Below, piece after piece: positions 1 through 64,000 of a stretch of DNA of 64,000 bases. The DNA comes from an uncultured Fibrobacter sp. (lineage in GTDB: Bacteria > Fibrobacterota > Fibrobacteria > Fibrobacterales > Fibrobacteraceae), in the NCBI GenBank assembly GCA_934699585.1, contig CAKUWY010000006.1, positions 44,797 through 108,796 of the forward strand, given 5' to 3'. Every line of letters begins with the position of its first letter. Within the stretch, counting starts at the first letter, position 1. The position numbers and the translations under genes were made by a program. The notes beneath the pieces were generated by a model. It worked only from the letters and a program-made list of their open reading frames with translations, was not told the DNA's origin and did not search any database.

Positions 1-1757
1 AACTGACCGGTGCCAGCCTCCTTTTCTTGCACGGCGAATTCCAAATCCACTTCCTGATCGCTCAGCGGTTTGATATCGGGGGTCACCATATCGAAATAGT
101 TCAGCTGCATGATTTCGCGGAAACTGCGTTCAAGAGAAGATTGGCGGTAGGTGTCGCCCGGATACAAGCGCACTTCGCGACGAATAACCTTTTCGTTTGT
201 CTTGGTGTTGCCACGTATAAAGACCTTATGGATAGAGGCCGGAAGACCTTCGGTCATGCGGTAGGTCAGGTTCACCACAGAGTCGTTGACAAACGTTCTT
301 TCCTCGTCAAATCGGGCAAATATGTAGCCATCTTCGCGATAAGCATCGAGAATGGCCCTGCGGGAAGCATCGTACTTGTACTGGTCAAAAACCTCTCCAC
401 TATCCAGACGGAACGCATATTTCAGTACAGCCTCGTCCAAGACTTTATTGTCAGTAAAGTGGACATTTCCCATGTAGTACTTTCGGCCCTCTACCATGGC
501 AATATGGATACAAATGGCGCTAGAGGTACGAATATTGTCGTACTTGTTCAATGCGGGGAACATGTCCTCGATCATATAGCGGACCAAAAGCTTTTCCTCA
601 TAGGGGCGCAGCTTTTTCAAATTTTTGAGGGAATCAATTTTCGGATTGTTGAACTTGCGGCCCGCCACAATTTTCAGCCATTCCTTGCGGGCCTTTTCGT
701 AGCGGATAATGTCGTTGATAAGCTTCAAGGCATCTTCTTCGGACTTAACCTGGGGTAGCGGACGGGACACAAAACCATGCGCTCCTACGCGCTCGTTGCG
801 AAAATAATGGGTCACCTCCATAGTGGGTTTGCCCGCCATCTTGGACATAGCGGTAGCCGTATCGCCCATGGCGCGATTCAACTGGTCATAAAGAGTCTGC
901 AGGGATTCCCCTATGGGGACCATACGTCCTAAATAGAACAAGCAACTGGAATCCGGCAAATATTCAGCCCTGTAATCCGTAAGCTCTGCATCCAAGTAAC
1001 CGAAGTGACGAATGGCATTCAATACTGTATCCCGGTCCGCTTCAAACACCGATTCCTTGAATTCGCCACCACCCCACCACTGGTCCAACTTGGTGACCAT
1101 GTGTTCCATGATATCTTCTGCAGGAACGTTATCGTTTCCCTGGATATCAAACTGACGGACCTTGACCTTCTCCCCTTCCCGAACAATGAAAGTAACCTGG
1201 TTCTTATTTTCATCAACGGGCGTTTCACGGTAACCCACTTCGGCAAGGAGGTAACCTTCGGAGTGGTAATAGTCTATCATGGCCTGACGGTCGCGTTCCA
1301 GCTGGCTTTTGCTGTAAACCTGGCCAGGAATCATACGGATCTTGAGCCGCAAATCCTCTTCAGAGATTTCGTCACAGCCGTCAATGATAGCCGTATCCAA
1401 TGCTGGCAGTTCCTTGATCTTGAAAATCAAGTCCACCTCGGTGCCGTCACCCACGTAGTCCACCCAGGCGGTCACATCGTCAAAATACCCAGATTGGTAG
1501 AGGCTTGCAACAGCCTCCTGGACCTTTTTAGACAGGGCCGTAGGGGAATAACTCTGGCCATCCCGGAGCCCAATCCGGCTAAGCACATTCCGTTCATCCA
1601 TGTGCTGATTGCCCTCTACACGTACCTTATGGACCTTATTCTCCGCCATATAGTCGGCAGACATCTGGGACATGTCCAAAAGCTGGGCAGAAGCCATTCC
1701 CACAAAAAAGAGCAACAAAAACACAACACGAAGGCGCAGAATAAACCTACCTATCAA
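1..1757 (-). CDS. bamA: Outer membrane protein assembly factor BamA, N-terminal (POTRA) part; C-terminus lies beyond the window start
   Basis: Absent from the ORF track because it is open at the window edge. Hand translation of the minus strand gives a signal peptide (M)IGRFILRLRVVFLLLFFVGMASAQ. POTRA-like repeats follow (VRVEGNQHMDERNVLSRIGLRDGQSY; FDIQGNDNVPAEDIMEHM; IHKVFIRGNTKTNEKVIRREVRLYPGDTY), ending ..EFAVQEKEAGTGQ at base 1. Plus-strand ORFs 27-758 and 1005-1802 are shadows of it. The TTG start at 1757 is inferred; ATG 1697 is the alternative. Confidence 0.75.
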   Translation of the reverse strand, partial: MIGRFILRLRVVFLLLFFVGMASAQLLDMSQMSADYMAENKVHKVRVEGNQHMDERNVLSRIGLRDGQSYSPTALSKKVQEAVASLYQSGYFDDVTAWVDYVGDGTEVDLIFKIKELPALDTAIIDGCDEISEEDLRLKIRMIPGQVYSKSQLERDRQAMIDYYHSEGYLLAEVGYRETPVDENKNQVTFIVREGEKVKVRQFDIQGNDNVPAEDIMEHMVTKLDQWWGGGEFKESVFEADRDTVLNAIRHFGYLDAELTDYRAEYLPDSSCLFYLGRMVPIGESLQTLYDQLNRAMGDTATAMSKMAGKPTMEVTHYFRNERVGAHGFVSRPLPQVKSEEDALKLINDIIRYEKARKEWLKIVAGRKFNNPKIDSLKNLKKLRPYEEKLLVRYMIEDMFPALNKYDNIRTSSAICIHIAMVEGRKYYMGNVHFTDNKVLDEAVLKYAFRLDSGEVFDQYKYDASRRAILDAYREDGYIFARFDEERTFVNDSVVNLTYRMTEGLPASIHKVFIRGNTKTNEKVIRREVRLYPGDTYRQSSLERSFREIMQLNYFDMVTPDIKPLSDQEVDLEFAVQEKEAGTGQ

Positions 1758-1999
1758 GTCAAAAAAACAAAATTCTGCCCAAAAATACAAAAAAATAGGT
1801 GATTACGCCCACAAAAAGATTCCAAAATCGGGAGAAATCCCACTCAAGATTCTTTCCGCTTTACATTTTGTGTCAAAGCGATGAAAAAGCCTCCGACTCT
1901 CTAATTTTTTTCATTTTTTTTGGCTTTTATCAAAGAAAAAAAGATAAATTCTACTCCGTATTTTCACACTGGTCCTGAGGACCGCTATTTGAGGTTTAT

Positions 2000-3337
2000 A
2001 TGCGTTCAACCGCCTGGAATGACGAAGAAAATAGAGTCTTGCCCGAAATGGCCCTGGATTTCATGCCCGAAGACAAACTGCGGGAACTCCAACTCCAAAG
2101 ACTCCGTGCTACCGTCAAGCTTGCCTACGAAAAAGTTCCCCTGTTCCGCGAACGGATGGACGAAAAAGGCGTGAAGCCCGACGACATCAAGACCCTTGCA
2201 GACATCAGCAAGGTTCCCTTCAGCATGAAGAAGGACTTACGCGACACCTACCCGTATGGTCTGTTCGCTGTAGATCTGAGCGAGGTGGTTCGCCTGCACG
2301 CCAGTTCCGGCACTACCGGTAAGCCCATCGTGGTTGGCTACACAAAAGAAGATATGGAAGTCTGGGCCCAGGTGGTGAAGCGCGGACTTCTCGCCTGCGG
2401 GTTCCGCAGCACCGACATCGTGCAGAACTTCTACGGCTACGGTCTGTTTACCGGCGGTCTCGGTATCCACGGCGGTTTCGAGGCTCTTGGCGCGACGGTT
2501 ATCCCCATCAGTGGCGGAAACACCGAACGCCAGGTGATGCTCATGAAGGATTTTGGCGTTACCGCCGTGGGCGGAACACCGAGTTACTTTGTCCGAATCA
2601 TCGACGTAGCCGAAAAGATGGGTGTCGATATTCGCAGTCTTAATGTAAAGCGTGGTATCTTCGGGGCCGAACCCTGGAGCGATGGCATGCGCGACTACAT
2701 CGAGGAAAAAACGGGCATCAAGGCCTACGACATTTACGGTCTTTCTGAAATCGTGGGGCCAGGCGTAGGTTGCGAATGCGAATGCCGCGATGGCATCCAC
2801 ATTTTCGAAGACCATTTCTACCCCGAAATTATCGACCCCGAAACTCTGGAACCCCTGCCTGACGGAGAAGAAGGGGAACTGGTCATCAGCACCCTGAGCA
2901 AAAAGGCCATGCCCATTTTGCGCTACCGCACCCGCGATATCACCGCTATCGAAAAGACCAAGTGCAAATGCGGGCGCACCATCCGTCGCATTCGCCGTAT
3001 CGGTCGCCGTAGCGACGACATGATCATCATGCGTGGCGTGAACGTGTTCCCGAGCCAGATCGAGACGGCACTTCTCCGTGCCGAAAAGGCACTCCCCCAC
3101 TACCAGATTGTGCTCGACACCAAGAACAACATGGACACCCTGGAAGTGAAGGTGGAAGTTTCCCGCGATATGGTGAGCGACTCCATGGGCGCCATGGAAC
3201 AGCTGAACAAGAAGTTCAAGCATTCCATTGAACAGATTCTCGGCATTTCCGTGATTGTCACGCTGTGCGAACCGGATTCACTCCCCCGTAGCGAGGGCAA
3301 AGCCAAGAGAGTGGTGGACAACAGGAAGAAGATGTAA
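2000..3337 (+). CDS. paaK: Phenylacetate--CoA ligase family protein
   Basis: 445-aa ORF with a PaaK-type N-terminus (..KLRELQLQRLRATVKLAYEKVPLFRERM..) and the AMP-binding motif SSGTTGKP. It is followed by an ACT-domain gene, the usual partner. Confidence 0.85.
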   Translation: MRSTAWNDEENRVLPEMALDFMPEDKLRELQLQRLRATVKLAYEKVPLFRERMDEKGVKPDDIKTLADISKVPFSMKKDLRDTYPYGLFAVDLSEVVRLHASSGTTGKPIVVGYTKEDMEVWAQVVKRGLLACGFRSTDIVQNFYGYGLFTGGLGIHGGFEALGATVIPISGGNTERQVMLMKDFGVTAVGGTPSYFVRIIDVAEKMGVDIRSLNVKRGIFGAEPWSDGMRDYIEEKTGIKAYDIYGLSEIVGPGVGCECECRDGIHIFEDHFYPEIIDPETLEPLPDGEEGELVISTLSKKAMPILRYRTRDITAIEKTKCKCGRTIRRIRRIGRRSDDMIIMRGVNVFPSQIETALLRAEKALPHYQIVLDTKNNMDTLEVKVEVSRDMVSDSMGAMEQLNKKFKHSIEQILGISVIVTLCEPDSLPRSEGKAKRVVDNRKKM

Positions 3338-3348
3338 CACCAAAGGCG

Positions 3349-3475
3349 TAGTGGGTGGTGAGTAGTGAGTAGTGAGTAATGAGTCGGTGCTTCGCACCCT
3401 TGAGTTTCAATAATCGCGCCTTTGGCGCCAAACTATACACTCACAACTCATTACTGACAACTCATCTCACTCTTC
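3349..3475. repeat. Composite palindromic spacer: 7-nt stop-codon array (TAGTGGG TGGTGAG TAGTGAG TAGTGAG TAATGAG), inner tetraloop hairpins, and an inverted heptad arm
   Basis: Left arm 3349-3383. Inner hairpin ggtgc-ttcg-cacc and cgcc-tttg-gcg. Right arm about 3434-3475 (CTCACAA CTCATTA CTGACAA CTCATCT) is the reverse complement of the same unit type. Lies between paaK and the ACT gene. Confidence 0.7.
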
Positions 3476-3512
3476 GTTTTTGTCAAGAAGTTTTAAAATA
3501 GGAGTATCTCAA

Positions 3513-3944
3513 ATGAAAATCCCGCAAGTTTCAGTTTTCGTTTCTAACCGTCCGGGCCGTCTCCAGGCCGTGTGCCGTTCCCTGGCCGACGCAGGAGTGA
3601 ACCTGCTTTCACTGACCCTCGCCGACTCCGGCGAGTTCGGCCTTATCCGCCTGATTGTGAACAATCCGGAAAAAGCGGTAGATGTGCTTGCCAAGGCAGG
3701 TCTCAGCGCAACCATCACCGATGTGGTGGCCTGCCCTGTGAACGCTGCCATCGGTGGTCTTGCCGAGCTCCTAAGCACCGCCGTTGGAAGCCAGCAAATT
3801 GACTACATGTACGCCTACCCCTCTACCTTGAACGGATCCAACATTATGATCCTCCGTTTCCAGGACACGGACAAGGCCATTGAAGCCCTGAAGGCCACCA
3901 ACTTCAAGGCCATTGACAAAGAAGAACTGTTCAAGAATACCTAA
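3513..3944 (+). CDS. ACT domain-containing (amino-acid-binding) protein
   Basis: MKIPQVSVFVSNRPGRLQAVCRSLADAGVNLLSL.. is a typical ACT fold start. AGGAG lies 8 nt upstream of ATG 3513; the track ORF begins earlier at 3480. Confidence 0.7.
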   Translation: MKIPQVSVFVSNRPGRLQAVCRSLADAGVNLLSLTLADSGEFGLIRLIVNNPEKAVDVLAKAGLSATITDVVACPVNAAIGGLAELLSTAVGSQQIDYMYAYPSTLNGSNIMILRFQDTDKAIEALKATNFKAIDKEELFKNT

Positions 3945-3959
3945 ACCTTTTAGGCGATT

Positions 3960-4514
3960 TTGAGTTATCTTTCCGTAATTCTCATTGCGATTATTGAGGC
4001 AATGGACTGCTTTGCCGTGGCCGCTTCTATTGGACTTGGCCGCTCGGGAGTATCCCGGTTAAAAGCCCTTGTTCTTGCATTATCGTTTGGTTTCTTTCAA
4101 GGAGGAATGACCCTTGCAGGCTTCTTTTCTGGAACTTTGGCAAAACACTGGATTCATGATTTAGGCTCGATTATCGCTTGCGCCATCCTTTGTGTGCTGG
4201 GTCTCAAGTTTATCTGGGAATCTTTCCGAAAAAAAGAAGACGGTCACAAGATTGCCGACCTTAGATTTGCAAGCATCATAGTACTTTCTCTTGCCACAAG
4301 TATCGACGCTCTCACCATCGGCGTTTCCTTTGCCTTCGTAGAGATCGACATGCTCTTTGCCACTATCGCCATAGCGCTAGCCGCGATCCTATTCGGGGTT
4401 ATCGGTTTTGAAATTGGCTCCAGAGCAGCAAAGCTGTTCCGTTCAAACCTGCCTCAGCTATTTGCCGGCATTATCTTGATTGCCATCGGAATCAGGCTTT
4501 GCATTCCCTTGTAG
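3960..4514 (+). CDS. mntP: Manganese efflux pump MntP family protein
   Basis: 184-aa polytopic membrane protein. N-terminus ..IIEAMDCFAVAASIGL.. and the second repeat ..LATSIDALTIGVSFAF.. match the MntP/DUF204 duplicated motif. TTG start. Confidence 0.7.
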   Translation: MSYLSVILIAIIEAMDCFAVAASIGLGRSGVSRLKALVLALSFGFFQGGMTLAGFFSGTLAKHWIHDLGSIIACAILCVLGLKFIWESFRKKEDGHKIADLRFASIIVLSLATSIDALTIGVSFAFVEIDMLFATIAIALAAILFGVIGFEIGSRAAKLFRSNLPQLFAGIILIAIGIRLCIPL

Positions 4515-4919
4515 CTTTTCGAGCCGATGTTCCAGCATAGCTTGAACTTCGGGTATTAGTTTATCCTTAATTCGTTCCAAATACAAGCACTGGAGCTGTA
4601 TCATACGGTTGCGGTGCCTACAGGCGTGTTCCTGAATCCAATGGCTCACTGCCTCTTGGCGATTCTGCACCTGGGTCTGCAGGCTCTGCTGAATGTAGGT
4701 TCTCTGAACCTCCATATAGCGCTGCATGTTAAAAGGCAAGCGGTAGGTCCGAATAAACTGTTTGAGCTTGACCAACAGGGAAAGATTTTCACCCTTATGT
4801 TCTTGCAGGAATTTCTGCAATTCTTCAAGATGAGACTTAAAAAAAGGCACGATGGCTTTATCGTCTATCTGATAGAGCTCCAGCGCATCCTGTTTCTTTG
4901 TAGCTTCATCTACGGCCAT
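4458..4919 (-). CDS. Hypothetical protein (no family recognised)
   Basis: 153-aa ORF 9 nt downstream of the U32 peptidase gene on the same strand. Its 3' end overlaps the mntP 3' end convergently by 57 nt. Confidence 0.4.
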   Translation of the reverse strand: MAVDEATKKQDALELYQIDDKAIVPFFKSHLEELQKFLQEHKGENLSLLVKLKQFIRTYRLPFNMQRYMEVQRTYIQQSLQTQVQNRQEAVSHWIQEHACRHRNRMIQLQCLYLERIKDKLIPEVQAMLEHRLEKLQGNAKPDSDGNQDNAGK

Positions 4920-4928
4920 GGCAACAAT

Positions 4929-6257
4929 TTATGTATTTGTTTCGGGATTTGGGTGCGTTCGTTTCACAAAAAAGCCGAATTTTACATTCTCCAGTGAAAC
5001 GGGAACATTATCTTGTACAAAGACCCTTCCTTCTGTGCCGGGATTCAGCCGGTCGGCGTCTTCGCCCCTGAAATTCTTCAACGACGAGATTTTACAAAGG
5101 GACATTCCTTCGGGAGTCATAAACTCCAAGGAGTCGTCCATAGAAAACTGATTCTTCACATTCACGCGGAAAGAACGTGTCTGTGCGTCGTAGTCCAGAA
5201 TCTGAGCACAGACGCAACCCGAGGGAGCATCCACGTGGGTGGACTCATAGTTCTGGGGCAAAGGTCCTTTCAAAAATCCAGGCATGAACCCGCGACCATC
5301 CACAAAATCCAAAGCATGACGGGCATCTTTCAAATCTGCAGGCGAAGAGTCTCCCGATTCCAGTGCATTGAAGGATGCATCGATGGCCATACGGTAGGCC
5401 CGGACCACCTGGCTCAAATAATAGACCGAACGGGTGCGGCCCTCGATCTTGAAGGAATCCAGGCCCGCGCGAACCAGCTCGGGCACAACGTCCAAGGCGC
5501 ACAGGTCCCGACTGCTCATGAAGTAGGTTCCCCAGGTATCTTCGTCCAGGGCCACCGGCTGGAGTTCCGGCCGGTCAGTCCGCTGCAAAAAGAATTCTCC
5601 CTCGTGTTCCTTGTAATCTTCGCACTGCGGGCCTTCGTTGGCGTAGAGCCGGTAAGGCATGCGGCAGCTGTTGTCACAAGCCCCCTGGTTGGCATCACGC
5701 CTAGTCACCCAGTTCGAAAGCATGCAACGGCCCGACATGGCCATGCACACCGCCCCATGGACAAAGACTTCCAGTTCCAGGTCAGGAACCCGTTCCTTGA
5801 TTTCCAGGATTTCAGACAACCGAAGTTCACGGTTCAAGATAATGCGGCGAACCCCCAGGTCTTTCCAGAAAGAGGCAGTCAAATAGTTGGTGGTGTTGGC
5901 CTGCACAGACAAATGAACTTCGGTCTGAGGAGAAACTTTTCGGAGCCAGCCTACAAAACCGGGATCCGCCACAATCAAAGCGTCCGGTTTCAACTCCAAG
6001 GCGGCAAGCAGAGCCTTCTGGAATGGCTCCACCTTGGTGTTCCGGGGAATCACGTTACTGGTCAAGTAGAACTTTTTCCCCTGGCCGTGAACGTAGGCAA
6101 CCCCCTCTGCCAGGTCATCCAGATTCTTGAAACCATTTTCGCGAGCCCGCAAAGAAAAAGCGGGTTGGCCTGCATATACAGCATCGGCCCCGTAGGCCAA
6201 GGCGTATTTCATGCGGGAGAGATCCCCCGCCGGTGCAAGCAATTCAGGCTTCTTCAT
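4929..6257 (-). CDS. Peptidase U32 family protein (collagenase-like / YegQ-TrhP type)
   Basis: The N-terminus MKKPELLAPAGDLSRMKYALAYGADAVYAGQPAFSLRAR is the canonical U32 start. 442 aa. Confidence 0.85.
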   Translation of the reverse strand: MKKPELLAPAGDLSRMKYALAYGADAVYAGQPAFSLRARENGFKNLDDLAEGVAYVHGQGKKFYLTSNVIPRNTKVEPFQKALLAALELKPDALIVADPGFVGWLRKVSPQTEVHLSVQANTTNYLTASFWKDLGVRRIILNRELRLSEILEIKERVPDLELEVFVHGAVCMAMSGRCMLSNWVTRRDANQGACDNSCRMPYRLYANEGPQCEDYKEHEGEFFLQRTDRPELQPVALDEDTWGTYFMSSRDLCALDVVPELVRAGLDSFKIEGRTRSVYYLSQVVRAYRMAIDASFNALESGDSSPADLKDARHALDFVDGRGFMPGFLKGPLPQNYESTHVDAPSGCVCAQILDYDAQTRSFRVNVKNQFSMDDSLEFMTPEGMSLCKISSLKNFRGEDADRLNPGTEGRVFVQDNVPVSLENVKFGFFVKRTHPNPETNT

Positions 6258-6267
6258 ACAATTTCAC

Positions 6268-6309
6268 TAGCCCCTAAATCCTAGATCCTAGCCCCTAACC
6301 TCTAATTAC
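6268..6309. repeat. 7-nt stop-codon array, six units: TAGCCCC TAAATCC TAGATCC TAGCCCC TAACCTC TAATTAC
   Basis: Exact period 7. The complementary strand also reads TAG every 7 nt through CTAG/TTAG cores. The last unit contains the stop codon of the minus-strand gene 6306-7880. Confidence 0.8.
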
Positions 6310-7880
6310 CACTTGAACCCGGCCCTCAGGTAAACCTTCTTGTCGTCGAATAACGTCACTTCGCCAAGGAAGCTCACGAACTGTCCTTCGTAGCTCAGCG
6401 CAGGCGTCAGGGAGTAAAGCATTTCCGCACCGTCCAGATACTTCTTATGAATCTTCATGTGGTTGTGAAGAGGCGTAGTATCGTTTATGGCGCTGCCGTA
6501 GTCCGTGCCCTTCCAGAACCAGGTGTTCCGAATTCCTGCAAAGATGTGATTGTCCAAGCGGGCAAAGACGCTCCAGTCCACCGTACGGCTGTTTGGGCCG
6601 GCCTGGTTCCCGAGGGGATAACCCAGGTGAGCCATCTGGGCCGTGTTCTTTTCAAAGTGTCCATAAACATAGGGCTCTATGCGGGCGTATTCCGCAATAG
6701 TTCCGACTTCCAACTTATGCCCCTTGAAATAAAAATCGTGACCCGCCTGCAAGCCCGCCATCCAGGCCCACTTGGCCTCGATGTTATCATTCTTGACCAG
6801 GCTCACCGGGCTTTCCATGTCATCTAGGAAAAATTCCGTATAGACACGGGCAAACTGGAACAGGCGATAGTTCAAATCAAAGGCCAGGGCTCCGTTGTTG
6901 CTGTTCTCGGAATAGTTCCCCTTTTCCATGAACAGGGGCGCTGTCGGCACAAAGAGCCAGGGCTTCATGTTGTCATAAAGCACCGTCAGTTCGCTGATGC
7001 CGATGGTGGCATCCCCTACGGCCAGTTCGTAACGGTGGCCGAACAGGTTTCGCGTGTCATCCTTGTTTTTCATGCTCATGCTGTTATTGTAGACACGCAA
7101 GTCCGCATAAAAACTGATAACGCGCAAGGGGCCAAAACGCATGTCCATAGACAGCATGTTGTACGGGAGGGCAAACTGGTTCAGGGTCAGGTTGTTGTAG
7201 TAGCCGGGCCCCCAGTGCATCACGTCACGTCCCAGATCAACGCGCAGCCAGTCGTAATTGAAGCCAAAATGAGTGCGGTAGCGGGCATAACTAGCGTACT
7301 CCACGCCCGAATTATTTTCTTCTTTCTGGACCTCTACAAACTCCCGGTCAAAGGATTTTGGCGTTTCCGCCGTGTGGGACTCGTCATAGATGCGGGCATC
7401 CAGCACAAAATCTACAGAATCCGCATAGCCACGCATGTAGATACCGCCGTCGATTCCCGGCCAAATGGTATCGCCAAGGGATTCTCCGCCGCGGTAGTCG
7501 ATACCGCCCACCACGCTAGTAGCAAGGGCTATACGGGGCGCACGAGCACGGCAAGAATCCAAGTACGCCGCAGAATCAGTACCCAAATGTCCAGAAATCA
7601 TCGCACCGCAAGCATTATCGTAATACAGCAGGGCGTTGCGTTCCGTCTTCACGAAGTTCTTCTGGAATGTCGTATCCCGGCGAGGGTACGCAAAGGACTG
7701 GGGCATGTCCCCCGTGGTCAAGCGGTGGTACTCGAACAGGAGCGGTGCCGTTTCCAGCATCTTCAAGTTGCTGTGGCGGTCAGGGCCAAGCACGGGAGAT
7801 GCAGCCCACGCCACAGAAGAACCTGTGGCCAGCATGACCGTCGCCAGAACAAGCCGATGGACGTTTTTCAAGAACATCAT
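6306..7880 (-). CDS. Outer-membrane beta-barrel protein (possibly Wzi-like)
   Basis: Signal peptide MMFLKNVHRLVLATVMLATGSSVAWA; aromatic-rich alternating segments; C-terminal ..YLRAGFKW, a typical OMP terminus. The family assignment is tentative. Confidence 0.55.
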   Translation of the reverse strand: MMFLKNVHRLVLATVMLATGSSVAWAASPVLGPDRHSNLKMLETAPLLFEYHRLTTGDMPQSFAYPRRDTTFQKNFVKTERNALLYYDNACGAMISGHLGTDSAAYLDSCRARAPRIALATSVVGGIDYRGGESLGDTIWPGIDGGIYMRGYADSVDFVLDARIYDESHTAETPKSFDREFVEVQKEENNSGVEYASYARYRTHFGFNYDWLRVDLGRDVMHWGPGYYNNLTLNQFALPYNMLSMDMRFGPLRVISFYADLRVYNNSMSMKNKDDTRNLFGHRYELAVGDATIGISELTVLYDNMKPWLFVPTAPLFMEKGNYSENSNNGALAFDLNYRLFQFARVYTEFFLDDMESPVSLVKNDNIEAKWAWMAGLQAGHDFYFKGHKLEVGTIAEYARIEPYVYGHFEKNTAQMAHLGYPLGNQAGPNSRTVDWSVFARLDNHIFAGIRNTWFWKGTDYGSAINDTTPLHNHMKIHKKYLDGAEMLYSLTPALSYEGQFVSFLGEVTLFDDKKVYLRAGFKW

Positions 7881-7893
7881 CTAAGAGGCTTTA

Positions 7894-9093
7894 TTATTCG
7901 TAGACAGGAACTTTCCATGCCTTGGGCAAAGCCGGAGAGCACTTGTCCGAATGATTGTAGGTAAATCCCTTCTCGGAAACATCTGTTACATTGCCCTTGA
8001 TGGCGCTGGGGCAGCTCCGCTCAGAGGAATTCAGCATTTTCTCCACCTTCAGGAGCAGGACATCGCCATAGACATCCCAAGCACCGGTCTTCTGTTCCGA
8101 CCTGCCATTGTCAGCCTTCAGGGTATACTGCATAGATTCAGGCAAATTCAGAGTCCAGCTCACATCGGAAGTTGCGGTCCATTCGCCCTTCAGCGGATCC
8201 TTTTCAGCGACGGGGTACTTGAAATCAGACTTTGTACAAGACGAGACATTCTCACCCTTTGAAAGGTCCTTGAAGGCATCCATCTTTGAGGTAATACGCC
8301 AAGTAGTCAAACCCCAGTCGCCCACCTTCGACGCAAACTTCATCACAAAGGAGGTATACCCTCTGTAAATATCTACGTAGCCAGCATTCCAGGACACCGT
8401 ATCCTTGCCAACAACACGTTCCAGCATGTACCTACCCCTATAGAAACTGTAGACCTGGACGGTATCGTTGCCAGAAACTTTACAGACAAGGCGCTTCTTG
8501 TCGAGATTTGCCGCATCGGTAACCAAGGTCTCGTCAGCCATCAGCTGTTCCACTTCAGCATTGACAAACTTATCCTTGCCAACGCGGTATTTCAGTACAT
8601 CATTCTCAACAATGAACGATATCTGTGTGGTATCTGCAGACTTAGCAATATTCTTTAGCACCTTGTCGCCGGACAGTTTCTCATCCAGAGCCAGCGCCTG
8701 CAAAACAGTTTTAGAACTGAGGTTGATGATTCCATTCTTGAAATCGGTCATGACCAGTGCCATACCCACATGCGTATTGTTGTTGGACTCATCGATGGAC
8801 CACAAGGAGAACATCCCCTCCTTGATACCCGTACCCAAGTGGAATGTTTCGCCCTTGATTTTTACGAGGTAGTACTTTTTAAGGTCATCCAGGGTTGCTG
8901 CCCTCGCCCCTTCGGGCCAACTCGGGTCCTTGTATTCCGCCGAAGAAGAAGACACATCCGTAGAATCCTCTACGCTAGAAGAGGATTCATCCGTCTCCTG
9001 GTCCACGCTGTTACCGGAACTGCTGTCATCGCCGCAGGCAGCGAAGAAAAGGGCCAAGGCAAAACCGCCAGCCAACAAAAAAGACTTCTTCAT
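7894..9093 (-). CDS. Lipoprotein with Ser/Asp-rich linker, unknown function
   Basis: MKKSFLLAGGFALALFFAACGDDSSSG.. has a lipobox (AAC). The start is taken at the internal ATG 9093; the track ORF extends to 9132. Confidence 0.6.
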   Translation of the reverse strand: MKKSFLLAGGFALALFFAACGDDSSSGNSVDQETDESSSSVEDSTDVSSSSAEYKDPSWPEGARAATLDDLKKYYLVKIKGETFHLGTGIKEGMFSLWSIDESNNNTHVGMALVMTDFKNGIINLSSKTVLQALALDEKLSGDKVLKNIAKSADTTQISFIVENDVLKYRVGKDKFVNAEVEQLMADETLVTDAANLDKKRLVCKVSGNDTVQVYSFYRGRYMLERVVGKDTVSWNAGYVDIYRGYTSFVMKFASKVGDWGLTTWRITSKMDAFKDLSKGENVSSCTKSDFKYPVAEKDPLKGEWTATSDVSWTLNLPESMQYTLKADNGRSEQKTGAWDVYGDVLLLKVEKMLNSSERSCPSAIKGNVTDVSEKGFTYNHSDKCSPALPKAWKVPVYE

Positions 9094-9190
9094 AAAAACC
9101 TCGCTTTTTGCATAAAGATAAACACTAAACAAAAAAGGGAGAGCGACGTTCCATTAAAATAAGCCGAAAAAAGGCCAAAACCGGCAAAAA

Positions 9191-10681
9191 TCAGCTTTCC
9201 AGCAGGTAACGGATGTCCTCGACGCGGCGCTTGAGGCCTGCATCCTTGGAGAGCTGTTCCACGATAGAATTGATAGACGAAATCACCGTAGAATAATCCC
9301 TGTGGAAGGCCTCACCGATGTTCTTGAGGGATTCCGTCGTAAGTTCCCGACACAGGTACATGGCCACCTTCCGCGGAATAGACGCTCCTGCGTCTTGCCG
9401 CTTGGAGCAGAGCACCCGAGGTTCAACGGAAAACTCGGCGGCAACGGACTCCAGGATGTTATCCACCGTAAGGACAGATGACGCGCCGGACTTGGGCGCC
9501 GAATGCATCCGCTTCACATTGGCAAGGTTCAGTTCCACGTTATTGAGCACATGCATTGCCCGGAGCCAGTTCATGAGGCCTTCGATAATGCGAACGTTCG
9601 CCCTGGGCTGAATCGCCAGGTAGCGACAAATCTCTTCACGATCGGATTCCACAAAGGGAATACCCTCGGACATCTTGCGGATAAGGGCCATACGGGTGTT
9701 GAAGTCCGGTTCTGCAAGTCCTACGCCCACACAGTTTTCCAGCGGGTTCAGCAGGTCCGCCGTCAGTTCGTGGGACAGGGAATTCTTCTCGGGCTTTTCA
9801 CCTGCCGAAAGTTTCTTGAACTTGGAAGGATGGCAGTCGCAGCTGAGCACCACCTGACGGCCCATGCGGCTCATGTACTTGATGAGCATGGACAGGCGTT
9901 CCTGACTCTTGAGGCCGTTCTTCAGAAGCTGGATGTCATCAAGCAAGAGGACATCGCAATGCTCATAAATGTCCGAAAATTTTTGCTTGAGCTCGTTGAC
10001 CTTTTCCCAGTCCTTAATCTTGGCGGCATCGCCTATGGCCGAATAATCCCGCAAGAATTCGTAGGCCTGGCGGTAGAGAATCCGGAGTTCCGGACGAGTC
10101 TTCTGAAGGCTTGCAGCAATGGACTGGAGCAGGTGGGTCTTGCCAAGGCCCGGAGCCCCGTAAACCAGAAGTAGGTTCATGGCCGCATCGCCCGGATGTT
10201 CCACGATGGTCTGGCAGGCCTTGAGGGCCGTAAAGTTGCATTCCCCTTCGATAAAATTATCGAAGGTGTATTTTTCGTACAAATTAAGATTTTCTTTCGG
10301 TTTCTTGGCAGGCTGCTGTGCAGATGCTCGAGCCTTGGAAGCAAGGATGCGGCGCTCCACCTCTTTTGATATCTGTACCGCCGTGACCGAGGGGGCAGCA
10401 TCGGCAGTGGCTTCATTCAACACGCGGACCTTGTAATCCACAAAGTCGCTACCGTATACAGAGGCAAAAGTCTTGCGGAGCAAGGCGCCATAATGGCTGT
10501 TGAGCCAAGTTTCTCTGAAGCTGTCGGGGACCGTCAAGCAGACATAGCCTTCACAAAATCCATCAAAACCAACGGCATCAAAAAAAGCGGCACCAAATTC
10601 GGAGCATTCCTCGCGGACAAGGGCCATGGCCCGCGCCCAGGGGGAGCTGTTTTCATCTAATAAATAAGCAATGTTATCCAC
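9191..10681 (-). CDS. dnaA: Chromosomal replication initiator protein DnaA
   Basis: Walker A GAPGLGKTHLLQSIA, an AAA+ core, and the C-terminal DNA-binding helix ..IPRKVAMYLCRELTTESLKNIGEAFHRDYSTVISSI... GTG start. Confidence 0.92.
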   Translation of the reverse strand: MDNIAYLLDENSSPWARAMALVREECSEFGAAFFDAVGFDGFCEGYVCLTVPDSFRETWLNSHYGALLRKTFASVYGSDFVDYKVRVLNEATADAAPSVTAVQISKEVERRILASKARASAQQPAKKPKENLNLYEKYTFDNFIEGECNFTALKACQTIVEHPGDAAMNLLLVYGAPGLGKTHLLQSIAASLQKTRPELRILYRQAYEFLRDYSAIGDAAKIKDWEKVNELKQKFSDIYEHCDVLLLDDIQLLKNGLKSQERLSMLIKYMSRMGRQVVLSCDCHPSKFKKLSAGEKPEKNSLSHELTADLLNPLENCVGVGLAEPDFNTRMALIRKMSEGIPFVESDREEICRYLAIQPRANVRIIEGLMNWLRAMHVLNNVELNLANVKRMHSAPKSGASSVLTVDNILESVAAEFSVEPRVLCSKRQDAGASIPRKVAMYLCRELTTESLKNIGEAFHRDYSTVISSINSIVEQLSKDAGLKRRVEDIRYLLES

Positions 10682-10682
10682 A
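10674..10682. promoter_or_regulatory. Perfect DnaA box TTATCCACA overlapping the dnaA GTG start codon
   Basis: Plus strand 10674-10682 is TTATCCACA. On the dnaA strand it reads TGTGGATAA, with GTG as the start codon. Confidence 0.55.
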
Positions 10683-10900
10683 GTTTTCCAAACACAAAAA
10701 GAGGGTCAAACAAAATCGTTCACCAAAATTAAATAAAACATACGAAAAAGAGATTTTTCGCTGAAATTTTTTCAAAAACCGCTGTTTTCTGCTTAAAAAG
10801 GGCAATTTTTTGTTATGCCCCGTCTATGTCCGTTTCTCTCCGAAAAACACCCTTTTTACACCCTTGATAATCAAGAAATCATCCCTATGGTTTTCACAAG

Positions 10901-10909
10901 TTATCAACA
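10901..10909. promoter_or_regulatory. DnaA-box-like 9-mer TTATCAACA (one mismatch)
   Basis: Lies in the AT-rich spacer upstream of dnaA. It is the only other close match I found in 10683-11080. Confidence 0.3.
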
Positions 10910-10938
10910 TATTTTTTTTCTAGGATGTCTTGACAAAA

Positions 10939-10959
10939 TGAGGTATGAGGTATGAGGGG
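10939..10959 (+). repeat. 7-nt stop-codon array, TGA type: TGAGGTA TGAGGTA TGAGGGG
   Basis: Three exact-period units between the EIIA-like gene and dnaA. Confidence 0.6.
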
Positions 10960-11023
10960 AAAGACAAGTCCACTTTGTCATTCGCTTCAGAACCCTGACG
11001 ACTAATCAAAGACTCCTCAAGCG

Positions 11024-11048
11024 GATCCCCGACTAAATCGGGGATGAC
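11024..11048 (-). repeat. REP-like hairpin element (element strand: GTC-ATCCCCGA-loop-TCGGGGAT-C)
   Basis: 8-bp stem atccccga/tcggggat with loop ctaaa, flanked by the GTC..C signature shared with the other copies. Confidence 0.65.
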
Positions 11049-11080
11049 ATTCCTCGAGCCCCAAGCCTCGAACCTAATAT

Positions 11081-11509
11081 CTAAAACAGCCCTTTCAGCG
11101 CAGCCGCATCGGTACAAGCAAGGGCCTTCGCTTTCCACTCCGGGGCAAGCAAGAGTTTTGCCACTCCGGCAATGGCAACCGTATGGGCCGTAGCCGATTC
11201 CGCCGGCGACAAGAGCAGGCACAGGAACTGTGCCGTTTCTCCGCGGGGAGTAGAAACGCCCTGGATTTCGGGAGCGACGGCAAATGCCATCAGGGGCGAT
11301 TCAAGCCCAGAAATTCTCGTATGGGGCAACAAAAGGCCAGACCCCATGTAGATTCCCTCCCCTATTCGCTTTTCGACGGCCTTCCAGGCGGACAGGGCAT
11401 CAAAGGGAACGCCCGCATTTACAAGCCCTTCAAAGGCAAAACCCAGCGCTTTCTGGAAAGCAACCGGTTCCTTATAGACTTGCGTATAGGCGGGAATCAG
11501 AGAACTCAA
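11081..11509 (-). CDS. PTS EIIA type-2 domain protein (PtsN-like)
   Basis: 142 aa. ..GIYMGSGLLLPHTRISGLESPLMAFAV.. resembles the EIIA-2 active-site His region. Confidence 0.65.
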   Translation of the reverse strand: MSSLIPAYTQVYKEPVAFQKALGFAFEGLVNAGVPFDALSAWKAVEKRIGEGIYMGSGLLLPHTRISGLESPLMAFAVAPEIQGVSTPRGETAQFLCLLLSPAESATAHTVAIAGVAKLLLAPEWKAKALACTDAAALKGLF

Positions 11510-12522
11510 AGGAGAACACGCTCCATGAAGGAGAACACCTGAGAATCCGTGGCCTTGGCGATGTTCCGGAATTCCGAGAAAACAGAGCGCAGCTGTTTCT
11601 TGCCGGGCTCAATATACTGCTCGAACTTCTGGATTCCCTTGGTCTTTGAAAGGAAGCAGTAGGCGCCTAGGGCCTGCATCACGCGCTGGAGGCTTGCATG
11701 GATAAAGCTTTCCCAGGCATCTTCCTTGGTGTAGATCTTTGCGCCCTTGTACTGGAACCGCCAGTACTCAAAGAAGTCCTTCACCATGTCTAACGGCAGA
11801 CCCACGTAGGGGTCCCAAAGGAGGGACGCGATGTCATAGAACATGGAACCGCGGCGCGCCCCCTGGTAATCCACGAACACGATTTCGGAGTTGGGGCGGA
11901 TCATGATGTTCTGGCTCTGGAAATCCCGGTGCATCAGCACCTTGGTCTGAGCATCTACGGATACCGCCAGGAGGGAATAGAAATTACGAACATAATCAGG
12001 AATGTCGTCAATTCCGCAGTGGGCCTTCAGGTAATTGTCGGTGAAGTAATCCGTTTCCCACTTGAGAGCGGCAAAGTCAAAGCGGCGAAGCCACAGGTCC
12101 GTGTGGGAACTGAACAGGGACTGGGACGCGTTCTGCCAGTGAATCAAGGCCTCTATTACCTCGGGGTAGAGAATGCGGACACTACCGGACTGAGGCTTGT
12201 CGGGAGACACATCGTCCAGAAGGCGACGGTTTCCCAAGTCCTCCTGCAAGATCTGGGCAGAATCTTCATCGACGCTGAACAACTTCGGTACCGGAAGGCC
12301 TTCTGCCTTGAACACCTGGGAATATTCCACGAACTTCTTGAAATCGTCGTTTACTTCGGCGGACACCTGCAGCACGGAGGAACGCTCCCCAGAAGAAATC
12401 CGGTAGTAGCGACGGCCCGAACCGGCCCCCGCGATAGACTCTACAGAAAAATCGGCAGCATAACCATGGGAACTAAGATAGCCCTTGATTTTTTCAGAAA
12501 TAATCAATTCTTCACCATTCAT
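11506..12522 (-). CDS. Aminoglycoside-phosphotransferase-fold kinase, AmgK-like (anomeric MurNAc/GlcNAc kinase family)
   Basis: Catalytic loop HRDFQSQNIMI and ..VDYQGARRG..YDIASLLWDPY.. are typical of this family. It overlaps the downstream EIIA gene by 4 nt. Confidence 0.65.
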   Translation of the reverse strand: MNGEELIISEKIKGYLSSHGYAADFSVESIAGAGSGRRYYRISSGERSSVLQVSAEVNDDFKKFVEYSQVFKAEGLPVPKLFSVDEDSAQILQEDLGNRRLLDDVSPDKPQSGSVRILYPEVIEALIHWQNASQSLFSSHTDLWLRRFDFAALKWETDYFTDNYLKAHCGIDDIPDYVRNFYSLLAVSVDAQTKVLMHRDFQSQNIMIRPNSEIVFVDYQGARRGSMFYDIASLLWDPYVGLPLDMVKDFFEYWRFQYKGAKIYTKEDAWESFIHASLQRVMQALGAYCFLSKTKGIQKFEQYIEPGKKQLRSVFSEFRNIAKATDSQVFSFMERVLL

Positions 12523-12689
12523 GGCATAGAATATACTTTATCCTGCAGAAAAAAGGCAACAAAAATAAAAAAAAGCCATATTTAGGTGATAAAACGAGCC
12601 CCATTGTAATATTTTCTTTTCAAGGCTTTTTTGGACCTCCATCTCCGTTTATATAGCATAGGATGTCAAATAAACCAAAAGGAGGTCTC

Positions 12690-13919
12690 ATGAATCCTAT
12701 AAAGAAACTTACCCTGTGGGCATACGCCCTCTCCCTCAGCACACTAACTTTTTTAGCCTGTGGCGACAGTTCGGGTAAAGATCCCGTTGTCGGTACAGAA
12801 AGAGCTACAGCCAAAGTCATGCTGGATCTTCGCTTCAGCGAAGTCCCCCTCATGGACAGCCTGGTTATCGACTGCATTGGGGCGGACACGCTTCATCTGG
12901 TGAAATCCCCCGAAGAGCAGACATTGAATTTGGACCTGTTTCCCCACGACCACTGGAAGTTCCAGGCCAAAATCTACGCCAACGGAAGCCTGATGCAAAG
13001 GGGCGAAGTTGAAACCCGCCTTGAAGCTGGGCAGACAACTGAAATCAACCTAAAAATGCACCCCCTTGCCGGGTTCATCTACCTGAAAATCCCATTAGGG
13101 TTCGGCAATCCTTCAAGAATAGCCTACGGGCAAATGGAGCTTTCCTCTGCAGATTTACTTTTCACATATCTTATGGAAATGGACGATAGCGAAGGAATTT
13201 TCCGTACGGAACTGCTCCCTCTAGAAACCATGTATAGGCTAAAGATTACTTTGTACGATACACAAGACAACAACATTTACCAGGTTGAAGATTCGCTTTA
13301 TCTGAGTCCGGACAATCCCGTTCCCTCCCTAGAACTAAAATCATTGCGAGGCAAGGCTAAGATTTCCATAGAAACTGCCGAAAGCGCCAATCTCGAAATA
13401 GTGTTAAGTTTGCCCGCAACAAAACGTACACCGCATTTGAACGACCTGGTCATTACAGAGTTCCTGAGCGCTCCCCTAAAGACAGATTCCACCCAATATG
13501 AATTTATCGAAATCTACAACGGAAGCATCGACACGCTCTTGTTGAATGGTTGTACCATCGGTACGGGATCTGCCGGCAGCAAAGCCTGGGAAATTATCGT
13601 TGATGAAATTGCTCCGGGCAAAACCATGGTGTTCGGAGACACCTCGGCAAACACTCCCGAAAGATTCCGGAACACCGCCACATGGGGAGACCTGACCAAC
13701 ACCAAGAGTACCATAGTCCTTCAATGCAGCGGGGAAATCCTTGACTCCCTGTTCTATTCCAACGCCCAAGATTCTGCCTCAGTAATACCGAATTACAGCA
13801 GCCCGAACAAGAATCCTCAGAGTACACAGCTAGATATCCGTCGCTGGGAGACCCGAAATCTAGGAGAATCCTGGTGTCTAGACGCCCCCACTCCAGAGGA
13901 ACTGCACGACTGCATGTAA
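12690..13919 (+). CDS. Lipoprotein with C-terminal lamin-tail-like domain
   Basis: GGAGG lies upstream of ATG 12690. Signal and lipobox ..LSTLTFLACGDSSG. C-terminal ..LVITEFLSAPLKTDSTQYEFIEIYNGS.. resembles an LTD. Confidence 0.6.
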   Translation: MNPIKKLTLWAYALSLSTLTFLACGDSSGKDPVVGTERATAKVMLDLRFSEVPLMDSLVIDCIGADTLHLVKSPEEQTLNLDLFPHDHWKFQAKIYANGSLMQRGEVETRLEAGQTTEINLKMHPLAGFIYLKIPLGFGNPSRIAYGQMELSSADLLFTYLMEMDDSEGIFRTELLPLETMYRLKITLYDTQDNNIYQVEDSLYLSPDNPVPSLELKSLRGKAKISIETAESANLEIVLSLPATKRTPHLNDLVITEFLSAPLKTDSTQYEFIEIYNGSIDTLLLNGCTIGTGSAGSKAWEIIVDEIAPGKTMVFGDTSANTPERFRNTATWGDLTNTKSTIVLQCSGEILDSLFYSNAQDSASVIPNYSSPNKNPQSTQLDIRRWETRNLGESWCLDAPTPEELHDCM

Positions 13920-13946
13920 CAGAAACTTCCGTCTTCCCCAAAAAGG

Positions 13947-13977
13947 AAAATCCGAAGGGAACTTCCCTTCGGATTTT
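13947..13977. terminator. Bidirectional intrinsic terminator-like hairpin between convergent genes
   Basis: aaaatccgaaggga / tcccttcggatttt form a 14-bp stem flanked by A-run and T-run. Confidence 0.6.
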
Positions 13978-13996
13978 CAATAGGTTCATTTCTGCA

Positions 13997-14455
13997 CTAG
14001 CCGTGAAGCTGAGCCACCGGCTTGTCCATATCAAAAAGCCTGCGCAAGAGTTCCGTCTTGGCCGGATCTCGCTCATCGGGCAATGTCAACGGCCCCATGG
14101 AGATAGCCACTAGGATAGACCCAGGGTAGTTGTTTACCCGCTTGATAAATTCACTTGCGGACACACCTTCGGAATAGAAATCCACCACAAAGGTATCCCA
14201 GTCTTCAGATTCAAGCTGTTCCAACGCCTCGGCCTCGGTCTTTACGGCCTTGATGGTAGCACCGACAAGCAAATCCGTCAGGACTTCCAGGCAAGCATCG
14301 CGACGGGCATCATCTTCTTCCCAAATAAGGATCTGACGTTGACTGTAATCCCGAACTACAGGTGCATTCTGTTCAAAATCTTCAGATTCCAGAAGGTTCT
14401 TGTCGAACTCTTCCAAATCGTCATCATCGTCAAACTTTTCAATTTCTTTATCCAT
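13997..14455 (-). CDS. Receiver-like (CheY-fold) domain protein with acidic N-terminal tail
   Basis: ..ILIWEEDDARRDACLEVLTDLL..TFVVDFYSEGVSASEFIKRV.. has a receiver-like pattern. The assignment is weak. Confidence 0.4.
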   Translation of the reverse strand: MDKEIEKFDDDDDLEEFDKNLLESEDFEQNAPVVRDYSQRQILIWEEDDARRDACLEVLTDLLVGATIKAVKTEAEALEQLESEDWDTFVVDFYSEGVSASEFIKRVNNYPGSILVAISMGPLTLPDERDPAKTELLRRLFDMDKPVAQLHG

Positions 14456-14475
14456 AATAGACCAATATAGTAAAA

Positions 14476-14856
14476 CTATTCAAGAGCTTCGCGTATTTGT
14501 TGAATGAAATTCATCTCTTCGGGGGAGATATTGTCTTCATTCTCGTCTTCACGGGATGCGCCCGCTACTTTAAGCATGGATTCCAGGACCTTGCTCTTGA
14601 ACTCGACTGTTTCGCCCTTAAGCGTCTCGACACAAACTCCGGCGCGTTCCTTTGCAGAAGAAAAACCTGCATAGACCTTGTTGAACTCGTCCCAGGATAC
14701 ATCCGGTGTCAGTTCATCATGAATCTTGTCAAGCATGTCGCTTTCTGCCTCGGTAGCAGAATCAGAACCGGGAAGGAGTTTCCCGTTTTCGTTTTCGTGA
14801 TACAGGCACGCTACCTGCCAAGAGAGAATCAACAGAGCCAGATTCGGATTCATCAT
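14476..14856 (-). CDS. Hypothetical small protein
   Basis: 126-aa ORF 20 nt upstream of the receiver-like gene on the same strand. No confident family. Confidence 0.4.
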   Translation of the reverse strand: MMNPNLALLILSWQVACLYHENENGKLLPGSDSATEAESDMLDKIHDELTPDVSWDEFNKVYAGFSSAKERAGVCVETLKGETVEFKSKVLESMLKVAGASREDENEDNISPEEMNFIQQIREALE

Positions 14857-15035
14857 AAACCTCGTGCGTATAGAACAAAGATAATAAAAAGTGGCACGCC
14901 CACGCGAACCACTTTCTTTAGTTTTTGCACCGAAGGTACCATTATATTACTCAAAGCATTCCGAAGGAATGCGACCTCAAACCTCAAAGGCCGAAGGCCG
15001 CCCTCAGAACCTACAAGTAATTTTGCTCCGCAAAA

Positions 15036-16319
15036 TTACTTGTACAGCGGGTGCTTCTTGCAGAGAGCCACGATTTCCTCGCGGATCTTCTTGAGAGCAG
15101 CATCGTCGTCCTTAGCCTTGATAGCGCGGTCGATGATGCGGGCCACTTCGCGAGTGTCTTCTTCGTCGAAGCCACGAGTCGTGATAGCAGGCGTACCGAG
15201 ACGGACACCGGACGGGTCCATCGGCTTGCGGGGATCAAACGGAATCGTGGAGCGGCTGCAGGAGATGCCGACCTTTTCCATGGCCACTTCGGCTTCCTTA
15301 CCGGAAACACCCTGAGAAGTCATATCGACAACGATGAGGTGGTTGTCGGTACCGCCACTAATAACCCTGTAACCGAGCTTCTGCATTTCATCGGACATAG
15401 CCTGAGCGTTCTTGATGACGTTCTTGGCGTAGGTCTGGAATTCCGGCTGGAGAGCTTCGAGGAATGCAACGGCCTTACCGGCGTTGATGTGGTCATGCGG
15501 ACCACCCTGCATACCCGGGAACACGCCCTTGTCGATTTCCTTGGCCAAAGAAACTTCCTTGAGTTCGCCCTTCACCATCTTCTGGATGGTGCGGTCCTTG
15601 CACATGATGATAGCGGAACGCGGGCCACGGAGAGTCTTGTGGGTGGTAGTCGTCACGATGTCGAAGTACGGCACCGGAGAATCGATTGCCTTACCGGCAA
15701 TGAGGCCTGCAACGTGAGAAATATCAGCCATGGTGAGGGCGCCCACTTCGTCGGCGATTTCCTTGAAGCGCTTCCAGTCGAGGTTGCGGCTGTAGGCAGA
15801 GAAACCGGCGAGAATCATTTTCGGCTTTTCGCGGAGAGCGATTTCGCGGACCTTGTCCATGTCGATGCGGCCCGTTTCCTTATCGACTTCGTACTGCACG
15901 AAGTTGTAGAGCATGCCGGAGAAGTTCACCGGATGGCCGTGAGAAAGGTGTCCACCGTGGTCGAGCTTGAGGCCGAGGACCTTGTCGCCCGGTTTGAGGA
16001 CGGCGAAATAGACAGCGGCGTTGGCCGGAGAACCGGACAGCGGCTGGATGTTCACGTGGTCGCAACCAAAGAGCTTCTTGCAACGATCGATGGCGAGCGC
16101 TTCCATCTTGTCGATCACTTCGTTACCACCGTAGTAGCGCTTGCCCACGTAGCCTTCGCTGTACTTGTTGGTCAGCACGGAACCCATGGCTTCCATGACG
16201 GCCTTGGAGGTGTAGTTTTCGGAAGCGATGAGTTCGATGCCATATTCCTGGCGTTCGGCTTCTTCCTGGATGATGTTGTAGATTTCCGGATCGGTCTGTT
16301 GCAGTGTAGATTTGAGCAT
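15036..16319 (-). CDS. glyA: Serine hydroxymethyltransferase
   Basis: ELIASENYTS, the ..TTTTHKTLRGPR.. PLP-lysine motif, and 427 aa. The plus ORF 15051-16334 is its shadow. Confidence 0.95.
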   Translation of the reverse strand: MLKSTLQQTDPEIYNIIQEEAERQEYGIELIASENYTSKAVMEAMGSVLTNKYSEGYVGKRYYGGNEVIDKMEALAIDRCKKLFGCDHVNIQPLSGSPANAAVYFAVLKPGDKVLGLKLDHGGHLSHGHPVNFSGMLYNFVQYEVDKETGRIDMDKVREIALREKPKMILAGFSAYSRNLDWKRFKEIADEVGALTMADISHVAGLIAGKAIDSPVPYFDIVTTTTHKTLRGPRSAIIMCKDRTIQKMVKGELKEVSLAKEIDKGVFPGMQGGPHDHINAGKAVAFLEALQPEFQTYAKNVIKNAQAMSDEMQKLGYRVISGGTDNHLIVVDMTSQGVSGKEAEVAMEKVGISCSRSTIPFDPRKPMDPSGVRLGTPAITTRGFDEEDTREVARIIDRAIKAKDDDAALKKIREEIVALCKKHPLYK

Positions 16320-16359
16320 TTAGCTACTCCTTGATTTGTACGGCGCAAATGTAGTAAAA

Positions 16360-16394
16360 TAGAGCCTAGAAACTAGGGGTTAGGGGCTAGTGAA
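16360..16394. repeat. 7-nt stop-codon array: TAGAGCC TAGAAAC TAGGGGT TAGGGGC TAGTGAA
   Basis: Five exact-period units in the divergent glyA/yihY spacer, 41 nt upstream of the glyA start. Confidence 0.75.
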
Positions 16395-16547
16395 GAGGGT
16401 GAAAAATGCTTGGGTCCGAACTTTCGTAACGCCGGCACATAGCATCTAATTTTTAACTCTTTATCCATCAACAAATTACACATTCTTCCCTTATTTAAAA
16501 AGCCCGCCTCCCACTTATCCCTTTTATTTTTTTATCTTTGTTCCCAG

Positions 16548-17552
16548 ATGCCCAATTGGTGGAAAAATTTCTCGTGGGAAAGACTTTTCGACGCCATTGC
16601 CGACAGGTCCCCCACTTTCGTGAAGATTATTATCGTTACAGGGAAGTCATTCCTGTACTATCACGGTATGACCCGTGCGGCGAGCCTTACCTACACCACC
16701 CTGGTGGCCGTGGTTCCCCTGCTTATCCTGTTGACCTCCATTACCCTGGCGGTGGGTCTTGCAAACTTCATGTCGGACTACCTACCCATTTTGCTGGATA
16801 TCCTAAACCTGGACTGGCCCACGGAACCCATTATGTCACTGGTGAAAAACGCCGAACACATTCCCATCGGAAGGCTTGGCTTTATCGGTGCGGCAGGTCT
16901 GTTCGTCACCTTCATTCTCGCCTTTGGCAGCCTGGAGACCAACTTCAACGTAGTGTGGGAAAACAAAATTTCCAGGACGCTAATCCGCCAGATCGAGGTT
17001 TACACGCCCTTCCTGGTTATTTTTGCAGGTTTCATCGGCATGTTCGCGGGGTTCGTGAACCACGTGCAAGACGTACTGAACATGATTGTGGTGGATGGTT
17101 TCCATTTCTCGCCCGAAGTGCTGAAGGTGCTCATTACCGCCTTCTGGTATGCGGCCTTCCACGGCGCCACCATGCTGCTGATTTTCCTGATGCTCTACGC
17201 CCTGCCCTCCAGGCCCAAGGGTGTGAGACCCTATTCCCGAAGCCAGCTTTTGCTCGCCTCGCTTCTATCTACGGCTGTTTCCTGGTTGGCCATCAACATC
17301 TACGTGAAAATCCTGATGCTCATCCAGACTGCCATGGTGACCCGCATGTCCATTTTCTACGGGTCACTGGCGTTCTTGCCCTTGATGCTGTTCCTGATAT
17401 TTGGAGTCTGGTCCATTATCCTTTGCGGAAACAGCCTGGTGTGGACCATCTGCCACTGGCCCGAAGCAGCCCAGAAGACCTGGAACTGGAAGGCTACGCT
17501 GGAAGATGTCCATAACGGGAAGCAGTCGGGCAGCGAAGATGAACAAGCCTAG
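16548..17552 (+). CDS. yihY: YihY/BrkB family membrane protein
   Basis: ..GMTRAASLTYTTLVAVVPLLILL.. is the family hallmark. Polytopic, 334 aa. Confidence 0.8.
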   Translation: MPNWWKNFSWERLFDAIADRSPTFVKIIIVTGKSFLYYHGMTRAASLTYTTLVAVVPLLILLTSITLAVGLANFMSDYLPILLDILNLDWPTEPIMSLVKNAEHIPIGRLGFIGAAGLFVTFILAFGSLETNFNVVWENKISRTLIRQIEVYTPFLVIFAGFIGMFAGFVNHVQDVLNMIVVDGFHFSPEVLKVLITAFWYAAFHGATMLLIFLMLYALPSRPKGVRPYSRSQLLLASLLSTAVSWLAINIYVKILMLIQTAMVTRMSIFYGSLAFLPLMLFLIFGVWSIILCGNSLVWTICHWPEAAQKTWNWKATLEDVHNGKQSGSEDEQA

Positions 17553-19947
17553 CTTTATTTCTATACGCGGCTGCAGGTTGCACAACCTGAAAAACGTGGA
17601 CGCCCAGTTCCCGCTGGGTAGCGTGACTGTCGTTTGCGGACCTTCGGGCTGCGGAAAGTCCACCCTGGTGCTGGACACCCTCCACGGGGAATCCAAGAGG
17701 CGCTACCTGGAAACCCTCTCCCCCTTCGCCGCGGACTTTTTAGGCGGATGCAGGGTGATTCCCCTGGAGTCTGCCGAGAACCTCCCGGCAAGTATCGCCG
17801 TCGAGGCCTGCCACGGAGAGACCACCACCAAGTCCTACGCCCTGTCCCTTTCGGAATGCGACGCACCGCTCCGGACACTTTTCGCCCCACTGGCCACCCC
17901 TGCCTGCCCCATTTGCGGCAAGCCCATGGAGATGACCTCGCGGGAACAGATTATACAGATCATCGCCCAGATGCCTACGGGCAGTAAAATTCAATTTCTG
18001 GCCACCGTAGAGACAAAAAAACAGAACCTGGACAAGCTTTCGGCCCTGTTCCTTTCCCAGGGCTACACCCGGGCCATGGCTGACGGCGATACCGTCTCCC
18101 TGGGGGACCTGACCGAAGAGCAAAAGAAGGTGCGGCCCAAGGTTTTCCAGATTGTGGTGGACCGGGTTATCGTCAGGGAAAATTCCCGCACGAGAATCGC
18201 CGAAGCGGTGGACGCCACGCTGAAGCTCACCCACCATAAGGTGGTCCTACTTACAGAAAACGGAGTTGCGGAATACAGCACCGTTCCTCACTGCAAGGAC
18301 CACAAAGAGGCAGAAGCTCCCGTTCTCCACGAAAGGATGTTTTCCCCCTATTCCCGGGAAGGGGCGTGCCCCGAATGTAAAGGAGCCGGAGTGGACGAAT
18401 CCGGAGAGACCTGCGGCCACTGCGAAGGCCTTAGGCTCCAAAAGTTCCTGCTGAATTCGGGAATCGTGACCGAAAATGCGTCAGGCAATTTCGTGTCCTG
18501 GAGGCAGATTCTGGAGACACCCTTCCAGAATCTGGGCGGACTCCTCCGAGATACCTTGAGCAAGAAAATTTCCAAGGGCAAAGCTCCCGTGCTAAACGCC
18601 CTGCTGGACCGTATTGACGCCATCAACCAGCTTGGAATCGGCTACCTGACACCTGGGCGCTCTGGAGCCACACTTTCGGGTGGCGAAATCCAACGGTTAA
18701 GGCTTTCCAGCCTTTCTACGGGGCTTCTGAACGGACTTTTGATCTGCCTGGACGAACCTGCAAGCGGGCTCCACAGCAACGACGTGGAAAAACTCTGGAA
18801 CGTGCTCCGGCAGATTCGGGACCGGGGGAACACGCTGGTACTTATCGACCACAACCCCTCCCTCATCCAGAAGGCGGACTGGATTATCGAAATGGGTCCC
18901 GGCGCCGGAGAAAAAGGCGGAGAGATTCTGTTCCAGGGCAAGGCGAAGGATGTGCTGGAAAATCCGGAATCGCCTACGGGAAAGTGGATTAGGGAGTTAT
19001 CACATCGTCATCCCCGCGAAGGCGGGGATCTCCCTTCAAAAGCCCCAAAAAGAGATTCCCGATCGGTGCCGGGAATGACAAAAGGTAAGTCCCGTCGTGC
19101 AACCGCATCCATCGCCATCGAAAATTTTTCCATGTTCGACATGAATCCGGTGACGGCGAATTTTCCCACCCAGAAGTTCAGCGTCATCACCGGACAAAGC
19201 GGCAGCGGAAAATCCACCCTGTTCTTCAAGAACCTGGTCCCCCGTGCAGAAAAAGGAGAATTCCAGAACCTGGGCATAGAAACCCTGTCCGTGCTTTCGA
19301 CAGGAGATTTCCACGGCAATCGGCGAAGCACCGTGGCCTCGGCCATCAACCTGGGCCCGCAACTCCGTGACCTGTTCGCAAAACTCCCCGAAAGCAAGGT
19401 CCGTGGCTACACCGCTGCAAAATTCGCCACCCACGCTCCCGGAGGCCGGTGCGAAAACTGCAAGGGCGAAGGCGTCATCTTTGACCCGGCCGGCTACGAG
19501 GAATCGGAATGCCCCGTATGCCTGGGCAGGCGTTTCAAGGACGAAATCCTGGAAGTCCGTTTCAAGAGCCTTTCCATCGCCGACATCTACGACCTGGAAA
19601 TCGGCGAAGCCTACAAACTGTTCACCAACCTGAAGCCCTTTGCCGACAAGCTGAAACCTCTTGTGGATACAGGCCTGGACTACCTGAAGCTGGGGCAGAC
19701 CACGGCCCACCTTTCAGGTGGGGAACGGGCAAGGCTTCGGCTCTCTATTGCCCTTGCCCGTGCGAAGGCTCCCAACACGTTGTTCCTTTTTGACGAACCT
19801 GCGCGTGGGCTGCACCAAAACGACATCCGCCATCTGTTGGACCTGATTCGCGGACTTACCGAGGCGGGCCACACCGTTATTGCCATCGAACACGCCCAGG
19901 ACTTCGTAAACGCAGCCGACTACGTGCTGGAACTGAAACGGGGGTAA
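17539..19947 (+). CDS. UvrA-family ABC ATPase, class-II-like paralog (shorter than canonical UvrA)
   Basis: MNKPSFISIRGCRLHNLKNVD..VVCGPSGCGKSTL; Zn modules CPICG.., CPECKGAGV..CGHCEG, CENCKGEG..CPVCLG; second Walker A GQSGSGKST; signature LSGGE twice. Start ATG 17539 overlaps the yihY end by 14 nt; the track ORF starts at 17401. Confidence 0.8.
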   Translation: MNKPSFISIRGCRLHNLKNVDAQFPLGSVTVVCGPSGCGKSTLVLDTLHGESKRRYLETLSPFAADFLGGCRVIPLESAENLPASIAVEACHGETTTKSYALSLSECDAPLRTLFAPLATPACPICGKPMEMTSREQIIQIIAQMPTGSKIQFLATVETKKQNLDKLSALFLSQGYTRAMADGDTVSLGDLTEEQKKVRPKVFQIVVDRVIVRENSRTRIAEAVDATLKLTHHKVVLLTENGVAEYSTVPHCKDHKEAEAPVLHERMFSPYSREGACPECKGAGVDESGETCGHCEGLRLQKFLLNSGIVTENASGNFVSWRQILETPFQNLGGLLRDTLSKKISKGKAPVLNALLDRIDAINQLGIGYLTPGRSGATLSGGEIQRLRLSSLSTGLLNGLLICLDEPASGLHSNDVEKLWNVLRQIRDRGNTLVLIDHNPSLIQKADWIIEMGPGAGEKGGEILFQGKAKDVLENPESPTGKWIRELSHRHPREGGDLPSKAPKRDSRSVPGMTKGKSRRATASIAIENFSMFDMNPVTANFPTQKFSVITGQSGSGKSTLFFKNLVPRAEKGEFQNLGIETLSVLSTGDFHGNRRSTVASAINLGPQLRDLFAKLPESKVRGYTAAKFATHAPGGRCENCKGEGVIFDPAGYEESECPVCLGRRFKDEILEVRFKSLSIADIYDLEIGEAYKLFTNLKPFADKLKPLVDTGLDYLKLGQTTAHLSGGERARLRLSIALARAKAPNTLFLFDEPARGLHQNDIRHLLDLIRGLTEAGHTVIAIEHAQDFVNAADYVLELKRG
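19007..19079. repeat. REP-like hairpin doublet (tail-to-tail) lying in frame inside the uvrA-paralog ORF
   Basis: GTCATCCCCGCgaagGCGGGGATC (19007-19030) and, inverted, GATTCCCGatcggtgcCGGGAATGAC (19054-19079). Translated as ..RHPREGGDLPSKAPKRDSRSVPGMT.. in the linker between the two ABC halves. Confidence 0.7.
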
Positions 19948-19949
19948 AG

Positions 19950-21308
19950 ATGTTTGCGGCCGAACTGTTGACATCCCCGCAAGTCCAGGAATTCATCCAA
20001 GTCGCCATCAAGCGTAGGCTAGATGCATTGCAGATTTCTACAGCCTTGAACAAGGCGAGCTACAACAACGAAGACCGTGCCGCCATCATGGATTACATGG
20101 CCCTGTTGCCGAAAATTCAAGAAAAGTTCGGTTGTCTGCTCGTAAACGACAAGAATAAATTTCTCCTGTGCGACAAACTGGCCCTGGAACAGAGCACTGC
20201 CCAGGACATTGGCCGCTGGAAGGCGAACCTGTGGTCTGCAGGTAACGATGGCGACGGCGGCAAATCCGGCACAAGTACCGTCCACGACCTCTGTTGCGGC
20301 ATGGGAGGCGACAGTTTCTTTATACCAGCCTCTTTCAAGGTTGTCGGTGTCGATCTGGACGAAAACCGCATCGCCATGTACCGTCACAACATGGAAACCA
20401 TCGGAAAAACTGCAGAAGTTATCTGCGGCGACGTGCGGGAGGTCGCAAAAATAAGGGAGATGCCCGCCTCCGCGGGCATGACAAATACAGAATTTTTCAC
20501 CATTGATCCGGCTCGCCGGGCCCTGGAAGGCGAAAACCAGCGTGACCTACGGAACCTCACGCCCACCCTGGAAGAAGTGGTTGAAATCAGCAAGCTTTAC
20601 CAGGGCGGCATGGTCAAGCTACCTCCGGGATACCCACCCGCAGAAATTCCCGACGGAACGGAAATCCTGTATCTGGGCGGACATTCGGACTGCAGGGAAT
20701 GCCTGGTGCTATTCGGGAGCCTTGCGAAAAATCCAGACACGGTCCGCGCCGTGATGATCGGCAAGGACGGCAAGGCCCTTGCCGAATGGAGCCGCCCGCG
20801 GGACCGTTCGCTCGAAACTCTGGACGAAGACCTCCAAGAAAAGCTGGACCGAAACGATTCCCTGGAAGGGAAAGACCGTACCTACCGCACATCCACCAGC
20901 AGGAGCGACCTGCCTATCGGTGAAATTGCCCGTTACCTCTCAGAACCGGCACCCGTCTTGATTCGAAGCCACCTGTTCAACGTAGCCGCCCTCACCTGCG
21001 ACCCGCAAGCTCACCTGATTTCGGAGGGCATCGCCTACGTGGCTAGCGACTTGCCGCTCCCGGCACCCGGATTTACCTGCTACGAGATTGTCGCCCATTC
21101 AGAAATCTCCACCGGGGCTGTACGCGCCATGCTCAAGGAACACGACATCGGTAAAATCACCTTGAAGTTGCGGGGTGTCAAACTGGATCCCGACACCGAA
21201 ATCAAGCGCCTGAAGCCAAAGGGCAAGAAATCAGCCATACTGTTCTACACCCGCGCCGCCGGCGAAAAAATTGCGTTATTGAGCTTAGATCATCGATTTA
21301 CTTTTTAA
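19950..21308 (+). CDS. Class I SAM-dependent methyltransferase with THUMP-like C-terminal region
   Basis: SAM motif I ..VHDLCCGMGGDSFF... 452 aa. Starts 2 nt after the uvrA-paralog stop. Confidence 0.6.
   Translation: MFAAELLTSPQVQEFIQVAIKRRLDALQISTALNKASYNNEDRAAIMDYMALLPKIQEKFGCLLVNDKNKFLLCDKLALEQSTAQDIGRWKANLWSAGNDGDGGKSGTSTVHDLCCGMGGDSFFIPASFKVVGVDLDENRIAMYRHNMETIGKTAEVICGDVREVAKIREMPASAGMTNTEFFTIDPARRALEGENQRDLRNLTPTLEEVVEISKLYQGGMVKLPPGYPPAEIPDGTEILYLGGHSDCRECLVLFGSLAKNPDTVRAVMIGKDGKALAEWSRPRDRSLETLDEDLQEKLDRNDSLEGKDRTYRTSTSRSDLPIGEIARYLSEPAPVLIRSHLFNVAALTCDPQAHLISEGIAYVASDLPLPAPGFTCYEIVAHSEISTGAVRAMLKEHDIGKITLKLRGVKLDPDTEIKRLKPKGKKSAILFYTRAAGEKIALLSLDHRFTF
20459..20482 (-). repeat. REP-like hairpin inside the methyltransferase ORF
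   Basis: GATGCCCGCctccGCGGGCATGAC has an 8-bp stem and is translated in frame as ..EMPASAGMT... Confidence 0.65.
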
Positions 21309-21391
21309 TAGATTCTTTTTTGCGAACATTCATTTGGATAAACAAAACCAATTTCTATATTCACACTCTAAAAAGATTTGAGGAAAATAAA

Positions 21392-22780
21392 ATGAAAAAA
21401 ATTTGGCTATTTACCTTGTTTACGCTCTATCTTTGCGCTTGTTCTGAAAATTCAAATTCATCGGAATTTCAAGACGAATCAAGTTCCTCATACGACAACT
21501 CAGCGTTCTGCTACGACGAATACGGCTTTACGAAAAAAAATGGTTGGACTAGAGACATTTCCGATAGTAGCTATATCATTGACTACGTCTGCGACCACAT
21601 GTCGCAACATATGCGAAATATGTTTTCCTTCTATGCAAGATGCGTATCATCCAGTTACAACAAATCAGAAAACCGCATTGACATGAAGGTCTCCACAGAA
21701 AGCGGCTACAAATATATATGGGCAGAACTTGATGGATGTAAATACAAAATCGGAAGCGACGGGGATTTTAAGGCATGGGTAGCGGGATTAAGCGAATGGT
21801 CTCTCGATGACTGTCTTTGTAACGAGGAAGATTTCGCAACCTACTACAGAAAGGCATCTCCTAGCCCCGAAGACGGTAGTTCTAGCAGCCATGTTCCCGT
21901 TGAAGAAAGTTCCAACAGCAAATCGCCAGATGATGAAAGTTCTAGTTCCCTTACTCAGCCCCCTCCATCAAGCTCCGGCGGTAGAATTGTCTGTTACGAA
22001 TCGGAAACAGAATCCGCATGTATTTACGTGTACGATAGCTCCAGCAGCAATGGTTCTATAAAACCAAGTTCAAGCACTAGCGAAGTAAACACCTCACCCT
22101 ATACCTATACATACTATGGAACAGGTGACTTACACCAGAGCAGCCTAACTATCAACATCACAAGCGACTGTCTCAATGCCAAATGTTTTGAAGATTTCGA
22201 AAGCTTTGACTTTGAAAACGGTACTGTTAACTCTTACAACTCAGGAGAATCTGCATACGGCGGTAGCGGACGGTCCATCGACATCGGGAACAATCAATAC
22301 ACCGTGCTCCCTTGGCGGCTAGACAAGAAAATTAAGAACGGATCACTGGATTTCTTCTTCAAGCCAAATGCAAAATTACTTTCCTCTGACAATAAAACAA
22401 CAGCCCTTGCAGGGAACGATGGGGCACGCATGTCCGTATTCATTTATAACGGAGTCCTTTATTTTTACAAAAACATCCCCAACAACCCAATATTCCTTTC
22501 AGCCGAAGTTGACCTAAAAAACGAATGGATCCGCATTACCGCCGAATGGAACGAGGCAAACGGCGTTATAGCTCTGTTTTTAAACGGGGAGTTGATAGCC
22601 CAAAAAGACACTTACTACGGACACTACGAACCATCTTCTCGCGGAGACTACGACAACGTATTCGTCCTAGGTTACAAGAGTTCTTGCTGCATGGGGTCCA
22701 TCAGCGACGAAATGTTTGCCCAAGGTTCTTTTGACAACGTGCAAGTAGTCACACACAACATTTTCGAAATAACGGAATAA
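21392..22780 (+). CDS. Lipoprotein with Ser-rich linker and C-terminal LamG/concanavalin-A-like domain
   Basis: MKKIWLFTLFTLYLCACSENS (lipobox). C-terminal ..GSLDFFFKPNA..RMSVFIYNGVLYFYKN..WIRITAEWNEANGVIALFLNGELI.. has a LamG-like pattern. The track ORF starts earlier at 21320. Confidence 0.6.
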   Translation: MKKIWLFTLFTLYLCACSENSNSSEFQDESSSSYDNSAFCYDEYGFTKKNGWTRDISDSSYIIDYVCDHMSQHMRNMFSFYARCVSSSYNKSENRIDMKVSTESGYKYIWAELDGCKYKIGSDGDFKAWVAGLSEWSLDDCLCNEEDFATYYRKASPSPEDGSSSSHVPVEESSNSKSPDDESSSSLTQPPPSSSGGRIVCYESETESACIYVYDSSSSNGSIKPSSSTSEVNTSPYTYTYYGTGDLHQSSLTINITSDCLNAKCFEDFESFDFENGTVNSYNSGESAYGGSGRSIDIGNNQYTVLPWRLDKKIKNGSLDFFFKPNAKLLSSDNKTTALAGNDGARMSVFIYNGVLYFYKNIPNNPIFLSAEVDLKNEWIRITAEWNEANGVIALFLNGELIAQKDTYYGHYEPSSRGDYDNVFVLGYKSSCCMGSISDEMFAQGSFDNVQVVTHNIFEITE

Positions 22781-22893
22781 TGGAAAGCGAAAGAAAAGAC
22801 AACAACTATTTGTTTGATTCCGGGAATCTCTCGGAAGGCGCTCTTGAGAAAAAGCACCGCATCGAAAACGACCCCAGCGCCCGCACCAACATC

Positions 22894-24045
22894 ATGGATT
22901 ACCTGCCCGGCATGGAAGTTATCCAGTCGGACATTGCCGAGAAAGTGCTCGCCGAATCCGAGAACTACGATTACTCCAAATACACCGGCAAGGACGTGAA
23001 ACGCGCCCTGGAGCACGAACGCTGCACCTTGGAAGATTTTAAGGCTTTGCTCTCCCCCGCCGCAGCCCCCTACCTGGAACAGATGGCCGCGAAGGCGAAA
23101 ATCGAGACCAGCAAGCATTTCGGCAACAACGTCTATTTCTTCACGCCGCTCTACATCGCGAACTATTGCGAGAACTACTGCGTCTATTGCGGGTTCAATT
23201 GCTACAACCATATCAAGCGCATGCAGCTCACGATGGAGCAAATTGAGCACGAGATGAAGGTGATTGCTGACAGCGGCATGGAAGAAATCTTGATTCTCAC
23301 GGGCGAAAGCCGCGCCAAAAGCAGCGTGGAATACATTGGCGAGGCCTGCAAGCTTGCACGCAAGTATTTCCGTATGGTGGGCGTGGAAGTCTACCCGGTC
23401 AACGTGGACGAATACCGCTACCTGCACGAATGCGGCGTGGACTACGTGACTGTCTTCCAGGAAACCTACGACAAGGTGCGTTTTGAACAACTCCACCTGA
23501 TGGGTCACAAGCGCGTGTTCCCGTACCGCTTCGACTCCCAGGAACGCGCCCTCATGGCGGGCATGCGCGGTGTCGCGTTCTCCGCACTCCTCGGCCTTTC
23601 GGACTTCCGCCGCGACGCCCTTGCATCCGCACTGCACGTGTATTACCTGCAAAAGAAGTATCCCCATGCCGAAATGAGCTTAAGTTGCCCGCGGCTCCGT
23701 CCCATCATCAACAACGACAAGATTGACCCGCTGGACGTTCACGAAAAGGAACTTTGTCAGGTGCTCTGCGCTTACCGCATCTTTCTCCCGTTCGTGGGTA
23801 TTACGGTTTCCAGCCGCGAAAGCAAGGAATTCCGCAACGGCATCGTGAAAATCTGTGCGACGAAAGTCTCTGCCGGAGTATCTACGGGCATCGGCGACCA
23901 CGAGAGCAAGTACAGCGGCAAGGATGACGGCGAAGGCGGCGACGAGCAGTTCGAGATTAACGACGGCCGCAGCTTCAACGCCATGTACTCAGACATTTCC
24001 GGCGAAGGGTTGCAGCCGGTATTGAACGATTATCTGTACGTGTAG
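22894..24045 (+). CDS. thiH: 2-iminoacetate synthase ThiH (radical SAM)
   Basis: Radical SAM triad CENYCVYCGF and ..LLSPAAAPYLEQMAAKAK.., as in ThiH. Start chosen at ATG 22894 by spacing to the LLSPAA motif. The track ORF begins at 22780, overlapping the upstream stop. Confidence 0.8.
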   Translation: MDYLPGMEVIQSDIAEKVLAESENYDYSKYTGKDVKRALEHERCTLEDFKALLSPAAAPYLEQMAAKAKIETSKHFGNNVYFFTPLYIANYCENYCVYCGFNCYNHIKRMQLTMEQIEHEMKVIADSGMEEILILTGESRAKSSVEYIGEACKLARKYFRMVGVEVYPVNVDEYRYLHECGVDYVTVFQETYDKVRFEQLHLMGHKRVFPYRFDSQERALMAGMRGVAFSALLGLSDFRRDALASALHVYYLQKKYPHAEMSLSCPRLRPIINNDKIDPLDVHEKELCQVLCAYRIFLPFVGITVSSRESKEFRNGIVKICATKVSAGVSTGIGDHESKYSGKDDGEGGDEQFEINDGRSFNAMYSDISGEGLQPVLNDYLYV

Positions 24046-24048
24046 CGG

Positions 24049-24885
24049 CTAGTACTTGTAGTCAGCACAGCCCTTCGGACCATAGGTCGAAAAACAGACT
24101 CCGTGTTCAGTGAGGAGTGCGCCCCCCGTTCCTCCCGTAGTCATCATTTTCCCACCGGCAGGAACCAACGCCACCTCTACGGTGCGGCTATGCTCGTCCA
24201 TCCCGTTCCATTGGAAATTCATCGTCAAGCGATAATTGGTATTATTTCCACCCTGTGAGGTTATTCCATCCAGGCCGGACGATTTTCCATTATTTAGTTC
24301 CCTGCTGATGAACATGGGTTCCTTGGGATAGGTACGGTAATATGTCGAACTACCCGATTTATAAGAAAATGCATAATAGGTATCACCATCTTTGGTCAAA
24401 TTCCCGCCGTTGTTTCTTGCATTAAGAATATCGGCGACACCGACAAATCCAGATTCTTTCAAGGCGTCATACCACGTTCCACTAGACCCAACCAACTTGC
24501 TCATCTCCGAACCACTATTGATGCTGGGGTGGTTGTTCTGGACATTGGTCGGAAGGTCCGGGCGCATTTCTATAACAAACAAGTCAACACCCGCTTCGCT
24601 TGCCAGTTTCGTTTTCAGTTTAGAGAGATTACCGGTGGCCTTGTCTCCAGAAGTTACAAAAGCACTATTGAACAGTGCATCTTCGTTCTCTACAAGAGCC
24701 CTATTCAGGGCGTCTCGCAAATAGAATATTTTCAGGCGGTCAATATTCTCTCGAGACCGCTCAATTGCGCCCAAAGCGATCGGGACGGCAATGCCCGCAA
24801 GCAATCCCATGATGATGATGACAACCATCACTTCGATAAGGGTAAAGCCCTTAGTGGACCTAGATGTACGAAAATCCCTAGTCAT
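24049..24885 (-). CDS. Prepilin-type N-terminal cleavage/methylation domain protein (type IV pilin-like), paralog 1
   Basis: Leader MTRDFRTSRSTKG followed by FTLIEVMVVIIIMGLLAGIAVP. C-terminal Cys pair ..HGVCFSTYGPKGCADYKY. Confidence 0.75.
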   Translation of the reverse strand: MTRDFRTSRSTKGFTLIEVMVVIIIMGLLAGIAVPIALGAIERSRENIDRLKIFYLRDALNRALVENEDALFNSAFVTSGDKATGNLSKLKTKLASEAGVDLFVIEMRPDLPTNVQNNHPSINSGSEMSKLVGSSGTWYDALKESGFVGVADILNARNNGGNLTKDGDTYYAFSYKSGSSTYYRTYPKEPMFISRELNNGKSSGLDGITSQGGNNTNYRLTMNFQWNGMDEHSRTVEVALVPAGGKMMTTGGTGGALLTEHGVCFSTYGPKGCADYKY

Positions 24886-24942
24886 AGCATTTTACCTTAC
24901 GAGTCAGATGTAAAATAAAAAATGCCGTTGAAGGTTTCAAAT

Positions 24943-24958
24943 TGCAAAAAAATTACCA
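24943..24958 (-). promoter_or_regulatory. Possible sigma54 (-24/-12) promoter upstream of pilin paralog 1
   Basis: The minus strand reads TGGTAATTTTTTTGCA versus the consensus TGGCAC-N5-TTGCW. GG/GC spacing is correct and 9 of 11 defined positions match. About 58 nt upstream of the ATG. The AT-rich context makes a chance match plausible. Confidence 0.25.
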
Positions 24959-25028
24959 AAACAAATCAAAAAAAGCGTTTTTTTAACTTACAGCACTTAA
25001 AAAAACAGGTACTTTTTTCGCGCTAAAG

Positions 25029-25874
25029 CTAATACTTGTAATTCTTACAGCCTATGGGCCCGTAGGTCGAGAAGCAAACACCGTGCTCCGTGAGAAGAGC
25101 ACTTCCTTCTCCATTTGCAGTGCTCAACTTTCCACCGTTGGGAAGCAACGCGACCTCTACGGAGTGGCTATTTTCATCTCTCCCAGTCCACTGGAAACTC
25201 ATGGTCAGACGATAATTGGACCTATTGGTACCTTGCGATGAAATACCCGACAAGCCAGAGGATTTTCCATTATTCAACTCTTTGCTGATGAACATGGGTT
25301 CCTTGGGGTAGGTTCGATAATCTGAATTGTTGTTGTAGGGAACAGAGTAAAAAGTAGCTCCGTCCTTTTTCCAATCGTCCTTAGTAGTTCTCGCAATAAG
25401 AATGTCTGCAACCCCATTAAAGCCGGATTCCTTTAGGGCATCATACCAAGTTCCACTACTCCCGACCAATGAGCTCATTTCCGAGTTCGCGTTGACACTG
25501 GCATGCTTTCCTTGCACATTGGTGGGTAGATCCGGTCGCACTTCTACAATGAACAACTGCACACCGGATTCCGATTTCAAGGCATTTCGCAACTTTGAAA
25601 GATTCTTGTCTGCGTCTTTTCCAGAAGTCACAAAGGCACTATTGTACAGGGCGTCCTCGTTTTCCACCAGAGCTCTATTCAGAGCATCCCTTAGATAGAA
25701 CAGCTTGAGGCGGTCAATATTCTCCCTTGACCTTTCAATTGCACCCAGAGCAATCGGAACGGCAATCCCGGCAAGCAAGCCCATAATGATGATAACAACC
25801 ATTACCTCAATAAGGGTAAAGCCACGCCGATTTCCTGTCGAACTACTCAAGAAGGCCCTTTCAACATTCATCAA
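25029..25874 (-). CDS. Prepilin-type N-terminal cleavage/methylation domain protein (type IV pilin-like), paralog 2
   Basis: ..STGNRRG followed by FTLIEVMVVIIIMGLLAGIAVP. C-terminal ..HGVCFSTYGPIGCKNYKY. Collinear with paralog 1. Confidence 0.75.
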   Translation of the reverse strand: MMNVERAFLSSSTGNRRGFTLIEVMVVIIIMGLLAGIAVPIALGAIERSRENIDRLKLFYLRDALNRALVENEDALYNSAFVTSGKDADKNLSKLRNALKSESGVQLFIVEVRPDLPTNVQGKHASVNANSEMSSLVGSSGTWYDALKESGFNGVADILIARTTKDDWKKDGATFYSVPYNNNSDYRTYPKEPMFISKELNNGKSSGLSGISSQGTNRSNYRLTMSFQWTGRDENSHSVEVALLPNGGKLSTANGEGSALLTEHGVCFSTYGPIGCKNYKY

Positions 25875-26016
25875 TTAAACACCTCTTCACTCCAGACGCA
25901 TTTAATATACATTTAATTTAGCATTTTGGATTTTATTAACAAAAAAAAGAGAATCCTAATTCGTCCAAGTTGCACTATATCACACCAAAAACGGATATTT
26001 TTCTACCTTTTCGGGC

Positions 26017-26655
26017 ATGATTTCCCTCGACACCACTCTCTATTTCATCACCGACAGCACCTGCGTACCCAAAAACCGTTTTTTCCAAGTACTAGAGGCC
26101 GCCTGCAGGGGCGGTGCCACCATCGTTCAGCTGCGGGAAAAAGACCGGAGTACCCGCGAATATATGGAACTAGCCCGTGCCACCCACGAAATCACCGCCC
26201 GGTACGGAATTCCGCTGATTATAGACGACCGTGTGGATGTGGCTCTCGCTATCGGAGCCGAGGGTGTTCATGTAGGGCAATCCGACATGCCTGTCCGGGA
26301 CGCCCGAAGGCTGATGGGGCCAGAAAGAATCGTCGGAGCCACCACCAAGACCGTGCCCCAGGCCCTGGAAGCCTTTGAACAAGGGGCCGATTACCTGGGC
26401 TGCGGCGCCATCTACCCCACCACAACCCACGTAAAAACCGTCATCACCCCGGTAGAAACATTAAAAGATGTGGTGAAAGCCGTACCCATTCCGGTGAATG
26501 CCATCGGCGGACTCAACAAAGAGAACATCTTCGTGCTAAAAGAATCGGGAATTGCGGGCATCTGCGTCGTCTCCGCCATCATGAAGGCCGCCGATCCGGA
26601 AGCAGCCACCAGGGAACTCAGGCAGGCGGTTCTGCATCTAGGGGCTAGGATTTAG
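26017..26655 (+). CDS. thiE: Thiamine-phosphate synthase
   Basis: ..TIVQLREKD.., ..LIIDDRVDVALAIGAEGVHVGQSD.., ..IGGL.. are ThiE motifs. 212 aa. Confidence 0.9.
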   Translation: MISLDTTLYFITDSTCVPKNRFFQVLEAACRGGATIVQLREKDRSTREYMELARATHEITARYGIPLIIDDRVDVALAIGAEGVHVGQSDMPVRDARRLMGPERIVGATTKTVPQALEAFEQGADYLGCGAIYPTTTHVKTVITPVETLKDVVKAVPIPVNAIGGLNKENIFVLKESGIAGICVVSAIMKAADPEAATRELRQAVLHLGARI

Positions 26656-26771
26656 GGGCTAGAGATTAGAGGAAATTATCATGGCTTCGCCATCTGCTCC
26701 AGACGCACGAAGTGCGTGATTATACTCACTAGATCCTAGTCTCTAATCTCTAGTCTCTAATCTCTAAAACC
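26639..26771. repeat. Composite palindromic spacer: heptad stop array, two tetraloop hairpins, inverted heptad array
   Basis: Left arm TAGGGGC TAGGATT TAGGGGC TAGAGAT TAGAGGA (26639-26673). Inner hairpins atggc-ttc-gccat and gcac-gaag-tgcg. Right arm TAGATCC TAGTCTC TAATCTC TAGTCTC TAATCTC TAAAACC (26730-26771). The stop codons of both convergent genes lie inside the arms. Confidence 0.8.
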
Positions 26772-27177
26772 CCAATACCGCTTCGGAAATCTCGTTGGCC
26801 TCGTCGGAGTAGTCATCGGTGCGGTCGGGAATGAACTCGCCCCAGCCTTCGCTGACGCCGCAGCCCACGCCTACCTCTACGGTGGACCACTTGAATACGG
26901 CAAACACCTTCGGGAACATTTCCAACAGGCCGTCCAGAACGTCTTCGGGCGGTTCGTCTTCCACCAGCATGTTGCCGTCCATGGCCAAGAGCTCCGTCTC
27001 GGGCAATTCCTCGAACCGGCATTCGTATTCATCAGACACGATGGGGTCCACAGAATACCAATCTCCCGAATCTTCGCTAGGGAGTTCCGCCTCCGGGAAT
27101 TTTTCCATAAAGGCCTGCCACAGAAGGGCAAGGTCTGCCCCCTCGCCAATAAACCGGACTAAAACGCGACAATCCAT
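26764..27177 (-). CDS. Hypothetical acidic protein
   Basis: 137-aa ORF, very Asp/Glu-rich. No family recognised. Confidence 0.4.
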   Translation of the reverse strand: MDCRVLVRFIGEGADLALLWQAFMEKFPEAELPSEDSGDWYSVDPIVSDEYECRFEELPETELLAMDGNMLVEDEPPEDVLDGLLEMFPKVFAVFKWSTVEVGVGCGVSEGWGEFIPDRTDDYSDEANEISEAVLGF

Positions 27178-27451
27178 TTCACCCTCCTTACCTAATAATC
27201 AGAATATAAATAAAGGCCACCTCAAAAAATTGCTTTGAATGTAAAAAATCATATAAAGCGAGAGTTATGGGCACATTTATGCGGCCATAACCGAGCTGAA
27301 TGATTTGGATTGAAAATCCAAATTTGAGCGAAACCGAGCGCAGGCAGGAACGAAAAGTGGTGAATACTGGAGGTCTTTACCACTTTGAGTGACGAAACTG
27401 CGCGATGTGTTGCAGCCAAATTTTTGAAAATGAATTTTTTGAGGGGGCCGG

Positions 27452-27484
27452 ATAAAAAAAACCGGTTCCGAAAACGAAACCGGC
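27452..27484 (-). terminator. Intrinsic terminator downstream of tRNA-Lys
   Basis: The minus strand reads ccggtttcg-tttt-cggaaccgg followed by TTTTTTTT. Confidence 0.7.
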
Positions 27485-27491
27485 TTTTCAC

Positions 27492-27564
27492 TGAGCTACG
27501 AAGGGCTCGAACCTTCGACCCACGCCTTAAAAGGGCGTTGCTCTACCAACTGAGCTAGTAGCCC
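27492..27564 (-). tRNA. tRNA-Lys (anticodon UUU)
   Basis: The 73-nt minus-strand sequence GGGCTAC-TA-GCTC-AGTTGGTA-GAGC-A-ACGCC-CTTTTAA-GGCGT-GGGTC-GAAGG-TTCGAGC-CCTTC-GTAGCTC-A folds as a cloverleaf. The anticodon loop C-T-TTT-A-A gives TTT. CCA is not encoded. Confidence 0.9.
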
Positions 27565-27625
27565 GAGCGACCCAAATATAGAAACTTTTGCCTTTTTGTA
27601 AAGGCAAATTTTATAAATTTAGCCT

Positions 27626-28639
27626 ATGTTCAAGAAGATAAACTTCCAGCTGGCTGCGCTGGCTCTGCTTGCCGCCACGTTCGAGGCACAGGCCTACTTT
27701 TCGCAAGGCGATGCCGGTCAGGAAGTTTTCTCCTTCATGTCCACCTTCGACAGCCCCCGAAACGCGGCCCTTGAAAAATCCGCAGCGGCAGCCCCTTCTA
27801 CCGACCCGAGCATCGCCCAACTAAACCCTGCCGCTCTCCGGATGCCCGAAGGAAAGGAACGTACCGTCGGCATGCACTGGCAAACCGGCGAATTCTCCGA
27901 AAACCAGGGTTCCCTATACTACACCCGAGACTTCAAGCGATTCCTGTACCAGATTTCGTACAACTGGCTGGACTACGGAACTATCGAAGGCTATGACGAA
28001 TACGGCAACGAGACCGGCAAGGACTACAACCCCCTGAGCCAGCTGGTCACCGCCACGGTAGCATTTCCCATGAAGCATTTTCAGTTCGGCGCCACCCTCA
28101 AGTTCGCAAGCGACAGGCTGGCCGACGAAGAGGGTGACCGTACCGCCTTCGGGGCGGCCTTCGATTGGGGTATTTCCTGGCAATCCAAAAACAAGCTGTG
28201 GGGACTGGCACTTGTGGCCAGGGATTTTGGCGGTCTGCTCAGAGACTACGTAGATGACGGCGAAGACGAATACTACCCCATGGGGCAAGTGTTCGCCCTT
28301 TCCGGATTCATGCGTATGAAAAGCCTCCCGAAGCTGACAGTCTTTGGCGAAACGAATTTTCCGCGGTATGCAGAGCCTCGCCTGAATATCGGCGCCGAGT
28401 ACCTGCTGGGCAAGTACTTCGCCATACGGGGCGGTTTCACCCGGACATGGCTGGACCTGAAACGGGACGCCCTGGAGCTGATTCAAGACCGGAGCAGGCC
28501 CGACGAATCCAACGAGGCTCGCTTCTTGAGCCTGGGCCTCGGCTATAGCATGGGCTTGTTCTCCCTGGACTACAGCTTTTCTTACCTGGCCCAAGGACTC
28601 GGGATGGAACACCGGGCTGGCCTGCGGTTTAATTTCTAG
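27626..28639 (+). CDS. Outer-membrane beta-barrel protein, family uncertain
   Basis: Signal peptide MFKKINFQLAALALLAATFEAQA; C-terminal ..HRAGLRFNF (an OMP-type terminal Phe). Confidence 0.5.
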   Translation: MFKKINFQLAALALLAATFEAQAYFSQGDAGQEVFSFMSTFDSPRNAALEKSAAAAPSTDPSIAQLNPAALRMPEGKERTVGMHWQTGEFSENQGSLYYTRDFKRFLYQISYNWLDYGTIEGYDEYGNETGKDYNPLSQLVTATVAFPMKHFQFGATLKFASDRLADEEGDRTAFGAAFDWGISWQSKNKLWGLALVARDFGGLLRDYVDDGEDEYYPMGQVFALSGFMRMKSLPKLTVFGETNFPRYAEPRLNIGAEYLLGKYFAIRGGFTRTWLDLKRDALELIQDRSRPDESNEARFLSLGLGYSMGLFSLDYSFSYLAQGLGMEHRAGLRFNF

Positions 28640-28650
28640 GGCTAAACGCT

Positions 28651-29394
28651 ATGCGGCAGTTCGACGTTTTTGTCTGGAGTTCGCCTGACAATAGCGACCC
28701 GCAGCCGCCCTTCACCGACCCGGCTCTGGGCTGGTTCTTTACGGACAGTTTCAACGAAAGGCTGAACGAAAGCGACGCGGAATGGATCGTCTTTGCAAAC
28801 CGTTCCGTAAAAATCGACAGAGAATTCCTGAACAGCCTGGCCGAAAACATCTCCGCATTTCCCATGGTAGATGCTTTCGCCCCGAGACTTCGATACGCCT
28901 CCATAGAAGACGGCGACAAGAAGTCCGCAAAATTCGTCGGTGGGTTCAAGCTTCACAAGTCCAAGGGAATCGAGACTATCGAAGAGGATGCACCCCTGCG
29001 ATATGTGGCAAGCCCAAGACCCGAAATTGCGGTCTTTTCCAGGCGGATAGTCCAGCGGACCGGGGCCTTCGATGCAAGCCTGCCTATTCCGGCGCAGATT
29101 CTCGACTATGCCCTGAGGATGTACCACGCCGGCGGCATGTGCTTTTCCGTCCCCTACCTGGTAGCCGGGCTGCAAGGAATCCCGATGGATTTTTCCAGCG
29201 AAAACAAGGAAAGCCTCCCCCACATCGCCTATGCCCTTTCCAAGTCCCTCGGAATCAAGACCGCACGCTTTGTGACGGCCCACCCGTCGGTCATCGCGCA
29301 CCTCTGGAAAAACCGCAAAGGCCTACGGGAAAAACGGGACAAGGCCATACTCTTGAGCAAGCTTGCGCCGGAAACTTTACAGGAACTGTATTAA
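28651..29394 (+). CDS. Glycosyltransferase family 2-like protein (tentative)
   Basis: 247 aa. ..AEWIVFANRSVKIDREFLNSL..PMVDAFAPRL.. resembles the GT2 N-terminal half. Weak. Confidence 0.4.
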   Translation: MRQFDVFVWSSPDNSDPQPPFTDPALGWFFTDSFNERLNESDAEWIVFANRSVKIDREFLNSLAENISAFPMVDAFAPRLRYASIEDGDKKSAKFVGGFKLHKSKGIETIEEDAPLRYVASPRPEIAVFSRRIVQRTGAFDASLPIPAQILDYALRMYHAGGMCFSVPYLVAGLQGIPMDFSSENKESLPHIAYALSKSLGIKTARFVTAHPSVIAHLWKNRKGLREKRDKAILLSKLAPETLQELY

Positions 29395-29404
29395 TCCGGA
29401 AAAA

Positions 29405-29585
29405 CATCCAGCGGATGCCCCAACAAGTGGGGCATGACGACGAAAGATCCTCATCCAGCGGATGCCCCAACAAGTGGGGCATGACGAAGAATCCATATCC
29501 AGCGGATGCCCCAACAAGTGGGGCATGACGACGAAGGATCCACATCCAGCGGATGCCCCATCAAGTGGGGCATAACGATGATGGA
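29405..29585 (-). repeat. Tandem array of four REP-like hairpin units (period about 45-47 nt)
   Basis: Four units of CATCCAGCGGATGCCCCAacaagTGGGGCATGACGA plus a 9-11-nt linker. The last copy is diverged (..ccccatcaagtggggcataacga..). Lies between convergent genes. Confidence 0.85.
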
Positions 29586-29618
29586 AATAACGACGGGGAT
29601 TCCCGTCGCTAAAAGGAC

Positions 29619-30845
29619 TTACACCTTCTTGAAAATGAGGGACGTGTTGATTCCGCCGAAGGCGAAGTTGTTGCTCATCACGTATTCCACATCCATCTCG
29701 CGACCGTCACCGACGATATAGTCCAGCGGGGCGCATTCGGGGTCCACGTTTTTCAGGTTCAGGTTCGGGCTGAACCAGCCCCGGTTCATCATGTGGATAG
29801 ACGTCCAGGCCTCGATGCCACCACAGGCACCCAGGGTGTGACCGATGTAGCTCTTGAGGCTGCTGATGGGAGCGCTACGGCCCTTCAGGGCGTTGTAGGT
29901 GGCCCAGGTCTCGGCACGGTCGCCATGCTTGGTAGCGGTTCCGTGGCCGTTCACGTAGCCGATGGCATCGGGGCTGAGTCCCGCGTCTTCAAGAGCCAGT
30001 TCCAGAGCCCGCTGCATGGTTTCTTGCTTGGGCTGGGTCAGGTGGTCACCGTCGGTATTGTTACCGAAGCCCACCAGTTCCGCATAAATTTTTGCACCGC
30101 GGGCACGGGCATGCTCGTATTCTTCCAGAATCAAGGTGCCGCTTCCTTCGCCAATGACCAAACCATCGCGGTCCCGGTCGTAACTTGCAGGCGTAAGCTT
30201 CGGCGTGTCGTTCTTGACGGAGGTTGCAAAAAGCGTATCGAAAACGGCAGATTCCGTTGGGTCCAGTTCGTCGGCACCGCCTGCCACCATGGCGTCCTGT
30301 TTACCATACTTGATGGCCTCGTAGGCATTACCGATGGCAAGGCTCCCGGAAGTGCAGGCCGTGTTGGTAGTAATCATGCGACCCGTAAGCCCAAAGGTCA
30401 CGCCGATGTTCACGGCACAGGTCTGGGGCATGGACTTGATATAGGTAGTGGCCGTAATCTTGGAACTGTCGTTAGTGACGATCATGGAGAAGAAATCCAC
30501 CAAGGGCATCACGGAACCCATAGAAGACCCGTAGGCCACACCGACACGGCCGGAATGCAAGAATTCCTGATCTTCCAAGAGACCAGAGCATTCCAGTGCC
30601 TTCTGGGCGCCTACCGTAGCCAGCAGGGCCACACGACCCATACCGCGAATCTTACGGCGAGGCATTTCAGGAAACTGGTAGTTCACCGGGACCGCCAGAC
30701 GGGTATTCATCTGCACGTACTTGTCCCATTCGTCCATGCGGACTACCTTGTTCTCCAACTTTTTCAGGCTGTCGAAAATTTCGTCCATCTCGGACCCCAA
30801 GGCCGAAATGCAGGAACCTCCGGTAACAACAACCCTACGGGTCAT
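29619..30845 (-). CDS. Beta-ketoacyl-ACP synthase (FabF/FabB family)
   Basis: Active-site Cys ..NTACTSGSLAIG..; His motifs ..NGHGTATKHGD.. and ..SYIGHTLGACGGIE..; C-terminal ..NNFAFGGINTSLIFKK. Confidence 0.85.
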   Translation of the reverse strand: MTRRVVVTGGSCISALGSEMDEIFDSLKKLENKVVRMDEWDKYVQMNTRLAVPVNYQFPEMPRRKIRGMGRVALLATVGAQKALECSGLLEDQEFLHSGRVGVAYGSSMGSVMPLVDFFSMIVTNDSSKITATTYIKSMPQTCAVNIGVTFGLTGRMITTNTACTSGSLAIGNAYEAIKYGKQDAMVAGGADELDPTESAVFDTLFATSVKNDTPKLTPASYDRDRDGLVIGEGSGTLILEEYEHARARGAKIYAELVGFGNNTDGDHLTQPKQETMQRALELALEDAGLSPDAIGYVNGHGTATKHGDRAETWATYNALKGRSAPISSLKSYIGHTLGACGGIEAWTSIHMMNRGWFSPNLNLKNVDPECAPLDYIVGDGREMDVEYVMSNNFAFGGINTSLIFKKV

Positions 30846-31570
30846 GCGAGACCTCCGTTTACAGAAATCACCTGGCGAGTGATGTAGGCGGCCCCTTCCG
30901 AAAGCAGGAACACCGCCGTGGCGGCTACTTCACTGGGCTTGCCCACCCGCTTCATGGGAACAGCCTGCAGGATAATGTCCAGGGGAGCGTCCTTGATCAT
31001 TTCGGTTTCGATAACGCCCGGTGCGATGCTGTTCACCGTGATGTTACGACTGGCAAGTTCTGTGGCCAGAGCCTTGGTAGCCCCGATAATGCCGGCCTTT
31101 GACGCACTGTAGTTCACCTGGCCCCGGTTACCGATAACACCGGAAACCGAAGAGATGGTGATGATGCGGCCAATGCGCTTACGGCACATGGGCATCACCA
31201 GAGGTTGAACCACATTGTAAAAACCGCCTAGGTTGGTGTTCACCACCTTGTCCCAGGAATCCCCGCTCATGCCAGCAAAGGTCATGTCGGCGCAAACGCC
31301 TGCATTAAGAATCAGACCGTAATAAGTTCCGTTTTCCTCGATATCTTTGGTCAATACTTCCCGGCACTGATCGCGGTCGGAAATGTCAAGCTGAAGCCCA
31401 CGGATTTCTCCACCGGCAGCCTGGACCCTTTGTATAAGTTCATCGACCCTGGTCTTGCCCCTGTTGTAGCCCGCAACAACGGCATAACCCGCCTGGGCAA
31501 CGGCTTCTGCTATGGCAGAACCAATTCCGCCACTGGCACCGGTCACGAGAACCTGTTTCTTATCGCTCAT
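30842..31570 (-). CDS. 3-oxoacyl-ACP reductase (SDR, FabG-like)
   Basis: MSDKKQVLVTGASGGIGSAIA.., ..NAG.., and the YSASKAG catalytic motif. Overlaps the downstream KS by 4 nt. Start ATG 31570; the track ORF extends to 31591. Confidence 0.85.
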   Translation of the reverse strand: MSDKKQVLVTGASGGIGSAIAEAVAQAGYAVVAGYNRGKTRVDELIQRVQAAGGEIRGLQLDISDRDQCREVLTKDIEENGTYYGLILNAGVCADMTFAGMSGDSWDKVVNTNLGGFYNVVQPLVMPMCRKRIGRIITISSVSGVIGNRGQVNYSASKAGIIGATKALATELASRNITVNSIAPGVIETEMIKDAPLDIILQAVPMKRVGKPSEVAATAVFLLSEGAAYITRQVISVNGGLA

Positions 31571-33968
31571 GGACACTCCTAAGCATTTCAATTATTCCAC
31601 GCCAATTATAGAAAAAAGGTCTGGACCCCGCAAACGGAGACAGGATAAAATTGAAAAGAATTCCCAAGAACACGGACAGGCCAAAAGTAGAAACCGGCAA
31701 AAATCCGCTGAAAGAAAGGCTCCCGAAAGAGAGGATGGTGGTCAGGGCCGATAGCGCGATGGCAAGAACCGTCACAGCGCTCCCGCGCCCTTCCTTGAAA
31801 AACAGGGAGTAATCGATGCCTATACCGAGGGTAAGAATAATTCCCACCGTAGCAAAGAAATTGAAAGGTACACCCAGATAGCCGAACAGCGCCACCGCAA
31901 GGCACGAGGCGCATACTGGAATTCGCATAATGGAAAACGCCCCGGAGAATCCGTAGAAAAAAAACAGCACCGCAAACACCAGCACAAAGGCTAGCCCCAC
32001 TAGGGCCAGGGCCGTCAAGGAAAGCCTTGTGAGGTTCTCGTTAATCTGGTTTACCTTGTCCATAAAGTAAATCTCGTCACCTGCAAGGCCAGAAAGCTTA
32101 GAAGCATCGTGAACATGGAGCGGCATCACCACGCTGTAGTAGGAATCGCCTATGTGGCCAATCCAGAGGCTGTTCAGAAGTTTCTCGAAGTTGGCGGGCA
32201 ACTTGCTTTCGGGATCAAGAACTTTCAGCCCTTGGGCCATCGAGGCTCGGAAAGCCGAATCGGACTGGAGTCTAAGTTCCCTGTGCATCTCAGCGACAGT
32301 CAGGGAATCCATGGCCCGCGAAAGAATCTCGAAATTTTCCTGCTGAACGGAACGGGGCGGAACGAACCTGCTAATGGCAAGGTAGTTTTGCAGCACGCCG
32401 TCGGTACGCTCCCGCTCCAAGCGCTTGCAGAAGGCGTGTTCCCGCTCCAGCACCTCCTGGACAGAACCGCCCTTCACCAAGAAGTAACTGCCCGAAGAGC
32501 CGAAATCCAGAAGTTCCATGGAAAGCTTTTCCTGGGCAAGGCGCTCAGACGACATGGTATAGAGGGACTTGAGGTCCGTGCCCCACTGCACACGGTAAAC
32601 ACCCACCGCAGCCCCCGCAACAATTACCGCAACCACCGCAAACGACGCCCACTTTTTCGTCTTGAACACCCCAAACCCTTTTCCGTAACAACCCAAGGCC
32701 TTCGAAACCGTTCCAAGGGCAAAAACCGCAGGAGCACGGGTCCTTGCGGCAGGCAGGGCCGCAAACAAAAGGGTAATGGTCAAGAAGGAGCTTGCAAGGC
32801 CCGCCATGGAAAAAACCGCCATCTGCCGGAGCAGCGGGAAGGGAGCGAAGGTGAGAGCCAGGTACGAAAGTTCCGTGGTCATGAATCCCAGGACAAGTCC
32901 CTTGAAAATCAGGCCACGTACACCGCCACCGTCCAGCCGTTCTTCCCGGATTTTCCAGCCTGTAAAGAAATGGATGGCGTAGTCGATGCTCACGCCGATG
33001 ACGCTGGTCCCGAACACGAAGGTGAAAATATGGATAGAACCGAAAAGCGTCCAGGAGACCGACAGGGCCGAAACGATGGCGACACCGATGGAAAAAAGCG
33101 TCAGCGCCAGGGGTACGGCAGACCTGTAGGTGGAAAGGATCAGCAACAGGAGCAACACGATGGACACGCCCGAAATCACGGTCACTTCCAGTTGCGCCCG
33201 GGAAGAACTTTCGTAACTGTGGAAAGGCACTCCTGTGGTTGCCACCACCAGGGCGGAATCCGCCGCTTTCAGTTCCGAAATCTTCTGTTCAATAATCTGG
33301 AGGGCGCTACCGTCGCCACCAAAGGTAGAGGCATTCGGCGCAAGACTTGCGGTCCACATGACGTAGGTCCGTAGAGAATCCCGCAGCACAAGACGCTCAT
33401 CCCGGAGTTCCACGTTCTTGCTCATGAAGGAGAGATTTCCCAGAACATCCTCGAAGGCCTGGGCCGAAAGCAAGAAGGGGTCTTCGTCCAGGTTCTCGAG
33501 GCTTGCCATGGAAAAGCCACCGTAGATTTTTTCCAGGGCGTTCTGCTTCAAGAAGGCCCCGCCACCCTGGCGAACGCGGTCCATAAACGCTTCGCTCTGC
33601 AATGCATAGCGGTATTCCCTCGCGAAGGCGCGAGCCTCGTCCATAGAACTGTCCGACACCAGGTAGCTTACCTTTTCCAGCTGGCCATTCCCGCGTAGCG
33701 CCCGGTCGAATTCGTCTGCCGCCGCCTTCGCCTTTTCGAAATCGCTATGGCCCACAAGCACCGTCATCTGGCCCATGGTCCTGCGGGAAAGCTCGGCATC
33801 GGCATCACCCAAACCCGCCGACACCTGCGAAGGCGGCAAAACGGAGAAAAGGTTTGAATCGATTTTCCAGGGGCTAGCGTTCAAGCCCAGCGCGATGATG
33901 GCGACATGCAAGATTCCCCAGAGGAGAATCCCCCACTTGTTCATCCGTTTTTTTTCGGGCTTATCCAT
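31560..33968 (-). CDS. MMPL/RND-superfamily membrane exporter
   Basis: 802 aa with two blocks of about six TM helices separated by large loops, as in MMPL/HpnN/ApeM-type exporters. Overlaps the fabG-like start. Confidence 0.7.
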   Translation of the reverse strand: MDKPEKKRMNKWGILLWGILHVAIIALGLNASPWKIDSNLFSVLPPSQVSAGLGDADAELSRRTMGQMTVLVGHSDFEKAKAAADEFDRALRGNGQLEKVSYLVSDSSMDEARAFAREYRYALQSEAFMDRVRQGGGAFLKQNALEKIYGGFSMASLENLDEDPFLLSAQAFEDVLGNLSFMSKNVELRDERLVLRDSLRTYVMWTASLAPNASTFGGDGSALQIIEQKISELKAADSALVVATTGVPFHSYESSSRAQLEVTVISGVSIVLLLLLILSTYRSAVPLALTLFSIGVAIVSALSVSWTLFGSIHIFTFVFGTSVIGVSIDYAIHFFTGWKIREERLDGGGVRGLIFKGLVLGFMTTELSYLALTFAPFPLLRQMAVFSMAGLASSFLTITLLFAALPAARTRAPAVFALGTVSKALGCYGKGFGVFKTKKWASFAVVAVIVAGAAVGVYRVQWGTDLKSLYTMSSERLAQEKLSMELLDFGSSGSYFLVKGGSVQEVLEREHAFCKRLERERTDGVLQNYLAISRFVPPRSVQQENFEILSRAMDSLTVAEMHRELRLQSDSAFRASMAQGLKVLDPESKLPANFEKLLNSLWIGHIGDSYYSVVMPLHVHDASKLSGLAGDEIYFMDKVNQINENLTRLSLTALALVGLAFVLVFAVLFFFYGFSGAFSIMRIPVCASCLAVALFGYLGVPFNFFATVGIILTLGIGIDYSLFFKEGRGSAVTVLAIALSALTTILSFGSLSFSGFLPVSTFGLSVFLGILFNFILSPFAGSRPFFYNWRGIIEMLRSVHER

Positions 33969-33986
33969 GAAACTCCGCAGGCTCCA

Positions 33987-34634
33987 TCAGCGCAACAGGG
34001 CGGATTCTTCGGGAGTGAGGGAGATGCCCCCTTCCACCTTGGAAAATTCGTAGAGGATGGGATTTCCGTCGCCGTCGGAGAGGGTCACCTTCTCCAGCCA
34101 CTTGTGGCCCGAGAGCACCACCGACGAAATCTGCTTCTTGATGACGCTTTCCTTGGGAACAAGGCCGATGGTCCAAAGCCCGTCCTTCCCAATCTCGAAG
34201 AAAATCTGGAATCGTTCTTCCAGCATTTTGCGGTTGCCCGAAAAAATCCCCTGGATGGTCTGGGAAACCTGGCCAAAGACCGCGTTGTCCTTCATGTTCA
34301 TCTGGGAAACCGCCCCGGAGGCATTTTTCTGGAGCATCTTGTCGCGGGTGATGGCGGTAAGGCTCGGAAAGGGTTTTTCCATGTTCCACAAGATGCCCAG
34401 GGTATCCGCGATGACGAAACTCCCCGTAGAGACAAAGTCCCGGTTGATTTTCTTGACAGTCCGCACCTGCCTGAAACTCCCCCGCAGGTATTTCTGCTGC
34501 TGCATGGCCGAAAGAACCTGGGCAAGTTCCTTGGAACGCTCAGCCGTCAGGGGACTTTCAAAGACATCGGCAAACGCCATGGACGACAGCGTCAAGCAGA
34601 GGAACATTGCCAAAAACAGTTTCATATGGCTCAA
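33987..34634 (-). CDS. LolA-like outer-membrane lipoprotein carrier family protein
   Basis: Signal peptide ..FLCLTLSSMAFA. ..YLRGSFRQVRTVKKINRDFVSTGSFVIADTLGILWNMEKPFP.. has a LolA-like pattern. Positioned directly upstream of the MMPL exporter. Confidence 0.55.
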   Translation of the reverse strand: MSHMKLFLAMFLCLTLSSMAFADVFESPLTAERSKELAQVLSAMQQQKYLRGSFRQVRTVKKINRDFVSTGSFVIADTLGILWNMEKPFPSLTAITRDKMLQKNASGAVSQMNMKDNAVFGQVSQTIQGIFSGNRKMLEERFQIFFEIGKDGLWTIGLVPKESVIKKQISSVVLSGHKWLEKVTLSDGDGNPILYEFSKVEGGISLTPEESALLR

Positions 34635-34687
34635 ATATAGCTTGTTTACCCAATTTTTTTTATCTTTCCGAATAGAAACGCTACATC

Positions 34688-35533
34688 GTGAGAGATATGA
34701 CTTTTTTCCAACGAATAGCCTACGCCTGGCGAACCTACGTAAAGCTACAGACCTTCTTCTTCTTCGGGATTGGTAGCCTTGTCCAAGCTTCCGTGGTGTT
34801 CCCTACCCTGTTTCTTTTTTCAGGTTTTTCGAGAAAACGATTCAGCCGCATGGCACGCTACGCCATCCACATCGGGCTCAAGATTCTCATCTGGCAGCTG
34901 GTGACCCTCAGAGGCTCCAAATTCAAGGTAGAACACCGGGAACGCCTCAAAAACCTCCATTCCAAAATCATCATCGCGAACCACCCGTCCCTACTGGACG
35001 TGGTCCTGCTATTTTCCATCATCCCCAACGCAGACTGCATCGTGAAAGGTGCTCTCGGCAAGAACCGCTTTGTCTCCGGAATCGTGAACTCCATCTACAT
35101 CCTGAATTCGGAATCCTTTGACCAACAGATGGCCGAAGTCAAGCGCACCACGGACCAGGGCAACAACCTCATCATCTTCCCCGAGGGTACCCGCTCCGAA
35201 CCGGGCAAGCCCTGGTTTTTCAAGAAGGGGGCGGCCAGGTTTGCCATCGGATGCAAGCGGGACATCGTGCCCATCTACTTTGGCGGGAACGAAATCATCG
35301 GATTACGCAAGCACGACAAGCTGGTAAGCTACCACCCCAGAGAACAGTACCATTTCTACCTGGACGTGCTGGAAACCATTTCCGTAGAACCCTACCTGGA
35401 AGGCCATCAGGGTGCACAGGTGGCGGCCCTCACCAAAGAGATGCAGCGCCGCCTGGAAGAACGCAGGGATTTGGACCCGGAATACCCTCAAAGACTTTTG
35501 GACCAGCAGGCTGAACTAAAGGACAAGGCATGA
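34688..35533 (+). CDS. Lysophospholipid (1-acyl-sn-glycerol-3-phosphate) acyltransferase family protein
   Basis: HX4D motif ..ANHPSLLDV.. and ..FPEGTRS... Divergent from the LolA-like gene (53-nt spacer). GTG 34688 or ATG 34697 is the start. Confidence 0.75.
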   Translation: MRDMTFFQRIAYAWRTYVKLQTFFFFGIGSLVQASVVFPTLFLFSGFSRKRFSRMARYAIHIGLKILIWQLVTLRGSKFKVEHRERLKNLHSKIIIANHPSLLDVVLLFSIIPNADCIVKGALGKNRFVSGIVNSIYILNSESFDQQMAEVKRTTDQGNNLIIFPEGTRSEPGKPWFFKKGAARFAIGCKRDIVPIYFGGNEIIGLRKHDKLVSYHPREQYHFYLDVLETISVEPYLEGHQGAQVAALTKEMQRRLEERRDLDPEYPQRLLDQQAELKDKA

Positions 35534-36138
35534 TTGAGCAGATTCGTGGAAAATTGATTCAGAAAAGTCCCACCTTCGCGGTGGTGGACGTGGCGGGCAT
35601 CGGCTACGGGGTGAATATCTCCGCACGCACGGGCGGCATGCTCCCCGACGAAAACGCCGAGGTGCTCCTGTACACGAACCTGGTGGTCCGTGAAGATTCC
35701 ATGACCCTCTTCGGATTTGCGGACCAGGCCGAAAAGGATTTGTTCCTGATGCTTTTGGACGTGAACGGCGTGGGTCCCAAGATGGCCCAGCGGATTCTGA
35801 GCGGGGTCTCCCCCGCCGACCTTTTGAACATGATTGCCAGCGACAACAAGAGCGCCCTGGGTAAAATCAAGGGCCTTGGCAAGAAGACCACCGAACAGAT
35901 GGTGCTCACCCTCAAGGACCGTGCGGCCACCATGCTTCAGGCTCTCGGGAACGTGGAAGGCTCGGGCGTCACGGGCATGGGCGTGCTTACCGGCGCCAAG
36001 ATGGAAGCGGTGCTTGCGCTCCATACCCTGGGGGTCAAGGACCCTGCGGCAGAAAAGGCCGTGGCCAAGGCCTACGAAAACCTGGGCGACAGCGCCGACG
36101 CGGCAGCCCTTATCCCCGAAGCCCTCAAGTACCTGTAA
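35530..36138 (+). CDS. ruvA: Holliday junction branch migration complex subunit RuvA
   Basis: MIEQIRGKLIQKSPTFAVVDVAGIGYGV.. and ..LLDVNGVGPKMAQRIL.. (HhH). The ATGA overlaps the upstream acyltransferase stop. Confidence 0.9.
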   Translation: MIEQIRGKLIQKSPTFAVVDVAGIGYGVNISARTGGMLPDENAEVLLYTNLVVREDSMTLFGFADQAEKDLFLMLLDVNGVGPKMAQRILSGVSPADLLNMIASDNKSALGKIKGLGKKTTEQMVLTLKDRAATMLQALGNVEGSGVTGMGVLTGAKMEAVLALHTLGVKDPAAEKAVAKAYENLGDSADAAALIPEALKYL

Positions 36139-36181
36139 TCTCCGTAATGAGCAAGCAGCACAAAGAACGCTTCGTTTACCA

Positions 36182-36256
36182 GATGGCGGATCAGGTCCGC
36201 CATGACGTTTGTCTTTTACCCCTTTATGTTCGTCATTCCGGCCTTGAGCCGGAATC
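36182..36256. repeat. REP-like hairpin doublet (head-to-head) in the ruvA/mqn spacer
   Basis: GATGGCGGAtcaggTCCGCCATGAC (36182-36206, inverted) and GTCATTCCGGCcttgaGCCGGAATC (36232-36256). Confidence 0.7.
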
Positions 36257-36276
36257 TAGCAGAAGAATCTAGCAAC

Positions 36277-37323
36277 ATGATGCCAAAACGCATTACAGAA
36301 GCCGAAGCCCTAGACCTGTTCAACAACGCACCCCTGAAGGAGCTGTGCACCATGGCTTGCACCGAAAAGGAACGCCGCCACGGAAAGAACGTCTATTGGG
36401 TCAACAACAGACAAATTAACTACACCAACGTCTGTGTTTTGCATTGCAAGTTCTGCGCCTTCTCCAAAATCAAGAAGGACAGCCCCACCGCCTACGACTG
36501 GGACTACGATACCATCAGGGCAAAGGCCGCCGAGGCCATCGGCCAGGGAGCGCGGGAACTCCACATTGTAGGCGGCCTCCACCCGGACCATCCCTTCGAC
36601 TACTACATCGACATGCTGGCGAAACTCCGCAGGGAGTTTCCGAAGGTGAACCTGAAGGCCTTTACCGCCGTAGAAATCTGCCACTTCTCGAAAATCTCGG
36701 ACCAGAGCCCCGAGCAGATCATGGCGACGCTGAAAGAGGCAGGCCTCGACGCACTCCCCGGAGGCGGCGCCGAAATCCTGGTGCAAAGCGTCCGGGACCA
36801 GATCTGCCCGGGTAAAGAAACTGGCGAGGAATGGCTTTCGGTACACAGGGCGGCCCACAGGCTCGGCATTCCCACCAACGCCACCATGCTCTTTGGCCAC
36901 GTCGAAAAGCCCGAAGACCGCATCGCCCACATGAAAATGCTCCGTGACCTGCAAGACGAAGCCCCCGGATTCTTCGCCTTCATCCCCCTGGTTTACCACC
37001 CGGAACACAACGCCCTCCACAAGATTGTCCCCGAGATTACAAGCGAAGAGGATATCTTGCGGACCGTGGCGGTCTCGAGACTGTTCCTGGACAATTTCCC
37101 CCATATCAAGGCCTACTGGATACAGATGGGAATCGACACCGCCATGAAAGCCCTCCACGCAGGGGCTTCCGACCTGGACGGCACCATCATGGAAGAAAAA
37201 ATCACCCACGCCGCCGGAGCCACCGCCCCCGTAGGGATGAGCCCTTCACGCATGCGGGAACTGATTTTGAACGAAGGCCTCACCCCCGTCGAACGGGACG
37301 CCATGTACGAGACCTTCGGGTAG
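36277..37323 (+). CDS. Menaquinone (futalosine pathway) radical SAM enzyme, MqnE/MqnC family
   Basis: ..NRQINYTNVCVLHCKFCAF.., ..HIVGGLHPD.., ..LPGGGAEI.., ..TNATMLFGHVE.., ..LDNFPHIKAYW... Start ATG 36277. The track N-terminal extension from 36202 is encoded by a REP-like element. Confidence 0.8.
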   Translation: MMPKRITEAEALDLFNNAPLKELCTMACTEKERRHGKNVYWVNNRQINYTNVCVLHCKFCAFSKIKKDSPTAYDWDYDTIRAKAAEAIGQGARELHIVGGLHPDHPFDYYIDMLAKLRREFPKVNLKAFTAVEICHFSKISDQSPEQIMATLKEAGLDALPGGGAEILVQSVRDQICPGKETGEEWLSVHRAAHRLGIPTNATMLFGHVEKPEDRIAHMKMLRDLQDEAPGFFAFIPLVYHPEHNALHKIVPEITSEEDILRTVAVSRLFLDNFPHIKAYWIQMGIDTAMKALHAGASDLDGTIMEEKITHAAGATAPVGMSPSRMRELILNEGLTPVERDAMYETFG

Positions 37324-37326
37324 GGG

Positions 37327-37719
37327 CTAAACAACAAGTTTTGCCCACTGGGGAATGTCATCCGTTAAATATACAATTCGATTATTTTTTATCGTGGCAA
37401 TTTTTCTGAATTTTTCCGTATTGTCATAAAGTTCAACTTTATGGCACATTGGAATTACATCTTTCAATTTTTGAAGGGATTCTTTATATCGGCGTTCAAC
37501 ATCGACATCGGGGATGCCATGCCCACCAGCTTCGACGCGCTTGCGAATGCGCTCTTTTGCAAGATCCACATTTTCAACACAAACAAAGTACAGTTCTATT
37601 TCGTATCCGAATTCACGAACCTTTCTGATATTCCGAATGGAAAAATTCCCGCACAAGGTCGTTTCTTGATTAAACGATTCACGCCCTTCCAGACAGGAAT
37701 TCATCTTGTTTAGAGCCAA
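37327..37719 (-). pseudogene. Zeta-toxin/AAA-kinase-like gene lacking the N-terminal P-loop region (truncated)
   Basis: ..GRESFNQETTL.., ..YEIELYFVCVENVDLAKERIRKRVEAGGHGIPDVDVERRYKESL.. match the middle and C-terminal parts of zeta-like kinases. No Walker A is present, and there is no room for one before the upstream small ORF. Confidence 0.5.
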
Positions 37720-37756
37720 ACGTCCTGCATGAATTAAATCGGCAGAATTTCGGCAA

Positions 37757-37936
37757 CTAGAACCTCTTGGTTTCGATAACCTTGTCCTGCTTCTGCTGCA
37801 GGATTATATCACAGACCTTGGCGAAAAAATCCGCTTCCTCTGCACTCTGGGCACTATCGACCAAGTCGGACGAATCCGTAAAATTCATCCTTTTGCATTC
37901 CTCGTAAAGTTCATGCAATTTTTTAGTTTCACACAT
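37757..37936 (-). CDS. Small acidic protein, possible antitoxin partner of the zeta-like remnant
   Basis: 59 aa (MCETKKLHELYEECKRMNF..). GGTGAGG lies 6 nt upstream of ATG 37936. Its position is typical of an antitoxin. No family recognised. Confidence 0.35.
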   Translation of the reverse strand: MCETKKLHELYEECKRMNFTDSSDLVDSAQSAEEADFFAKVCDIILQQKQDKVIETKRF

Positions 37937-38116
37937 CTGTAACCTCACCCTAAATATACACTTTTCCACTAAAAAAGGCAAATGACATTCCCTATTTCGC
38001 CATTGATGCAAAAGGGAGGAACTGATTAATCACTTTTTAAGCAGTGATTAATGACTAAAAGCACTTGAAATACAAAGGGGGAAGCCTCCCCCTCGTCAAA
38101 GCCTTGCCCAACCATT

Positions 38117-38141
38117 GTCATGCCCGCCTTGAGCGGGCACC
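38117..38141 (+). repeat. REP-like hairpin element
   Basis: GTCATGCCCGCcttgaGCGGGCAC-C. Confidence 0.6.
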
Positions 38142-38316
38142 TCCGACCCTAACCAGCATCACCATTAAGCAATAGGGCAAGTCTTTGCCTACCCCCTCTG
38201 CGGGGGCACACCACCTAAAGGTGGCCATGCCCACATAAGCGCTGAAGCGCTAAGTGGTCAAAGGCCGCAACGCCCCCTAAATAATCCGAGTCTCAAGGGC
38301 ACAGTCGCAGGCACAG

Positions 38317-38619
38317 ATGGTGAAATTGTTTGATAAATACCAATCTGTTATTGCAAGGCACATCAAAAATGTGTTTAAGGAGGGAGAACTCCCACAAGAG
38401 GGTAATATGCAAATTTTGCATATTACCCTGTCAAAATTCAAGCCAACAACAATATATTCACTCGACGTATTTATCTCCGTCGGTTATCGCGTCAAATCAT
38501 TCCGAAGAACCCAATTCCGCCGCTGGGCGAATCAAGTCCTGAAAGACTACATACTCAAGGGCTATGCCGTAAACCAACGTAAAATTGCGACTGATTTGCA
38601 AATTGCAGACCGCTTATAG
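38317..38619 (+). pseudogene. RhuM-family (virulence-associated) gene fragment
   Basis: ..IARHIKNVFKEGEL.., ..YSLDVFISVGYRVKSFRRTQFRRWANQVLKDYILKGY.. match the conserved RhuM N-terminal region. It is only 100 aa, whereas intact family members are, as I recall them, several-fold longer. Confidence 0.6.
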
Positions 38620-38737
38620 CGTCTTGAACTTTATAACACCCGGGGAGGTCATTGAGAAGGTCCGCGAAAGCACGAAGGGGTGAAAAGGGAGAGGGGGGAG
38701 CGGATGATGCATGAAGGCCCTCGCCAAGATGATAGTG

Positions 38738-38761
38738 GATCCTCGCCTTCGCGAGGATGAC
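38738..38761 (-). repeat. REP-like hairpin element
   Basis: GATCCTCGCcttcGCGAGGATGAC has an 8-bp stem. Confidence 0.6.
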
Positions 38762-38792
38762 GAGAAAGGTCGCGAGGACGACATGCAGCAGA

Positions 38793-38918
38793 AGCGACCT
38801 TTGGACACTTGGCCTTTTATACGACTCTTAGTGCTTTAGCACTTAGTGGAGTTATGCCCTTTGGGTAAGGCCTTAGTGTACATGGCCACCTTTAGGTGGT
38901 GCGGGAGGCCTCCCCCAC
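38793..38918 (+). repeat. Dispersed ~126-nt structured repeat, copy A
   Basis: Positions 38793-38887 are identical (95/95) to 62785-62879; the tail is diverged. Contains hairpins agtgc-ttta-gcact, ccacct-tt-aggtgg and gggagg/cctccc. Confidence 0.9.
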
Positions 38919-39017
38919 CATTTTAGCGACCCCTAGTCCAGTTTTTAGGCTGTCCCGTCGTTTTTCTTGACCTAAAGTTCGTGTTTTTTGCCCCATTTTT
39001 CTATCTTTGAGCCCACT

Positions 39018-42000
39018 ATGAGCAATTTGAAGAACGATTTGTGGGTCGGCGTGGACGTGGGTTCTACCACCGTGAAAATCGCAGTTGTCGATCCAGAGAC
39101 CAGCAAGCTTTTGCATTATACGTACCAGCGCCACAACGCCATGCAGGCGCAAAAGGTTTACGAGGTGCTGCGGGAGGCTCACGGGCTGTTCCCCGAAAAG
39201 AATTTCAGGGTTGCCTTCTGCGGTAGCGGCGGTCAGCCCTTCGCCGAAGCCACCCATGCCTTCTTTGTGCAAGAAGTGGTGGCCAACGCCCTTGCGGTGC
39301 GTGCAACTTACCCGGAATCTAGGGTCGCCATCGAACTGGGCGGCCAGGATGCAAAGGTGGTGTTCTTCGAAAAAGACAAGACTACCGGCAAGCTCATTGC
39401 CTCTGACATGCGTATGAACGGCGTGTGCGCCGGCGGTACCGGTGCCTTTATCGACCAGGTGGCCGAACTTTTGCGCATCAAGACTGAAGCCTTCGAAGGC
39501 TTCGCCAAGCGGGGCCAGAAGGTTTACGAGATTTCGGGCCGTTGCGGCGTGTTCGCCAAAACCGACATCCAGCCCATGCTGAACAACGGCGTTGCCAAGG
39601 AAGACATCGCCCTTTCCAGTTTCCACGCCATCGCAAAGCAAACCATCGGCGGTCTTGCCCAGGGTATGGAAATCAAGCCGCCCGTGATTTTCGAAGGTGG
39701 CCCGCTCACCTTTAACCCGACACTCGTTCGCGCCTTCAAGGAACGCCTAGGCATTAGCGACGAGCAGGCCATTGTGCCGGAACACTCCGAAGTGCTGGTG
39801 GCCATGGGTGCCGCCCTTTCCCTCGGGTCCATGTTCGCCGATCAGGAATGCCAGTACCGCCGGGAAGGCTCCCTGGATTCCCTCATCCACTTCAACGAAA
39901 CCCGCCAGGCCGAAAACAAGGCCAAGGCCGCCGCCGACCTGTTCTTCAAGAACGACGCCGAATACAAGCTGTTCCTGGAAGAACACAAGATGGCGGGCAA
40001 CAACTACCCCCAGCCCGCCTCGGGCTCTACCCTGAACGTGTACCTGGGTATTGACGCGGGTTCTACCACCACGAAGTTCGTCTTGATGGACGAGCAGGAA
40101 AACGTGGTGGACGGCTTTTACGCCAGCAACAACGGCGAACCCCTGCAGGTGCTGAAAAACGCCCTGAACGAACTCAGCGACCGCTACGAGGAATACGGCT
40201 GCACCCTGAACATTTTGGGTGTAGGAACAACTGGCTACGGCGAGCAGCTTTTTGCGAAGGCCGTACACGCCGACTACCATACGGTGGAGACGGTGGCCCA
40301 CGCCAACGCCGCCCAGAAGATCTGCCCCGACGTAAGCTTCATCTTGGACATCGGCGGCCAGGACATGAAGGCCATCTCCGTGCAAGACGGCGTAGTCACG
40401 GGTATCATTCTGAACGAGGCCTGCTCTTCGGGTTGCGGCTCCTTTATCGAGACCTACGCCCGGAGCCTGGGAATTCCTATGGAAAAGATTGCGGAACTGG
40501 CCTTCAACGCCAAGAGTCCGTCCCAGTTGGGCAGCCGCTGCACCGTGTTCATGAACAGTTCCATCATCACGGAACAGCGCGACGGCAAGCAGCCCGAAGA
40601 CATTATCGCAGGTATCTGCCGCTCCATTATCAATAACGTTTTCACGAAGGTGATTCGTATCCGCAACCTGAACACCCTGGGCAAGAAGGTCGTGGTACAG
40701 GGCGGTACCTTCAAGAACAACGCCGTTCTCCGCGCCTTCGAGCAGTACACGGGCCTAAAGCCCATCCGTCCCGAACGTCCGGGCGAAATGGGCGCTATCG
40801 GTATCGCGCTTTTGACCAAGAAATTCATGGAAGAAAAGCGCAAGACCGAACCGGAACTCAAGAGCCGCTTTATCGGGCTTGACGCCATGAAGACCTTCAG
40901 TTGGCACAACCAGCCGGGTCAGCTCTGCCAGTACTGCACCAACCATTGCTCACGTACCATCGTGACCTTCAGCGACGGCCAAAGCTTCGTGACGGGTAAC
41001 CGCTGCGAACGCGGCGAAGTCACCGCCGACCCCAACGACCCGAAGACCAAGGCGCTCATCGCCGAAATCAACAAGAAGATGCAGTCCGTGCCCGACATGA
41101 TTAAGCGCACGAACCAGCTGTTGGTCAAGGACTACGCTCCGGCAAAGCTTGTGGAGAACAACGGCAAGACCATCGGTATTCCCCGCGTGCTGGAATTCTG
41201 GGCGAGCCTCCCCTTCTGGAAGGCCTTCTTTACAAGCCTTGGCTACACCGTCGTAGTGAGCCGCCAGAGCGACTACAAGATGTTCGAAGCGGGCCTCCAC
41301 AGCGTGCCCTCTGACACGGTTTGCTTCCCGGCAAAGCTGGTCCACGGCCATGTGCTCAGTCTCATCGAAAAGAAGGTGGACCGCATCTTCTTCCCCATGA
41401 TGGTGGCGGTTCCCAGCGACCACACCAAGTTCACGGCAACGTCCGTTTGCCCCGTAGTGCAGGCCTACCCCAACGTCTGCAAGAACACCGACGAGCCCGA
41501 AAAGAATTACGGCGTTCCCATGGACCAGCCCATATTCCACTGGTTCAACGCCAAACTCCGTCGCAGCCAGACTATTGACTGGTTCCACGAAAACTGGAAG
41601 CTGGACAAGAAGCTTTTGGACAAGGCTGTAACCGAAGGCGAGAAGGCGCTCAACAGTTACCGCACCACGCTTTTGGAAGAAGGCCAGAAGGTGCTGGACG
41701 ACGTCCGGGCGAAAAATTCCTTTGCCGTGGTGATTGCAGGCCGCCCCTACCATGCGGACACGCTCATCAACCACAACATCGCAAGCCACTTTACCGCCAT
41801 GGGCATTCCGGTGCTCACCACCGAATCGCTCCCCGGCGTTTACGACCAGGATGTGCCCAGCCACACCCGTATCGAAATCAAGAACACCTTCCACTTGCGC
41901 ATGATTGGTGCCACCATGATTGCGGCGAAGGATCCAAACATCGAACTTGCGCAAATCGTAAGTTTCGGTTGCGGACACGACTCCATCTTGACCGACGAAA

Positions 42001-43451
42001 TGATGCGCATGCTGCACCTTGATTCCAACAAGGAAATGCTCATGCTCAAGCTGGACGAGGGTGATGCCCGGGGCCCCGTGGGAATCCGCGTCAAGAGCTT
42101 TATCGAAACGGTAAAGGCCCGCCGCGCGGCAAACCTGCCCGACAAGCCCGAAAGCCACGAGCCCCTGTTCCACACGCCCTTCTTGCCCGAAGACAAGAAG
42201 CGTCGCCGCATTCTGACACCGAACCTCTCTCCCGCCTTTACCGTGCTGGCTAGCGAATACATGAAGCGGGAAGGTTACATCGCCGAATACCTGCCGGTGG
42301 CCGACCGCAAGGCCATCGAACTCGGCAAGAAGTTCGTGCACAACGACATCTGCTTCCCCTGCCAGGTGAACATCGGCGAAGCCCTCCGCTGGCTGGTGGA
42401 ACACCCCGAAGTTCCGCAGAACCAGGTTTCCATGTGCCTTGCCAAGAACTGCGAAAACTGCCGCGCCGTGCAGTACGCCGTACTCGCCCGTAAGGCCCTT
42501 GACGAAGCCGGTTTCAAGGACGTGACCATCATTACCACCGGCGTGGACTACAAGGGCATGCACCCCGGTTTCCAGCTGGGCCTCGACTTCAGACTCCACA
42601 TGCTGTGGGGCCTTGTGACCATGGACGCCATCGAGACCATGTACCGTGCCGTGCGCCCCTACGAAGTGAACGCAGGCGACACCCAGAAGGTCTACGACGA
42701 ATGGATGCCCAAGGTGATTGCCGTCGCAGGCCACCTGACCACAGCCCAGCTAGTGCGGCCCTCCAAGCTCATCGAAGTCTTTGAACAGTGCATCGAGGCC
42801 TTCAACGGAATCGAAATCACCGAAGAACGCAAGAAGGGTATCCGCAAGCCACGCGTAGCCGTGCTTGGCGAAATCCTGATGAACTACCACCCCAGCGCCA
42901 ACGGCTTTGTGGAAAACTACCTGATGAACAACGGCATGGAAGTCTACCTGCCGGGCATAACGGACTTTTTCCGCGTGGACGAGGTGGTCCGCGCCGAAAA
43001 GATCAAGCGCGGATTCTCCGCGAACCCCATCATGGACCGCGTGGAAGGCGGCGTGACGGCAAGGGTCTATACCCACGCCGTGGAGACCGCCCGCAAGTCC
43101 ATGCACAAGTTCAAGCTGTACGAGCACCACGCCGACTGCGTGGAACTGAAGGACTACGTTTCCGACATCATCGACCCCACCTACAACACGGGCGAGGGCT
43201 GGATGATTCCGGGAGAAATCCTGTACAACGCACAGCACGGAGTGAACAGCTACATCATCTTGCAGCCCTTCGCCTGCCTTGCAAACCACATCTCCGGCCG
43301 TGGCCTTACCAAGGCCGTGAAGGAACGCTGCCCCCACGTGCAGATTCTTAGTCTTGACTACGACCCGGATACCAGTTTTGCAAACATCGAAAACCGCCTG
43401 CAGATGCTGATTATCAACGCCCGCGAGCTGGAAAAAGCAAACCAGAAATGA
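39018..43451 (+). CDS. BCR/HAD-family fusion protein: two BcrAD/BadFG-type activase ATPase domains plus dehydratase-like/DUF2229-like C-terminal half; architecture of the anaerobic plasmalogen synthase PlsR-PlsA
   Basis: Two actin-fold ATPase starts (..VGVDVGSTTVKIAVVD.. and ..YLGIDAGSTTTKFVLMD..), each followed by ..GGQD.K.. and ..ACSSGCGSF../..CAGGTGAF.. cluster-ligand regions. The C-terminal ~800 aa carry Cys motifs (..CQYCTNHCSRT.., ..CFPAKL.., ..CFPCQ..). Start ATG 39018. Confidence 0.7.
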   Translation: MSNLKNDLWVGVDVGSTTVKIAVVDPETSKLLHYTYQRHNAMQAQKVYEVLREAHGLFPEKNFRVAFCGSGGQPFAEATHAFFVQEVVANALAVRATYPESRVAIELGGQDAKVVFFEKDKTTGKLIASDMRMNGVCAGGTGAFIDQVAELLRIKTEAFEGFAKRGQKVYEISGRCGVFAKTDIQPMLNNGVAKEDIALSSFHAIAKQTIGGLAQGMEIKPPVIFEGGPLTFNPTLVRAFKERLGISDEQAIVPEHSEVLVAMGAALSLGSMFADQECQYRREGSLDSLIHFNETRQAENKAKAAADLFFKNDAEYKLFLEEHKMAGNNYPQPASGSTLNVYLGIDAGSTTTKFVLMDEQENVVDGFYASNNGEPLQVLKNALNELSDRYEEYGCTLNILGVGTTGYGEQLFAKAVHADYHTVETVAHANAAQKICPDVSFILDIGGQDMKAISVQDGVVTGIILNEACSSGCGSFIETYARSLGIPMEKIAELAFNAKSPSQLGSRCTVFMNSSIITEQRDGKQPEDIIAGICRSIINNVFTKVIRIRNLNTLGKKVVVQGGTFKNNAVLRAFEQYTGLKPIRPERPGEMGAIGIALLTKKFMEEKRKTEPELKSRFIGLDAMKTFSWHNQPGQLCQYCTNHCSRTIVTFSDGQSFVTGNRCERGEVTADPNDPKTKALIAEINKKMQSVPDMIKRTNQLLVKDYAPAKLVENNGKTIGIPRVLEFWASLPFWKAFFTSLGYTVVVSRQSDYKMFEAGLHSVPSDTVCFPAKLVHGHVLSLIEKKVDRIFFPMMVAVPSDHTKFTATSVCPVVQAYPNVCKNTDEPEKNYGVPMDQPIFHWFNAKLRRSQTIDWFHENWKLDKKLLDKAVTEGEKALNSYRTTLLEEGQKVLDDVRAKNSFAVVIAGRPYHADTLINHNIASHFTAMGIPVLTTESLPGVYDQDVPSHTRIEIKNTFHLRMIGATMIAAKDPNIELAQIVSFGCGHDSILTDEMMRMLHLDSNKEMLMLKLDEGDARGPVGIRVKSFIETVKARRAANLPDKPESHEPLFHTPFLPEDKKRRRILTPNLSPAFTVLASEYMKREGYIAEYLPVADRKAIELGKKFVHNDICFPCQVNIGEALRWLVEHPEVPQNQVSMCLAKNCENCRAVQYAVLARKALDEAGFKDVTIITTGVDYKGMHPGFQLGLDFRLHMLWGLVTMDAIETMYRAVRPYEVNAGDTQKVYDEWMPKVIAVAGHLTTAQLVRPSKLIEVFEQCIEAFNGIEITEERKKGIRKPRVAVLGEILMNYHPSANGFVENYLMNNGMEVYLPGITDFFRVDEVVRAEKIKRGFSANPIMDRVEGGVTARVYTHAVETARKSMHKFKLYEHHADCVELKDYVSDIIDPTYNTGEGWMIPGEILYNAQHGVNSYIILQPFACLANHISGRGLTKAVKERCPHVQILSLDYDPDTSFANIENRLQMLIINARELEKANQK

Positions 43452-44554
43452 TAATGCGGAGAGCCGTTCTGTTCTACCTGTGCATAGCGATTTTCGCTTT
43501 TGCACAGTCTAGTTCCGCTCCTCCCTCCAGCAAGGAAATCAACATGGACCTGGAACATGAAGACGTGTTCCAGCGTTATTCCGTAGTGCCGGTCCTGGGG
43601 TATACAGAAGAAACCGAATTCCAGTACGGTTTCATGGCCCTATTCTTCCTGAAGCCCGACCAGAAAGGAGAAAAGGTGCCCGAAATCGGGTTCACCGCTT
43701 ACGGTTCCACCAGAGACCAGCTTCACCTGGCCCTGGAGCCCTATTTCTATTTTCTCCACGACCGGGTCACCCTTTGGAGCCTGCTCAAGTACCAGGACTG
43801 GGTCGCCAGCTATTTCGGGAGAGGCAACGATCCGGACATAGACAAATTCGTCAACTACGACCGAAAAAAATTACAGCTGGGCACAAGGGTCGAATCCAGG
43901 ATAGGACTGCCCCAGAGCCTCAAGTACGGCGTCGAAATCCACGTAGAGCATTCGGACATAGACTTTGAGGAAAGCGAGACCATCAAGACCCCGGATACCC
44001 ATTCGGGCTGGCGAAACGGCATCGGTTACCTGTTTGGGCTGGACACCCGGGACAACACCAACTGGACCCGCCACGGTTACCTTTTGCAGTGGCAACAGAT
44101 GTTCTACAACAACCATTTCGGAGACTACACCTTCGACACGGAATCCCTGGACTTGCGAGGCTATACCGAAACACCCCTGCAAACCTCCCTGGCTCTCGGT
44201 TTTCTCTGGATGCGCTCCGGCGGAGACGTTCCCTTCGACATGCTGGCCGGCCCAGACGGAATATGCCGATTCCGCGGAGTGGAAAGTCTCTACTTCGGCG
44301 ACAACCAGGCGGTCATTCTTCAGGCAGAAATCCGGCGCTTCTTGTTCTGGCGTTTCGGGAGCCACGTCTTTTTCGAAGGGGGCAAGTCCGGCGGCTATTT
44401 CAGCGACCTGGTTCGCAACGAATGGCACAAGTCCGTCGGGATAGGCGCTCTGCTCGGCCTGAACCTGAAAGAAAACCTGTTTGCCCGCGCGGATTTTTCG
44501 TGGGTGGATTTCGACCACCTGGGTCTTTCGTTCTATGTCCGACAGGCTTTTTAA
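43448..44554 (+). CDS. Omp85/D15 (bacterial surface antigen) beta-barrel protein without POTRA domains
   Basis: Signal peptide MIMRRAVLFYLCIAIFAFAQS. ..LDLRGYT.., ..RFRGVESLYFGDNQ.. and terminal ..LSFYVRQAF fit an Omp85 barrel. The ATGA overlaps the stop of the 1477-aa gene. Confidence 0.65.
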   Translation: MIMRRAVLFYLCIAIFAFAQSSSAPPSSKEINMDLEHEDVFQRYSVVPVLGYTEETEFQYGFMALFFLKPDQKGEKVPEIGFTAYGSTRDQLHLALEPYFYFLHDRVTLWSLLKYQDWVASYFGRGNDPDIDKFVNYDRKKLQLGTRVESRIGLPQSLKYGVEIHVEHSDIDFEESETIKTPDTHSGWRNGIGYLFGLDTRDNTNWTRHGYLLQWQQMFYNNHFGDYTFDTESLDLRGYTETPLQTSLALGFLWMRSGGDVPFDMLAGPDGICRFRGVESLYFGDNQAVILQAEIRRFLFWRFGSHVFFEGGKSGGYFSDLVRNEWHKSVGIGALLGLNLKENLFARADFSWVDFDHLGLSFYVRQAF

Positions 44555-44580
44555 CCAACCTCTAACTCAACAACTTCCCT

Positions 44581-44985
44581 ATGACCCCTTGTAACCACAC
44601 CCACACCACCCGAATCGAAGTCCGCTATGCCGAAACCGACCAGATGGGGGTGGTCCACCATGCCGTTTATCCCGTCTGGTTCGAACTGGCCCGTACCGAC
44701 TATTTCCGTTCCCTTGGCGCCAGTTACCTGGAAATAGAAAAGGAGGGGTTTGTAAGCCCGGTTCTCAAGCTGGAAGTCCAATACAAGCGCCCCACCCACT
44801 ATGGGGAATTTGTGGATATCGAAACCACCCTGACCCGCAAGGGGGCTCTCCACTTCGTATTCGACTACAAGGTTTTTGTCGATGGAGCGCTCTGCACCAC
44901 AGGCTCATCCGTGCACTGCTTTCTAAAAAACGGGCAACCCACGCGAGAACTGCCCGACCAAGTCAGAAAAATATTCCCGGATTAA
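44581..44985 (+). CDS. Acyl-CoA/acyl-ACP thioesterase, 4HBT (YbgC/FadM) family
   Basis: ..IEVRYAETDQMGVVHHAVYPVWFELARTDYF.. is the hot-dog thioesterase signature. Confidence 0.8.
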   Translation: MTPCNHTHTTRIEVRYAETDQMGVVHHAVYPVWFELARTDYFRSLGASYLEIEKEGFVSPVLKLEVQYKRPTHYGEFVDIETTLTRKGALHFVFDYKVFVDGALCTTGSSVHCFLKNGQPTRELPDQVRKIFPD

Positions 44986-45112
44986 ACACTTTTACGCTCT
45001 TTTCGTCCTGCATATCGGGCGGTATATCGGAAAAAAACACGCTTTTTAGCGAGAAATTCCGTTATTTTTCTATTTTTATCTTGTTATTTTCTAAAATTTT
45101 CGAGGTAAAAAA

Positions 45113-45358
45113 ATGGATCAAGAAGAAGTCAAAAGCAAATTGAAGGCGTTTTTCATGTCGGATCTGGGCGTAGATGGCGACGTTCTCCAGTACGACACCG
45201 AACTTTTCGGCGAAGAAATCGGCCTGGATTCCGTGGATTCCCTGGAAATCATCTCCTTCGTGGACAGCAACTTCAACGTGTCCATGACCGGCGTCGGCAA
45301 GGAACATTTCCAGTCCATCAATACGATTGCCGCCTATATAGAAGCCCACAAGGCATAA
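45113..45358 (+). CDS. Acyl carrier protein (specialised, non-AcpP type)
   Basis: 81 aa. Phosphopantetheine attachment motif ..IGLDSVDSLEII... Confidence 0.8.
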   Translation: MDQEEVKSKLKAFFMSDLGVDGDVLQYDTELFGEEIGLDSVDSLEIISFVDSNFNVSMTGVGKEHFQSINTIAAYIEAHKA

Positions 45359-45373
45359 CCTAATCTACATCTT

Positions 45374-47770
45374 ATGACTCCTGACGAACGCCGCTGTGTA
45401 GTTACTGGCCTGGGCGTTATTTGCGCCGTCGGTAACAATGTTGAAGAAACCTGGAAAAGCGCCCTGAATTCCGTTTCGGGGATCCACAAGACCATCTCGG
45501 TGGATACCACCAAATGTTATGCGGACTTGGCCGCCGAAGTCAAGTGCGACACCCTAGATGAAATCGACGCCCCCGAAGAAAAAGACCGGGTCTCCAAACT
45601 TTGTATCAAGGCCACAAAAGAAGCCCTGGCCGATGCAGGTCTTGCAAACTTTAACGACGACCAGCGCGTAAGCGTGGTCATCGGCAGTTGCGTAGGCGGA
45701 GTCCTCTCTATTGAGCGTTACCATCAACACGGTCGCGATGTTTCTGAAATTGCCAAGATGCCCATTGCGGCAATCGCCTCCCAGGTAGCCGAAATCTGCG
45801 GGGCAGGCGGAATCGTCACCAATGTAGCAAACGCCTGTGCAGCAGGCACAATTTCTATAGCCGTCGCCTGTGACCTGATTCGTGCCGGCAAGGCAGACGT
45901 GGTTATCGCAGGCGGAGCCGATTCCTTTGCGGCGGTTCCCTATTCCGGATTCCTTTCGCTCCACGCCCTGGACGAAAACGGCTGCTCCCCCTTCAACCGC
46001 TGCAACGGAATCACCCTCGGCGAAGGTGCGGGTATCGTCATCGTGGAATCCTACGAACATGCCCAGAAGCGTTCCGCAAAGCAGTACTGCGAAATACTGG
46101 GTTCAGGCGTCACCAGCGACGCAAACCACATCACCGCCCCCAGAGAAGATGGCGTGTGCCTGATGGAAGCCATCAGCCGCGCCGTCAAGAATTCCGGCAT
46201 CGACAAGTCCGATATCGGTTACGTGAACGCCCACGGCACGGGTACCGGCAAGAACGACAATGCCGAAATTACCGCCTTCAAGAATTTCTTCGGCGAAGAC
46301 AACGTCAATATCTCGGTAAGTTCCACAAAGGTTCTCACTGGGCACTGCCTGGGAGCGGCCGGCGCCATCGAAGCCGTATTCAGCATCAAAGCACTAACCA
46401 CGGATACGGTCCTCCCAACCTTCCCCTACACCGAAGAACAGTCCGCCGCCCTCAAGGAAAAGGTGGGAGCGCTGGACTTTGTGCAGAACACAGCCCGCCA
46501 CAAGGAACTCAAGTGTGTCTTGAGCAACAACGTGGCCTTCGGCGGCACGAATGCGGCCATTGTTTTCTCGAAAATCCCCGGCGAAGTTGCCGCCCAGTCT
46601 GCGGCAGGCAAGAAGATTGCCGTAACCGGTCTTGGAATCGTGTCCCCGCTAGGGAACAGCAAGGCGGCCTACCTGGAAGCAGTAAAGGCAGACAAGAAGC
46701 CCGAATCCCCATCGGTACATTCCACAATCGCCCTCGAAGACTACAAGGAGCTTGGGGTCAAGATGGCCTTCTACCGCAAGCTGGACAACCTAGGTCAACT
46801 CCAGACGGTATCCGGCATGCGCGCCCTCCAAGACGCCAGCTTCACGGTAACCGAAGACAATGCCAAGGACATCGGCATCATCGTGGGTACCAGCGAAGGC
46901 GGCCTCGGTGCCACCTACGATTTCGAGGAACTGATTGCACGGGAAGGCAACTCCCAGGGTTCGGCCTTCAAGTTCCCCCACACCGTTTACAATGCGGCTG
47001 GCGGCTACCTTTCCATTTGTTCCGGCATCAAGGGCTACGGCGTCACCATTACCACAGGCCCACTTTCAGGACTCGACAGTATCGGCTACTCCATGAACGT
47101 GATTCACGACGGCCAGGAAAAGGCAATGATGGCCACCGGTACAGACGAAAACCTGCCGATTATTACGGAATTTGCCCAGAAACTTGGCGTGGCGGCAAAT
47201 AATGTGGTCGCACCCTATGCCGAAAACGACGGCTTTGTGGTGGGCGATGGTTCCGTGTCTATCATGCTCGAAGAAGATTCTTATGCCAAGTCCCGGGGAG
47301 CCAAGGTTTACTGCTATGCGCTGGGCTTCGGCCACGGCCGCAAGAACGTGAAATTTGGAAAACTCGCCGATTCCGAAAACGCCCTCGACAAGGCCATTGC
47401 AGATGCCCTGGCCGATGCGGGCATCACCGTAAGCGACATCGATGCGGTTTGCGGGTTCGCCAACGGTTGCAAGCGGATTGACGATATCGAAAAGGGTTCC
47501 CTCAAGCGCGTGTTTGGCGAAAAACTTTCCACGACGCCGCTCTTCGAAGTCAAGGAACGTACCGGCGAAGGCCGTGCGGGGTCTGCCGCCCTGGCCGCCG
47601 CCGAAGCGGCCCTCCTGCTGAGTGGTGAACTTGCTGGCGAAAAAGCCTACTTTGTGGCGGCCGACGGTTCCGTGACATCCAAGAAGGTCGATGCGACTGG
47701 CCTCAAGAAAATTTTGGTGATTTCGTTTGCGGCAGGCGGGTCTTACAGCGCAGTCATTTTCGGTAAATAG
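45374..47770 (+). CDS. Fused beta-ketoacyl synthase and KS-like (chain-length-factor-like) didomain protein
   Basis: Domain 1: ..NACAAGTISIAVA.. (Cys), ..NAHGTGTGKND.., ..LTGHCLGAAGAIE.., ..AFGGTNAAIVFSK. Domain 2 restarts with ..KIAVTGLGIVSPLGN.. but has ..GTSEGGLGATY.. where the Cys motif should be, and lacks the HGTGT motif. Ends ..AAGGSYSAVIFGK. Confidence 0.8.
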   Translation: MTPDERRCVVTGLGVICAVGNNVEETWKSALNSVSGIHKTISVDTTKCYADLAAEVKCDTLDEIDAPEEKDRVSKLCIKATKEALADAGLANFNDDQRVSVVIGSCVGGVLSIERYHQHGRDVSEIAKMPIAAIASQVAEICGAGGIVTNVANACAAGTISIAVACDLIRAGKADVVIAGGADSFAAVPYSGFLSLHALDENGCSPFNRCNGITLGEGAGIVIVESYEHAQKRSAKQYCEILGSGVTSDANHITAPREDGVCLMEAISRAVKNSGIDKSDIGYVNAHGTGTGKNDNAEITAFKNFFGEDNVNISVSSTKVLTGHCLGAAGAIEAVFSIKALTTDTVLPTFPYTEEQSAALKEKVGALDFVQNTARHKELKCVLSNNVAFGGTNAAIVFSKIPGEVAAQSAAGKKIAVTGLGIVSPLGNSKAAYLEAVKADKKPESPSVHSTIALEDYKELGVKMAFYRKLDNLGQLQTVSGMRALQDASFTVTEDNAKDIGIIVGTSEGGLGATYDFEELIAREGNSQGSAFKFPHTVYNAAGGYLSICSGIKGYGVTITTGPLSGLDSIGYSMNVIHDGQEKAMMATGTDENLPIITEFAQKLGVAANNVVAPYAENDGFVVGDGSVSIMLEEDSYAKSRGAKVYCYALGFGHGRKNVKFGKLADSENALDKAIADALADAGITVSDIDAVCGFANGCKRIDDIEKGSLKRVFGEKLSTTPLFEVKERTGEGRAGSAALAAAEAALLLSGELAGEKAYFVAADGSVTSKKVDATGLKKILVISFAAGGSYSAVIFGK

Positions 47771-47793
47771 TTTCAGGTAGAAGGAGCGAAAAC

Positions 47794-48525
47794 ATGAAAG
47801 TTGCTTTGGTAACAGGTGCTTCAAAGGGTATCGGCAAGGCCTGCGCCTTGCGCCTTGCCCGCGACGGCTACACCGTCGTAGTGAACTACTCCAGTTCCGA
47901 CGAGGCAGCAAACGCCACGCTCGACCAGATCAAGGCCGAAGGTGGTGACGGCATGGTTTACAAGGCGAACGTGGCCGACCTCTCCCAGGTGAAGGTGATG
48001 GTTCGCGAGGTGTTCAAGGCTTACGGGCGCATTGACGTGCTGGTGAACAACGCAGGCATCGTTCGCGACGAATACCTGATGATGATGAACCCGGAAACCT
48101 TGGACAAATGTTTCGACCTGAACGTGAAGGGTTACTTCTACTGTGCCCAGCAAGTCGCTGTCAAAATGTATAAGCAGAAGTCCGGCGTGATTATCAACAT
48201 GAGTTCCGTGTCCTCGAAGTTCGCGTTGGCAGGCCAGGCGGTCTACAGCGCCACGAAGGGTGCGGTGAACTCGCTGACCCAGACCCTCGCGAAGGAGCTG
48301 GGCGGTTTCGGTATCCGCGTGAATGCCGTGGCTCCTGGATTTATCGCTACCGAGATGATCGAGGCCATTCCCGAAGAAACCCGCAAGGGCTACCTCGAAA
48401 AGATTCCCTTAAAACGTTTCGGTTCTGCCGATGAAGTGGCCAACATCGTGTCGGCCCTGGCCTCTGACCAGTTCGCCTATGTGACCGGCCAGGTGTTCGT
48501 GCTGGACGGAGGACTTTCCCTATGA
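47794..48525 (+). CDS. 3-oxoacyl-ACP reductase (SDR, FabG-like)
   Basis: ..VALVTGASKGIGKA.., ..NNAG.., YSATKGA. Confidence 0.85.
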   Translation: MKVALVTGASKGIGKACALRLARDGYTVVVNYSSSDEAANATLDQIKAEGGDGMVYKANVADLSQVKVMVREVFKAYGRIDVLVNNAGIVRDEYLMMMNPETLDKCFDLNVKGYFYCAQQVAVKMYKQKSGVIINMSSVSSKFALAGQAVYSATKGAVNSLTQTLAKELGGFGIRVNAVAPGFIATEMIEAIPEETRKGYLEKIPLKRFGSADEVANIVSALASDQFAYVTGQVFVLDGGLSL

Positions 48526-48968
48526 TGAACATTTACGAAATCAGCGAAAAGATTGCACAGCGTCCGCCGTTCCAGATGATCGAGAAAGTGACGGAACTTA
48601 CGCCGAACGAATCGGCCGTGGGCATCAAGAACGTAAGCGTGAACGAACCGTACTTTATGGGGCATTTCCCCGGCACTCCGATTATGCCGGGCGTGCTCAT
48701 TGTGGAAAGTTGTGCCCAGCTTTGCTCCCTAGTGATAGAAAAACCCGCCGAAGACTTGGAAAAGAACCTATACGTCCTTCTGAAGATTGACGGGTTCAAG
48801 TTCGTGAAGCCGGTAATCCCCGGCGACCAGCTCGAAATTTCCGTGAAGAAGACCAAGGAAGGGGGCGTGCTGGTAGGCTTTGACTGCATCGTGAAGGTGA
48901 ACGGAAACGTCCACGCCAAGGGTGCCCTCACCTTTACGAGCATTCCAAAGGAATCCTTAGGGAAATAG
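48522..48968 (+). CDS. 3-hydroxyacyl-ACP dehydratase (FabZ-like hot-dog)
   Basis: ..EPYFMGHFPGTPIMPGVLIVESCAQL... Overlaps the upstream KR by 4 nt. Confidence 0.8.
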   Translation: MMNIYEISEKIAQRPPFQMIEKVTELTPNESAVGIKNVSVNEPYFMGHFPGTPIMPGVLIVESCAQLCSLVIEKPAEDLEKNLYVLLKIDGFKFVKPVIPGDQLEISVKKTKEGGVLVGFDCIVKVNGNVHAKGALTFTSIPKESLGK

Positions 48969-49007
48969 AAATCCGTGGTCAGTGGTTAGTGGTTAGTGGC
49001 TAGGAAC
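48966..49007 (+). repeat. 7-nt stop-codon array inside the operon: TAGAAAT CCGTGGT CAGTGGT TAGTGGT TAGTGGC TAGGAAC
   Basis: Exact period 7. The first TAG is the stop codon of the FabZ-like gene. Confidence 0.75.
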
Positions 49008-49037
49008 TCAAGGAAAAACCCGCTGGTAGAATGCTTC

Positions 49038-49793
49038 ATGCATCTCGTTGTCATCGTGGTGATATACACGGTGCGGATCTTTATGTTCGCCTGGTTCCGA
49101 CCGAAGGTTGAGTTCACAGGTGAAACCGCGAAGTCGGCCCGTCTCACTCACCCCTGCGTGATTATCGCCAACCATACCAGCATGCTGGACCCCATCATGA
49201 TGCTTGCCGTATTTTTTTCGCACAAGAGCATTGTGGTGGCCAAGGACCAGATTGAAGACCCCCATTTTCGTTGGGCGCTGACCCGCGCAAAGTGCGTGAT
49301 TCCCTGCGACCGATTCAATATGGACACCGAATGGGCGCTACTTGCCAGGCGGGAACTGGAAAAAGGGAACAACGTCATCATTTTCCCCGAAGGCAAGTGC
49401 CGCTACGACGGGCTGTTGAACGAGTTCAAGACGGGCTTTGCCTTCCTTGCGCGCAGTACCGGAGCGCCGGTTCTTTCCGTGGGGCTTGACGGGATCTACA
49501 AATTTGGACACCGTACCCGCATCGTGGTAGGAGATGCCGAAAAAATCGAACGGGTGAAGGGAATCACCTCTTCTAAGCACTTGGCAGAACGAAGCGAACA
49601 CTTTAGGCAGAAGGTCTGGCAGCTCAAGCAGAAGGCCCTTGACATAGCCAATCCGAAGGCTTTGCCCGTTGCCGCAGAAACACCTGTGGAATGTCACCCT
49701 GGAGCGTCAGCGATAGGGTCCACGAAAGCAGTGGATTCTATCGGTCCTACGGACCTCCAGAATGACAATGCTCAAAATAGGGGGAATGCATGA
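49038..49793 (+). CDS. Lysophospholipid acyltransferase family protein
   Basis: ..ANHTSMLDP.. (HX4D) and ..FPEGKCR... Start ATG 49038 is preferred, because the track start (GTG 48996) lies inside the heptad array. The C-terminal ~35 aa are encoded by REP-like elements. Confidence 0.7.
   Translation: MHLVVIVVIYTVRIFMFAWFRPKVEFTGETAKSARLTHPCVIIANHTSMLDPIMMLAVFFSHKSIVVAKDQIEDPHFRWALTRAKCVIPCDRFNMDTEWALLARRELEKGNNVIIFPEGKCRYDGLLNEFKTGFAFLARSTGAPVLSVGLDGIYKFGHRTRIVVGDAEKIERVKGITSSKHLAERSEHFRQKVWQLKQKALDIANPKALPVAAETPVECHPGASAIGSTKAVDSIGPTDLQNDNAQNRGNA
49693..49766. repeat. REP-like doublet, long-stem subfamily (GTCAyyCTGGAG..GATAGrrTCCAC), forming the 3' end of the acyltransferase ORF
   Basis: GTCACCCTGGAGCGTCAGCGATAGGGTCCAC (49693-49723) and, inverted, GTGGATTCTATCGGTCCTACGGACCTCCAGAATGAC (49731-49766). 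Confidence 0.7.
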
Positions 49794-50635
49794 AAACGGG
49801 GCTGGTTCTAGAGGGCGGTTCTCGCCAGACCATGTTCAGCGCAGGCGTGCTGGACACCTTCATGGACGAAGACATCCCCTTCGACTACATTGCAGGCGTT
49901 TCTGCCGGGGCACACGCGGCCATCAATTACATTACCCGCCAGCAAGGGCGTCTCCGCTTTATCGTCCTGCCGACACGTCTCCAAAAGGGCAAGAAATGGG
50001 CAAGCAAGTACATCGGCATCCAGAAGGAATTTCATGCCCTAAACTACTTGTCTGCCGACGGTGAAATGCCCCTGGACTTTGAAGCCTACGCAAGTTCCAG
50101 AGTCGAATGCGAAATCGGCCTCACCTGCTGTGAGACGGGTCGCGCCGAATTCAAGGGCGAAAAGCAAGACAAGAAACGGCTCCTGGACCTGATCAGCGCC
50201 AGTTGCGCCCTGCCCATGCTTTTCCCCATGGCAAAGCTAGACGACAAGCACTACGCCGACGGCTGCATTACCGAACCCATCCCCTACGAACGTGCCTTCG
50301 AAAAAGGGTGCGACAAGGTAGTGGCCATTTCTACCCACTATCCGGGCGAAGCGGTGACGGACTTTCGCAAGTACCGGGCCATCTTGAACCCGCTGTACAA
50401 GAACAAGTATCCCAACCTGTTTCGGGCACTAATGGTACGGCTCAAACGGTACGAAAAAAAATTTAGCCAGATGGAATCCCTGGAAAAAGAAGGCAAACTT
50501 TTCTTGATTCGCCCCCTTATTGACCTTTGCGACCAGTTCGATACCGACATGGACAAGATGAACGAATCCTATGAGCACGGCGTCGAAATGGCAAAGCAGC
50601 GTATGGAAGAACTAAAGGCATTCCTAGAAATCTAA
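49790..50635 (+). CDS. Patatin-like phospholipase
   Basis: ..GLVLEGGSRQ.. (oxyanion region), ..GVSAGA.. (GxSxG), ..ADGC.. (catalytic Asp). The ATGA overlaps the upstream gene. Confidence 0.8.
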   Translation: MKTGLVLEGGSRQTMFSAGVLDTFMDEDIPFDYIAGVSAGAHAAINYITRQQGRLRFIVLPTRLQKGKKWASKYIGIQKEFHALNYLSADGEMPLDFEAYASSRVECEIGLTCCETGRAEFKGEKQDKKRLLDLISASCALPMLFPMAKLDDKHYADGCITEPIPYERAFEKGCDKVVAISTHYPGEAVTDFRKYRAILNPLYKNKYPNLFRALMVRLKRYEKKFSQMESLEKEGKLFLIRPLIDLCDQFDTDMDKMNESYEHGVEMAKQRMEELKAFLEI

Positions 50636-50658
50636 CTTAATGGAATTAGGACCGTTGA

Positions 50659-51414
50659 ATGGCAGAAACAAAGAAAATCCTCGTAATGGTAGCGAGCCCC
50701 AAAAACGAACGGAGCGGCACACTGATTCCAACCAAGGCCTTTGTCCAGGGCCTTGAAGAAAACGGAAATTTTGAAACGGAATATATCTTCATCGACAAGA
50801 TGAACATCAAGCCCTGCCGTGGTTGTCTCAGTTGCTGGGGCAGGCCCGATGGCAGTTGCTTTATCAAGGACGACGACGTTCCCGCCATCCGGGAAAAACT
50901 AACCAACGCAGACATTGTCATCTGGAGTTTCCCGCTGTTCCTGTTCAGCATTCCTGGGCAGATGAAAGTGCTGATGGACCGTATCGTGGGAATGGTCCAC
51001 CCCTACATGGGCCAAAAACTTCAAGAAGGCGCAAACGCATCCAATTCCAACCTTCATGGGCTTCAGTTCCAAAAAGAAGGCCAGAAAATCATCTTGCTGT
51101 CCAGCTGCGCCTGGTGCGACATCGACGTTGTTTACGAGCCCATCGTAAAGCAGTTCGACATTATCCTGGGACACGAAGGCTACCAGCTTGTGGCCTGCCC
51201 CCAGATGCGGGCCCTGCACCACCGGGGCGGGGAACGCAGGCTAAACATCTTGCGCAAGCGGTACTGGCAAGGCGGCGCAGAACTTGCAAAGACAGGCAAG
51301 CTCTCAAAAGAGACGATAGACCTCATGCAAAAGACTATCTTTAGCGACGAAGCCTACGAGAAACTGGTGGTAGAATTCGTAACCCACATGTTTGACCGGG
51401 ATGACAATTTCTAG
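50659..51414 (+). CDS. Flavodoxin-fold NAD(P)H-dependent FMN reductase / iron-sulfur-flavoprotein-like protein
   Basis: ..KILVMVASPKNERSGT.. and ..KPCRGCLSCW.. are typical of this family. Confidence 0.6.
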   Translation: MAETKKILVMVASPKNERSGTLIPTKAFVQGLEENGNFETEYIFIDKMNIKPCRGCLSCWGRPDGSCFIKDDDVPAIREKLTNADIVIWSFPLFLFSIPGQMKVLMDRIVGMVHPYMGQKLQEGANASNSNLHGLQFQKEGQKIILLSSCAWCDIDVVYEPIVKQFDIILGHEGYQLVACPQMRALHHRGGERRLNILRKRYWQGGAELAKTGKLSKETIDLMQKTIFSDEAYEKLVVEFVTHMFDRDDNF

Positions 51415-51440
51415 TTGTTCCATTAGGCAAGAATTTCCAA

Positions 51441-52508
51441 ATGACAGCGATTGCAGAAACCATAAGACTCCCCGCCCGGTTGACCGCCGCCAACAGCAGG
51501 GATCTTCTGCATAGATGCAGGGGTTGTCTCCGCAAGGGCGATCTCTGCCTTGACGGGACAATGCTTGCCCAGATGGACTATAGCGGCGACGCCTTTTTTT
51601 CCCTGCTGGCCGACCTGTCCGAAAAGACGGGGCACAAGCTGACCCTCGCCCATTTCTGTGACGACATAAAATCCCACCTAAAAAATTTAAAAAGGCAAAA
51701 GGTCCCTGCAGGAGAAAAAAGCAAACGCCATTTTCTTGAAATCCTTGGAGAAAAGGGGATAAGGGCAGCCAAGGGCACAGCCGAAGTTTTCGTGTTGCTG
51801 AACATGTCCATCTACTGGAGCCTGCTGGGGCCGTTCGACAAGGGAAAAATCAAGTTTCGCGGGACGGCCAAACAAATTTTCGCACTGGGGAGCGAAGCCA
51901 TGGGCATCTGTTTTTTGATGGTGGCCCTGATTTGCTTTACCATGGCCCTGCAAAGTTCCTTTATGCTTAAGGCCGTAGGCGGCGGCTCCTACCTGGCCTC
52001 CGGTCTCGGATTCCTGATTTTTGCAGAAATCGGACCGCTTCTGACCACCATCATTCTGGCGGGTCGCTCCGGCAGTTCCATTGCGGCAGAAATCGCCAAC
52101 ATGTCCGTATGCGAAGAAGTAAAGGCCATCAAGACCATGGCCATTCCGCCTGTTCAATACCTGGTGGTGCCCCGCTTTATCGCCATGAGCATTTGTACGC
52201 CAATCCTTTCATTCTGCGCCTCCATCTGCGGATGTTTCGCCGGATTCCTGATAGCCTTCTTTTTCTTTGACATCACCTTTACCAACTATTTCAACTCTAT
52301 CCGCGAAGGCATCGAGCCAATCCTTTTCTTAAAGAGTTCCATCAAGGCACTTGTATTTGGATGGTTGGTCACCCTTATATCTTGCAACAAGGGGTTGAAC
52401 GCCACCGGCGGTGCCGAAGCGGTTGGCCTCGCCACAACATCCAGCGTGGTAACTTCCATTTCCGCAATCATCGTTGCCGACACCTGCTTCGGCTTCATAT
52501 TCTACTGA
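51441..52508 (+). CDS. MlaE-family ABC permease with N-terminal STAS-like domain
   Basis: The N-terminal ~90 aa (..RLPARLTAANSRDLL..LDGTMLAQMDYSGDAFFSLL..) are STAS-like. The rest is a polytopic MlaE-type permease (..EIGPLLTTIILAGRSGSSIAAEIANM..). Confidence 0.7.
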   Translation: MTAIAETIRLPARLTAANSRDLLHRCRGCLRKGDLCLDGTMLAQMDYSGDAFFSLLADLSEKTGHKLTLAHFCDDIKSHLKNLKRQKVPAGEKSKRHFLEILGEKGIRAAKGTAEVFVLLNMSIYWSLLGPFDKGKIKFRGTAKQIFALGSEAMGICFLMVALICFTMALQSSFMLKAVGGGSYLASGLGFLIFAEIGPLLTTIILAGRSGSSIAAEIANMSVCEEVKAIKTMAIPPVQYLVVPRFIAMSICTPILSFCASICGCFAGFLIAFFFFDITFTNYFNSIREGIEPILFLKSSIKALVFGWLVTLISCNKGLNATGGAEAVGLATTSSVVTSISAIIVADTCFGFIFY

Positions 52509-52515
52509 GGACAAA

Positions 52516-53313
52516 ATGGTAGTTCCATCGAAAAGCGCAATTCTCCAGGTAGATCACCTGAAAGCAGGTTACGGTGGCAGGACCGTTTTGAACGACATAT
52601 CCTTCGACGTAAAAAAGGGTGAAATCCGCATGATCCTGGGAAGTTCCGGCTGCGGGAAATCTACGCTGCTGAACAACATCCTAAAACTGATAAAATCCCA
52701 AAGCGGGACCATCACCTATTTCGGGAAAACCTTCGGTGCCAAAGAAGGGCTGGACAGCGAGACCCGCATGCGTACCGGCGTCCTTTTCCAAAACGGGGCG
52801 CTACTTTCGGACCTGACCGTAGCAGAAAACGCCATGCTCCCCCTGATTCGCAGCATGCCCTACATGCCCAAAAGCCAGATGGAAGCCATCGTTGCCGACA
52901 GGCTGGAAAAAGTCCACCTGCTGGACGCCTTCCACAAGTATCCTTCGGAATTGTCTGGGGGAATGAAAAAAAGGGCCGCCCTCGCCCGGGCCATCGCCCT
53001 CAAGCCAGAACTGCTGTTCTGCGACGAACCGTCCACTGGACTGGACCCGATTACCGCCCGCTCTTTGGACGAACTCCTGCTGGAACTTAGGGACACCCTG
53101 GGAGTTTCCATGGTTATTGTGTCTCACGAGCTGGAAAGTATCAAGATTATATGCGACAGGTTCGTATATTTGCAGGAAGGATACGTACTCATGGACGGAA
53201 CACTGCAACAAGGACTAGATAGCGAAAACCCGACCCTCTGGAATTTTTTCCGCAGGGAATGCCCCCCCGAAAAAGACAACAATGAATATTACCATTTCGA
53301 TTTTCTAGACTAA
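52516..53313 (+). CDS. ABC transporter ATP-binding protein (MlaF-like)
   Basis: Walker A GSSGCGKST, signature LSGGMKKR, Walker B LLFCDEP. GAGG lies upstream of ATG 52516. Confidence 0.85.
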   Translation: MVVPSKSAILQVDHLKAGYGGRTVLNDISFDVKKGEIRMILGSSGCGKSTLLNNILKLIKSQSGTITYFGKTFGAKEGLDSETRMRTGVLFQNGALLSDLTVAENAMLPLIRSMPYMPKSQMEAIVADRLEKVHLLDAFHKYPSELSGGMKKRAALARAIALKPELLFCDEPSTGLDPITARSLDELLLELRDTLGVSMVIVSHELESIKIICDRFVYLQEGYVLMDGTLQQGLDSENPTLWNFFRRECPPEKDNNEYYHFDFLD

Positions 53314-53323
53314 AGAGTGAAAG

Positions 53324-54250
53324 ATGGAAACCACACGCTCCGAAAGAATAAAGATTGGCGCTTTCATGCTCTTTTGCGGAATACTTATCCTGGTATTCCT
53401 GGGCTACGTCCTGTCCCGCTACCTGAACAAGGAATACGACTATTACTACACCATATTCAACGATTCAGTCATTGGCCTGTATAACGAAGCGCAGGTCAAA
53501 CTGAACGGCATTGATGTGGGAAACGTGGTAAGGATTCAAATCGACTCCACGGACTTGAACCAGGTCGTGGTGATTTTCCGAGTAAACAGGGGGACTCCAA
53601 TCAAGCAGGGAACCAGGGCAAGTATGACCCATGGGATTTCCCTTACTGGCGAAAAGCAAATAGTTCTCTCTGGCGGACGTTTTGACGAACCCAATGTGGA
53701 AAAGAATGGTTATGTTCCCGCAGCAGAAAATTCATTTGACAAGTTTGCAAACCAGGCAGGCGACATCGTTGGAAATGTAGATGCACTGGTTGGAAACCTG
53801 AACCGTATTTTTTCCAGGGAAAACGTAAACAACATCAGCAGCGCCCTGAAAAATTTGGAAAGTGCGACCAAGAATTTGGACCAGTTGACACAGAACATAT
53901 CCTCCCCTATCGAGAATTTCTCTGCTGCAGCCAATTCCATGAAAACCATTCTGGGAGAAATCGAGGAAGCCAAAATCGCAGCCAAGGCGGGAACTGACCT
54001 AGACCTGATCAAGGAGAAACTGGAAGCCATCGATACCAGGACCATGAACGACAACCTGCAGCAGACGCTGGAATCCGTAAAGCAGTTGACTGGGCGCCTG
54101 GACCAGACCGTCTATAAGAATCAAGACCAGGTAGAAAATGTCATTACCGAACTGAACGCGGTGCTTTCCAACATGGAAGAATTCTCCCAAAAGATCAAAA
54201 ACAATCCCTCGGCACTTATCCATTCAGAAGCCAAGGAGAGACGCAAATGA
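53324..54250 (+). CDS. MlaD/MCE-domain protein with long C-terminal helical region
   Basis: N-terminal TM helix, then ..VIGLYNEAQVKLNGIDVGNVVRIQID.. (MCE fold), then a coiled-coil-like tail. Confidence 0.7.
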   Translation: METTRSERIKIGAFMLFCGILILVFLGYVLSRYLNKEYDYYYTIFNDSVIGLYNEAQVKLNGIDVGNVVRIQIDSTDLNQVVVIFRVNRGTPIKQGTRASMTHGISLTGEKQIVLSGGRFDEPNVEKNGYVPAAENSFDKFANQAGDIVGNVDALVGNLNRIFSRENVNNISSALKNLESATKNLDQLTQNISSPIENFSAAANSMKTILGEIEEAKIAAKAGTDLDLIKEKLEAIDTRTMNDNLQQTLESVKQLTGRLDQTVYKNQDQVENVITELNAVLSNMEEFSQKIKNNPSALIHSEAKERRK

Positions 54251-54870
54251 TTCGATACACGTCATTCTGGGCTGCGACCCGGAATCTAGCGGCGCTTTTA
54301 TTGCTTACCCTTACCCTGACAGGTTGCTTTGGCGGCGGGACCTCTGAGCCTACACGTTACTATACCCTTGCCGTAGAAAACATTTCTGCACCCAAGGCGA
54401 GCGAGACACTTGCAAGCAAGAGCGTAACCGTAAAGAAATTTACCATCGACCCCGCCTACCAGCGCTCAAATATCGTCTATCGGGAATCTGCCTACGACTT
54501 CATGTTCTACGACCTGGACCTCTGGGCAAGCCGGCCGGAACACATGATTACACGGGTCGTCACGGAATATGTTGAAAAGAGCAAATTGTTCAAGTCTGTT
54601 ATTGCGGCAGGCGGCATCATGCCGGATTACGAACTCTCTGGCCACATCGGGGCAATCGAGGAGGTTGACGAAGGCAGTTCCCAGTCAGCACACCTGACTA
54701 TTGGCCTCACATTCAAGAGCGTCCAGTCGAGCGCTATCTTGTGGGAGGGCAAATGCGACAAAAGTAGGTCCACCACTAGCAGGGAACCGAGAGTCACGGC
54801 GGAAGCCCTGTCCAAACTACTGGGCGAATGCTTGGAAGAAAGCCTGAAGGGGATTTCTTCTATAGAATAA
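54247..54870 (+). CDS. ABC-transport auxiliary lipoprotein (PqiC/YmbA-like)
   Basis: Lipobox ..LTLTLTGCFGG. ..YYTL.. and the size fit the DUF330/PqiC family. Overlaps mlaD by 4 nt. Confidence 0.55.
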   Translation: MIRYTSFWAATRNLAALLLLTLTLTGCFGGGTSEPTRYYTLAVENISAPKASETLASKSVTVKKFTIDPAYQRSNIVYRESAYDFMFYDLDLWASRPEHMITRVVTEYVEKSKLFKSVIAAGGIMPDYELSGHIGAIEEVDEGSSQSAHLTIGLTFKSVQSSAILWEGKCDKSRSTTSREPRVTAEALSKLLGECLEESLKGISSIE

Positions 54871-54912
54871 TTTGCTAGATTGTCTTGCACCTTTTTTATG
54901 GCGACAGCAAGC

Positions 54913-56148
54913 ATGAGCGAACAACCGAAACTTCTAAAAAATCCGCCGGACCTGAACAAGATTGCAAGGCCCAATTGGATCGAAATCAACCTGGATGCCC
55001 TCTGCAACAACATCAAGTTCATCCGCAGCCAGATTCCCGCAAACACCAAGATTCTCTTACCCGTAAAGGCCGACTCCTACGGTCACGGGAGCCTCGCCTG
55101 CTCCTTTGCCGCCAAGTTCGGCGGTGCAGACTACCTGGGAGTGGCCCACATCAGCGAAGGCATGCTGCTCCGCCAGTACGGCATGGACCTTCCCATTCTG
55201 GTACTTGGCCCCTGCACGCCCTCTGACTTTGCCTACTTCGTGGAATTCCAGCTGACCGCCGCCATCACGGACATCCGTACCGCCATGGCCTTCGACCAGT
55301 TCCTGAAAGAGACGGGCACCACCTGCAAGGCACACCTGGCAGTTGATACGGGCATGAACCGTTACGGCTTTGACGCCGAGGACTTCAACAACATCCGTGC
55401 GGCACTGAGCCTCAAGAACTTGCATTTCGAAGGGATGTTCACCCATCTGGCCACTGCCGACATGCCGGGGAACCCCAAGACCGACATCCAGATCCAGCGC
55501 TTTACGCGACTCGTAGATGTGCTGGAAGCGGAAGGACTCCGCCCCGCCATCTGCCACTGTAGCAGTTCCGCAGGCACCCTCACCCGCCCCGAAAGCCACT
55601 TTGACATGGTGCGCCCGGGCCTTGCCCTCTACGGCTACAACTGCATGGGAGCTGCCCCTTCGCCGTGGCCGATTAAGCCCGTAATGCGAATCAAGTCCAC
55701 CATCCGCCACATTCACGACGTGAAGCCCGGCGAGACGGTCAGTTACGGCGGCTACTGGATGGCACAGCAGCCCACTCGAATCGCCACCGTGGCCATCGGT
55801 TACGGCGACGGTTACCTCCGCGGTGGCTACAACAAGGGATTCCTGTTTATCCGTGGGCAGCTCTGCCCCATTCTCGGCCGCGTGTGCATGGACGCCACCA
55901 TGGTGGATGTAAGCCACATTCCCGACGTTCAGGTTGGCGAAACGGTTGATGTGGTGAACGGCGAACTGGACCACCGCATTTCCATGGAAAGCGTGGCCGA
56001 CGACCACCACACTATCCCCTACGAATTCACCAGCCGCGTAGCCCGCCGCCTGTACCGCAAGTACTACTGGAAAAACCGCCTGGTGCGCTGGGATTACCTG
56101 CGTCAGGAATTCGGCGTCAAGGAATACAAGGAATATCCGCTGCGGTAA
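54913..56148 (+). CDS. alr: Alanine racemase
   Basis: ..PNWIEINLDAL.. and the PLP-lysine motif ..LLPVKADSYGHGS... The start is uncertain (ATG 54913 or 54898; the track gives TTG 54880). Confidence 0.85.
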   Translation: MSEQPKLLKNPPDLNKIARPNWIEINLDALCNNIKFIRSQIPANTKILLPVKADSYGHGSLACSFAAKFGGADYLGVAHISEGMLLRQYGMDLPILVLGPCTPSDFAYFVEFQLTAAITDIRTAMAFDQFLKETGTTCKAHLAVDTGMNRYGFDAEDFNNIRAALSLKNLHFEGMFTHLATADMPGNPKTDIQIQRFTRLVDVLEAEGLRPAICHCSSSAGTLTRPESHFDMVRPGLALYGYNCMGAAPSPWPIKPVMRIKSTIRHIHDVKPGETVSYGGYWMAQQPTRIATVAIGYGDGYLRGGYNKGFLFIRGQLCPILGRVCMDATMVDVSHIPDVQVGETVDVVNGELDHRISMESVADDHHTIPYEFTSRVARRLYRKYYWKNRLVRWDYLRQEFGVKEYKEYPLR

Positions 56149-56248
56149 AAAAGGTGTAATTTCTATATTTACCCGGGAAAATTTAAGCAGGCATGGATTT
56201 TGCGGCAGATAAGCGAACCGCGGCAATTCCCGTGCCAAAGAGGAAAAG

Positions 56249-58684
56249 ATGAAAGTTTCTTTGAATTGGCTCAGACGTCACGTTGATCTTCCGGAAAATG
56301 CGGAAGAAGTTGCAAAGGCGCTCACCTCCATCGGTCTCGAAGTTGAAGGCACCGAGGAACCGGGCAAAGTCTACGAGAAGCTCGTTGTTGCTAAGGTTCT
56401 TACCTGCGACCCCCACCCGGACAGCGACCACCTGCACATCACCACCGTGAACGACGGCAAGGAAACGCTCCAGGTTGTTTGCGGCGCCCCCAACGTAGCC
56501 GCGGGCCAGACCGTGGTTCTCGCCCCGATTGGCGCGGAACTCCCGCTCGAGGGCGGTGGCACTCTCAAGATGAAGAAGTCCAAGATCCGCGGCGTAGAAA
56601 GTTTCGGAATGATTTGCGCCGAAGACGAAATCGGTCTCAGCGACGACCACGCCGGCATCATGGTGCTGGACGACAGCATTCCGGCAGGCACCCCCTTCGT
56701 GAGTCTCGGCATGTACGACGTGTGCTATGAACTGAACGTGACCCCGAACCGCCCGGATGCTTTGAGCCACCGCGGCGTGGCCCGTGAACTGGCCGCCAAG
56801 TTCAACCGCCCGCTGAAGCCCCTCGCCTACGAACTTAAGGAAGATACCGAGGCCGCAAGTTCCGCCATCAGCCTCGAAGTGGTTCCCGGCTGCGGCTGCT
56901 CCCGCTACGTGGGCCGAGTCATCAAGGACGTGAAGGTCGAAAAGTCCCCCGCCTGGCTCGCAAAGCTTTTGCACGCCGTCGGCATGAACAGCATCAACAA
57001 CGTGGTGGACATCACGAACTTCATCTTGATGGACGTGGGCCAGCCGCTCCACAGTTTTGACATGGACCAGCTCCACGGCAACAAGATTAAGGTGCGCCGT
57101 GCCGTGAAGGGCGAAAAGATTGAAACCATCGACCATACCGCCCATGAGCTCGTTGAAAACGACCTCGTGATTTGCGACGGCGACCGTCCGGCCTGCGTTG
57201 CCGGCGTGATGGGCGGCGTCGAATCCGAAATCGTCGATGCCACCAAGAACGTGTTCCTCGAGAGCGCCTGGTTCAACCCGACGGTGGTCCGCAAGCAGGC
57301 CAAGCGTCTCTGCATTTCCACCGACTCCAGTTACCGCTTTGAACGCGAAATCGACTTCGCAACCCAGGACGAATACAGCAAGTACGCCTGCGCTCTCATC
57401 CAGGAAGTCGCGGGTGGCCGCATCCTCAAGGGCAGCGTCGAATACACCGGCGACGACCACAAGAAGGAATGCAGCGTGGTCACGCTCCGCATCGCCCAGG
57501 CTGAACGCGTTATCGGCATGAAGCTCGACATGGCCCAGGTGGAGAAGTTCCTCACGGGCATCGCTCTCGAAGTCGTCTCCAAGACGGAGAACTCCATCAC
57601 CTTCAAGATTCCGAGTTTCCGCCCCGACCTGGAACGGGAAGTGGACCTCATCGAAGAAGTCGCCCGACTTGTCGGGTTCGACAACATTCCATACACGCTG
57701 CCCTCCTTCAAGATGCAGCCCAATGAACTGCCGCCCATTGAAGTCTTGAACCGTAAGATTCGCAAGACACTTTCTGCCATGGGCCTGCACGAATGCCTGA
57801 GCCTGCGCTTCACGAGCAAGGCCCGCACCGAGGCCCTGTTCGGTACCGAAAACGACGACCGCCGCAGCAAGCCCGCACTGCTTTTGAACCCGCTCTCCGA
57901 AGAGTTGGGCGCGGTACCCACGAGCCTCCTCCCCAACCTCCTCAAGAGCGTTGCCGAGAACGAGAAGAACCGCCCCGGTTCCGTGCGCCTGTTCGAAGTG
58001 GCCAAGGGCCAGTTCAAGCGAGACCGGAAGGACGTCCGCGACCCGGGCTTCGACGAATCGAACCTCGTGGCTCTGGCCATCGCAGGCAACTTCGACGTGA
58101 ACCCGCTCAACGACAAGCCCGCCCAGATTGACTTTACCGCCTTCAAGGGCTTGGTGCAGAGTTTTCTCAAGCGCGTGGGCCTCGTCGTGGAATTCCGCGT
58201 GAGCGCCAAGCCCGAAATCTTCCTGCACCCGGGCAAGCAGACCGAAATCCTCGCCGACGGCGTGGTGCTCGGCACCATGGGCGAACTCCACCCCTCCGTG
58301 ATGGCCGCAAACGACATCAGCTACACCACCTACGTGATGGAACTGGACATGGACAAGATGGAACACGCCACCCACAAGAAGATCGTGTTCGAAGCCTTCA
58401 GCCGCCAGGTGCCTTCTACCCGCGACATCTCGCTGGAAGTGGCGAAGTCCATGACCCACGAAGACATTGTCGCCCGCATCAAGGGACTGAACCCCAAGAA
58501 CCTCGCGAAGATTACCCTCAAGAGCATCTACGAAGGCGACAAGATCGAAGCCGGTAAGAAGAACATGGTCTATAGCCTCACCTACCAGGCCATGGACCGC
58601 ACCCTTACCGACGACGATGTCAACAAGGCCCACAACAAACTGCGTGACAAGTTGGTCGCCAACGGCGATATTGTGCTGAGATAA
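56249..58684 (+). CDS. pheT: Phenylalanine--tRNA ligase beta subunit
   Basis: MKVSLNWLRRHVDL.., the tRNA-binding domain ..VVAKVLTCDPHPDSDHLHITTV.., and the B3/4 and B5 regions. 811 aa. The minus ORF 56183-58738 is a shadow. Confidence 0.95.
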   Translation: MKVSLNWLRRHVDLPENAEEVAKALTSIGLEVEGTEEPGKVYEKLVVAKVLTCDPHPDSDHLHITTVNDGKETLQVVCGAPNVAAGQTVVLAPIGAELPLEGGGTLKMKKSKIRGVESFGMICAEDEIGLSDDHAGIMVLDDSIPAGTPFVSLGMYDVCYELNVTPNRPDALSHRGVARELAAKFNRPLKPLAYELKEDTEAASSAISLEVVPGCGCSRYVGRVIKDVKVEKSPAWLAKLLHAVGMNSINNVVDITNFILMDVGQPLHSFDMDQLHGNKIKVRRAVKGEKIETIDHTAHELVENDLVICDGDRPACVAGVMGGVESEIVDATKNVFLESAWFNPTVVRKQAKRLCISTDSSYRFEREIDFATQDEYSKYACALIQEVAGGRILKGSVEYTGDDHKKECSVVTLRIAQAERVIGMKLDMAQVEKFLTGIALEVVSKTENSITFKIPSFRPDLEREVDLIEEVARLVGFDNIPYTLPSFKMQPNELPPIEVLNRKIRKTLSAMGLHECLSLRFTSKARTEALFGTENDDRRSKPALLLNPLSEELGAVPTSLLPNLLKSVAENEKNRPGSVRLFEVAKGQFKRDRKDVRDPGFDESNLVALAIAGNFDVNPLNDKPAQIDFTAFKGLVQSFLKRVGLVVEFRVSAKPEIFLHPGKQTEILADGVVLGTMGELHPSVMAANDISYTTYVMELDMDKMEHATHKKIVFEAFSRQVPSTRDISLEVAKSMTHEDIVARIKGLNPKNLAKITLKSIYEGDKIEAGKKNMVYSLTYQAMDRTLTDDDVNKAHNKLRDKLVANGDIVLR

Positions 58685-58711
58685 TAAGTCGGCGAACCTA
58701 TAACAATATGT

Positions 58712-58822
58712 GTCGGCAAACAAGTTTGCCTCCCGCATACGCTTTGCGTATGCGAATAAAAGCTATGGTCAGTCGGCAATCAAAGTTTGCCTCCCGCATA
58801 CGCTTTGCGTATGCGAATAAAA
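58712..58822 (+). repeat. Two tandem ~51-nt units (period 60), each with a 9-bp hairpin CGCATACGC-ttt-GCGTATGCG
   Basis: GTCGGCAAaCAAgTTTGCCTCCCGCATACGCTTTGCGTATGCGAATAAAA occurs twice (58712-58761 and 58772-58822). Partial GTCGGC(G/A)A motifs also lie at 58689 and 58833. Confidence 0.85.
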
Positions 58823-58841
58823 ATTCTAAATTGTTCGGCAA

Positions 58842-59306
58842 ATGAAGATTGCTTATTTAAAATTTTTGCCGTTTGCATTGGCTCTTTGGGGGCTTGCGGC
58901 CTGTTCTACCGACCCCGAACCGGAGGATTTTTCCGCCGAAGAACTTCGGGACATGACCCCTATCATGCAATTCAAAGGTAATCCCATTCCCGAGGATTGC
59001 TATTCCGAAGAACATGTCACCACAGACGTCACCAAAATCCGGGAGCCCGGTGACACATACTCGGGTCCCTTTTGGCGGTTGGAATGCTATTTCTACTATG
59101 AAAAATATGCTGAATTTTACCAGGCCATTGAAGACATGGGCTGGAAATACGATTCAGACGAAGGCAACCAAGGTGATTGTGGGCCTAAACATGAATACAC
59201 AAAAACCGTCAACCACCGCAAATTGCACCTATACGTGAAAACCTGCGACGGTAGCGATTGGTTTGTATCTAAAGACCGCTTCCTATTCCACGTGGAATAC
59301 AAATAG
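58842..59306 (+). CDS. Lipoprotein, unknown function
   Basis: MKIAYLKFLPFALALWGLAACSTD (lipobox). 154 aa. Confidence 0.5.
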   Translation: MKIAYLKFLPFALALWGLAACSTDPEPEDFSAEELRDMTPIMQFKGNPIPEDCYSEEHVTTDVTKIREPGDTYSGPFWRLECYFYYEKYAEFYQAIEDMGWKYDSDEGNQGDCGPKHEYTKTVNHRKLHLYVKTCDGSDWFVSKDRFLFHVEYK

Positions 59307-59320
59307 CTTATTGAGCAGCA

Positions 59321-59899
59321 TCAATAATTTTTGAGACAGCGCACGGAATACATGTTCCCGCTGTAATCAAATTCCATGGAGAAATCGCCAGGAGGGGCCA
59401 AATGCCAGCCATAGGCGTCACCCTCTTCGCTGGTGGCGCTCCAGAAATGGGCGGACACTCCTAGTTCCACAAATTCGTCGGTTGCCTTGCCAGCAGGCAC
59501 TATGTCGAACCCGTAACGGTCTGAACCGTCCCACTTGTCGCGGGACTTCAGGCTCACCCAGGCGGCCTCCTTACCGTCGCTGTCTTCGATGACCGTGCGG
59601 AAACGTTTCCATTCGTCGTTTTCTGGCAGGTGCCAGCCCGTAGGGCATGCCTCCTTTGCCATCTCAAAATTATAGAGGCGGCCGTACTTTGCACAATTCT
59701 CCGGATTGTTGTCGTAGCAGGCACTCCCTTTCACATTGAACGCAAGGTTTTCGGCCATCCAGACGCGGGTCCCGATGACAACCGTCCTGTAGGTGTGTCC
59801 GTCGCGAGCATCGCGGAATGTTCCCGTCTGCGGCAAAGCGAAACAGGCGCAAGCAAGCGCAAGAAAAAGAAAAAGGATATTCCTTAAAATAGAAACCAT
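59321..59899 (-). CDS. FISUMP-domain protein (Fibrobacter succinogenes major paralogous domain, TIGR02145 type)
   Basis: ..FRDARDGHTYRTVVIGTRVWMAENLAF.., ..YGRLYNF..A..ACPTGWHLPENDEW.., ..FWSATS.. fit the family pattern. Confidence 0.75.
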   Translation of the reverse strand: MVSILRNILFLFLALACACFALPQTGTFRDARDGHTYRTVVIGTRVWMAENLAFNVKGSACYDNNPENCAKYGRLYNFEMAKEACPTGWHLPENDEWKRFRTVIEDSDGKEAAWVSLKSRDKWDGSDRYGFDIVPAGKATDEFVELGVSAHFWSATSEEGDAYGWHLAPPGDFSMEFDYSGNMYSVRCLKNY

Positions 59900-60063
59900 A
59901 CAGCGAAAATATAAAATATCTCCTAAACCTCGGTCTAGTATCCAAAGACAGTTCTTATTCTTTGATTACAACCGAAAGCTACATGGGCTTGCGGCCATTT
60001 TTTGTCCATCAAGCGTTCTTTTTCTATATTTGTGCCCGCAATAAATCGTAAAAAACAATCCCA

Positions 60064-60099
60064 ATGGATTCTATCGGGCCTTCGGCCCTCCAGAATGAC
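60064..60099 (-). repeat. REP-like element, long-stem subfamily, upstream of leuC
   Basis: ATGGATTCTATCGGGCCttcGGCCCTCCAGAATGAC. It accounts for the spurious N-terminal extension of track ORF 60002. Confidence 0.65.
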
Positions 60100-60124
60100 A
60101 ACGGGAATAAAAAGAGACAAAACT

Positions 60125-61534
60125 ATGGGAAAATCACTCTATCAGAAGATTTTTGAAAGCCACACGGTAGCAAAGCTCCCGAGCGGCCAGTGCCAGCTCT
60201 TTATCGGGCTCCACCTCTGCCACGAAGTCACGAGCCCGCAGGCTTTTGCGCAGCTCCGCGAAGAAGGCCAGAAGGTGCTGTTCCCGGAACGCACTTTCGC
60301 CACGGTGGACCACATCATTCCGACCACATTCCCGGAACGTAACCGCCCGCTCAAGGACGGCATTTCCGAAGAGATGTTCTCCCATATTGAAAACAACACC
60401 AAGAATAACGGCATCAAGTTCTTTGGCCCCGCTACCGCTGAACAGGGCGTTATCCACATCGTTGGCCCGGAAGAAGGCGTTACGCAGCCGGGTATGACTG
60501 TTGCCTGCGGTGACTCCCACACGGCCACCCACGGTGCCTTCGGTGCTATCGCTTTCGGTATCGGCACAAGCCAGGTGGCAGACGTTCTCGCCACCCAGAC
60601 GCTCGCCATGAGCCCCTTGAAGACTCGCCGCATCAAGTTCACCGGCAAGCTCAAGCCGGGTGTGACCGCCAAGGACGTTGCCCTTGCTTACATCGCCAAG
60701 CTCGGCGTGAACGGTGGCGTTGGCTACGCTTACGAATTTGCCGGTCCGGTCATCGAAGAAATGGGCATGGAAGGCCGTATGACGGTCTGCAACATGGCTA
60801 TCGAAGGTGGCGCCCGCGTCGGTTACTGCAACCCCGACGAAAAGACTTTTGAATACCTCAAGGGCCGTCCGTACGCCCCGAAGGCCGACAAGTGGGACGA
60901 GGCCGTCGCTTACTGGAAGTCCGTAGCTACCGACGCCGACGCCCAGTTTGACGACGAAGTCGAAATCAACTGCGACGAGCTCGAACCGATGGTCACCTGG
61001 GGTATCACTCCGGCCCAGGCCATTCCGCTGAACGGAAACATGCCGAAGATCAGCGAATTTACCGGCAGCGAAAAGAAGGTCATTTCCGAAGCTTATGAAT
61101 ACATGGGCTGGGAAGAAGGCAGCCAGATGATTGGCCGCCCGATCGACATCGCCTTCGTGGGTAGCTGCACCAACGGCCGCCTCAGCGACTTGCAGGCCGC
61201 CGCCGAAATCATCAAGGGCCACAAGGTCGCCCCGACTGTGAAGATGTGGGTCGTTCCGGGTTCCATGAAGATCAAGGTAGAAGCCGAACAGCTCGGTCTC
61301 GACAAGATCTTTAAGGAAGCCGGTGCCGAATGGCGCGAAGCAGGCTGCTCTCTCTGCCTCGCCATGAACCCGGATAAGCTCAAGGACCGCCAGGTGAGCG
61401 CCTCCTCCAGCAACCGTAACTTCAAGGGCCGTCAGGGCAGCCCCACGGGCCGCACCATCCTCATGAGCCCCGCCATGGTGGCTGCCGCCGCCATCGAAGG
61501 CAAGGTCACCGACGTCCGCAAGTACATCAAGTAA
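60125..61534 (+). CDS. leuC: 3-isopropylmalate dehydratase large subunit
   Basis: MGKSLYQKIFESH.., ..CGDSHTATHGAFGA.., ..GSCTNGRLSDL.., ..CSLCLAMN... Confidence 0.95.
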   Translation: MGKSLYQKIFESHTVAKLPSGQCQLFIGLHLCHEVTSPQAFAQLREEGQKVLFPERTFATVDHIIPTTFPERNRPLKDGISEEMFSHIENNTKNNGIKFFGPATAEQGVIHIVGPEEGVTQPGMTVACGDSHTATHGAFGAIAFGIGTSQVADVLATQTLAMSPLKTRRIKFTGKLKPGVTAKDVALAYIAKLGVNGGVGYAYEFAGPVIEEMGMEGRMTVCNMAIEGGARVGYCNPDEKTFEYLKGRPYAPKADKWDEAVAYWKSVATDADAQFDDEVEINCDELEPMVTWGITPAQAIPLNGNMPKISEFTGSEKKVISEAYEYMGWEEGSQMIGRPIDIAFVGSCTNGRLSDLQAAAEIIKGHKVAPTVKMWVVPGSMKIKVEAEQLGLDKIFKEAGAEWREAGCSLCLAMNPDKLKDRQVSASSSNRNFKGRQGSPTGRTILMSPAMVAAAAIEGKVTDVRKYIK

Positions 61535-61552
61535 CGCAAGGAGATTTAAAAA

Positions 61553-62155
61553 ATGAATTCTATCGACATTGTTAAAGGTTCCGGCGTTCCTGTACGCGGC
61601 AACGACATCGACACTGACCGTATCATCCCGGCACGCTTCCTCAAGTGCGTCACGTTCGAAGGACTCGGCGACAACGCCTTTGCCGACGATATCGCAGGCC
61701 TCGCCGCTCAGGGCAAGGTTCACCCGTTCCGCGATCCGGCCTACAAAAATGGCTCCATCCTCGTCTCGAACCAGAACTTCGGTTGCGGTTCCAGCCGTGA
61801 ACACGCTCCGCAGGCCCTGAAGCGCTGGGGCATCCGCGCTATCATCGCCGAAAGCTACTCCGAAATCTTCTTCGGTAACTGCGTGGCCATTGGCGTGCCT
61901 TGCTACAAGGTGAGCCACGAAGTTGCAGACAAGATTCTCGCCTGGATCGAAACACACCCGAGCGAAGAACTCGTGACGAGCACCGAAAGCCGCACGCTCA
62001 AGATGGGTGACGAAACCATCGAGCTCACGCTTGCCGACGGCCCCCGCGGTCAGTTCCTCGACGGTTCCTGGCACGCCCGTTTCGCCCTCATGGCCAACGC
62101 CGACAAGGTGCAGGAACTTGCAAGCAAGCTGCCGTACATGAACTTTTTGAAGTAG
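61553..62155 (+). CDS. leuD: 3-isopropylmalate dehydratase small subunit
   Basis: ..VRGNDIDTDRIIPARFLK.., ..NFGCGSSREHAPQAL... Confidence 0.9.
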   Translation: MNSIDIVKGSGVPVRGNDIDTDRIIPARFLKCVTFEGLGDNAFADDIAGLAAQGKVHPFRDPAYKNGSILVSNQNFGCGSSREHAPQALKRWGIRAIIAESYSEIFFGNCVAIGVPCYKVSHEVADKILAWIETHPSEELVTSTESRTLKMGDETIELTLADGPRGQFLDGSWHARFALMANADKVQELASKLPYMNFLK

Positions 62156-62233
62156 GAATGAGGTGTGAGATCGGCACTTCGTGCCTTTGAGGTCGCTACG
62201 CTCTGAGGTATGGGGCGGTCGCTCAGCTCCCTT

Positions 62234-62327
62234 GTCATTGCGAGCGTAGCGAAGCAATCCACCCCTAATCGTCATCCTGGAGCCGCAGGTCCCTGAGCCT
62301 GTCGAAGGGCGCGACGATAGGATCCAC
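62234..62327 (+). repeat. Two REP-like elements in direct orientation downstream of leuD
   Basis: GTCATTGCGAGCGTAGCGAAGCAATCCAC (62234-62262) and GTCATCCTGGAG..GACGATAGGATCCAC (62271-62327). Confidence 0.6.
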
Positions 62328-62340
62328 AAGCAAATCAAAA

Positions 62341-62370
62341 GCGTCCAGGTTCAAAGCCTGGGCGTTTTTT
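62341..62370 (+). terminator. Intrinsic terminator of the leuCD unit
   Basis: gcgtccagg-ttcaaag-cctgggcgt (9 bp including two G-T pairs) followed by TTTTTT. Confidence 0.7.
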
Positions 62371-62406
62371 ATATTTATAATAAAAGTTTTGACGAAATCT
62401 ATATAA

Positions 62407-62700
62407 ATGAAAATCAAATTTATCGCATTGATTATTACAACACTAATACTAACTTGCTGTGCACAAAATTATGCAAGTAAGGAAGGGGCAATCAGCCTAT
62501 ATCGAGAAAAAGAACTTCTAGATGTACACTGTTACTTGCAAACTAACGATTCTGTTTACATTTTAAAATCAACGGATTCATCATCTCTCCTGTATCAAAA
62601 AAACTATGAAAACGGTTCAAGATGCCAAGGGTGGATTTCAAACTCAAAGCTAGATTCTGTACCGCTTATATTCGTAGAGCATAAGTTTTTTTTGTTTTAG
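62407..62700 (+). CDS. Small lipoprotein, unknown function, visibly AT-rich
   Basis: MKIKFIALIITTLILTCCAQN (lipobox). 97 aa. Its composition differs from the flanking genes. Confidence 0.45.
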   Translation: MKIKFIALIITTLILTCCAQNYASKEGAISLYREKELLDVHCYLQTNDSVYILKSTDSSSLLYQKNYENGSRCQGWISNSKLDSVPLIFVEHKFFLF

Positions 62701-62712
62701 GGCGGAGCCCTA
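62694..62712 (+). repeat. Junction motif GTTTTAGGGCGGAGCCCTA (copy 1 of 3)
   Basis: Contains the hairpin TAGGGC-gga-GCCCTA and overlaps the stop of the small lipoprotein gene. Confidence 0.6.
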
Positions 62713-62784
62713 GGCAAAGGGGAAGCGGAAGACTTGCCATGGGCCCTATCGCTCCGCTCCAGGGTGACAGAAGGGCAAGGCTGT

Positions 62785-62910
62785 AGCGACCTTTGGACAC
62801 TTGGCCTTTTATACGACTCTTAGTGCTTTAGCACTTAGTGGAGTTATGCCCTTTGGGTAAGGCCTTAGTGTACATGGCCGCCTTTAAGTGGTGAGGAGGC
62901 TTCCCCCTAC
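62785..62910 (+). repeat. Dispersed ~126-nt structured repeat, copy B
   Basis: Positions 62785-62879 are identical to 38793-38887. Confidence 0.9.
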
Positions 62911-62958
62911 CCTTTCTCACAAAATTTTATATATTATGATTATACCGGTGAGGTTTAT

Positions 62959-63225
62959 ATGAATGCCATAAGACCCGTTTCAGACTTGCAAGATTGTCTC
63001 GAAGACATTTCCAAGACCGTCCACGAATCTGGACAGCCTGTGTTCTTGACTAAAGACGGCTATGGCGACATGGTTCTTATGAGCATGGAAGCGTTCGCCC
63101 ATTTTCAAATTGAAAATGAAATCTACGTCAAGTTGCACGAGGCCGAACTGCAGGCGCAAGAATCCACCAAAAGATATACTTCTGAAGAAATCCTAAAAGA
63201 AATCGGACAACTTACCGCTGTATGA
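62959..63225 (+). CDS. Type II antitoxin, Phd/YefM family
   Basis: MNAIRPVSDLQDCLEDISKTVHESGQPVFLTKDGYGDMVLMSMEAF.. has the Phd/YefM pattern. Overlaps the toxin gene by 4 nt. Confidence 0.75.
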   Translation: MNAIRPVSDLQDCLEDISKTVHESGQPVFLTKDGYGDMVLMSMEAFAHFQIENEIYVKLHEAELQAQESTKRYTSEEILKEIGQLTAV

Positions 63226-63536
63226 ACTACAGAGTAGAATATCTACCCTTAGCCCTGTCAGATTTGAAGAGTGCGGCCACGCACATTTCTAACGAACTCG
63301 GGATGCCCAAAGCCGCAACGGAGCTTATCAAGCGCATCGTTGACGACATTGACTCATTAGCCGATTTTCCATATTCACAGCCAGCCTACACTCCCATAAA
63401 GCCCCTAAAACACGACTTCAGAAAAATGGTCGTACAGAACTATTCCGTTTTCTATTGGGTTGACGAAAACTCTAAAACAATAACAGTTGCTCGAATTCTG
63501 TACAACCGAAGAAACATCACTTCATTAATTCGATAA
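63222..63536 (+). CDS. Type II toxin, RelE/ParE family
   Basis: 104 aa. ..FRKMVVQNYSVFYWVDENSKTITVARILYNRRN.. has a RelE/ParE C-terminal pattern. Confidence 0.75.
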   Translation: MNYRVEYLPLALSDLKSAATHISNELGMPKAATELIKRIVDDIDSLADFPYSQPAYTPIKPLKHDFRKMVVQNYSVFYWVDENSKTITVARILYNRRNITSLIR

Positions 63537-63581
63537 AGACATCTACACAAAAACAATAGAGGTCTCTCGGGATTACTCCAA

Positions 63582-63595
63582 GTTTTAGGGCGGAC
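63582..63595 (+). repeat. Junction motif GTTTTAGGGCGGAC (copy 2 of 3, partial)
   Basis: Sits exactly at the 5' truncation point of the L,D-transpeptidase fragment; its TAG closes the upstream frame. Confidence 0.5.
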
Positions 63596-63611
63596 AGGAT
63601 TCATCAAACCC

Positions 63612-63797
63612 ATGCTCTCCTCACCCATCGATAACATCATGATCCACGGCAATCCGAACAAGGTCCCCGCATTCCTATTTAAATTCTGGCACAAGTGGAA
63701 AGACTGGACCGCCGGCTGCATCGCCGTCACGAACGACGAAATCGAAGAAATCTACGATGCCGTCAAGGACGGCACGCCAATAACCATCAAGCCTTAG
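63612..63797 (+). pseudogene. L,D-transpeptidase (YkuD) catalytic-domain fragment
   Basis: ..IMIHGN..WKDWTAGCIAVTNDEIEEIYDAVKDGTPITIKP is the C-terminal HG...GC active-site segment only (61 aa). Confidence 0.55.
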
Positions 63798-63805
63798 AAA
63801 GCCGA

Positions 63806-63824
63806 GTTTTAGGGCGAAGCCCTA
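63806..63824 (+). repeat. Junction motif GTTTTAGGGCGAAGCCCTA (copy 3 of 3)
   Basis: Hairpin TAGGGC-gaa-GCCCTA. It overlaps the stop codon of the convergent PIN gene. Confidence 0.6.
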
Positions 63825-64000
63825 CCCTAACAAATCAAGCATCTGCCGAGGCGTGACAACAACAGGTGTTTCGGGAAAATGCTTAACATTTCCCGTTACA
63901 AGATGCGTTTCGACTGTTTTGCCGTATGCTAACGCGACTGCATAAAAAACAATGTCCTTAGGGTCCGGCATCGATTCGCAAATTTCAGCCAAGTCAGATT
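63822..64000 (-). CDS. PIN-domain toxin (VapC-like), C-terminal part; N-terminus beyond the window end
   Basis: Hand translation of the minus strand gives ..LAEICESMPDPKDIVFYAVALAYGKTVETHLVTGNVKHFPETPVVVTPRQMLDLLG*, a PIN-family C-terminal pattern. Not in the track because it is open at the edge. Confidence 0.5.
   Translation of the reverse strand, partial: SDLAEICESMPDPKDIVFYAVALAYGKTVETHLVTGNVKHFPETPVVVTPRQMLDLLG

Follow-up and report, generated by a model that had tools for sequence, protein, structure and literature searches.

The window, the whole 64,000-nucleotide stretch of Fibrobacter DNA that was analysed, carries a pair of abutting forward-strand genes, the first for a predicted protein of 1477 amino acids and the second for a small outer-membrane barrel (Table 1). 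As the first-pass annotation had described, the two ORFs overlap, the TGA stop of the first sharing an ATGA with the ATG of the second; were the barrel instead to begin at the ATG at 43454, two codons further on (MRRAVLF...), a 2-nt gap would separate the genes. The same annotation had proposed that this coupling marks a dedicated route between plasmalogen synthesis and the outer membrane.

Table 1. Features of the plsA-plsR/barrel locus and the adjoining lipid block (window coordinates)
Feature	Position	Strand	Basis
plsA-plsR fusion gene, candidate anaerobic plasmalogen synthase, 1477 aa	39018..43451	+	ATG start; ORF and translation
Two BcrAD_BadFG activase ATPase domains (Act1, residues ~1-300; Act2, 343-598)	39018..40811	+	PF01869, TIGR00241, PDB matches
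Cys-rich linker CxxCxxxC...C (C637, C640, C644, C663), likely Fe-S ligand set	40926..41006	+	Alignment; ligand role inferred
First reduction domain (DUF2229 / PF09989), residues 718-937	41169..41828	+	Pfam
Second reduction domain, counterpart of separate PlsR gene	42129..43448	+	Alignment
11.4-kb presence/absence block, barrel to auxiliary lipoprotein	43443..~54908	+	blastn, tblastn synteny
ATGA stop/start overlap, at left breakpoint of 11.4-kb block	43448..43451	+	Sequence
noNterm (POTRA-less) Omp85-type 16-stranded outer-membrane barrel, 368 aa, first gene of block	43448..44554	+	ORF, AF2 model, Foldseek
4HBT / YbgC-FadM-type thioesterase	44581..44985	+	Pfam 4HBT_2 and 4HBT; TIGR00051, 77 bits
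Acyl carrier protein (ACP), 81 aa	45113..45358	+	NCBIfam ACP models, E ~1e-8, below cutoffs; DSxDS motif
KS-CLF fusion, 798 aa	45374..47770	+	Two KS domains
FabG-type ketoreductase (KR)	47794..48525	+	Pfam adh_short_C2, 218 bits; TIGR01830, 270 bits; FlxB, 235 bits
FabZ/ApeI-like dehydratase (DH)	48522..48968	+	NF000582, 137.5 bits, above cutoff; Pfam FabA; weak ApeI-like match
LPLAT/PlsC-type acyltransferase	48996..49793	+	Pfam Acyltransferase, 77.7 bits
Patatin-like lipase with DUF6363, no signal peptide	49790..50635	+	Pfam
Flavodoxin-like / FMN-reductase-like protein	50659..51414	+	Pfam FMN_red and Flavodoxin_2
Mla-like lipid ABC transporter: STAS-MlaE, ATPase, MlaD, auxiliary lipoprotein	51441..54870	+	Pfam MlaE (205 bits), ABC_tran, MlaD, ABC_trans_aux
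alr (alanine racemase), directly after plsA in block-less relatives	54880..56148	+	Pfam Ala_racemase_N and _C; synteny

PlsA has been defined by two copies of PF01869 together with PF09989, and PlsR by a second reduction domain (bioRxiv 10.64898/2026.06.23.733905). In the 1477-amino-acid protein PF01869 (BcrAD_BadFG) was matched in two stretches (250.6 bits, the best being residues 343-598), as was TIGR00241 (281 bits), and PDB matches of this part were the HgdC and HadI activators and MbdQ/P. PF09989 follows 3' of the activase domains with 231.1 bits over profile positions 1-217 of 218. Both the paired activase domains and the DUF2229-like half had thus been recognized correctly at first reading; of the domains then suggested for searching, HGD-D gave no Pfam match in this protein.

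The protein is collinear with the Listeria monocytogenes orthologue WP_014600632 over residues 8-1470 (35% identity, 837 bits). Residues 716-1030 are 34-35% identical to the Listeria and Fusobacterium sequences; residues ~1040-1470 show 27.9% identity to the product of Fusobacterium gene 2 and 29.1% to the Listeria C-terminus; and identity to Haliovirga over the second reduction domain is 51%. The boundary between the two Fusobacterium genes falls at residue ~1037 of the window protein, and the C-terminal ~440 residues are homologous to a separate Fusobacterium gene annotated '2-hydroxyacyl-CoA dehydratase'. Similarity is therefore not confined to the generic activase domains (28-35% identity in the reduction domains), and end-to-end alignment upholds a fusion of the PlsA/PlsR type, although the order is PlsA then PlsR and not PlsR-PlsA as originally named. 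The linker cysteines C637, C640, C644 and C663 are invariant in PlsA of the window, F. intestinalis, Haliovirga, Listeria and Fusobacterium, and belong to a set of 15 invariant cysteines (five sequences, three phyla); the four in the linker are likely Fe-S ligands.

By alignment, then, the 1477-amino-acid protein is an ordinary fused PlsA-PlsR and the candidate plasmalogen synthase of Fibrobacter. The plasmalogen richness of Bacteroides (Fibrobacter) succinogenes, which the first-pass annotation had correctly stated, is on record, with an aldehyde:phosphorus ratio reported to be similar to that of Ruminococcus flavefaciens (0.56-0.80); Listeria is also reported to make plasmalogens anaerobically (PMC9702350). 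Plasmalogens have been made in E. coli by single-gene plsA genes of 4.2-4.9 kb (PMC12838417). By analogy with the oxygen-sensitive BCR/HAD-type family, the two activase ATPase domains would push low-potential electrons via Fe-S clusters into the two reduction/dehydration domains, where the acyl ester at sn-1 of a completed phospholipid would become a vinyl ether.

The same architecture might instead belong to a glycerol ester reductase of the Ger type, yielding saturated 1-O-alkyl ethers and not vinyl ethers. Ger, known from Thermotoga maritima and Desulfatibacillum alkenivorans, is homologous to PlsA, likewise of BCR/HAD type, and modifies membrane lipids at their sn-1 ester under anoxic conditions; Ger proteins are modified PlsA homologues of overlapping architecture, that of T. 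maritima spanning plsA and plsR parts (PMC13159169), and sequence alone does not separate PlsA from the alkyl-ether-forming enzymes. We nevertheless consider a Ger activity improbable here, given that the lipids of the organism are classically plasmalogen-rich (PMC9702350), that the window protein retains the second reduction domain, which is missing from one Ger architecture, and that it is collinear with an orthologue from a plasmalogen producer, Listeria. The domain architecture of Ger is reported to be different, its product is a saturated alkyl ether, and Fibrobacter chemistry points to vinyl ethers.

The product of the second ORF starts with a Sec-type signal peptide (MIMRRAVLFYLCIAIFAFAQS) and ends in a C-terminal Phe. 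The Pfam match to Omp85 (PF01103) is marginal, at 24.7 bits with a cutoff of 24, and distant members of the family score 36-86 bits. The AlphaFold (AF2) model is a barrel of 16 strands (pLDDT 86.3, pTM 0.80) for which the top 50 Foldseek matches are all BamA, TamA or Sam50 (best 9ccg, E 2e-11, TM 0.67). No POTRA domain was matched by Pfam in this protein, and only ~25 low-confidence residues separate the signal peptide from strand 1, which begins at residue 44 of the model. The loop at residues 260-286 carries a GPDG..RFRGV motif in which R274, F275, R276, G277 and V278 are invariant, and a FxExG motif has F308 and E310 invariant and G311 nearly so; RFRGV and FxExG align to LRGY and FADAG of F. 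nucleatum BamA. The modelled fold bears out the initial description of an Omp85 barrel with a signal peptide and no POTRA domains, and identifies the predicted product as a noNterm Omp85 barrel.

The two genes are seldom neighbours. Among 63 species-level Fibrobacteraceae plsA loci with downstream sequence, the next gene is the barrel in six, alr in four and another gene in 53, and inspection of the 10-kb flank revealed no barrel at any of the 57 loci that lack an adjacent one. Of the metagenome loci of the barrel, 59 include upstream sequence, and in one of these it contains plsA; in MAG RGIG9772 the two genes are on separate contigs. The first-pass annotation had also raised the question of whether plsAR homologues of diderm anaerobes are followed by Omp85-like genes, and in the diderm Fusobacteriota (Fusobacterium, Haliovirga) no barrel was found downstream of plsA. 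Across the Fibrobacteraceae PlsA is 74-100% identical (99-100% between the window and Fibrobacter MAGs), whereas the barrel is 45-97% identical, which indicates that the two proteins do not co-evolve.

Nor is the overlap a conserved design. Among the relatives compared it was found only in the window and in L017, L069 and L009/L010. In relatives whose PlsA is 99% identical, a TAA stop and a gap of 39 nt replace it; L024, L081 and L089 have a TAA stop with a common ~115-nt non-coding-looking stretch; and in L059, again with TAA and no overlap, barrel homology begins 61 nt past the last aligned PlsA residue. The PlsA tail beyond ELEKAN is short and variable among relatives, and many species have a terminator-like hairpin directly 3' of plsA. 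In four relatives that share the upstream genes and have a PlsA of 95-97% identity, plsA is followed directly by alr, and blastn homology to L026, L029, L070 and L075 ends at 43441/43442 and restarts at 54903-54925. These relatives without the barrel are equally close, and the intervening 11.4 kb is therefore a presence/absence block. No flanking repeats, tRNA or integrase that would point to insertion or to deletion were seen at its edges. The left breakpoint cuts plsA within its final two or three codons, and the ATGA overlap accordingly looks like a by-product of the junction.

These observations bear directly on the idea of a translationally coupled pair in which the barrel places or senses plasmalogens in the outer membrane. 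The overlap is real and recurs in the nearest relatives, and the products of both genes concern the cell envelope; in addition, no terminator-like site was detected between plsA and the barrel in the window, in a scan whose site count did not exceed that of shuffled sequence. Read-through transcription, translational coupling or co-transcription of plsA and the barrel is possible in the window strain. As a functional pairing, however, the idea is very improbable and, on synteny, close to refuted: adjacency is rare counted from either gene, the barrel is absent from the site in four close relatives and from Fusobacteriota plsA loci, the overlap is lost even where PlsA is 99% identical, and the two proteins differ in conservation. 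The first-pass annotation had itself named absence of the Omp85 neighbour from related genomes as refuting the idea, and that absence is observed.

We consider it probable that plsA-plsR and the barrel-led block are two independent units that happen to abut. In Fibrobacteraceae, plsA-plsR stands alone amid changing neighbours, whereas the barrel heads an 11.4-kb accessory lipid block that continues from the thioesterase to the Mla-like ABC transporter and sits between plsA and alr in one F. succinogenes-like sub-lineage. The N-terminal half of the KS-CLF protein has C155/H287/H324, whereas the C-terminal half lacks both His motifs and matches PRK06519; the ACP has an orthologue in L011 with a weak PP-binding match; the patatin-like lipase has no hydrophobic leader at its N-terminus (MKTGLVLEGGSRQ); and the auxiliary lipoprotein of the transporter has the lipobox LTLTGC.

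Gene order points to this downstream cluster of ACP, KS-CLF, KR, DH, acyltransferase and patatin as the steady partner of the barrel. In the metagenome set, ACP-KS.CLF-KR-DH follows 16 of 16 barrels that are at least 61% identical to that of the window and have at least 2.5 kb of downstream sequence, and upstream of the barrel-led cluster at least six unrelated contexts have been seen (plsA, ribF, uvrB, a repeat protein, GSCFA and MatE). That barrel and cluster should move together in this way would be difficult to account for unless they were tied functionally or in their regulation. Judged purely from conserved gene order, the barrel would most likely serve the outer-membrane end of a lipid from the type II PKS/FAS-like enzymes.

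Roughly two in every three barrel homologues nevertheless stand alone, without the lipid cluster, and one locus from outside the metagenome set (L013, 65% identity) retains the thioesterase alone and adjoins a divergently oriented mla operon, so that barrel function need not depend on the cluster. It is plausible, if short of an even chance, that the protein serves as a general-purpose noNterm Omp85, such as an auxiliary foldase of outer-membrane proteins or a barrel with a role in stress, and that its place at the head of the cluster is as incidental as its place after plsA. The family numbers 3299 representatives at E<=1e-3, which makes it very large, and nearly all are 340-420 amino acids long; most Fibrobacter homologues are lone genes beside nuoA, pgm or ABC-F genes, and members further off, in Fibromonadales and elsewhere, are flanked by unrelated genes. 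The clients of all characterized Omp85 proteins are proteins and not lipids, and the neighbourhoods of noNterm genes are reported to be variable (PMC11358297). The unbroken association in the 16 closer barrels, despite their different upstream contexts, argues against it. A more specific proposal, that the cluster-type barrel is the dedicated outer-membrane part of an aryl-polyene-like lipid module and receives, inserts or flips a specialized polyene or acyl lipid from the co-encoded Mla-like or MMPL transporters, is speculative and on balance unlikely. If true, it would provide the first functional context for a noNterm Omp85, with a lipid and not a protein as client, and the transcript of the window lineage could also carry plsA, ether-lipid remodelling having been coupled to the module by an accident of insertion.

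Taken together, the enzyme is known, the barrel class is known and the junction between them arose by chance; the proposed enzyme-to-barrel coupling appears from synteny to be a local accident of gene order. As the link does not hold, the finding is of value mainly as a negative result: where a rearrangement has joined two genes, a stop/start overlap of 4 nt does not show that they form a functional pair. The gene most likely behind the plasmalogens that were described from Bacteroides (Fibrobacter) succinogenes in 1963 has been identified and is extremely conserved across Fibrobacteraceae, and a variable lipid block led by a noNterm Omp85 has been flagged. Strains that carry the block and strains that lack it both occur in nature and would offer a cheap route to its function, and possibly to that of the orphan barrel class. 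A noNterm Omp85 at the head of an aryl-polyene-like lipid module is the only lead of even mild novelty.

Several known systems resemble parts of the locus. The window enzyme has the same four modules (Act1, Act2, Red1 (DUF2229) and Red2) as PlsA/PlsR of C. perfringens (CPE1194/1195) and the single-gene PlsA of E. faecalis, L. cremoris and B. longum, the sequence comparison being with the Listeria orthologue, at only 35% identity, as a stand-in for the validated enzymes Q8XL48/Q8XL47 and Q835P9. Its length lies inside the 1415-1639 amino acids of validated single-gene forms, the Cys pattern is kept, and the host is again an anaerobe known for plasmalogens; the diderm Fibrobacterota, in contrast, are a new phylum for the enzyme.

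The barrel corresponds to the noNterm Omp85 proteins (Heinz and Lithgow, 2014), such as Leptospira LIC12252/12254/12258 (Bettin et al., 2024), in which a signal peptide is followed by a 16-stranded barrel with no periplasmic domain. Like these it keeps the L6-loop RG motif and has variable gene neighbourhoods, but it has no DUF5982 match, and its position in a Fibrobacter sub-clade at the head of a type II PKS/FAS-like cluster is a context not found in those two studies. PlpD-type (type Vd) secretion likewise unites a patatin-like lipase with an Omp85-family barrel; here, however, the two are separate genes five ORFs apart within one block, the patatin lacks a signal peptide, and a POTRA that could receive a passenger is missing from the barrel.

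Finally, most of the published core set of aryl polyene (APE)/flexirubin-type clusters is represented at the domain level once the block is taken with the genes at 29.6-35.5 kb: a KS of PRK09116 type, the KS-CLF, ACP, FabZ/ApeI-like DH, FabG/FabG2-type KRs, 4HBT thioesterase, LPLAT acyltransferases and an MMPL transporter. Candidate domain-level equivalents of the APE core (KS apeO/R, CLF apeC, ACP, DH, KR and transporter apeM) are all present in the window, but in two separated groups. No AMP-binding (ApeH-type) or LolA-like (ApeL/N) family was matched among the ORFs scanned at 21.3-61.5 kb, where two ORFs of 239 and 247 amino acids have no family assignment, and no methyltransferase or glycosyltransferase was seen. 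Unlike APE clusters, the window has its genes in two groups parted by ruvA, mqnE and plsA, has KS and CLF fused, and adds a patatin lipase, a flavodoxin-like protein, an Mla-like transporter and the Omp85 barrel.

Pfam analysis of the 1477-amino-acid protein PlsA, a candidate anaerobic plasmalogen synthase, identified two BcrAD_BadFG domains (250.6 bits) and a DUF2229 domain (231 bits). By published definition (bioRxiv 10.64898/2026.06.23.733905), two PF01869 domains with PF09989 make up plsA, and a further reduction domain makes up plsR. These are two genes in C. perfringens; in E. faecalis, L. cremoris and B. longum they form one gene of 4.2–4.9 kb, ordered Act1-Act2-Red1-Red2, and such genes yield plasmalogens in E. 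coli (PMC12838417). The fusion architecture proposed in the first-pass annotation as PlsR-PlsA was borne out, although the order is actually PlsA then PlsR.

PlsA orthologues could be retrieved by tblastn from PLSDB, where some chromosomes are filed as plasmids. Full-length collinear matches were found in Haliovirga abyssi (53% identity) and Collinsella aerofaciens (46%), a collinear match over residues 8–1470 in Listeria monocytogenes (35%), and a split form of 975 and 404 amino acids in Fusobacterium; by BLASTP the Listeria protein matched the window PlsA end to end with 837 bits. A five-sequence alignment of the window protein with its F. intestinalis, Haliovirga, Listeria and Fusobacterium orthologues placed the Fusobacterium gene boundary at window residue ~1037. 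Compared with Listeria and Fusobacterium, identity was 34–35% in Red1 and 28–29% in Red2, and 15 cysteines were invariant, including the C637-x2-C640-x3-C644...C663 group. Similarity to PlsA/PlsR is therefore not limited to the generic activase domains. When PlsA was searched against PDB sequences, no PlsA structure came up, only generic activase domains (HgdC, HadI, MbdQ/P). The Ger proteins (glycerol ester reductase) are PlsA homologues that form saturated alkyl ethers, not vinyl ethers (PMC13159169); as a high plasmalogen content has been reported for Bacteroides succinogenes (PMC9702350), PlsA is favoured over Ger here. Judged by its sequence, the large protein is a predicted new phylum-level member of a known enzyme family.

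The TGA stop of plsA shares an ATGA with the ATG of the downstream 368-amino-acid ORF (hereafter the barrel), and this overlap, on which a functional coupling had been proposed, was confirmed in the window sequence. An ATG at 43454, two codons further in, is an equally plausible start, so the overlap hinges on the start call. The Pfam Omp85 match of the barrel protein was marginal (24.7 bits; cutoff 24), and a PDB profile search with the barrel alignment gave a single weak match, to F. nucleatum BamA (E 0.33), making a fold comparison necessary. The AlphaFold2 model (39 homologues) is confident (pLDDT 86.3, pTM 0.80): after a signal-peptide helix and a brief disordered segment come 16 beta-strands from residue 44, so that a POTRA domain would not fit in. 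Searched against the PDB by Foldseek, it had only BamA, TamA or Sam50 barrels among its top 50 matches, the best being F. nucleatum BamA (E 2e-11, TM 0.67), so that model and fold search agree with the earlier description of a POTRA-less Omp85 barrel with a signal peptide. An invariant GPDG..RFRGV motif in a long loop (260–286), with F308/E310/G311 after it, aligns by HMMER to LRGY and FADAG of F. nucleatum BamA; we take these to be the L6-loop motif pair of Omp85 proteins. Among 1.84 billion representative proteins, a profile search recovered 3299 relatives at E<=1e-3, almost all of them 340–420 amino acids long, and distant relatives match Pfam Omp85 at 36–86 bits. The barrel is a member of the 'noNterm' Omp85 subfamily, previously described and of uncharacterised function (PMC4104836; PMC11358297).

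A PlsA scan with one genome per GTDB species gave 75 Fibrobacteraceae loci, and neighbours were counted, with all window proteins as tblastn queries, at the 63 whose sequence continues for 1.3 kb or more past plsA. The barrel was next after plsA in six of the 63 (L017, L024, L059, L069, L081 and L089; L-numbers denote retrieved loci from relatives or metagenomes), alr, the gene that follows the barrel-led block described below, in four (L026, L029, L070 and L075), and other content, often an ABC-F-like ATPase or a terminator-like hairpin, in 53. None of the 57 plsA loci without an adjoining barrel had one anywhere in the 10-kb flank, and none follows plsA in the diderms Fusobacterium animalis and Haliovirga abyssi. 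In the reciprocal manner, scanning metagenomes with the barrel profile gave 80 loci, of which 59 extend 1.5 kb or further upstream; plsA lay upstream in only one of these (L092), and in MAG RGIG9772 plsA and barrel are on separate contigs. Thus, while the fusion enzyme and the POTRA-less barrel both stand, their pairing is not conserved and the proposed coupling does not amount to a system. Among the block carriers, too, the ATGA overlap is confined to the window, L017, L069 and L009/L010; in L024, L059, L081 and L089 the plsA stop is TAA followed by a spacer, and in L024 (PlsA 99% identical) the barrel ORF begins 39 nt past the plsA stop and its signal peptide differs. Promoter and terminator scans gave counts at or below shuffled expectation.

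PlsA is 95–100% identical to proteins of F. succinogenes-like MAGs and unusually conserved across Fibrobacteraceae (74–100%), compared with 45 to 97% for the barrel (L017–L091). In L055 (JAJFTS010000164.1), a MAG named 'Deltaproteobacteria bacterium', PlsA is 74% identical to that of the window and falls in the Fibrobacteraceae range, which suggests mis-binning or lateral transfer.

Nucleotide homology to the four loci with alr next after plsA ends at 43441/43442 and restarts at 54903–54925; the intervening 11.4 kb, from barrel to auxiliary lipoprotein, thus form a presence/absence block. Two of these loci (L029 and L070) share the window's upstream genes (acyltransferase, ruvA, mqnE and the RhuM fragment). 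The left edge of the block lies in the last codons of plsA: the window protein ends ...KANQK, those of block-less relatives ...KANSGEAHD or ...KANMGGEHGKE..SEA. Variation near the PlsA C-terminus is limited to a few residues past ELEKAN, changing with the downstream content. No support was found for a mobile-element origin of the block: its boundaries are not flanked by direct repeats, and neither a neighbouring tRNA nor an integrase is present. An Rfam scan of 36.0–56.5 kb gave no matches. Two-partner or type Vd secretion of the patatin by the barrel was rejected, as the former has no signal peptide and the latter no POTRA. Upstream, the mqnE-plsA interval differs in length among close relatives, and homology to all other plsA loci starts at 38903, just past the right arm of an inverted repeat. 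The mqnE match implies a futalosine route to menaquinone.

Features of the window, with positions and strands where assigned
Feature	Position	Strand	Remarks
Two ORFs	24049-25874	minus	N-terminal methylation (pilin-like) motifs
tRNA-Lys(ttt)	27492-27564	minus	adjoins the next feature
PorQ/PorV-like outer-membrane protein	27626-28639
KS	within 29619-35533	minus	NF006587/PRK09116, 625 bits, above cutoff
FabG2-like KR	within 29619-35533	minus
MMPL/HAE3-like transporter	within 29619-35533	minus	802 aa
ORF	within 29619-35533	plus	239 aa, no family assigned
LPLAT acyltransferase	within 29619-35533	plus	second of its kind besides that of the block
mqnE	36202-37323		radical SAM protein; aminofutalosine synthase MqnE model, 449 bits, above cutoff
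Inverted repeat	38209-38234 / 38876-38901		26 nt, 92% complementary
RhuM-family fragment	38317-38619		100 aa, between the repeat arms
plsA	39018-43451	plus	1477 aa
Block	43443-~54908
Barrel	43448-44554	plus	368 aa
4HBT thioesterase	downstream of barrel	plus
ACP	downstream of barrel	plus	81 aa
KS-CLF fusion	downstream of barrel	plus	798 aa; N-half C155/H287/H324, C-half without His motifs
FabG-type KR	downstream of barrel	plus
FabZ/ApeI-like DH	downstream of barrel	plus
LPLAT acyltransferase	downstream of barrel	plus
Patatin lipase	downstream of barrel	plus	no signal peptide
Flavodoxin-like protein	downstream of barrel	plus
STAS-MlaE permease	51441-52508	plus	N-terminal STAS_2 domain (weak match, 24 bits); unusual fusion for an Mla-type permease
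ABC ATPase, MlaD, auxiliary lipoprotein	downstream of barrel	plus

In the metagenome set, ACP-KS.CLF-KR-DH followed each of the 16 barrels that share 61% identity or more with that of the window and have enough downstream sequence, a pattern that would fit a cluster-dedicated outer-membrane function for the barrel, which we regard as unlikely; the same genes were absent after all 42 barrels of <=53% identity. The more divergent Fibrobacter barrels stand alone beside nuoA, pgm or ABC-F genes, homologues in Fibromonadales and elsewhere have yet other neighbours, and the L013 lineage has kept only barrel and thioesterase, beside a divergent mla operon. The barrel may instead have a general noNterm Omp85 function, its placement being incidental, a reading we hold as tentative. 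The pairwise identity matrix of cluster-type and lone-type barrels is star-like, and so is compatible with orthology and paralogy alike. Distant homologues adjoin a MotA/ExbB-family gene at L175 7498–10104 (Fibromonadales) and L177 9001–11336 (another Fibrobacterales MAG), the L177 barrel coming directly after fabG-acpP-rnc.

In many Fibrobacter species (L019–L023, L027–L032 and others) plsA is closely followed by an ORF that starts MLNVSNVSLQYGS and has only ~23% identity to the window's ABC ATPase. An ABC-F gene, Pfam-confirmed in L152, precedes lone-type barrels divergently; these appear to be two distinct loci, and the ABC-F-like gene after plsA in many species has no barrel nearby. A lipid-transporter role for the ATPase beside lone-type barrels was discarded, the protein being an ABC-F.

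Upstream of the barrel-led cluster there are at least six unrelated contexts: plsA, ribF, uvrB (opposite strand), a large repeat protein, a GSCFA protein and MatE. It is probable that plsA is a self-contained, highly conserved gene and that the barrel heads a relocatable lipid module, which lies between plsA and alr in one F. succinogenes-like sub-lineage, the junction happening to create the ATGA. The one lead that merits attention is the consistent position of a noNterm Omp85 barrel at the head of a type II PKS/FAS-like lipid module, for which natural block-plus and block-minus relatives can be compared.

Unlike aryl polyene (APE) clusters, the window set has no aryl-activating enzyme and no LolA-like genes among the ORFs scanned between 21.3 and 61.5 kb, and it is therefore not classed as one. 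In gene content, APE clusters are nevertheless like the block taken with the PRK09116-type KS, FabG2-like KR, MMPL transporter and second LPLAT (PMC8253772; bioRxiv 10.1101/2020.12.19.423268); block and 29619–35533 genes together provide domain-level counterparts of most of the published APE core set, split by ruvA, mqnE and plsA.

Follow-up and report, generated by a model that had tools for sequence, protein, structure and literature searches.

A probable accessory fatty-acid-synthase-like lipid module beside an Mla/MCE transporter operon in an uncultured Fibrobacter

The twelve plus-strand genes between positions 44581 and 54870 of the window, the whole 64,000-nt stretch of DNA from an uncultured Fibrobacter sp. 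that was analysed, are best explained, in a reading that as a whole we hold with moderate confidence, as two juxtaposed units: a lipid module of accessory function that goes back to type II fatty-acid synthase (FAS), and an Mla/MCE transporter operon. Unit 1 comprises 45113-50635 together with accessory genes at 43448-44985 and 50659-51414, and unit 2 covers 51441-54870. The FAS-like module itself is uncharacterised, and the Mla/MCE operon is ordinary. The initial annotation had instead treated the block as one unit, with the Mla/MCE proteins as the module's own transporter.

Gene content and spacing

The ORF listing and gap measurement reproduced the twelve genes and their spacing as first described, and Pfam and NCBIfam models, used for the domain assignments, agreed together with sequence motifs with all of the original gene identifications. 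The PlsR-PlsA-like/Omp85 pair reported directly upstream was likewise recovered with Pfam, as a 1487-aa protein with two BcrAD_BadFG domains and DUF2229, followed by the Omp85-like protein. The genes of both units are as follows.

43448..44554, plus strand: Omp85-superfamily beta-barrel (Omp85 24.7 bits; signal peptide)
44581..44985, plus strand: 4HBT thioesterase, YbgC/FadM/MenI-like (Pfam 4HBT_2/4HBT; TIGR00051 77 bits)
45113..45358, plus strand: dedicated acyl carrier protein, ACP (PP-binding 24.9 bits; attachment site GLDSVDS)
45374..47770, plus strand: fused KS-CLF (two ketoacyl-synt/Ketoacyl-synt_C pairs)
47794..48525, plus strand: FabG-like 3-ketoacyl-ACP reductase, KR (SDR; adh_short_C2 217.8 bits)
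48522..48968, plus strand: FabZ-like 3-hydroxyacyl-ACP dehydratase, DH (FabA domain 93.2 bits; 4-nt overlap with the KR gene)
48996..49793, plus strand: PlsC/LPLAT-family acyltransferase (PF01553 77.7 bits)
49790..50635, plus strand: patatin-like lipase, cytoplasmic (Patatin and C-terminal DUF6363; 4-nt overlap with the LPLAT gene)
50659..51414, plus strand: flavodoxin-fold flavoprotein (FMN_red/Flavodoxin_2)
51441..52508, plus strand: STAS-MlaE permease, first gene of the four-gene operon (MlaE 204.7 bits, weak STAS_2)
52516..53313, plus strand: MlaF-like ABC ATPase (ABC_tran 111.4 bits; MlaF model 159 bits, below the cutoff of 441)
53324..54250, plus strand: MlaD, membrane-anchored single-MCE protein (MlaD domain 45.5 bits)
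54247..54870, plus strand: PqiC-like outer-membrane lipoprotein (ABC_trans_aux, PF03886 34.1 bits; lipobox LTLTGC), last operon gene

The gaps and overlaps between the twelve genes are, in gene order, 127, 15, 23, -4, 27, -4, 23, 26, 7, 10 and -4 nt. The 7 nt between mlaE and mlaF become -35 if mlaF starts at TTG; the mechanical ORF begins at TTG 52474, and ATG 52516 is the likely start, the orthologues being 261 aa long. The 127-nt gap 5' of the ACP gene holds a promoter-like element; a TAnnTTTG-like motif is kept at this place in related loci, with only a near match in the window. The co-directional run continues past 54870, with alr 9 nt on and pheT 100 nt on, and further upstream an acyltransferase gene overlaps ruvA by 4 nt; therefore spacing alone does not delimit the functional unit. 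As alr lies only 9 nt behind the Mla block, tight spacing is no evidence for shared function.

The lipid module in Fibrobacteraceae and Firmicutes

Co-conservation was counted over 44 other Fibrobacteraceae loci, with the informative loci as denominators; these loci were drawn from rumen metagenomes that overlap, and they do not represent phylogenetically independent samples. The genes for ACP, fused KS-CLF, KR and DH occur together in essentially all related loci, usually with the LPLAT-patatin pair next. The ACP gene, the first of this invariant core, is present in all 42 informative loci, the KR gene in 41 of 42 and the DH gene in 38 of 40. Identity across the genus is 88-98% for KR, 86-99% for DH and 77-92% for KS-CLF.

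The KS-CLF is one of a large family of fusions of 750-830 aa and consists of a FabF-like ketosynthase (residues 1-404) and a KS-like domain (about 412-798). The N-half retains Cys155, His287 and His324, all of which are missing from the C-half; in 22 homologues the N-half never departs from the Cys/His/His set, and other residues take its place in the C-half. The N-half is accordingly predicted from these residues to be an active FabF-like ketosynthase and the C-half to be catalytically dead. No conserved Gln was found at the dead active site among the 22 homologues, so KSQ-type decarboxylative priming is not indicated. FabF is the nearest relative of both halves among solved structures, and the N-half scores 477.6 bits with the FabF model (cutoff 493.75). 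KR reaches 270 bits with TIGR01830 (cutoff 297.75) and DH 137.5 bits with the FabZ model NF000582, above its cutoff of 113. The ACP shares about 24% identity with E. coli AcpP and scores 32 bits with the AcpP model (cutoff 70).

The LPLAT has an N-terminal membrane helix and HX4D (NHTSMLD) and FPEG motifs, and its gene is present in 28 of 36 informative other Fibrobacteraceae loci as well as in Firmicute modules. In the patatin-like lipase, present in 27 of 34, the GGxR (GGSR), GxSxG (GVSAG) and DG motifs are intact, and no signal peptide was found in the sequence. The two genes travel together in Lachnospiraceae; about one fifth of the loci lack the pair beside the core, and linkage of the remodelling step is thus not obligatory. 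The thioesterase gene, which adjoins the module in only 4 of 41 informative loci, is a variable accessory gene, and the Omp85 gene is a frequent, Fibrobacter-specific neighbour (17/36).

The module is common to Fibrobacter and gut/rumen Firmicutes, namely Lachnospiraceae, Oscillospiraceae and Ruminococcus, with KR 57-69% identical to the Firmicute module copies. The Firmicute modules lie inside or adjoin fab/acc operons. The order in Lachnospiraceae (L005, L167, L168) is patatin-LPLAT-ACP-KSCLF-KR-DH(-FabD...AccD-AccA)-flavoprotein-acyl-ACP thioesterase, three further Firmicute loci (L085, L131, L139) have flavoprotein-LPLAT-ACP-KSCLF-KR-DH-FabD-AccD-AccA, and an Oscillospiraceae locus (L006) has ACP-KSCLF-KR-flavoprotein, then FabH-FabK-FabD-FabG-FabF-FabZ. 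These gene sets place the module in the context of fatty-acid synthesis, adding to the canonical enzymes and not replacing them. The proposal that the chain-building genes belong with the LPLAT and the patatin lipase holds, since the association recurs in two phyla.

Wherever a Firmicute locus has sufficient flanking sequence, the flavoprotein gene accompanies the module; in other Fibrobacteraceae it does so at only 2 of 25 informative loci. The CxxCxxCx7C motif of the flavoprotein is invariant in seven orthologues. The nearest solved relative of the family is the flavone ene-reductase FLR of Flavonifractor plautii (7D38; profile E 8.6e-13), a 310-aa flavodoxin-fold enzyme that reduces C=C bonds conjugated to a carbonyl without direct use of NAD(P)H. 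The match is confined to about the first 105 residues: the flavodoxin core at the N-terminus is shared, as is the CxxCxxC...C stretch, and the substrate-binding C-terminal tail of FLR is not. Given this relative, the flavoprotein is a candidate enoyl reductase of the module, and the earlier statement that the set has no enoyl reductase is doubtful and went too far.

What the module makes, in which sequence its enzymes act, which lipid receives the chain and what the flavoprotein does are all inferred here. The fused KS-CLF would add malonyl units to a chain carried by the module's own ACP, the dead KS-like domain replacing the second subunit of a KS dimer in the fashion of a chain-length factor. 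Each beta-keto group would be processed by the FabG-like reductase and then by the FabZ-like dehydratase, and the double bond could be retained or reduced, either by a housekeeping reductase or, in loci that have it, by the Cys-rich flavoprotein. The PlsC-type acyltransferase would then move the finished acyl group from ACP to a lyso-glycerolipid. In a cycle of deacylation and reacylation, this acceptor may be supplied by the patatin-like lipase, which would strip off a chain already in place. The thioesterase may serve in chain editing or release.

Relation to aryl-polyene, polyketide and canonical fatty-acid systems

The window also holds, on the minus strand at 29.6-34.0 kb, a trio of genes for an MMPL protein, a FabG2-like KR and a PRK09116-type KS, which had been missed earlier.

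In aryl-polyene (APE) clusters, genes for outer-membrane export proteins lie together with those for a PKS and a lysolipid acyltransferase, and the conjugated fatty acyl chain of APE lipids is put in place by an LPLAT. Clusters joining biosynthesis with outer-membrane export are thus already known, and calling a cluster of biosynthesis and intermembrane transport undescribed was an overstatement. The APE clusters of E. coli CFT073 and Xenorhabdus doucetiae (apeA-R) resemble the module in their FAS-like KS and CLF, KR, DH, dedicated ACP, 4HBT thioesterase and LPLAT, the last of which loads the APE product onto a lysophospholipid. They differ from it in that KS and CLF are separate proteins, in having aryl-starter activation, a methyltransferase, two ACPs and two DHs, and in their RND/LolA-like, not Mla, export.

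The module and the upstream trio are unlikely to be the two parts of an aryl-polyene-like system, a highly reducing type II PKS that makes a polyene lipid without enoyl reduction and sends it to the outer membrane. There is overlap in gene content with ApeO/C, ApeQ, ApeP/I, ApeE/F, ApeK and ApeD, but both KS halves are nearer FabF than PKS KS/CLF, and the ApeO-type PRK09185 (274, cutoff 407) and ApeC-type PRK06519 (70.6, cutoff 320) thresholds were not reached. Likewise, the trio follows the order apeM...apeQ-apeR and its KS passes the PRK09116 model (625 bits, cutoff 470), but it is separated from the module by 11-14 kb, including ruvA and mqnE, and synteny is lost at about 38.3 kb even between strains. 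The LPLAT-installed conjugated chain of APE lipids, a weak ApeI-like match of DH and remote homologues of the fused KS-CLF (28% identity) within an APE-like cluster of Prevotellaceae are set against the absence of aryl-starter, adenylation and methyltransferase genes, the latter two as first noted, and the position of the Firmicute module within fab/acc operons with an ene-reductase-like flavoprotein.

Type II PKS KS-CLF heterodimers (actinorhodin, 1TQY; 6KXD, entitled 'Ketosynthase', which we take to be the ishigamide Iga11-Iga12 pair) also combine an active KS with an inactive partner without the catalytic Cys, and there too KR and DH work on an ACP-bound chain. The KS-CLF described here is, however, one polypeptide, and its halves score 62-166 bits with type II PKS KS/CLF structures against 131-262 bits with FabF.

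Canonical type II FAS (AcpP, FabF, FabG, FabZ, PlsC) shares its enzyme families and elongation chemistry with the module. In the latter, however, KS and a dead KS-like domain form one covalent fusion, the ACP is divergent, FabH, FabD and FabI/K/V are missing from the Fibrobacter locus, and genes for a Cys-rich flavoprotein and a patatin-like lipase are linked to the rest; the module also coexists with canonical FabF. Stand-alone FabF proteins are encoded on the related module-bearing contigs L109 and L110 (555.7 and 551.3 bits; TIGR03150 cutoff 493.75), and the annotation of F. succinogenes S85 includes a FabV-type reductase. Because the ACP is unlike AcpP and canonical fabF stands on related Fibrobacter contigs, the module is regarded as an accessory FAS-like branch, in line with the original view that it is not the canonical housekeeping FAS.

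That these are nevertheless the Fibrobacter housekeeping genes (fabF/fabG/fabZ/plsC) with an unusual fused KS is quite improbable, even though the scores of the KS N-half, KR and DH reach or approach the FabF, FabG and FabZ equivalog cutoffs and KR, DH and KS-CLF are very highly conserved genus-wide. This reading is opposed by the ACP, which is not AcpP-like, and by the FabF genes on module-bearing contigs of related Fibrobacter; and while some Firmicute modules are followed by FabD-AccD-AccA without FabF/FabH/FabK in view, the full FabH/K/D/G/F/Z set stands beside the module in the Oscillospiraceae locus.

The Mla/MCE operon

Unit 2 is a genus-wide ABC/MCE-needle/PqiC-type intermembrane lipid transporter operon, placed between the module and alr in this species only. 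The MlaD orthologues are 308 aa long and about 72% identical across the genus; the C-terminus resembles the helical needle of PqiB (E 7.4e-12), and homologues bear PF28544 (Helical_needle). The operon shares with MlaFEDB/PqiABC an MlaE with fused STAS (MlaB-like), an ABC ATPase, an MCE protein, a PqiB-like needle and a PqiC-like lipoprotein. It differs as a hybrid in which an ABC-driven single-MCE protein is combined with a needle and PqiC, and in lacking MlaC and MlaA at the locus. The MlaE, MlaF, MlaD and PqiC equivalog cutoffs were not reached by the operon proteins.

Mla genes were not found beside the module in other Fibrobacteraceae (MlaE 0/21 and MlaD 0/16 informative loci), and the module locus of Hallerella porci stops at patatin. 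In other Fibrobacter (L164-L166) a four-gene operon of the same architecture follows hflX as a unit by itself. Moreover, nucleotide identity between strains is 66-78% over 51.5-54.8 kb and 83-99%, mostly over 90%, in the flanks, and three of the four Mla proteins are 73-84% identical between strains, similar to between-species values. The Mla block was thus exchanged independently of its neighbours within the species and has a separate recombination history. Judged by these patterns, the operon is apparently independent of the module. The twelve-gene block is not co-conserved, the outcome that the initial annotation had itself named as refuting its one-unit proposal, and the idea of a dedicated transporter is not supported either.

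A single system of all twelve genes, making a special chain, attaching it to a lysolipid and moving it to the outer membrane by private Mla-type transport, is therefore very improbable: the single strand and tight spacing are matched by alr, and the arrangement retained in the two conspecific contigs (L086 and L121) is countered by the other Fibrobacteraceae loci, by Hallerella, by the stand-alone operon, by the independent exchange and by the module in monoderm Firmicutes without Mla genes. In this species no promoter-like element was seen in the 26-nt gap between the flavoprotein gene and mlaE, a point in favour of that reading, and the Mla genes may be co-transcribed with the module. Since there are several MlaE/MCE paralogues in Fibrobacter genomes, some may have specialised; if the organism also has the hflX-linked Mla copy, the present operon would be an extra, possibly dedicated paralogue.

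Content and transcription of the block

The ORF listing placed twelve plus-strand genes where the initial annotation had them, and every gene assignment made there was borne out by the Pfam and NCBIfam models. The block and its parts are as follows:

44581-54870, plus strand: whole block, in order 4HBT thioesterase, small PP-binding protein (ACP), double ketosynthase (KS-CLF), SDR ketoreductase (KR), FabZ-like dehydratase (DH), PlsC-type acyltransferase (LPLAT), patatin protein with DUF6363, FMN_red/Flavodoxin_2 protein (flavoprotein), STAS-MlaE, ABC ATPase (MlaF), MlaD with a C-terminus matching the PqiB needle, and ABC_trans_aux lipoprotein (PqiC-like)
45113-50635, plus strand: main part of the FAS-like module, from ACP to patatin
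50659-51414, plus strand: flavoprotein, accessory to the module
51441-54870, plus strand: Mla cassette

On inspection of the sequences, the ACP showed a GLDS phosphopantetheine site and the acyltransferase the motifs HX4D and FPEG. The patatin protein has GGxR, GxSxG and DG motifs and lacks a signal peptide, whereas one was seen in the Omp85-like protein encoded upstream; the PqiC-like protein has a lipobox. A gene with a Fib_succ_major domain lies near the block.

The intergenic distances are, in order, 127, 15, 23, -4, 27, -4, 23, 26, 7, 10 and -4 nt. The tight co-directional run extends past the block into alr, at a gap of 9 nt, and then pheT, and an acyltransferase gene farther upstream overlaps ruvA by 4 nt; thus, spacing is no marker of functional units in this genome. 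Scans for consensus sigma-70 promoters and for terminators gave no more matches than in shuffled sequence, and the Rfam search over 36-60 kb of the window gave no match. A TAnnTTTG-like element (TTTCTATCTTTG-type), which we take to be a -7 motif of the Bacteroidetes type, is conserved approximately 20-30 nt 5' of the ACP start codon in the comparison loci L003, L083, L093, L105, L110, L120 and L128, and such elements may be the Fibrobacter equivalent of that promoter motif. In the 127-nt gap of the window (45060-45085) only a near match is present. The element in the related loci, together with this near match, suggests that the ACP gene is the start of a transcription unit. In front of mlaE and of alr, the window showed no element of this kind, so read-through into both is possible in this species; if it occurs, it would be without functional significance. 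A similar sequence, TTTCTATATTTA, precedes pheT (window 56165-56180).

Inheritance of the module and of the Mla cassette

The window proteins were compared with approximately 160 loci, including at least two Fibrobacter loci from genome contigs; the synteny sample was drawn from a metagenome scan. Adjacency to the KS-CLF gene was counted in 44 loci of other Fibrobacteraceae with a KS-CLF 70-94% identical to that of the window, using only loci with enough flanking DNA. The ACP gene adjoins KS-CLF in 42 of the 42 informative loci, KR in 41 of 42 and DH in 38 of 40, and the LPLAT (28/36) and patatin (27/34) genes are found there as well. The counts for the thioesterase and the flavoprotein are 4/41 and 2/25, and those for MlaE (0/21), MlaF (0/18), MlaD (0/16), the PqiC-like gene (0/16), alr (0/16) and the PlsA/R-like gene (0/30) are all zero. 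Although the counted loci come from overlapping metagenomes and are non-independent samples, the pattern of co-inheritance is unambiguous.

The complete arrangement of the window was found, among the compared loci, only in the contigs L001, L086 and L121 of the same species. The order in Hallerella porci is Omp85-like, thioesterase, ACP, KS-CLF, KR, DH, LPLAT and patatin, followed by convergent unrelated genes; the region near leuCD of Fibrobacter succinogenes S85 showed no synteny with the window. Of the neighbours specific to Fibrobacter, the most frequent is the Omp85-superfamily barrel protein (window 43448-44554; 17/36), in which no further domain was recognised. A patatin and an Omp85 protein in one cluster recall the PlpD-type systems, from which the module differs in the missing signal peptide of its patatin.

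The initial annotation had read the block as a single system, a lipid factory with its own Mla transporter. This reading fails the cross-genome comparison and should not be propagated: the transport genes are not co-conserved with the biosynthetic ones in other Fibrobacteraceae, they are absent from the Firmicute loci that carry the module, and their operon stands alone in three Fibrobacter loci (L164-L166). The accompanying claim of novelty fails too, since a cluster combining biosynthesis with outer-membrane export has already been described for the aryl polyenes (APE), and the Mla genes are in any case not inherited with the module.

The self-contained four-gene operon (STAS-MlaE, ABC ATPase, MlaD with helical needle and ABC_trans_aux protein) is present in Fibrobacter sp. 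UWH4 and two MAGs, among housekeeping genes and with no FAS-like neighbour; it directly follows hflX in the two MAGs, and in UWH4 a uvrD-type helicase gene lies in between. MlaD orthologues of exactly 308 aa and approximately 72% identity occur genus-wide. The Pfam thresholds for MlaE, ABC_tran and MlaD were passed, STAS_2 was weak (24.2 against 29.2), and the NCBIfam equivalog cutoffs for Mla proteins were not reached; the cassette is thus assignable to the Mla (MlaFEDB) pathway at the family level only. It differs from that pathway in that the MlaC shuttle and the outer-membrane protein MlaA are absent from the locus, where a PqiB-like needle and a PqiC-like lipoprotein are encoded instead. 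S85 has at least three MlaE and at least four MCE genes, so paralogues exist in the genus, and there is a small chance that the copy in the window is an extra, specialised one. The region beside hflX lies outside the window.

Within the species, the nucleotide identity of the window to L086 and L121 is approximately 83-99%, mostly above 90%, over the stretch that begins with plsA/R and ends with the flavoprotein gene, and likewise in alr, except for isolated 500-bp bins at 74-79% in L086. Over the Mla cassette (window 51.5-54.8 kb) it falls to 66-78%. Of the four Mla proteins, three share 73-84% identity among these conspecific strains, about the same divergence as between species, and the PqiC-like lipoprotein is 75-79% identical between strains and only 59-63% between species. 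The divergence of the cassette against its conserved flanks, taken with these protein identities, points to an exchange independent of the neighbouring genes, by whole-cassette allelic replacement or recombination between strains. Such strain-level replacement is a separate, small lead on the diversification of the Fibrobacter envelope. L121 carries approximately 1 kb of extra DNA (17663-18654) between the PqiC-like gene and alr, where the window has only 9 nt.

The condensing enzyme, the flavoprotein and ordinary fatty-acid synthesis

Proteins sharing 77-91% identity with the 798-aa ketosynthase are encoded by many Fibrobacter isolates and MAGs and by Hallerella porci, in keeping with an uncultured Fibrobacter as the source of the window, and an identical protein is present in public rumen-type assemblies. 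The N-terminal half keeps the triad Cys155/His287/His324, which is invariant across 22 fused homologues, whereas the C-terminal half of the window protein has Pro, Phe and Glu at the aligned positions, which vary across the homologues. On these residues, the enzyme is predicted to be an active KS joined to a dead KS-like domain, i.e., a KS-CLF arrangement. It resembles the KS-CLF of type II polyketide synthases (PKS) in pairing an active KS with a Cys-less partner and differs in lacking the CLF-site Gln that would indicate decarboxylative priming: none of the 22 sequences has Gln at the former Cys site (residues P, A, G, F, N and others). Compared with solved structures, both halves are closer to FabF (262 bits for the N-half, 131 bits for the C-half) than to polyketide KS/CLF (154-167 and 50-62 bits, respectively).

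That the set is not the housekeeping FAS, as initially proposed, agrees with our results. The ACP scored 32.1 bits against the AcpP model TIGR00517 (cutoff 70.45); its identity to E. coli AcpP is approximately 24%, against 50-79% for the canonical AcpPs of other, unrelated loci. Scores with the FabF, FabG and FabZ models came close to the cutoffs or passed them: the N-half of the KS, which is fused to its dead partner, reached 477.6 bits with the FabF equivalog (cutoff 493.75), the KR 270.1 bits with TIGR01830 (cutoff 297.75), and the DH 137.5 bits with NF000582, above the cutoff of 113, and 134.6 bits with TIGR01750, below the cutoff of 155.15. The related Fibrobacter contigs L109 and L110, with a KS-CLF 79-81% identical, each carry the module and a stand-alone FabF (555.7 and 551.3 bits, cutoff 493.75), and the annotation of S85 includes a FabV-type 'trans-2-enoyl-CoA reductase'. 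Judged from these related Fibrobacter genomes and from the divergent ACP, the module would be an addition to ordinary fatty-acid synthesis. Among the genes listed in an S85 expression table (to approximately gene 1800), no module, fabF or acpP was found.

On L109, an MbcS-like short-chain acyl-CoA synthetase gene and the canonical fabF lie just 3' of the module (5524-9584). Fibrobacter needs short branched or odd-chain acids as primers of its fatty acids, and the pair may be linked to this requirement.

Neither FabH, FabD nor an enoyl reductase of the FabI, FabK, FabL or FabV type was found among the twelve genes with Pfam and NCBIfam. The initial premise that the set has no enoyl reductase is weakened by the flavoprotein, a candidate reductase only. 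Its CxxCxxCx7C motif is invariant in seven orthologues (among them those of the Firmicute loci L005, L006, L085, L131 and L167 and of locus L122), as is a further cysteine, Cys150. The motif resembles what we take to be the compact cysteine motif of iron-sulfur flavoproteins, and the protein may be one of these. In a profile search the best solved relative of the family was PDB 7D38 (E 8.6e-13), over the first ~105 residues including the Cys-rich stretch. PDB 7D38 is the flavone reductase FLR, which founded a new class of flavodoxin-fold ene-reductases without direct use of NAD(P)H. From this distant homology, we infer that an enoyl intermediate could reasonably be reduced by the flavoprotein or be its substrate in some other reaction. 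The single-sequence AlphaFold model of the protein was poor (mean pLDDT 52.7).

Distribution of the module and comparison with known pathways

The fused KS-CLF belongs to a large family, with dozens of proteins of 750-830 aa at 30-56% identity in a representative search. The gene set around it is very common in rumen and gut anaerobes and falls into hundreds of protein clusters, some with approximately 1000-1650 member sequences. Among the matches listed, the nearest kin outside Fibrobacterota are in Lachnospiraceae, Oscillospiraceae and Ruminococcus (44-56% identical); moreover, an Anaeroplasma MAG has a homologue approximately 61% identical to the Firmicute query P0122. The gene orders in the Firmicute loci are:

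L005, L167, L168: TetR / patatin-LPLAT-ACP-KSCLF-KR-DH(-FabD-PmbA-TldD-AccD-AccA)-flavoprotein-acyl-ACP thioesterase
L085, L131, L139: flavoprotein-LPLAT-ACP-KSCLF-KR-DH-FabD-AccD-AccA
L007: KSCLF-KR-DH-flavoprotein ... patatin
L006 (Oscillospiraceae MAG SIG422, 9700-19333): ACP-KSCLF-KR-flavoprotein-FabH-FabK-FabD-FabG-FabF-FabZ

These orders make the chain-building genes, the LPLAT, the patatin-like lipase and the flavoprotein a recurrent association in two phyla, and they place the module in a context of fatty-acid synthesis, neither pigment nor antibiotic synthesis. In L006, the module stands beside a complete canonical set including FabH and FabK, which argues that a function is added and none replaced; the canonical stretch has no acpP, and the ACP gene of the module is the sole one in the array. 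The Firmicute hosts lack an outer membrane, so the module does not depend on an Mla system.

What remains is a very widespread FAS-like accessory module that is apparently uncharacterised; no description of it was found in the searchable literature, an incomplete library in which absence is no proof, and nothing specific was found there on Fibrobacter fab genes, aryl polyenes or ladderanes. By its gene content, the module is predicted to operate in the manner of a type II FAS, or of a highly reducing type II PKS whose condensing enzyme is a KS-CLF. A more specific proposal, which we consider rather improbable as a whole, is that ACP, KS-CLF, KR, DH, flavoprotein, LPLAT and patatin form an unrecognised type II fatty-acid branch of anaerobes. 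In it, chains would grow on a private ACP to a length set by the covalent KS-CLF. The Cys-rich flavoprotein, akin to FLR, would either reduce enoyl-ACP, as a new reductase class, or act as a dehydrogenase/isomerase resembling FabX, and a patatin/LPLAT cycle would write the product into membrane glycerolipids. Given that fab/acc operons of Clostridia contain or adjoin the module, it could be the anaerobic route, missing so far, by which this group makes unsaturated or other special acyl chains; to our knowledge, as of a 2009 paper, no dedicated enzyme of unsaturated fatty acids was known in Clostridia. A lysolipid acyltransferase, a patatin-like lipase and an ene-reductase-like flavoprotein are linked to the gene set. 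Its product, once worked out, would tell in what way the membranes of abundant fibre degraders and butyrate producers are tailored. Work on the product could also reveal a new class of enoyl reductase and with it a narrow-spectrum drug target.

An aryl-polyene-like reading, taking the module together with genes farther upstream, is a rival to an accessory fatty-acid module. The features upstream of the module are:

29619-33968, minus strand: MMPL transporter, FabG2-type KR and a KS passing PRK09116 (625 bits, cutoff 470)
38317-38619: RhuM-family fragment, at the synteny breakpoint (approximately 38300-38900)
38988-43451: 1487-aa protein with two BcrAD/BadFG ATPase domains and DUF2229

The published APE core set comprises apeO/R (KS), apeC (CLF), apeE/F (ACPs), apeI/P (DHs), apeQ (KR) and apeM (transporter). 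The block resembles it in that chain synthesis is joined to an LPLAT adding an acyl group to a lysolipid, and differs in having one ACP, one DH and no ApeM-type transporter inside. The order of the upstream trio, apeM...apeQ-apeR, keeps the rival alive, and by this order the trio looks like a partial aryl-polyene-like set, one that lacks its own ACP, DH and CLF in the vicinity; however, it lies 11-14 kb upstream of the module and is separated from it by ruvA, mqnE and the RhuM fragment, and synteny with the conspecific contigs breaks at approximately 38.3 kb. Moreover, the KS-CLF misses the Ape-type models (PRK09185, 274 against 407; PRK06519, 70.6 against 320), and no ammonia-lyase, ApeH-type adenylating enzyme or methyltransferase domain was found in the twelve proteins and those of the two upstream genes. 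By these comparisons, the module itself is not a member of the APE family.

Four other systems were set aside: flavoaffinin, known from cellulolytic clostridia as the yellow affinity substance, for its different cluster architecture (type I PKS, FafAC and CoA ligase); PUFA synthase, with only weak domain-level matches to PfaA; ladderane synthesis, as the anammox loci have two separate KS genes, 36-38% identical to the N-half only; and cispentacin, the AmcB/E/F models all scoring below cutoff.

L086 and L121 diverge from the window upstream of approximately 38.3 kb, which, with the RhuM-family fragment there, suggests a mobile-element scar or a rearrangement junction. The 1487-aa protein presumably is a fused PlsA/PlsR-type enzyme of plasmalogen (or ether-lipid) synthesis, and it lies beside the module only in the species of the window. 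The ORFs 28642-29301 and 33906-34640 are probably not genes, given their odd composition and lack of family matches. The gap downstream of the minus-strand KS gene contains a 47-nt tandem repeat (window 29404-29578; 3.8 copies, 88% match), possibly a REP-like element, in which every copy includes the palindrome GCCCCAACAAGTGGGGC.
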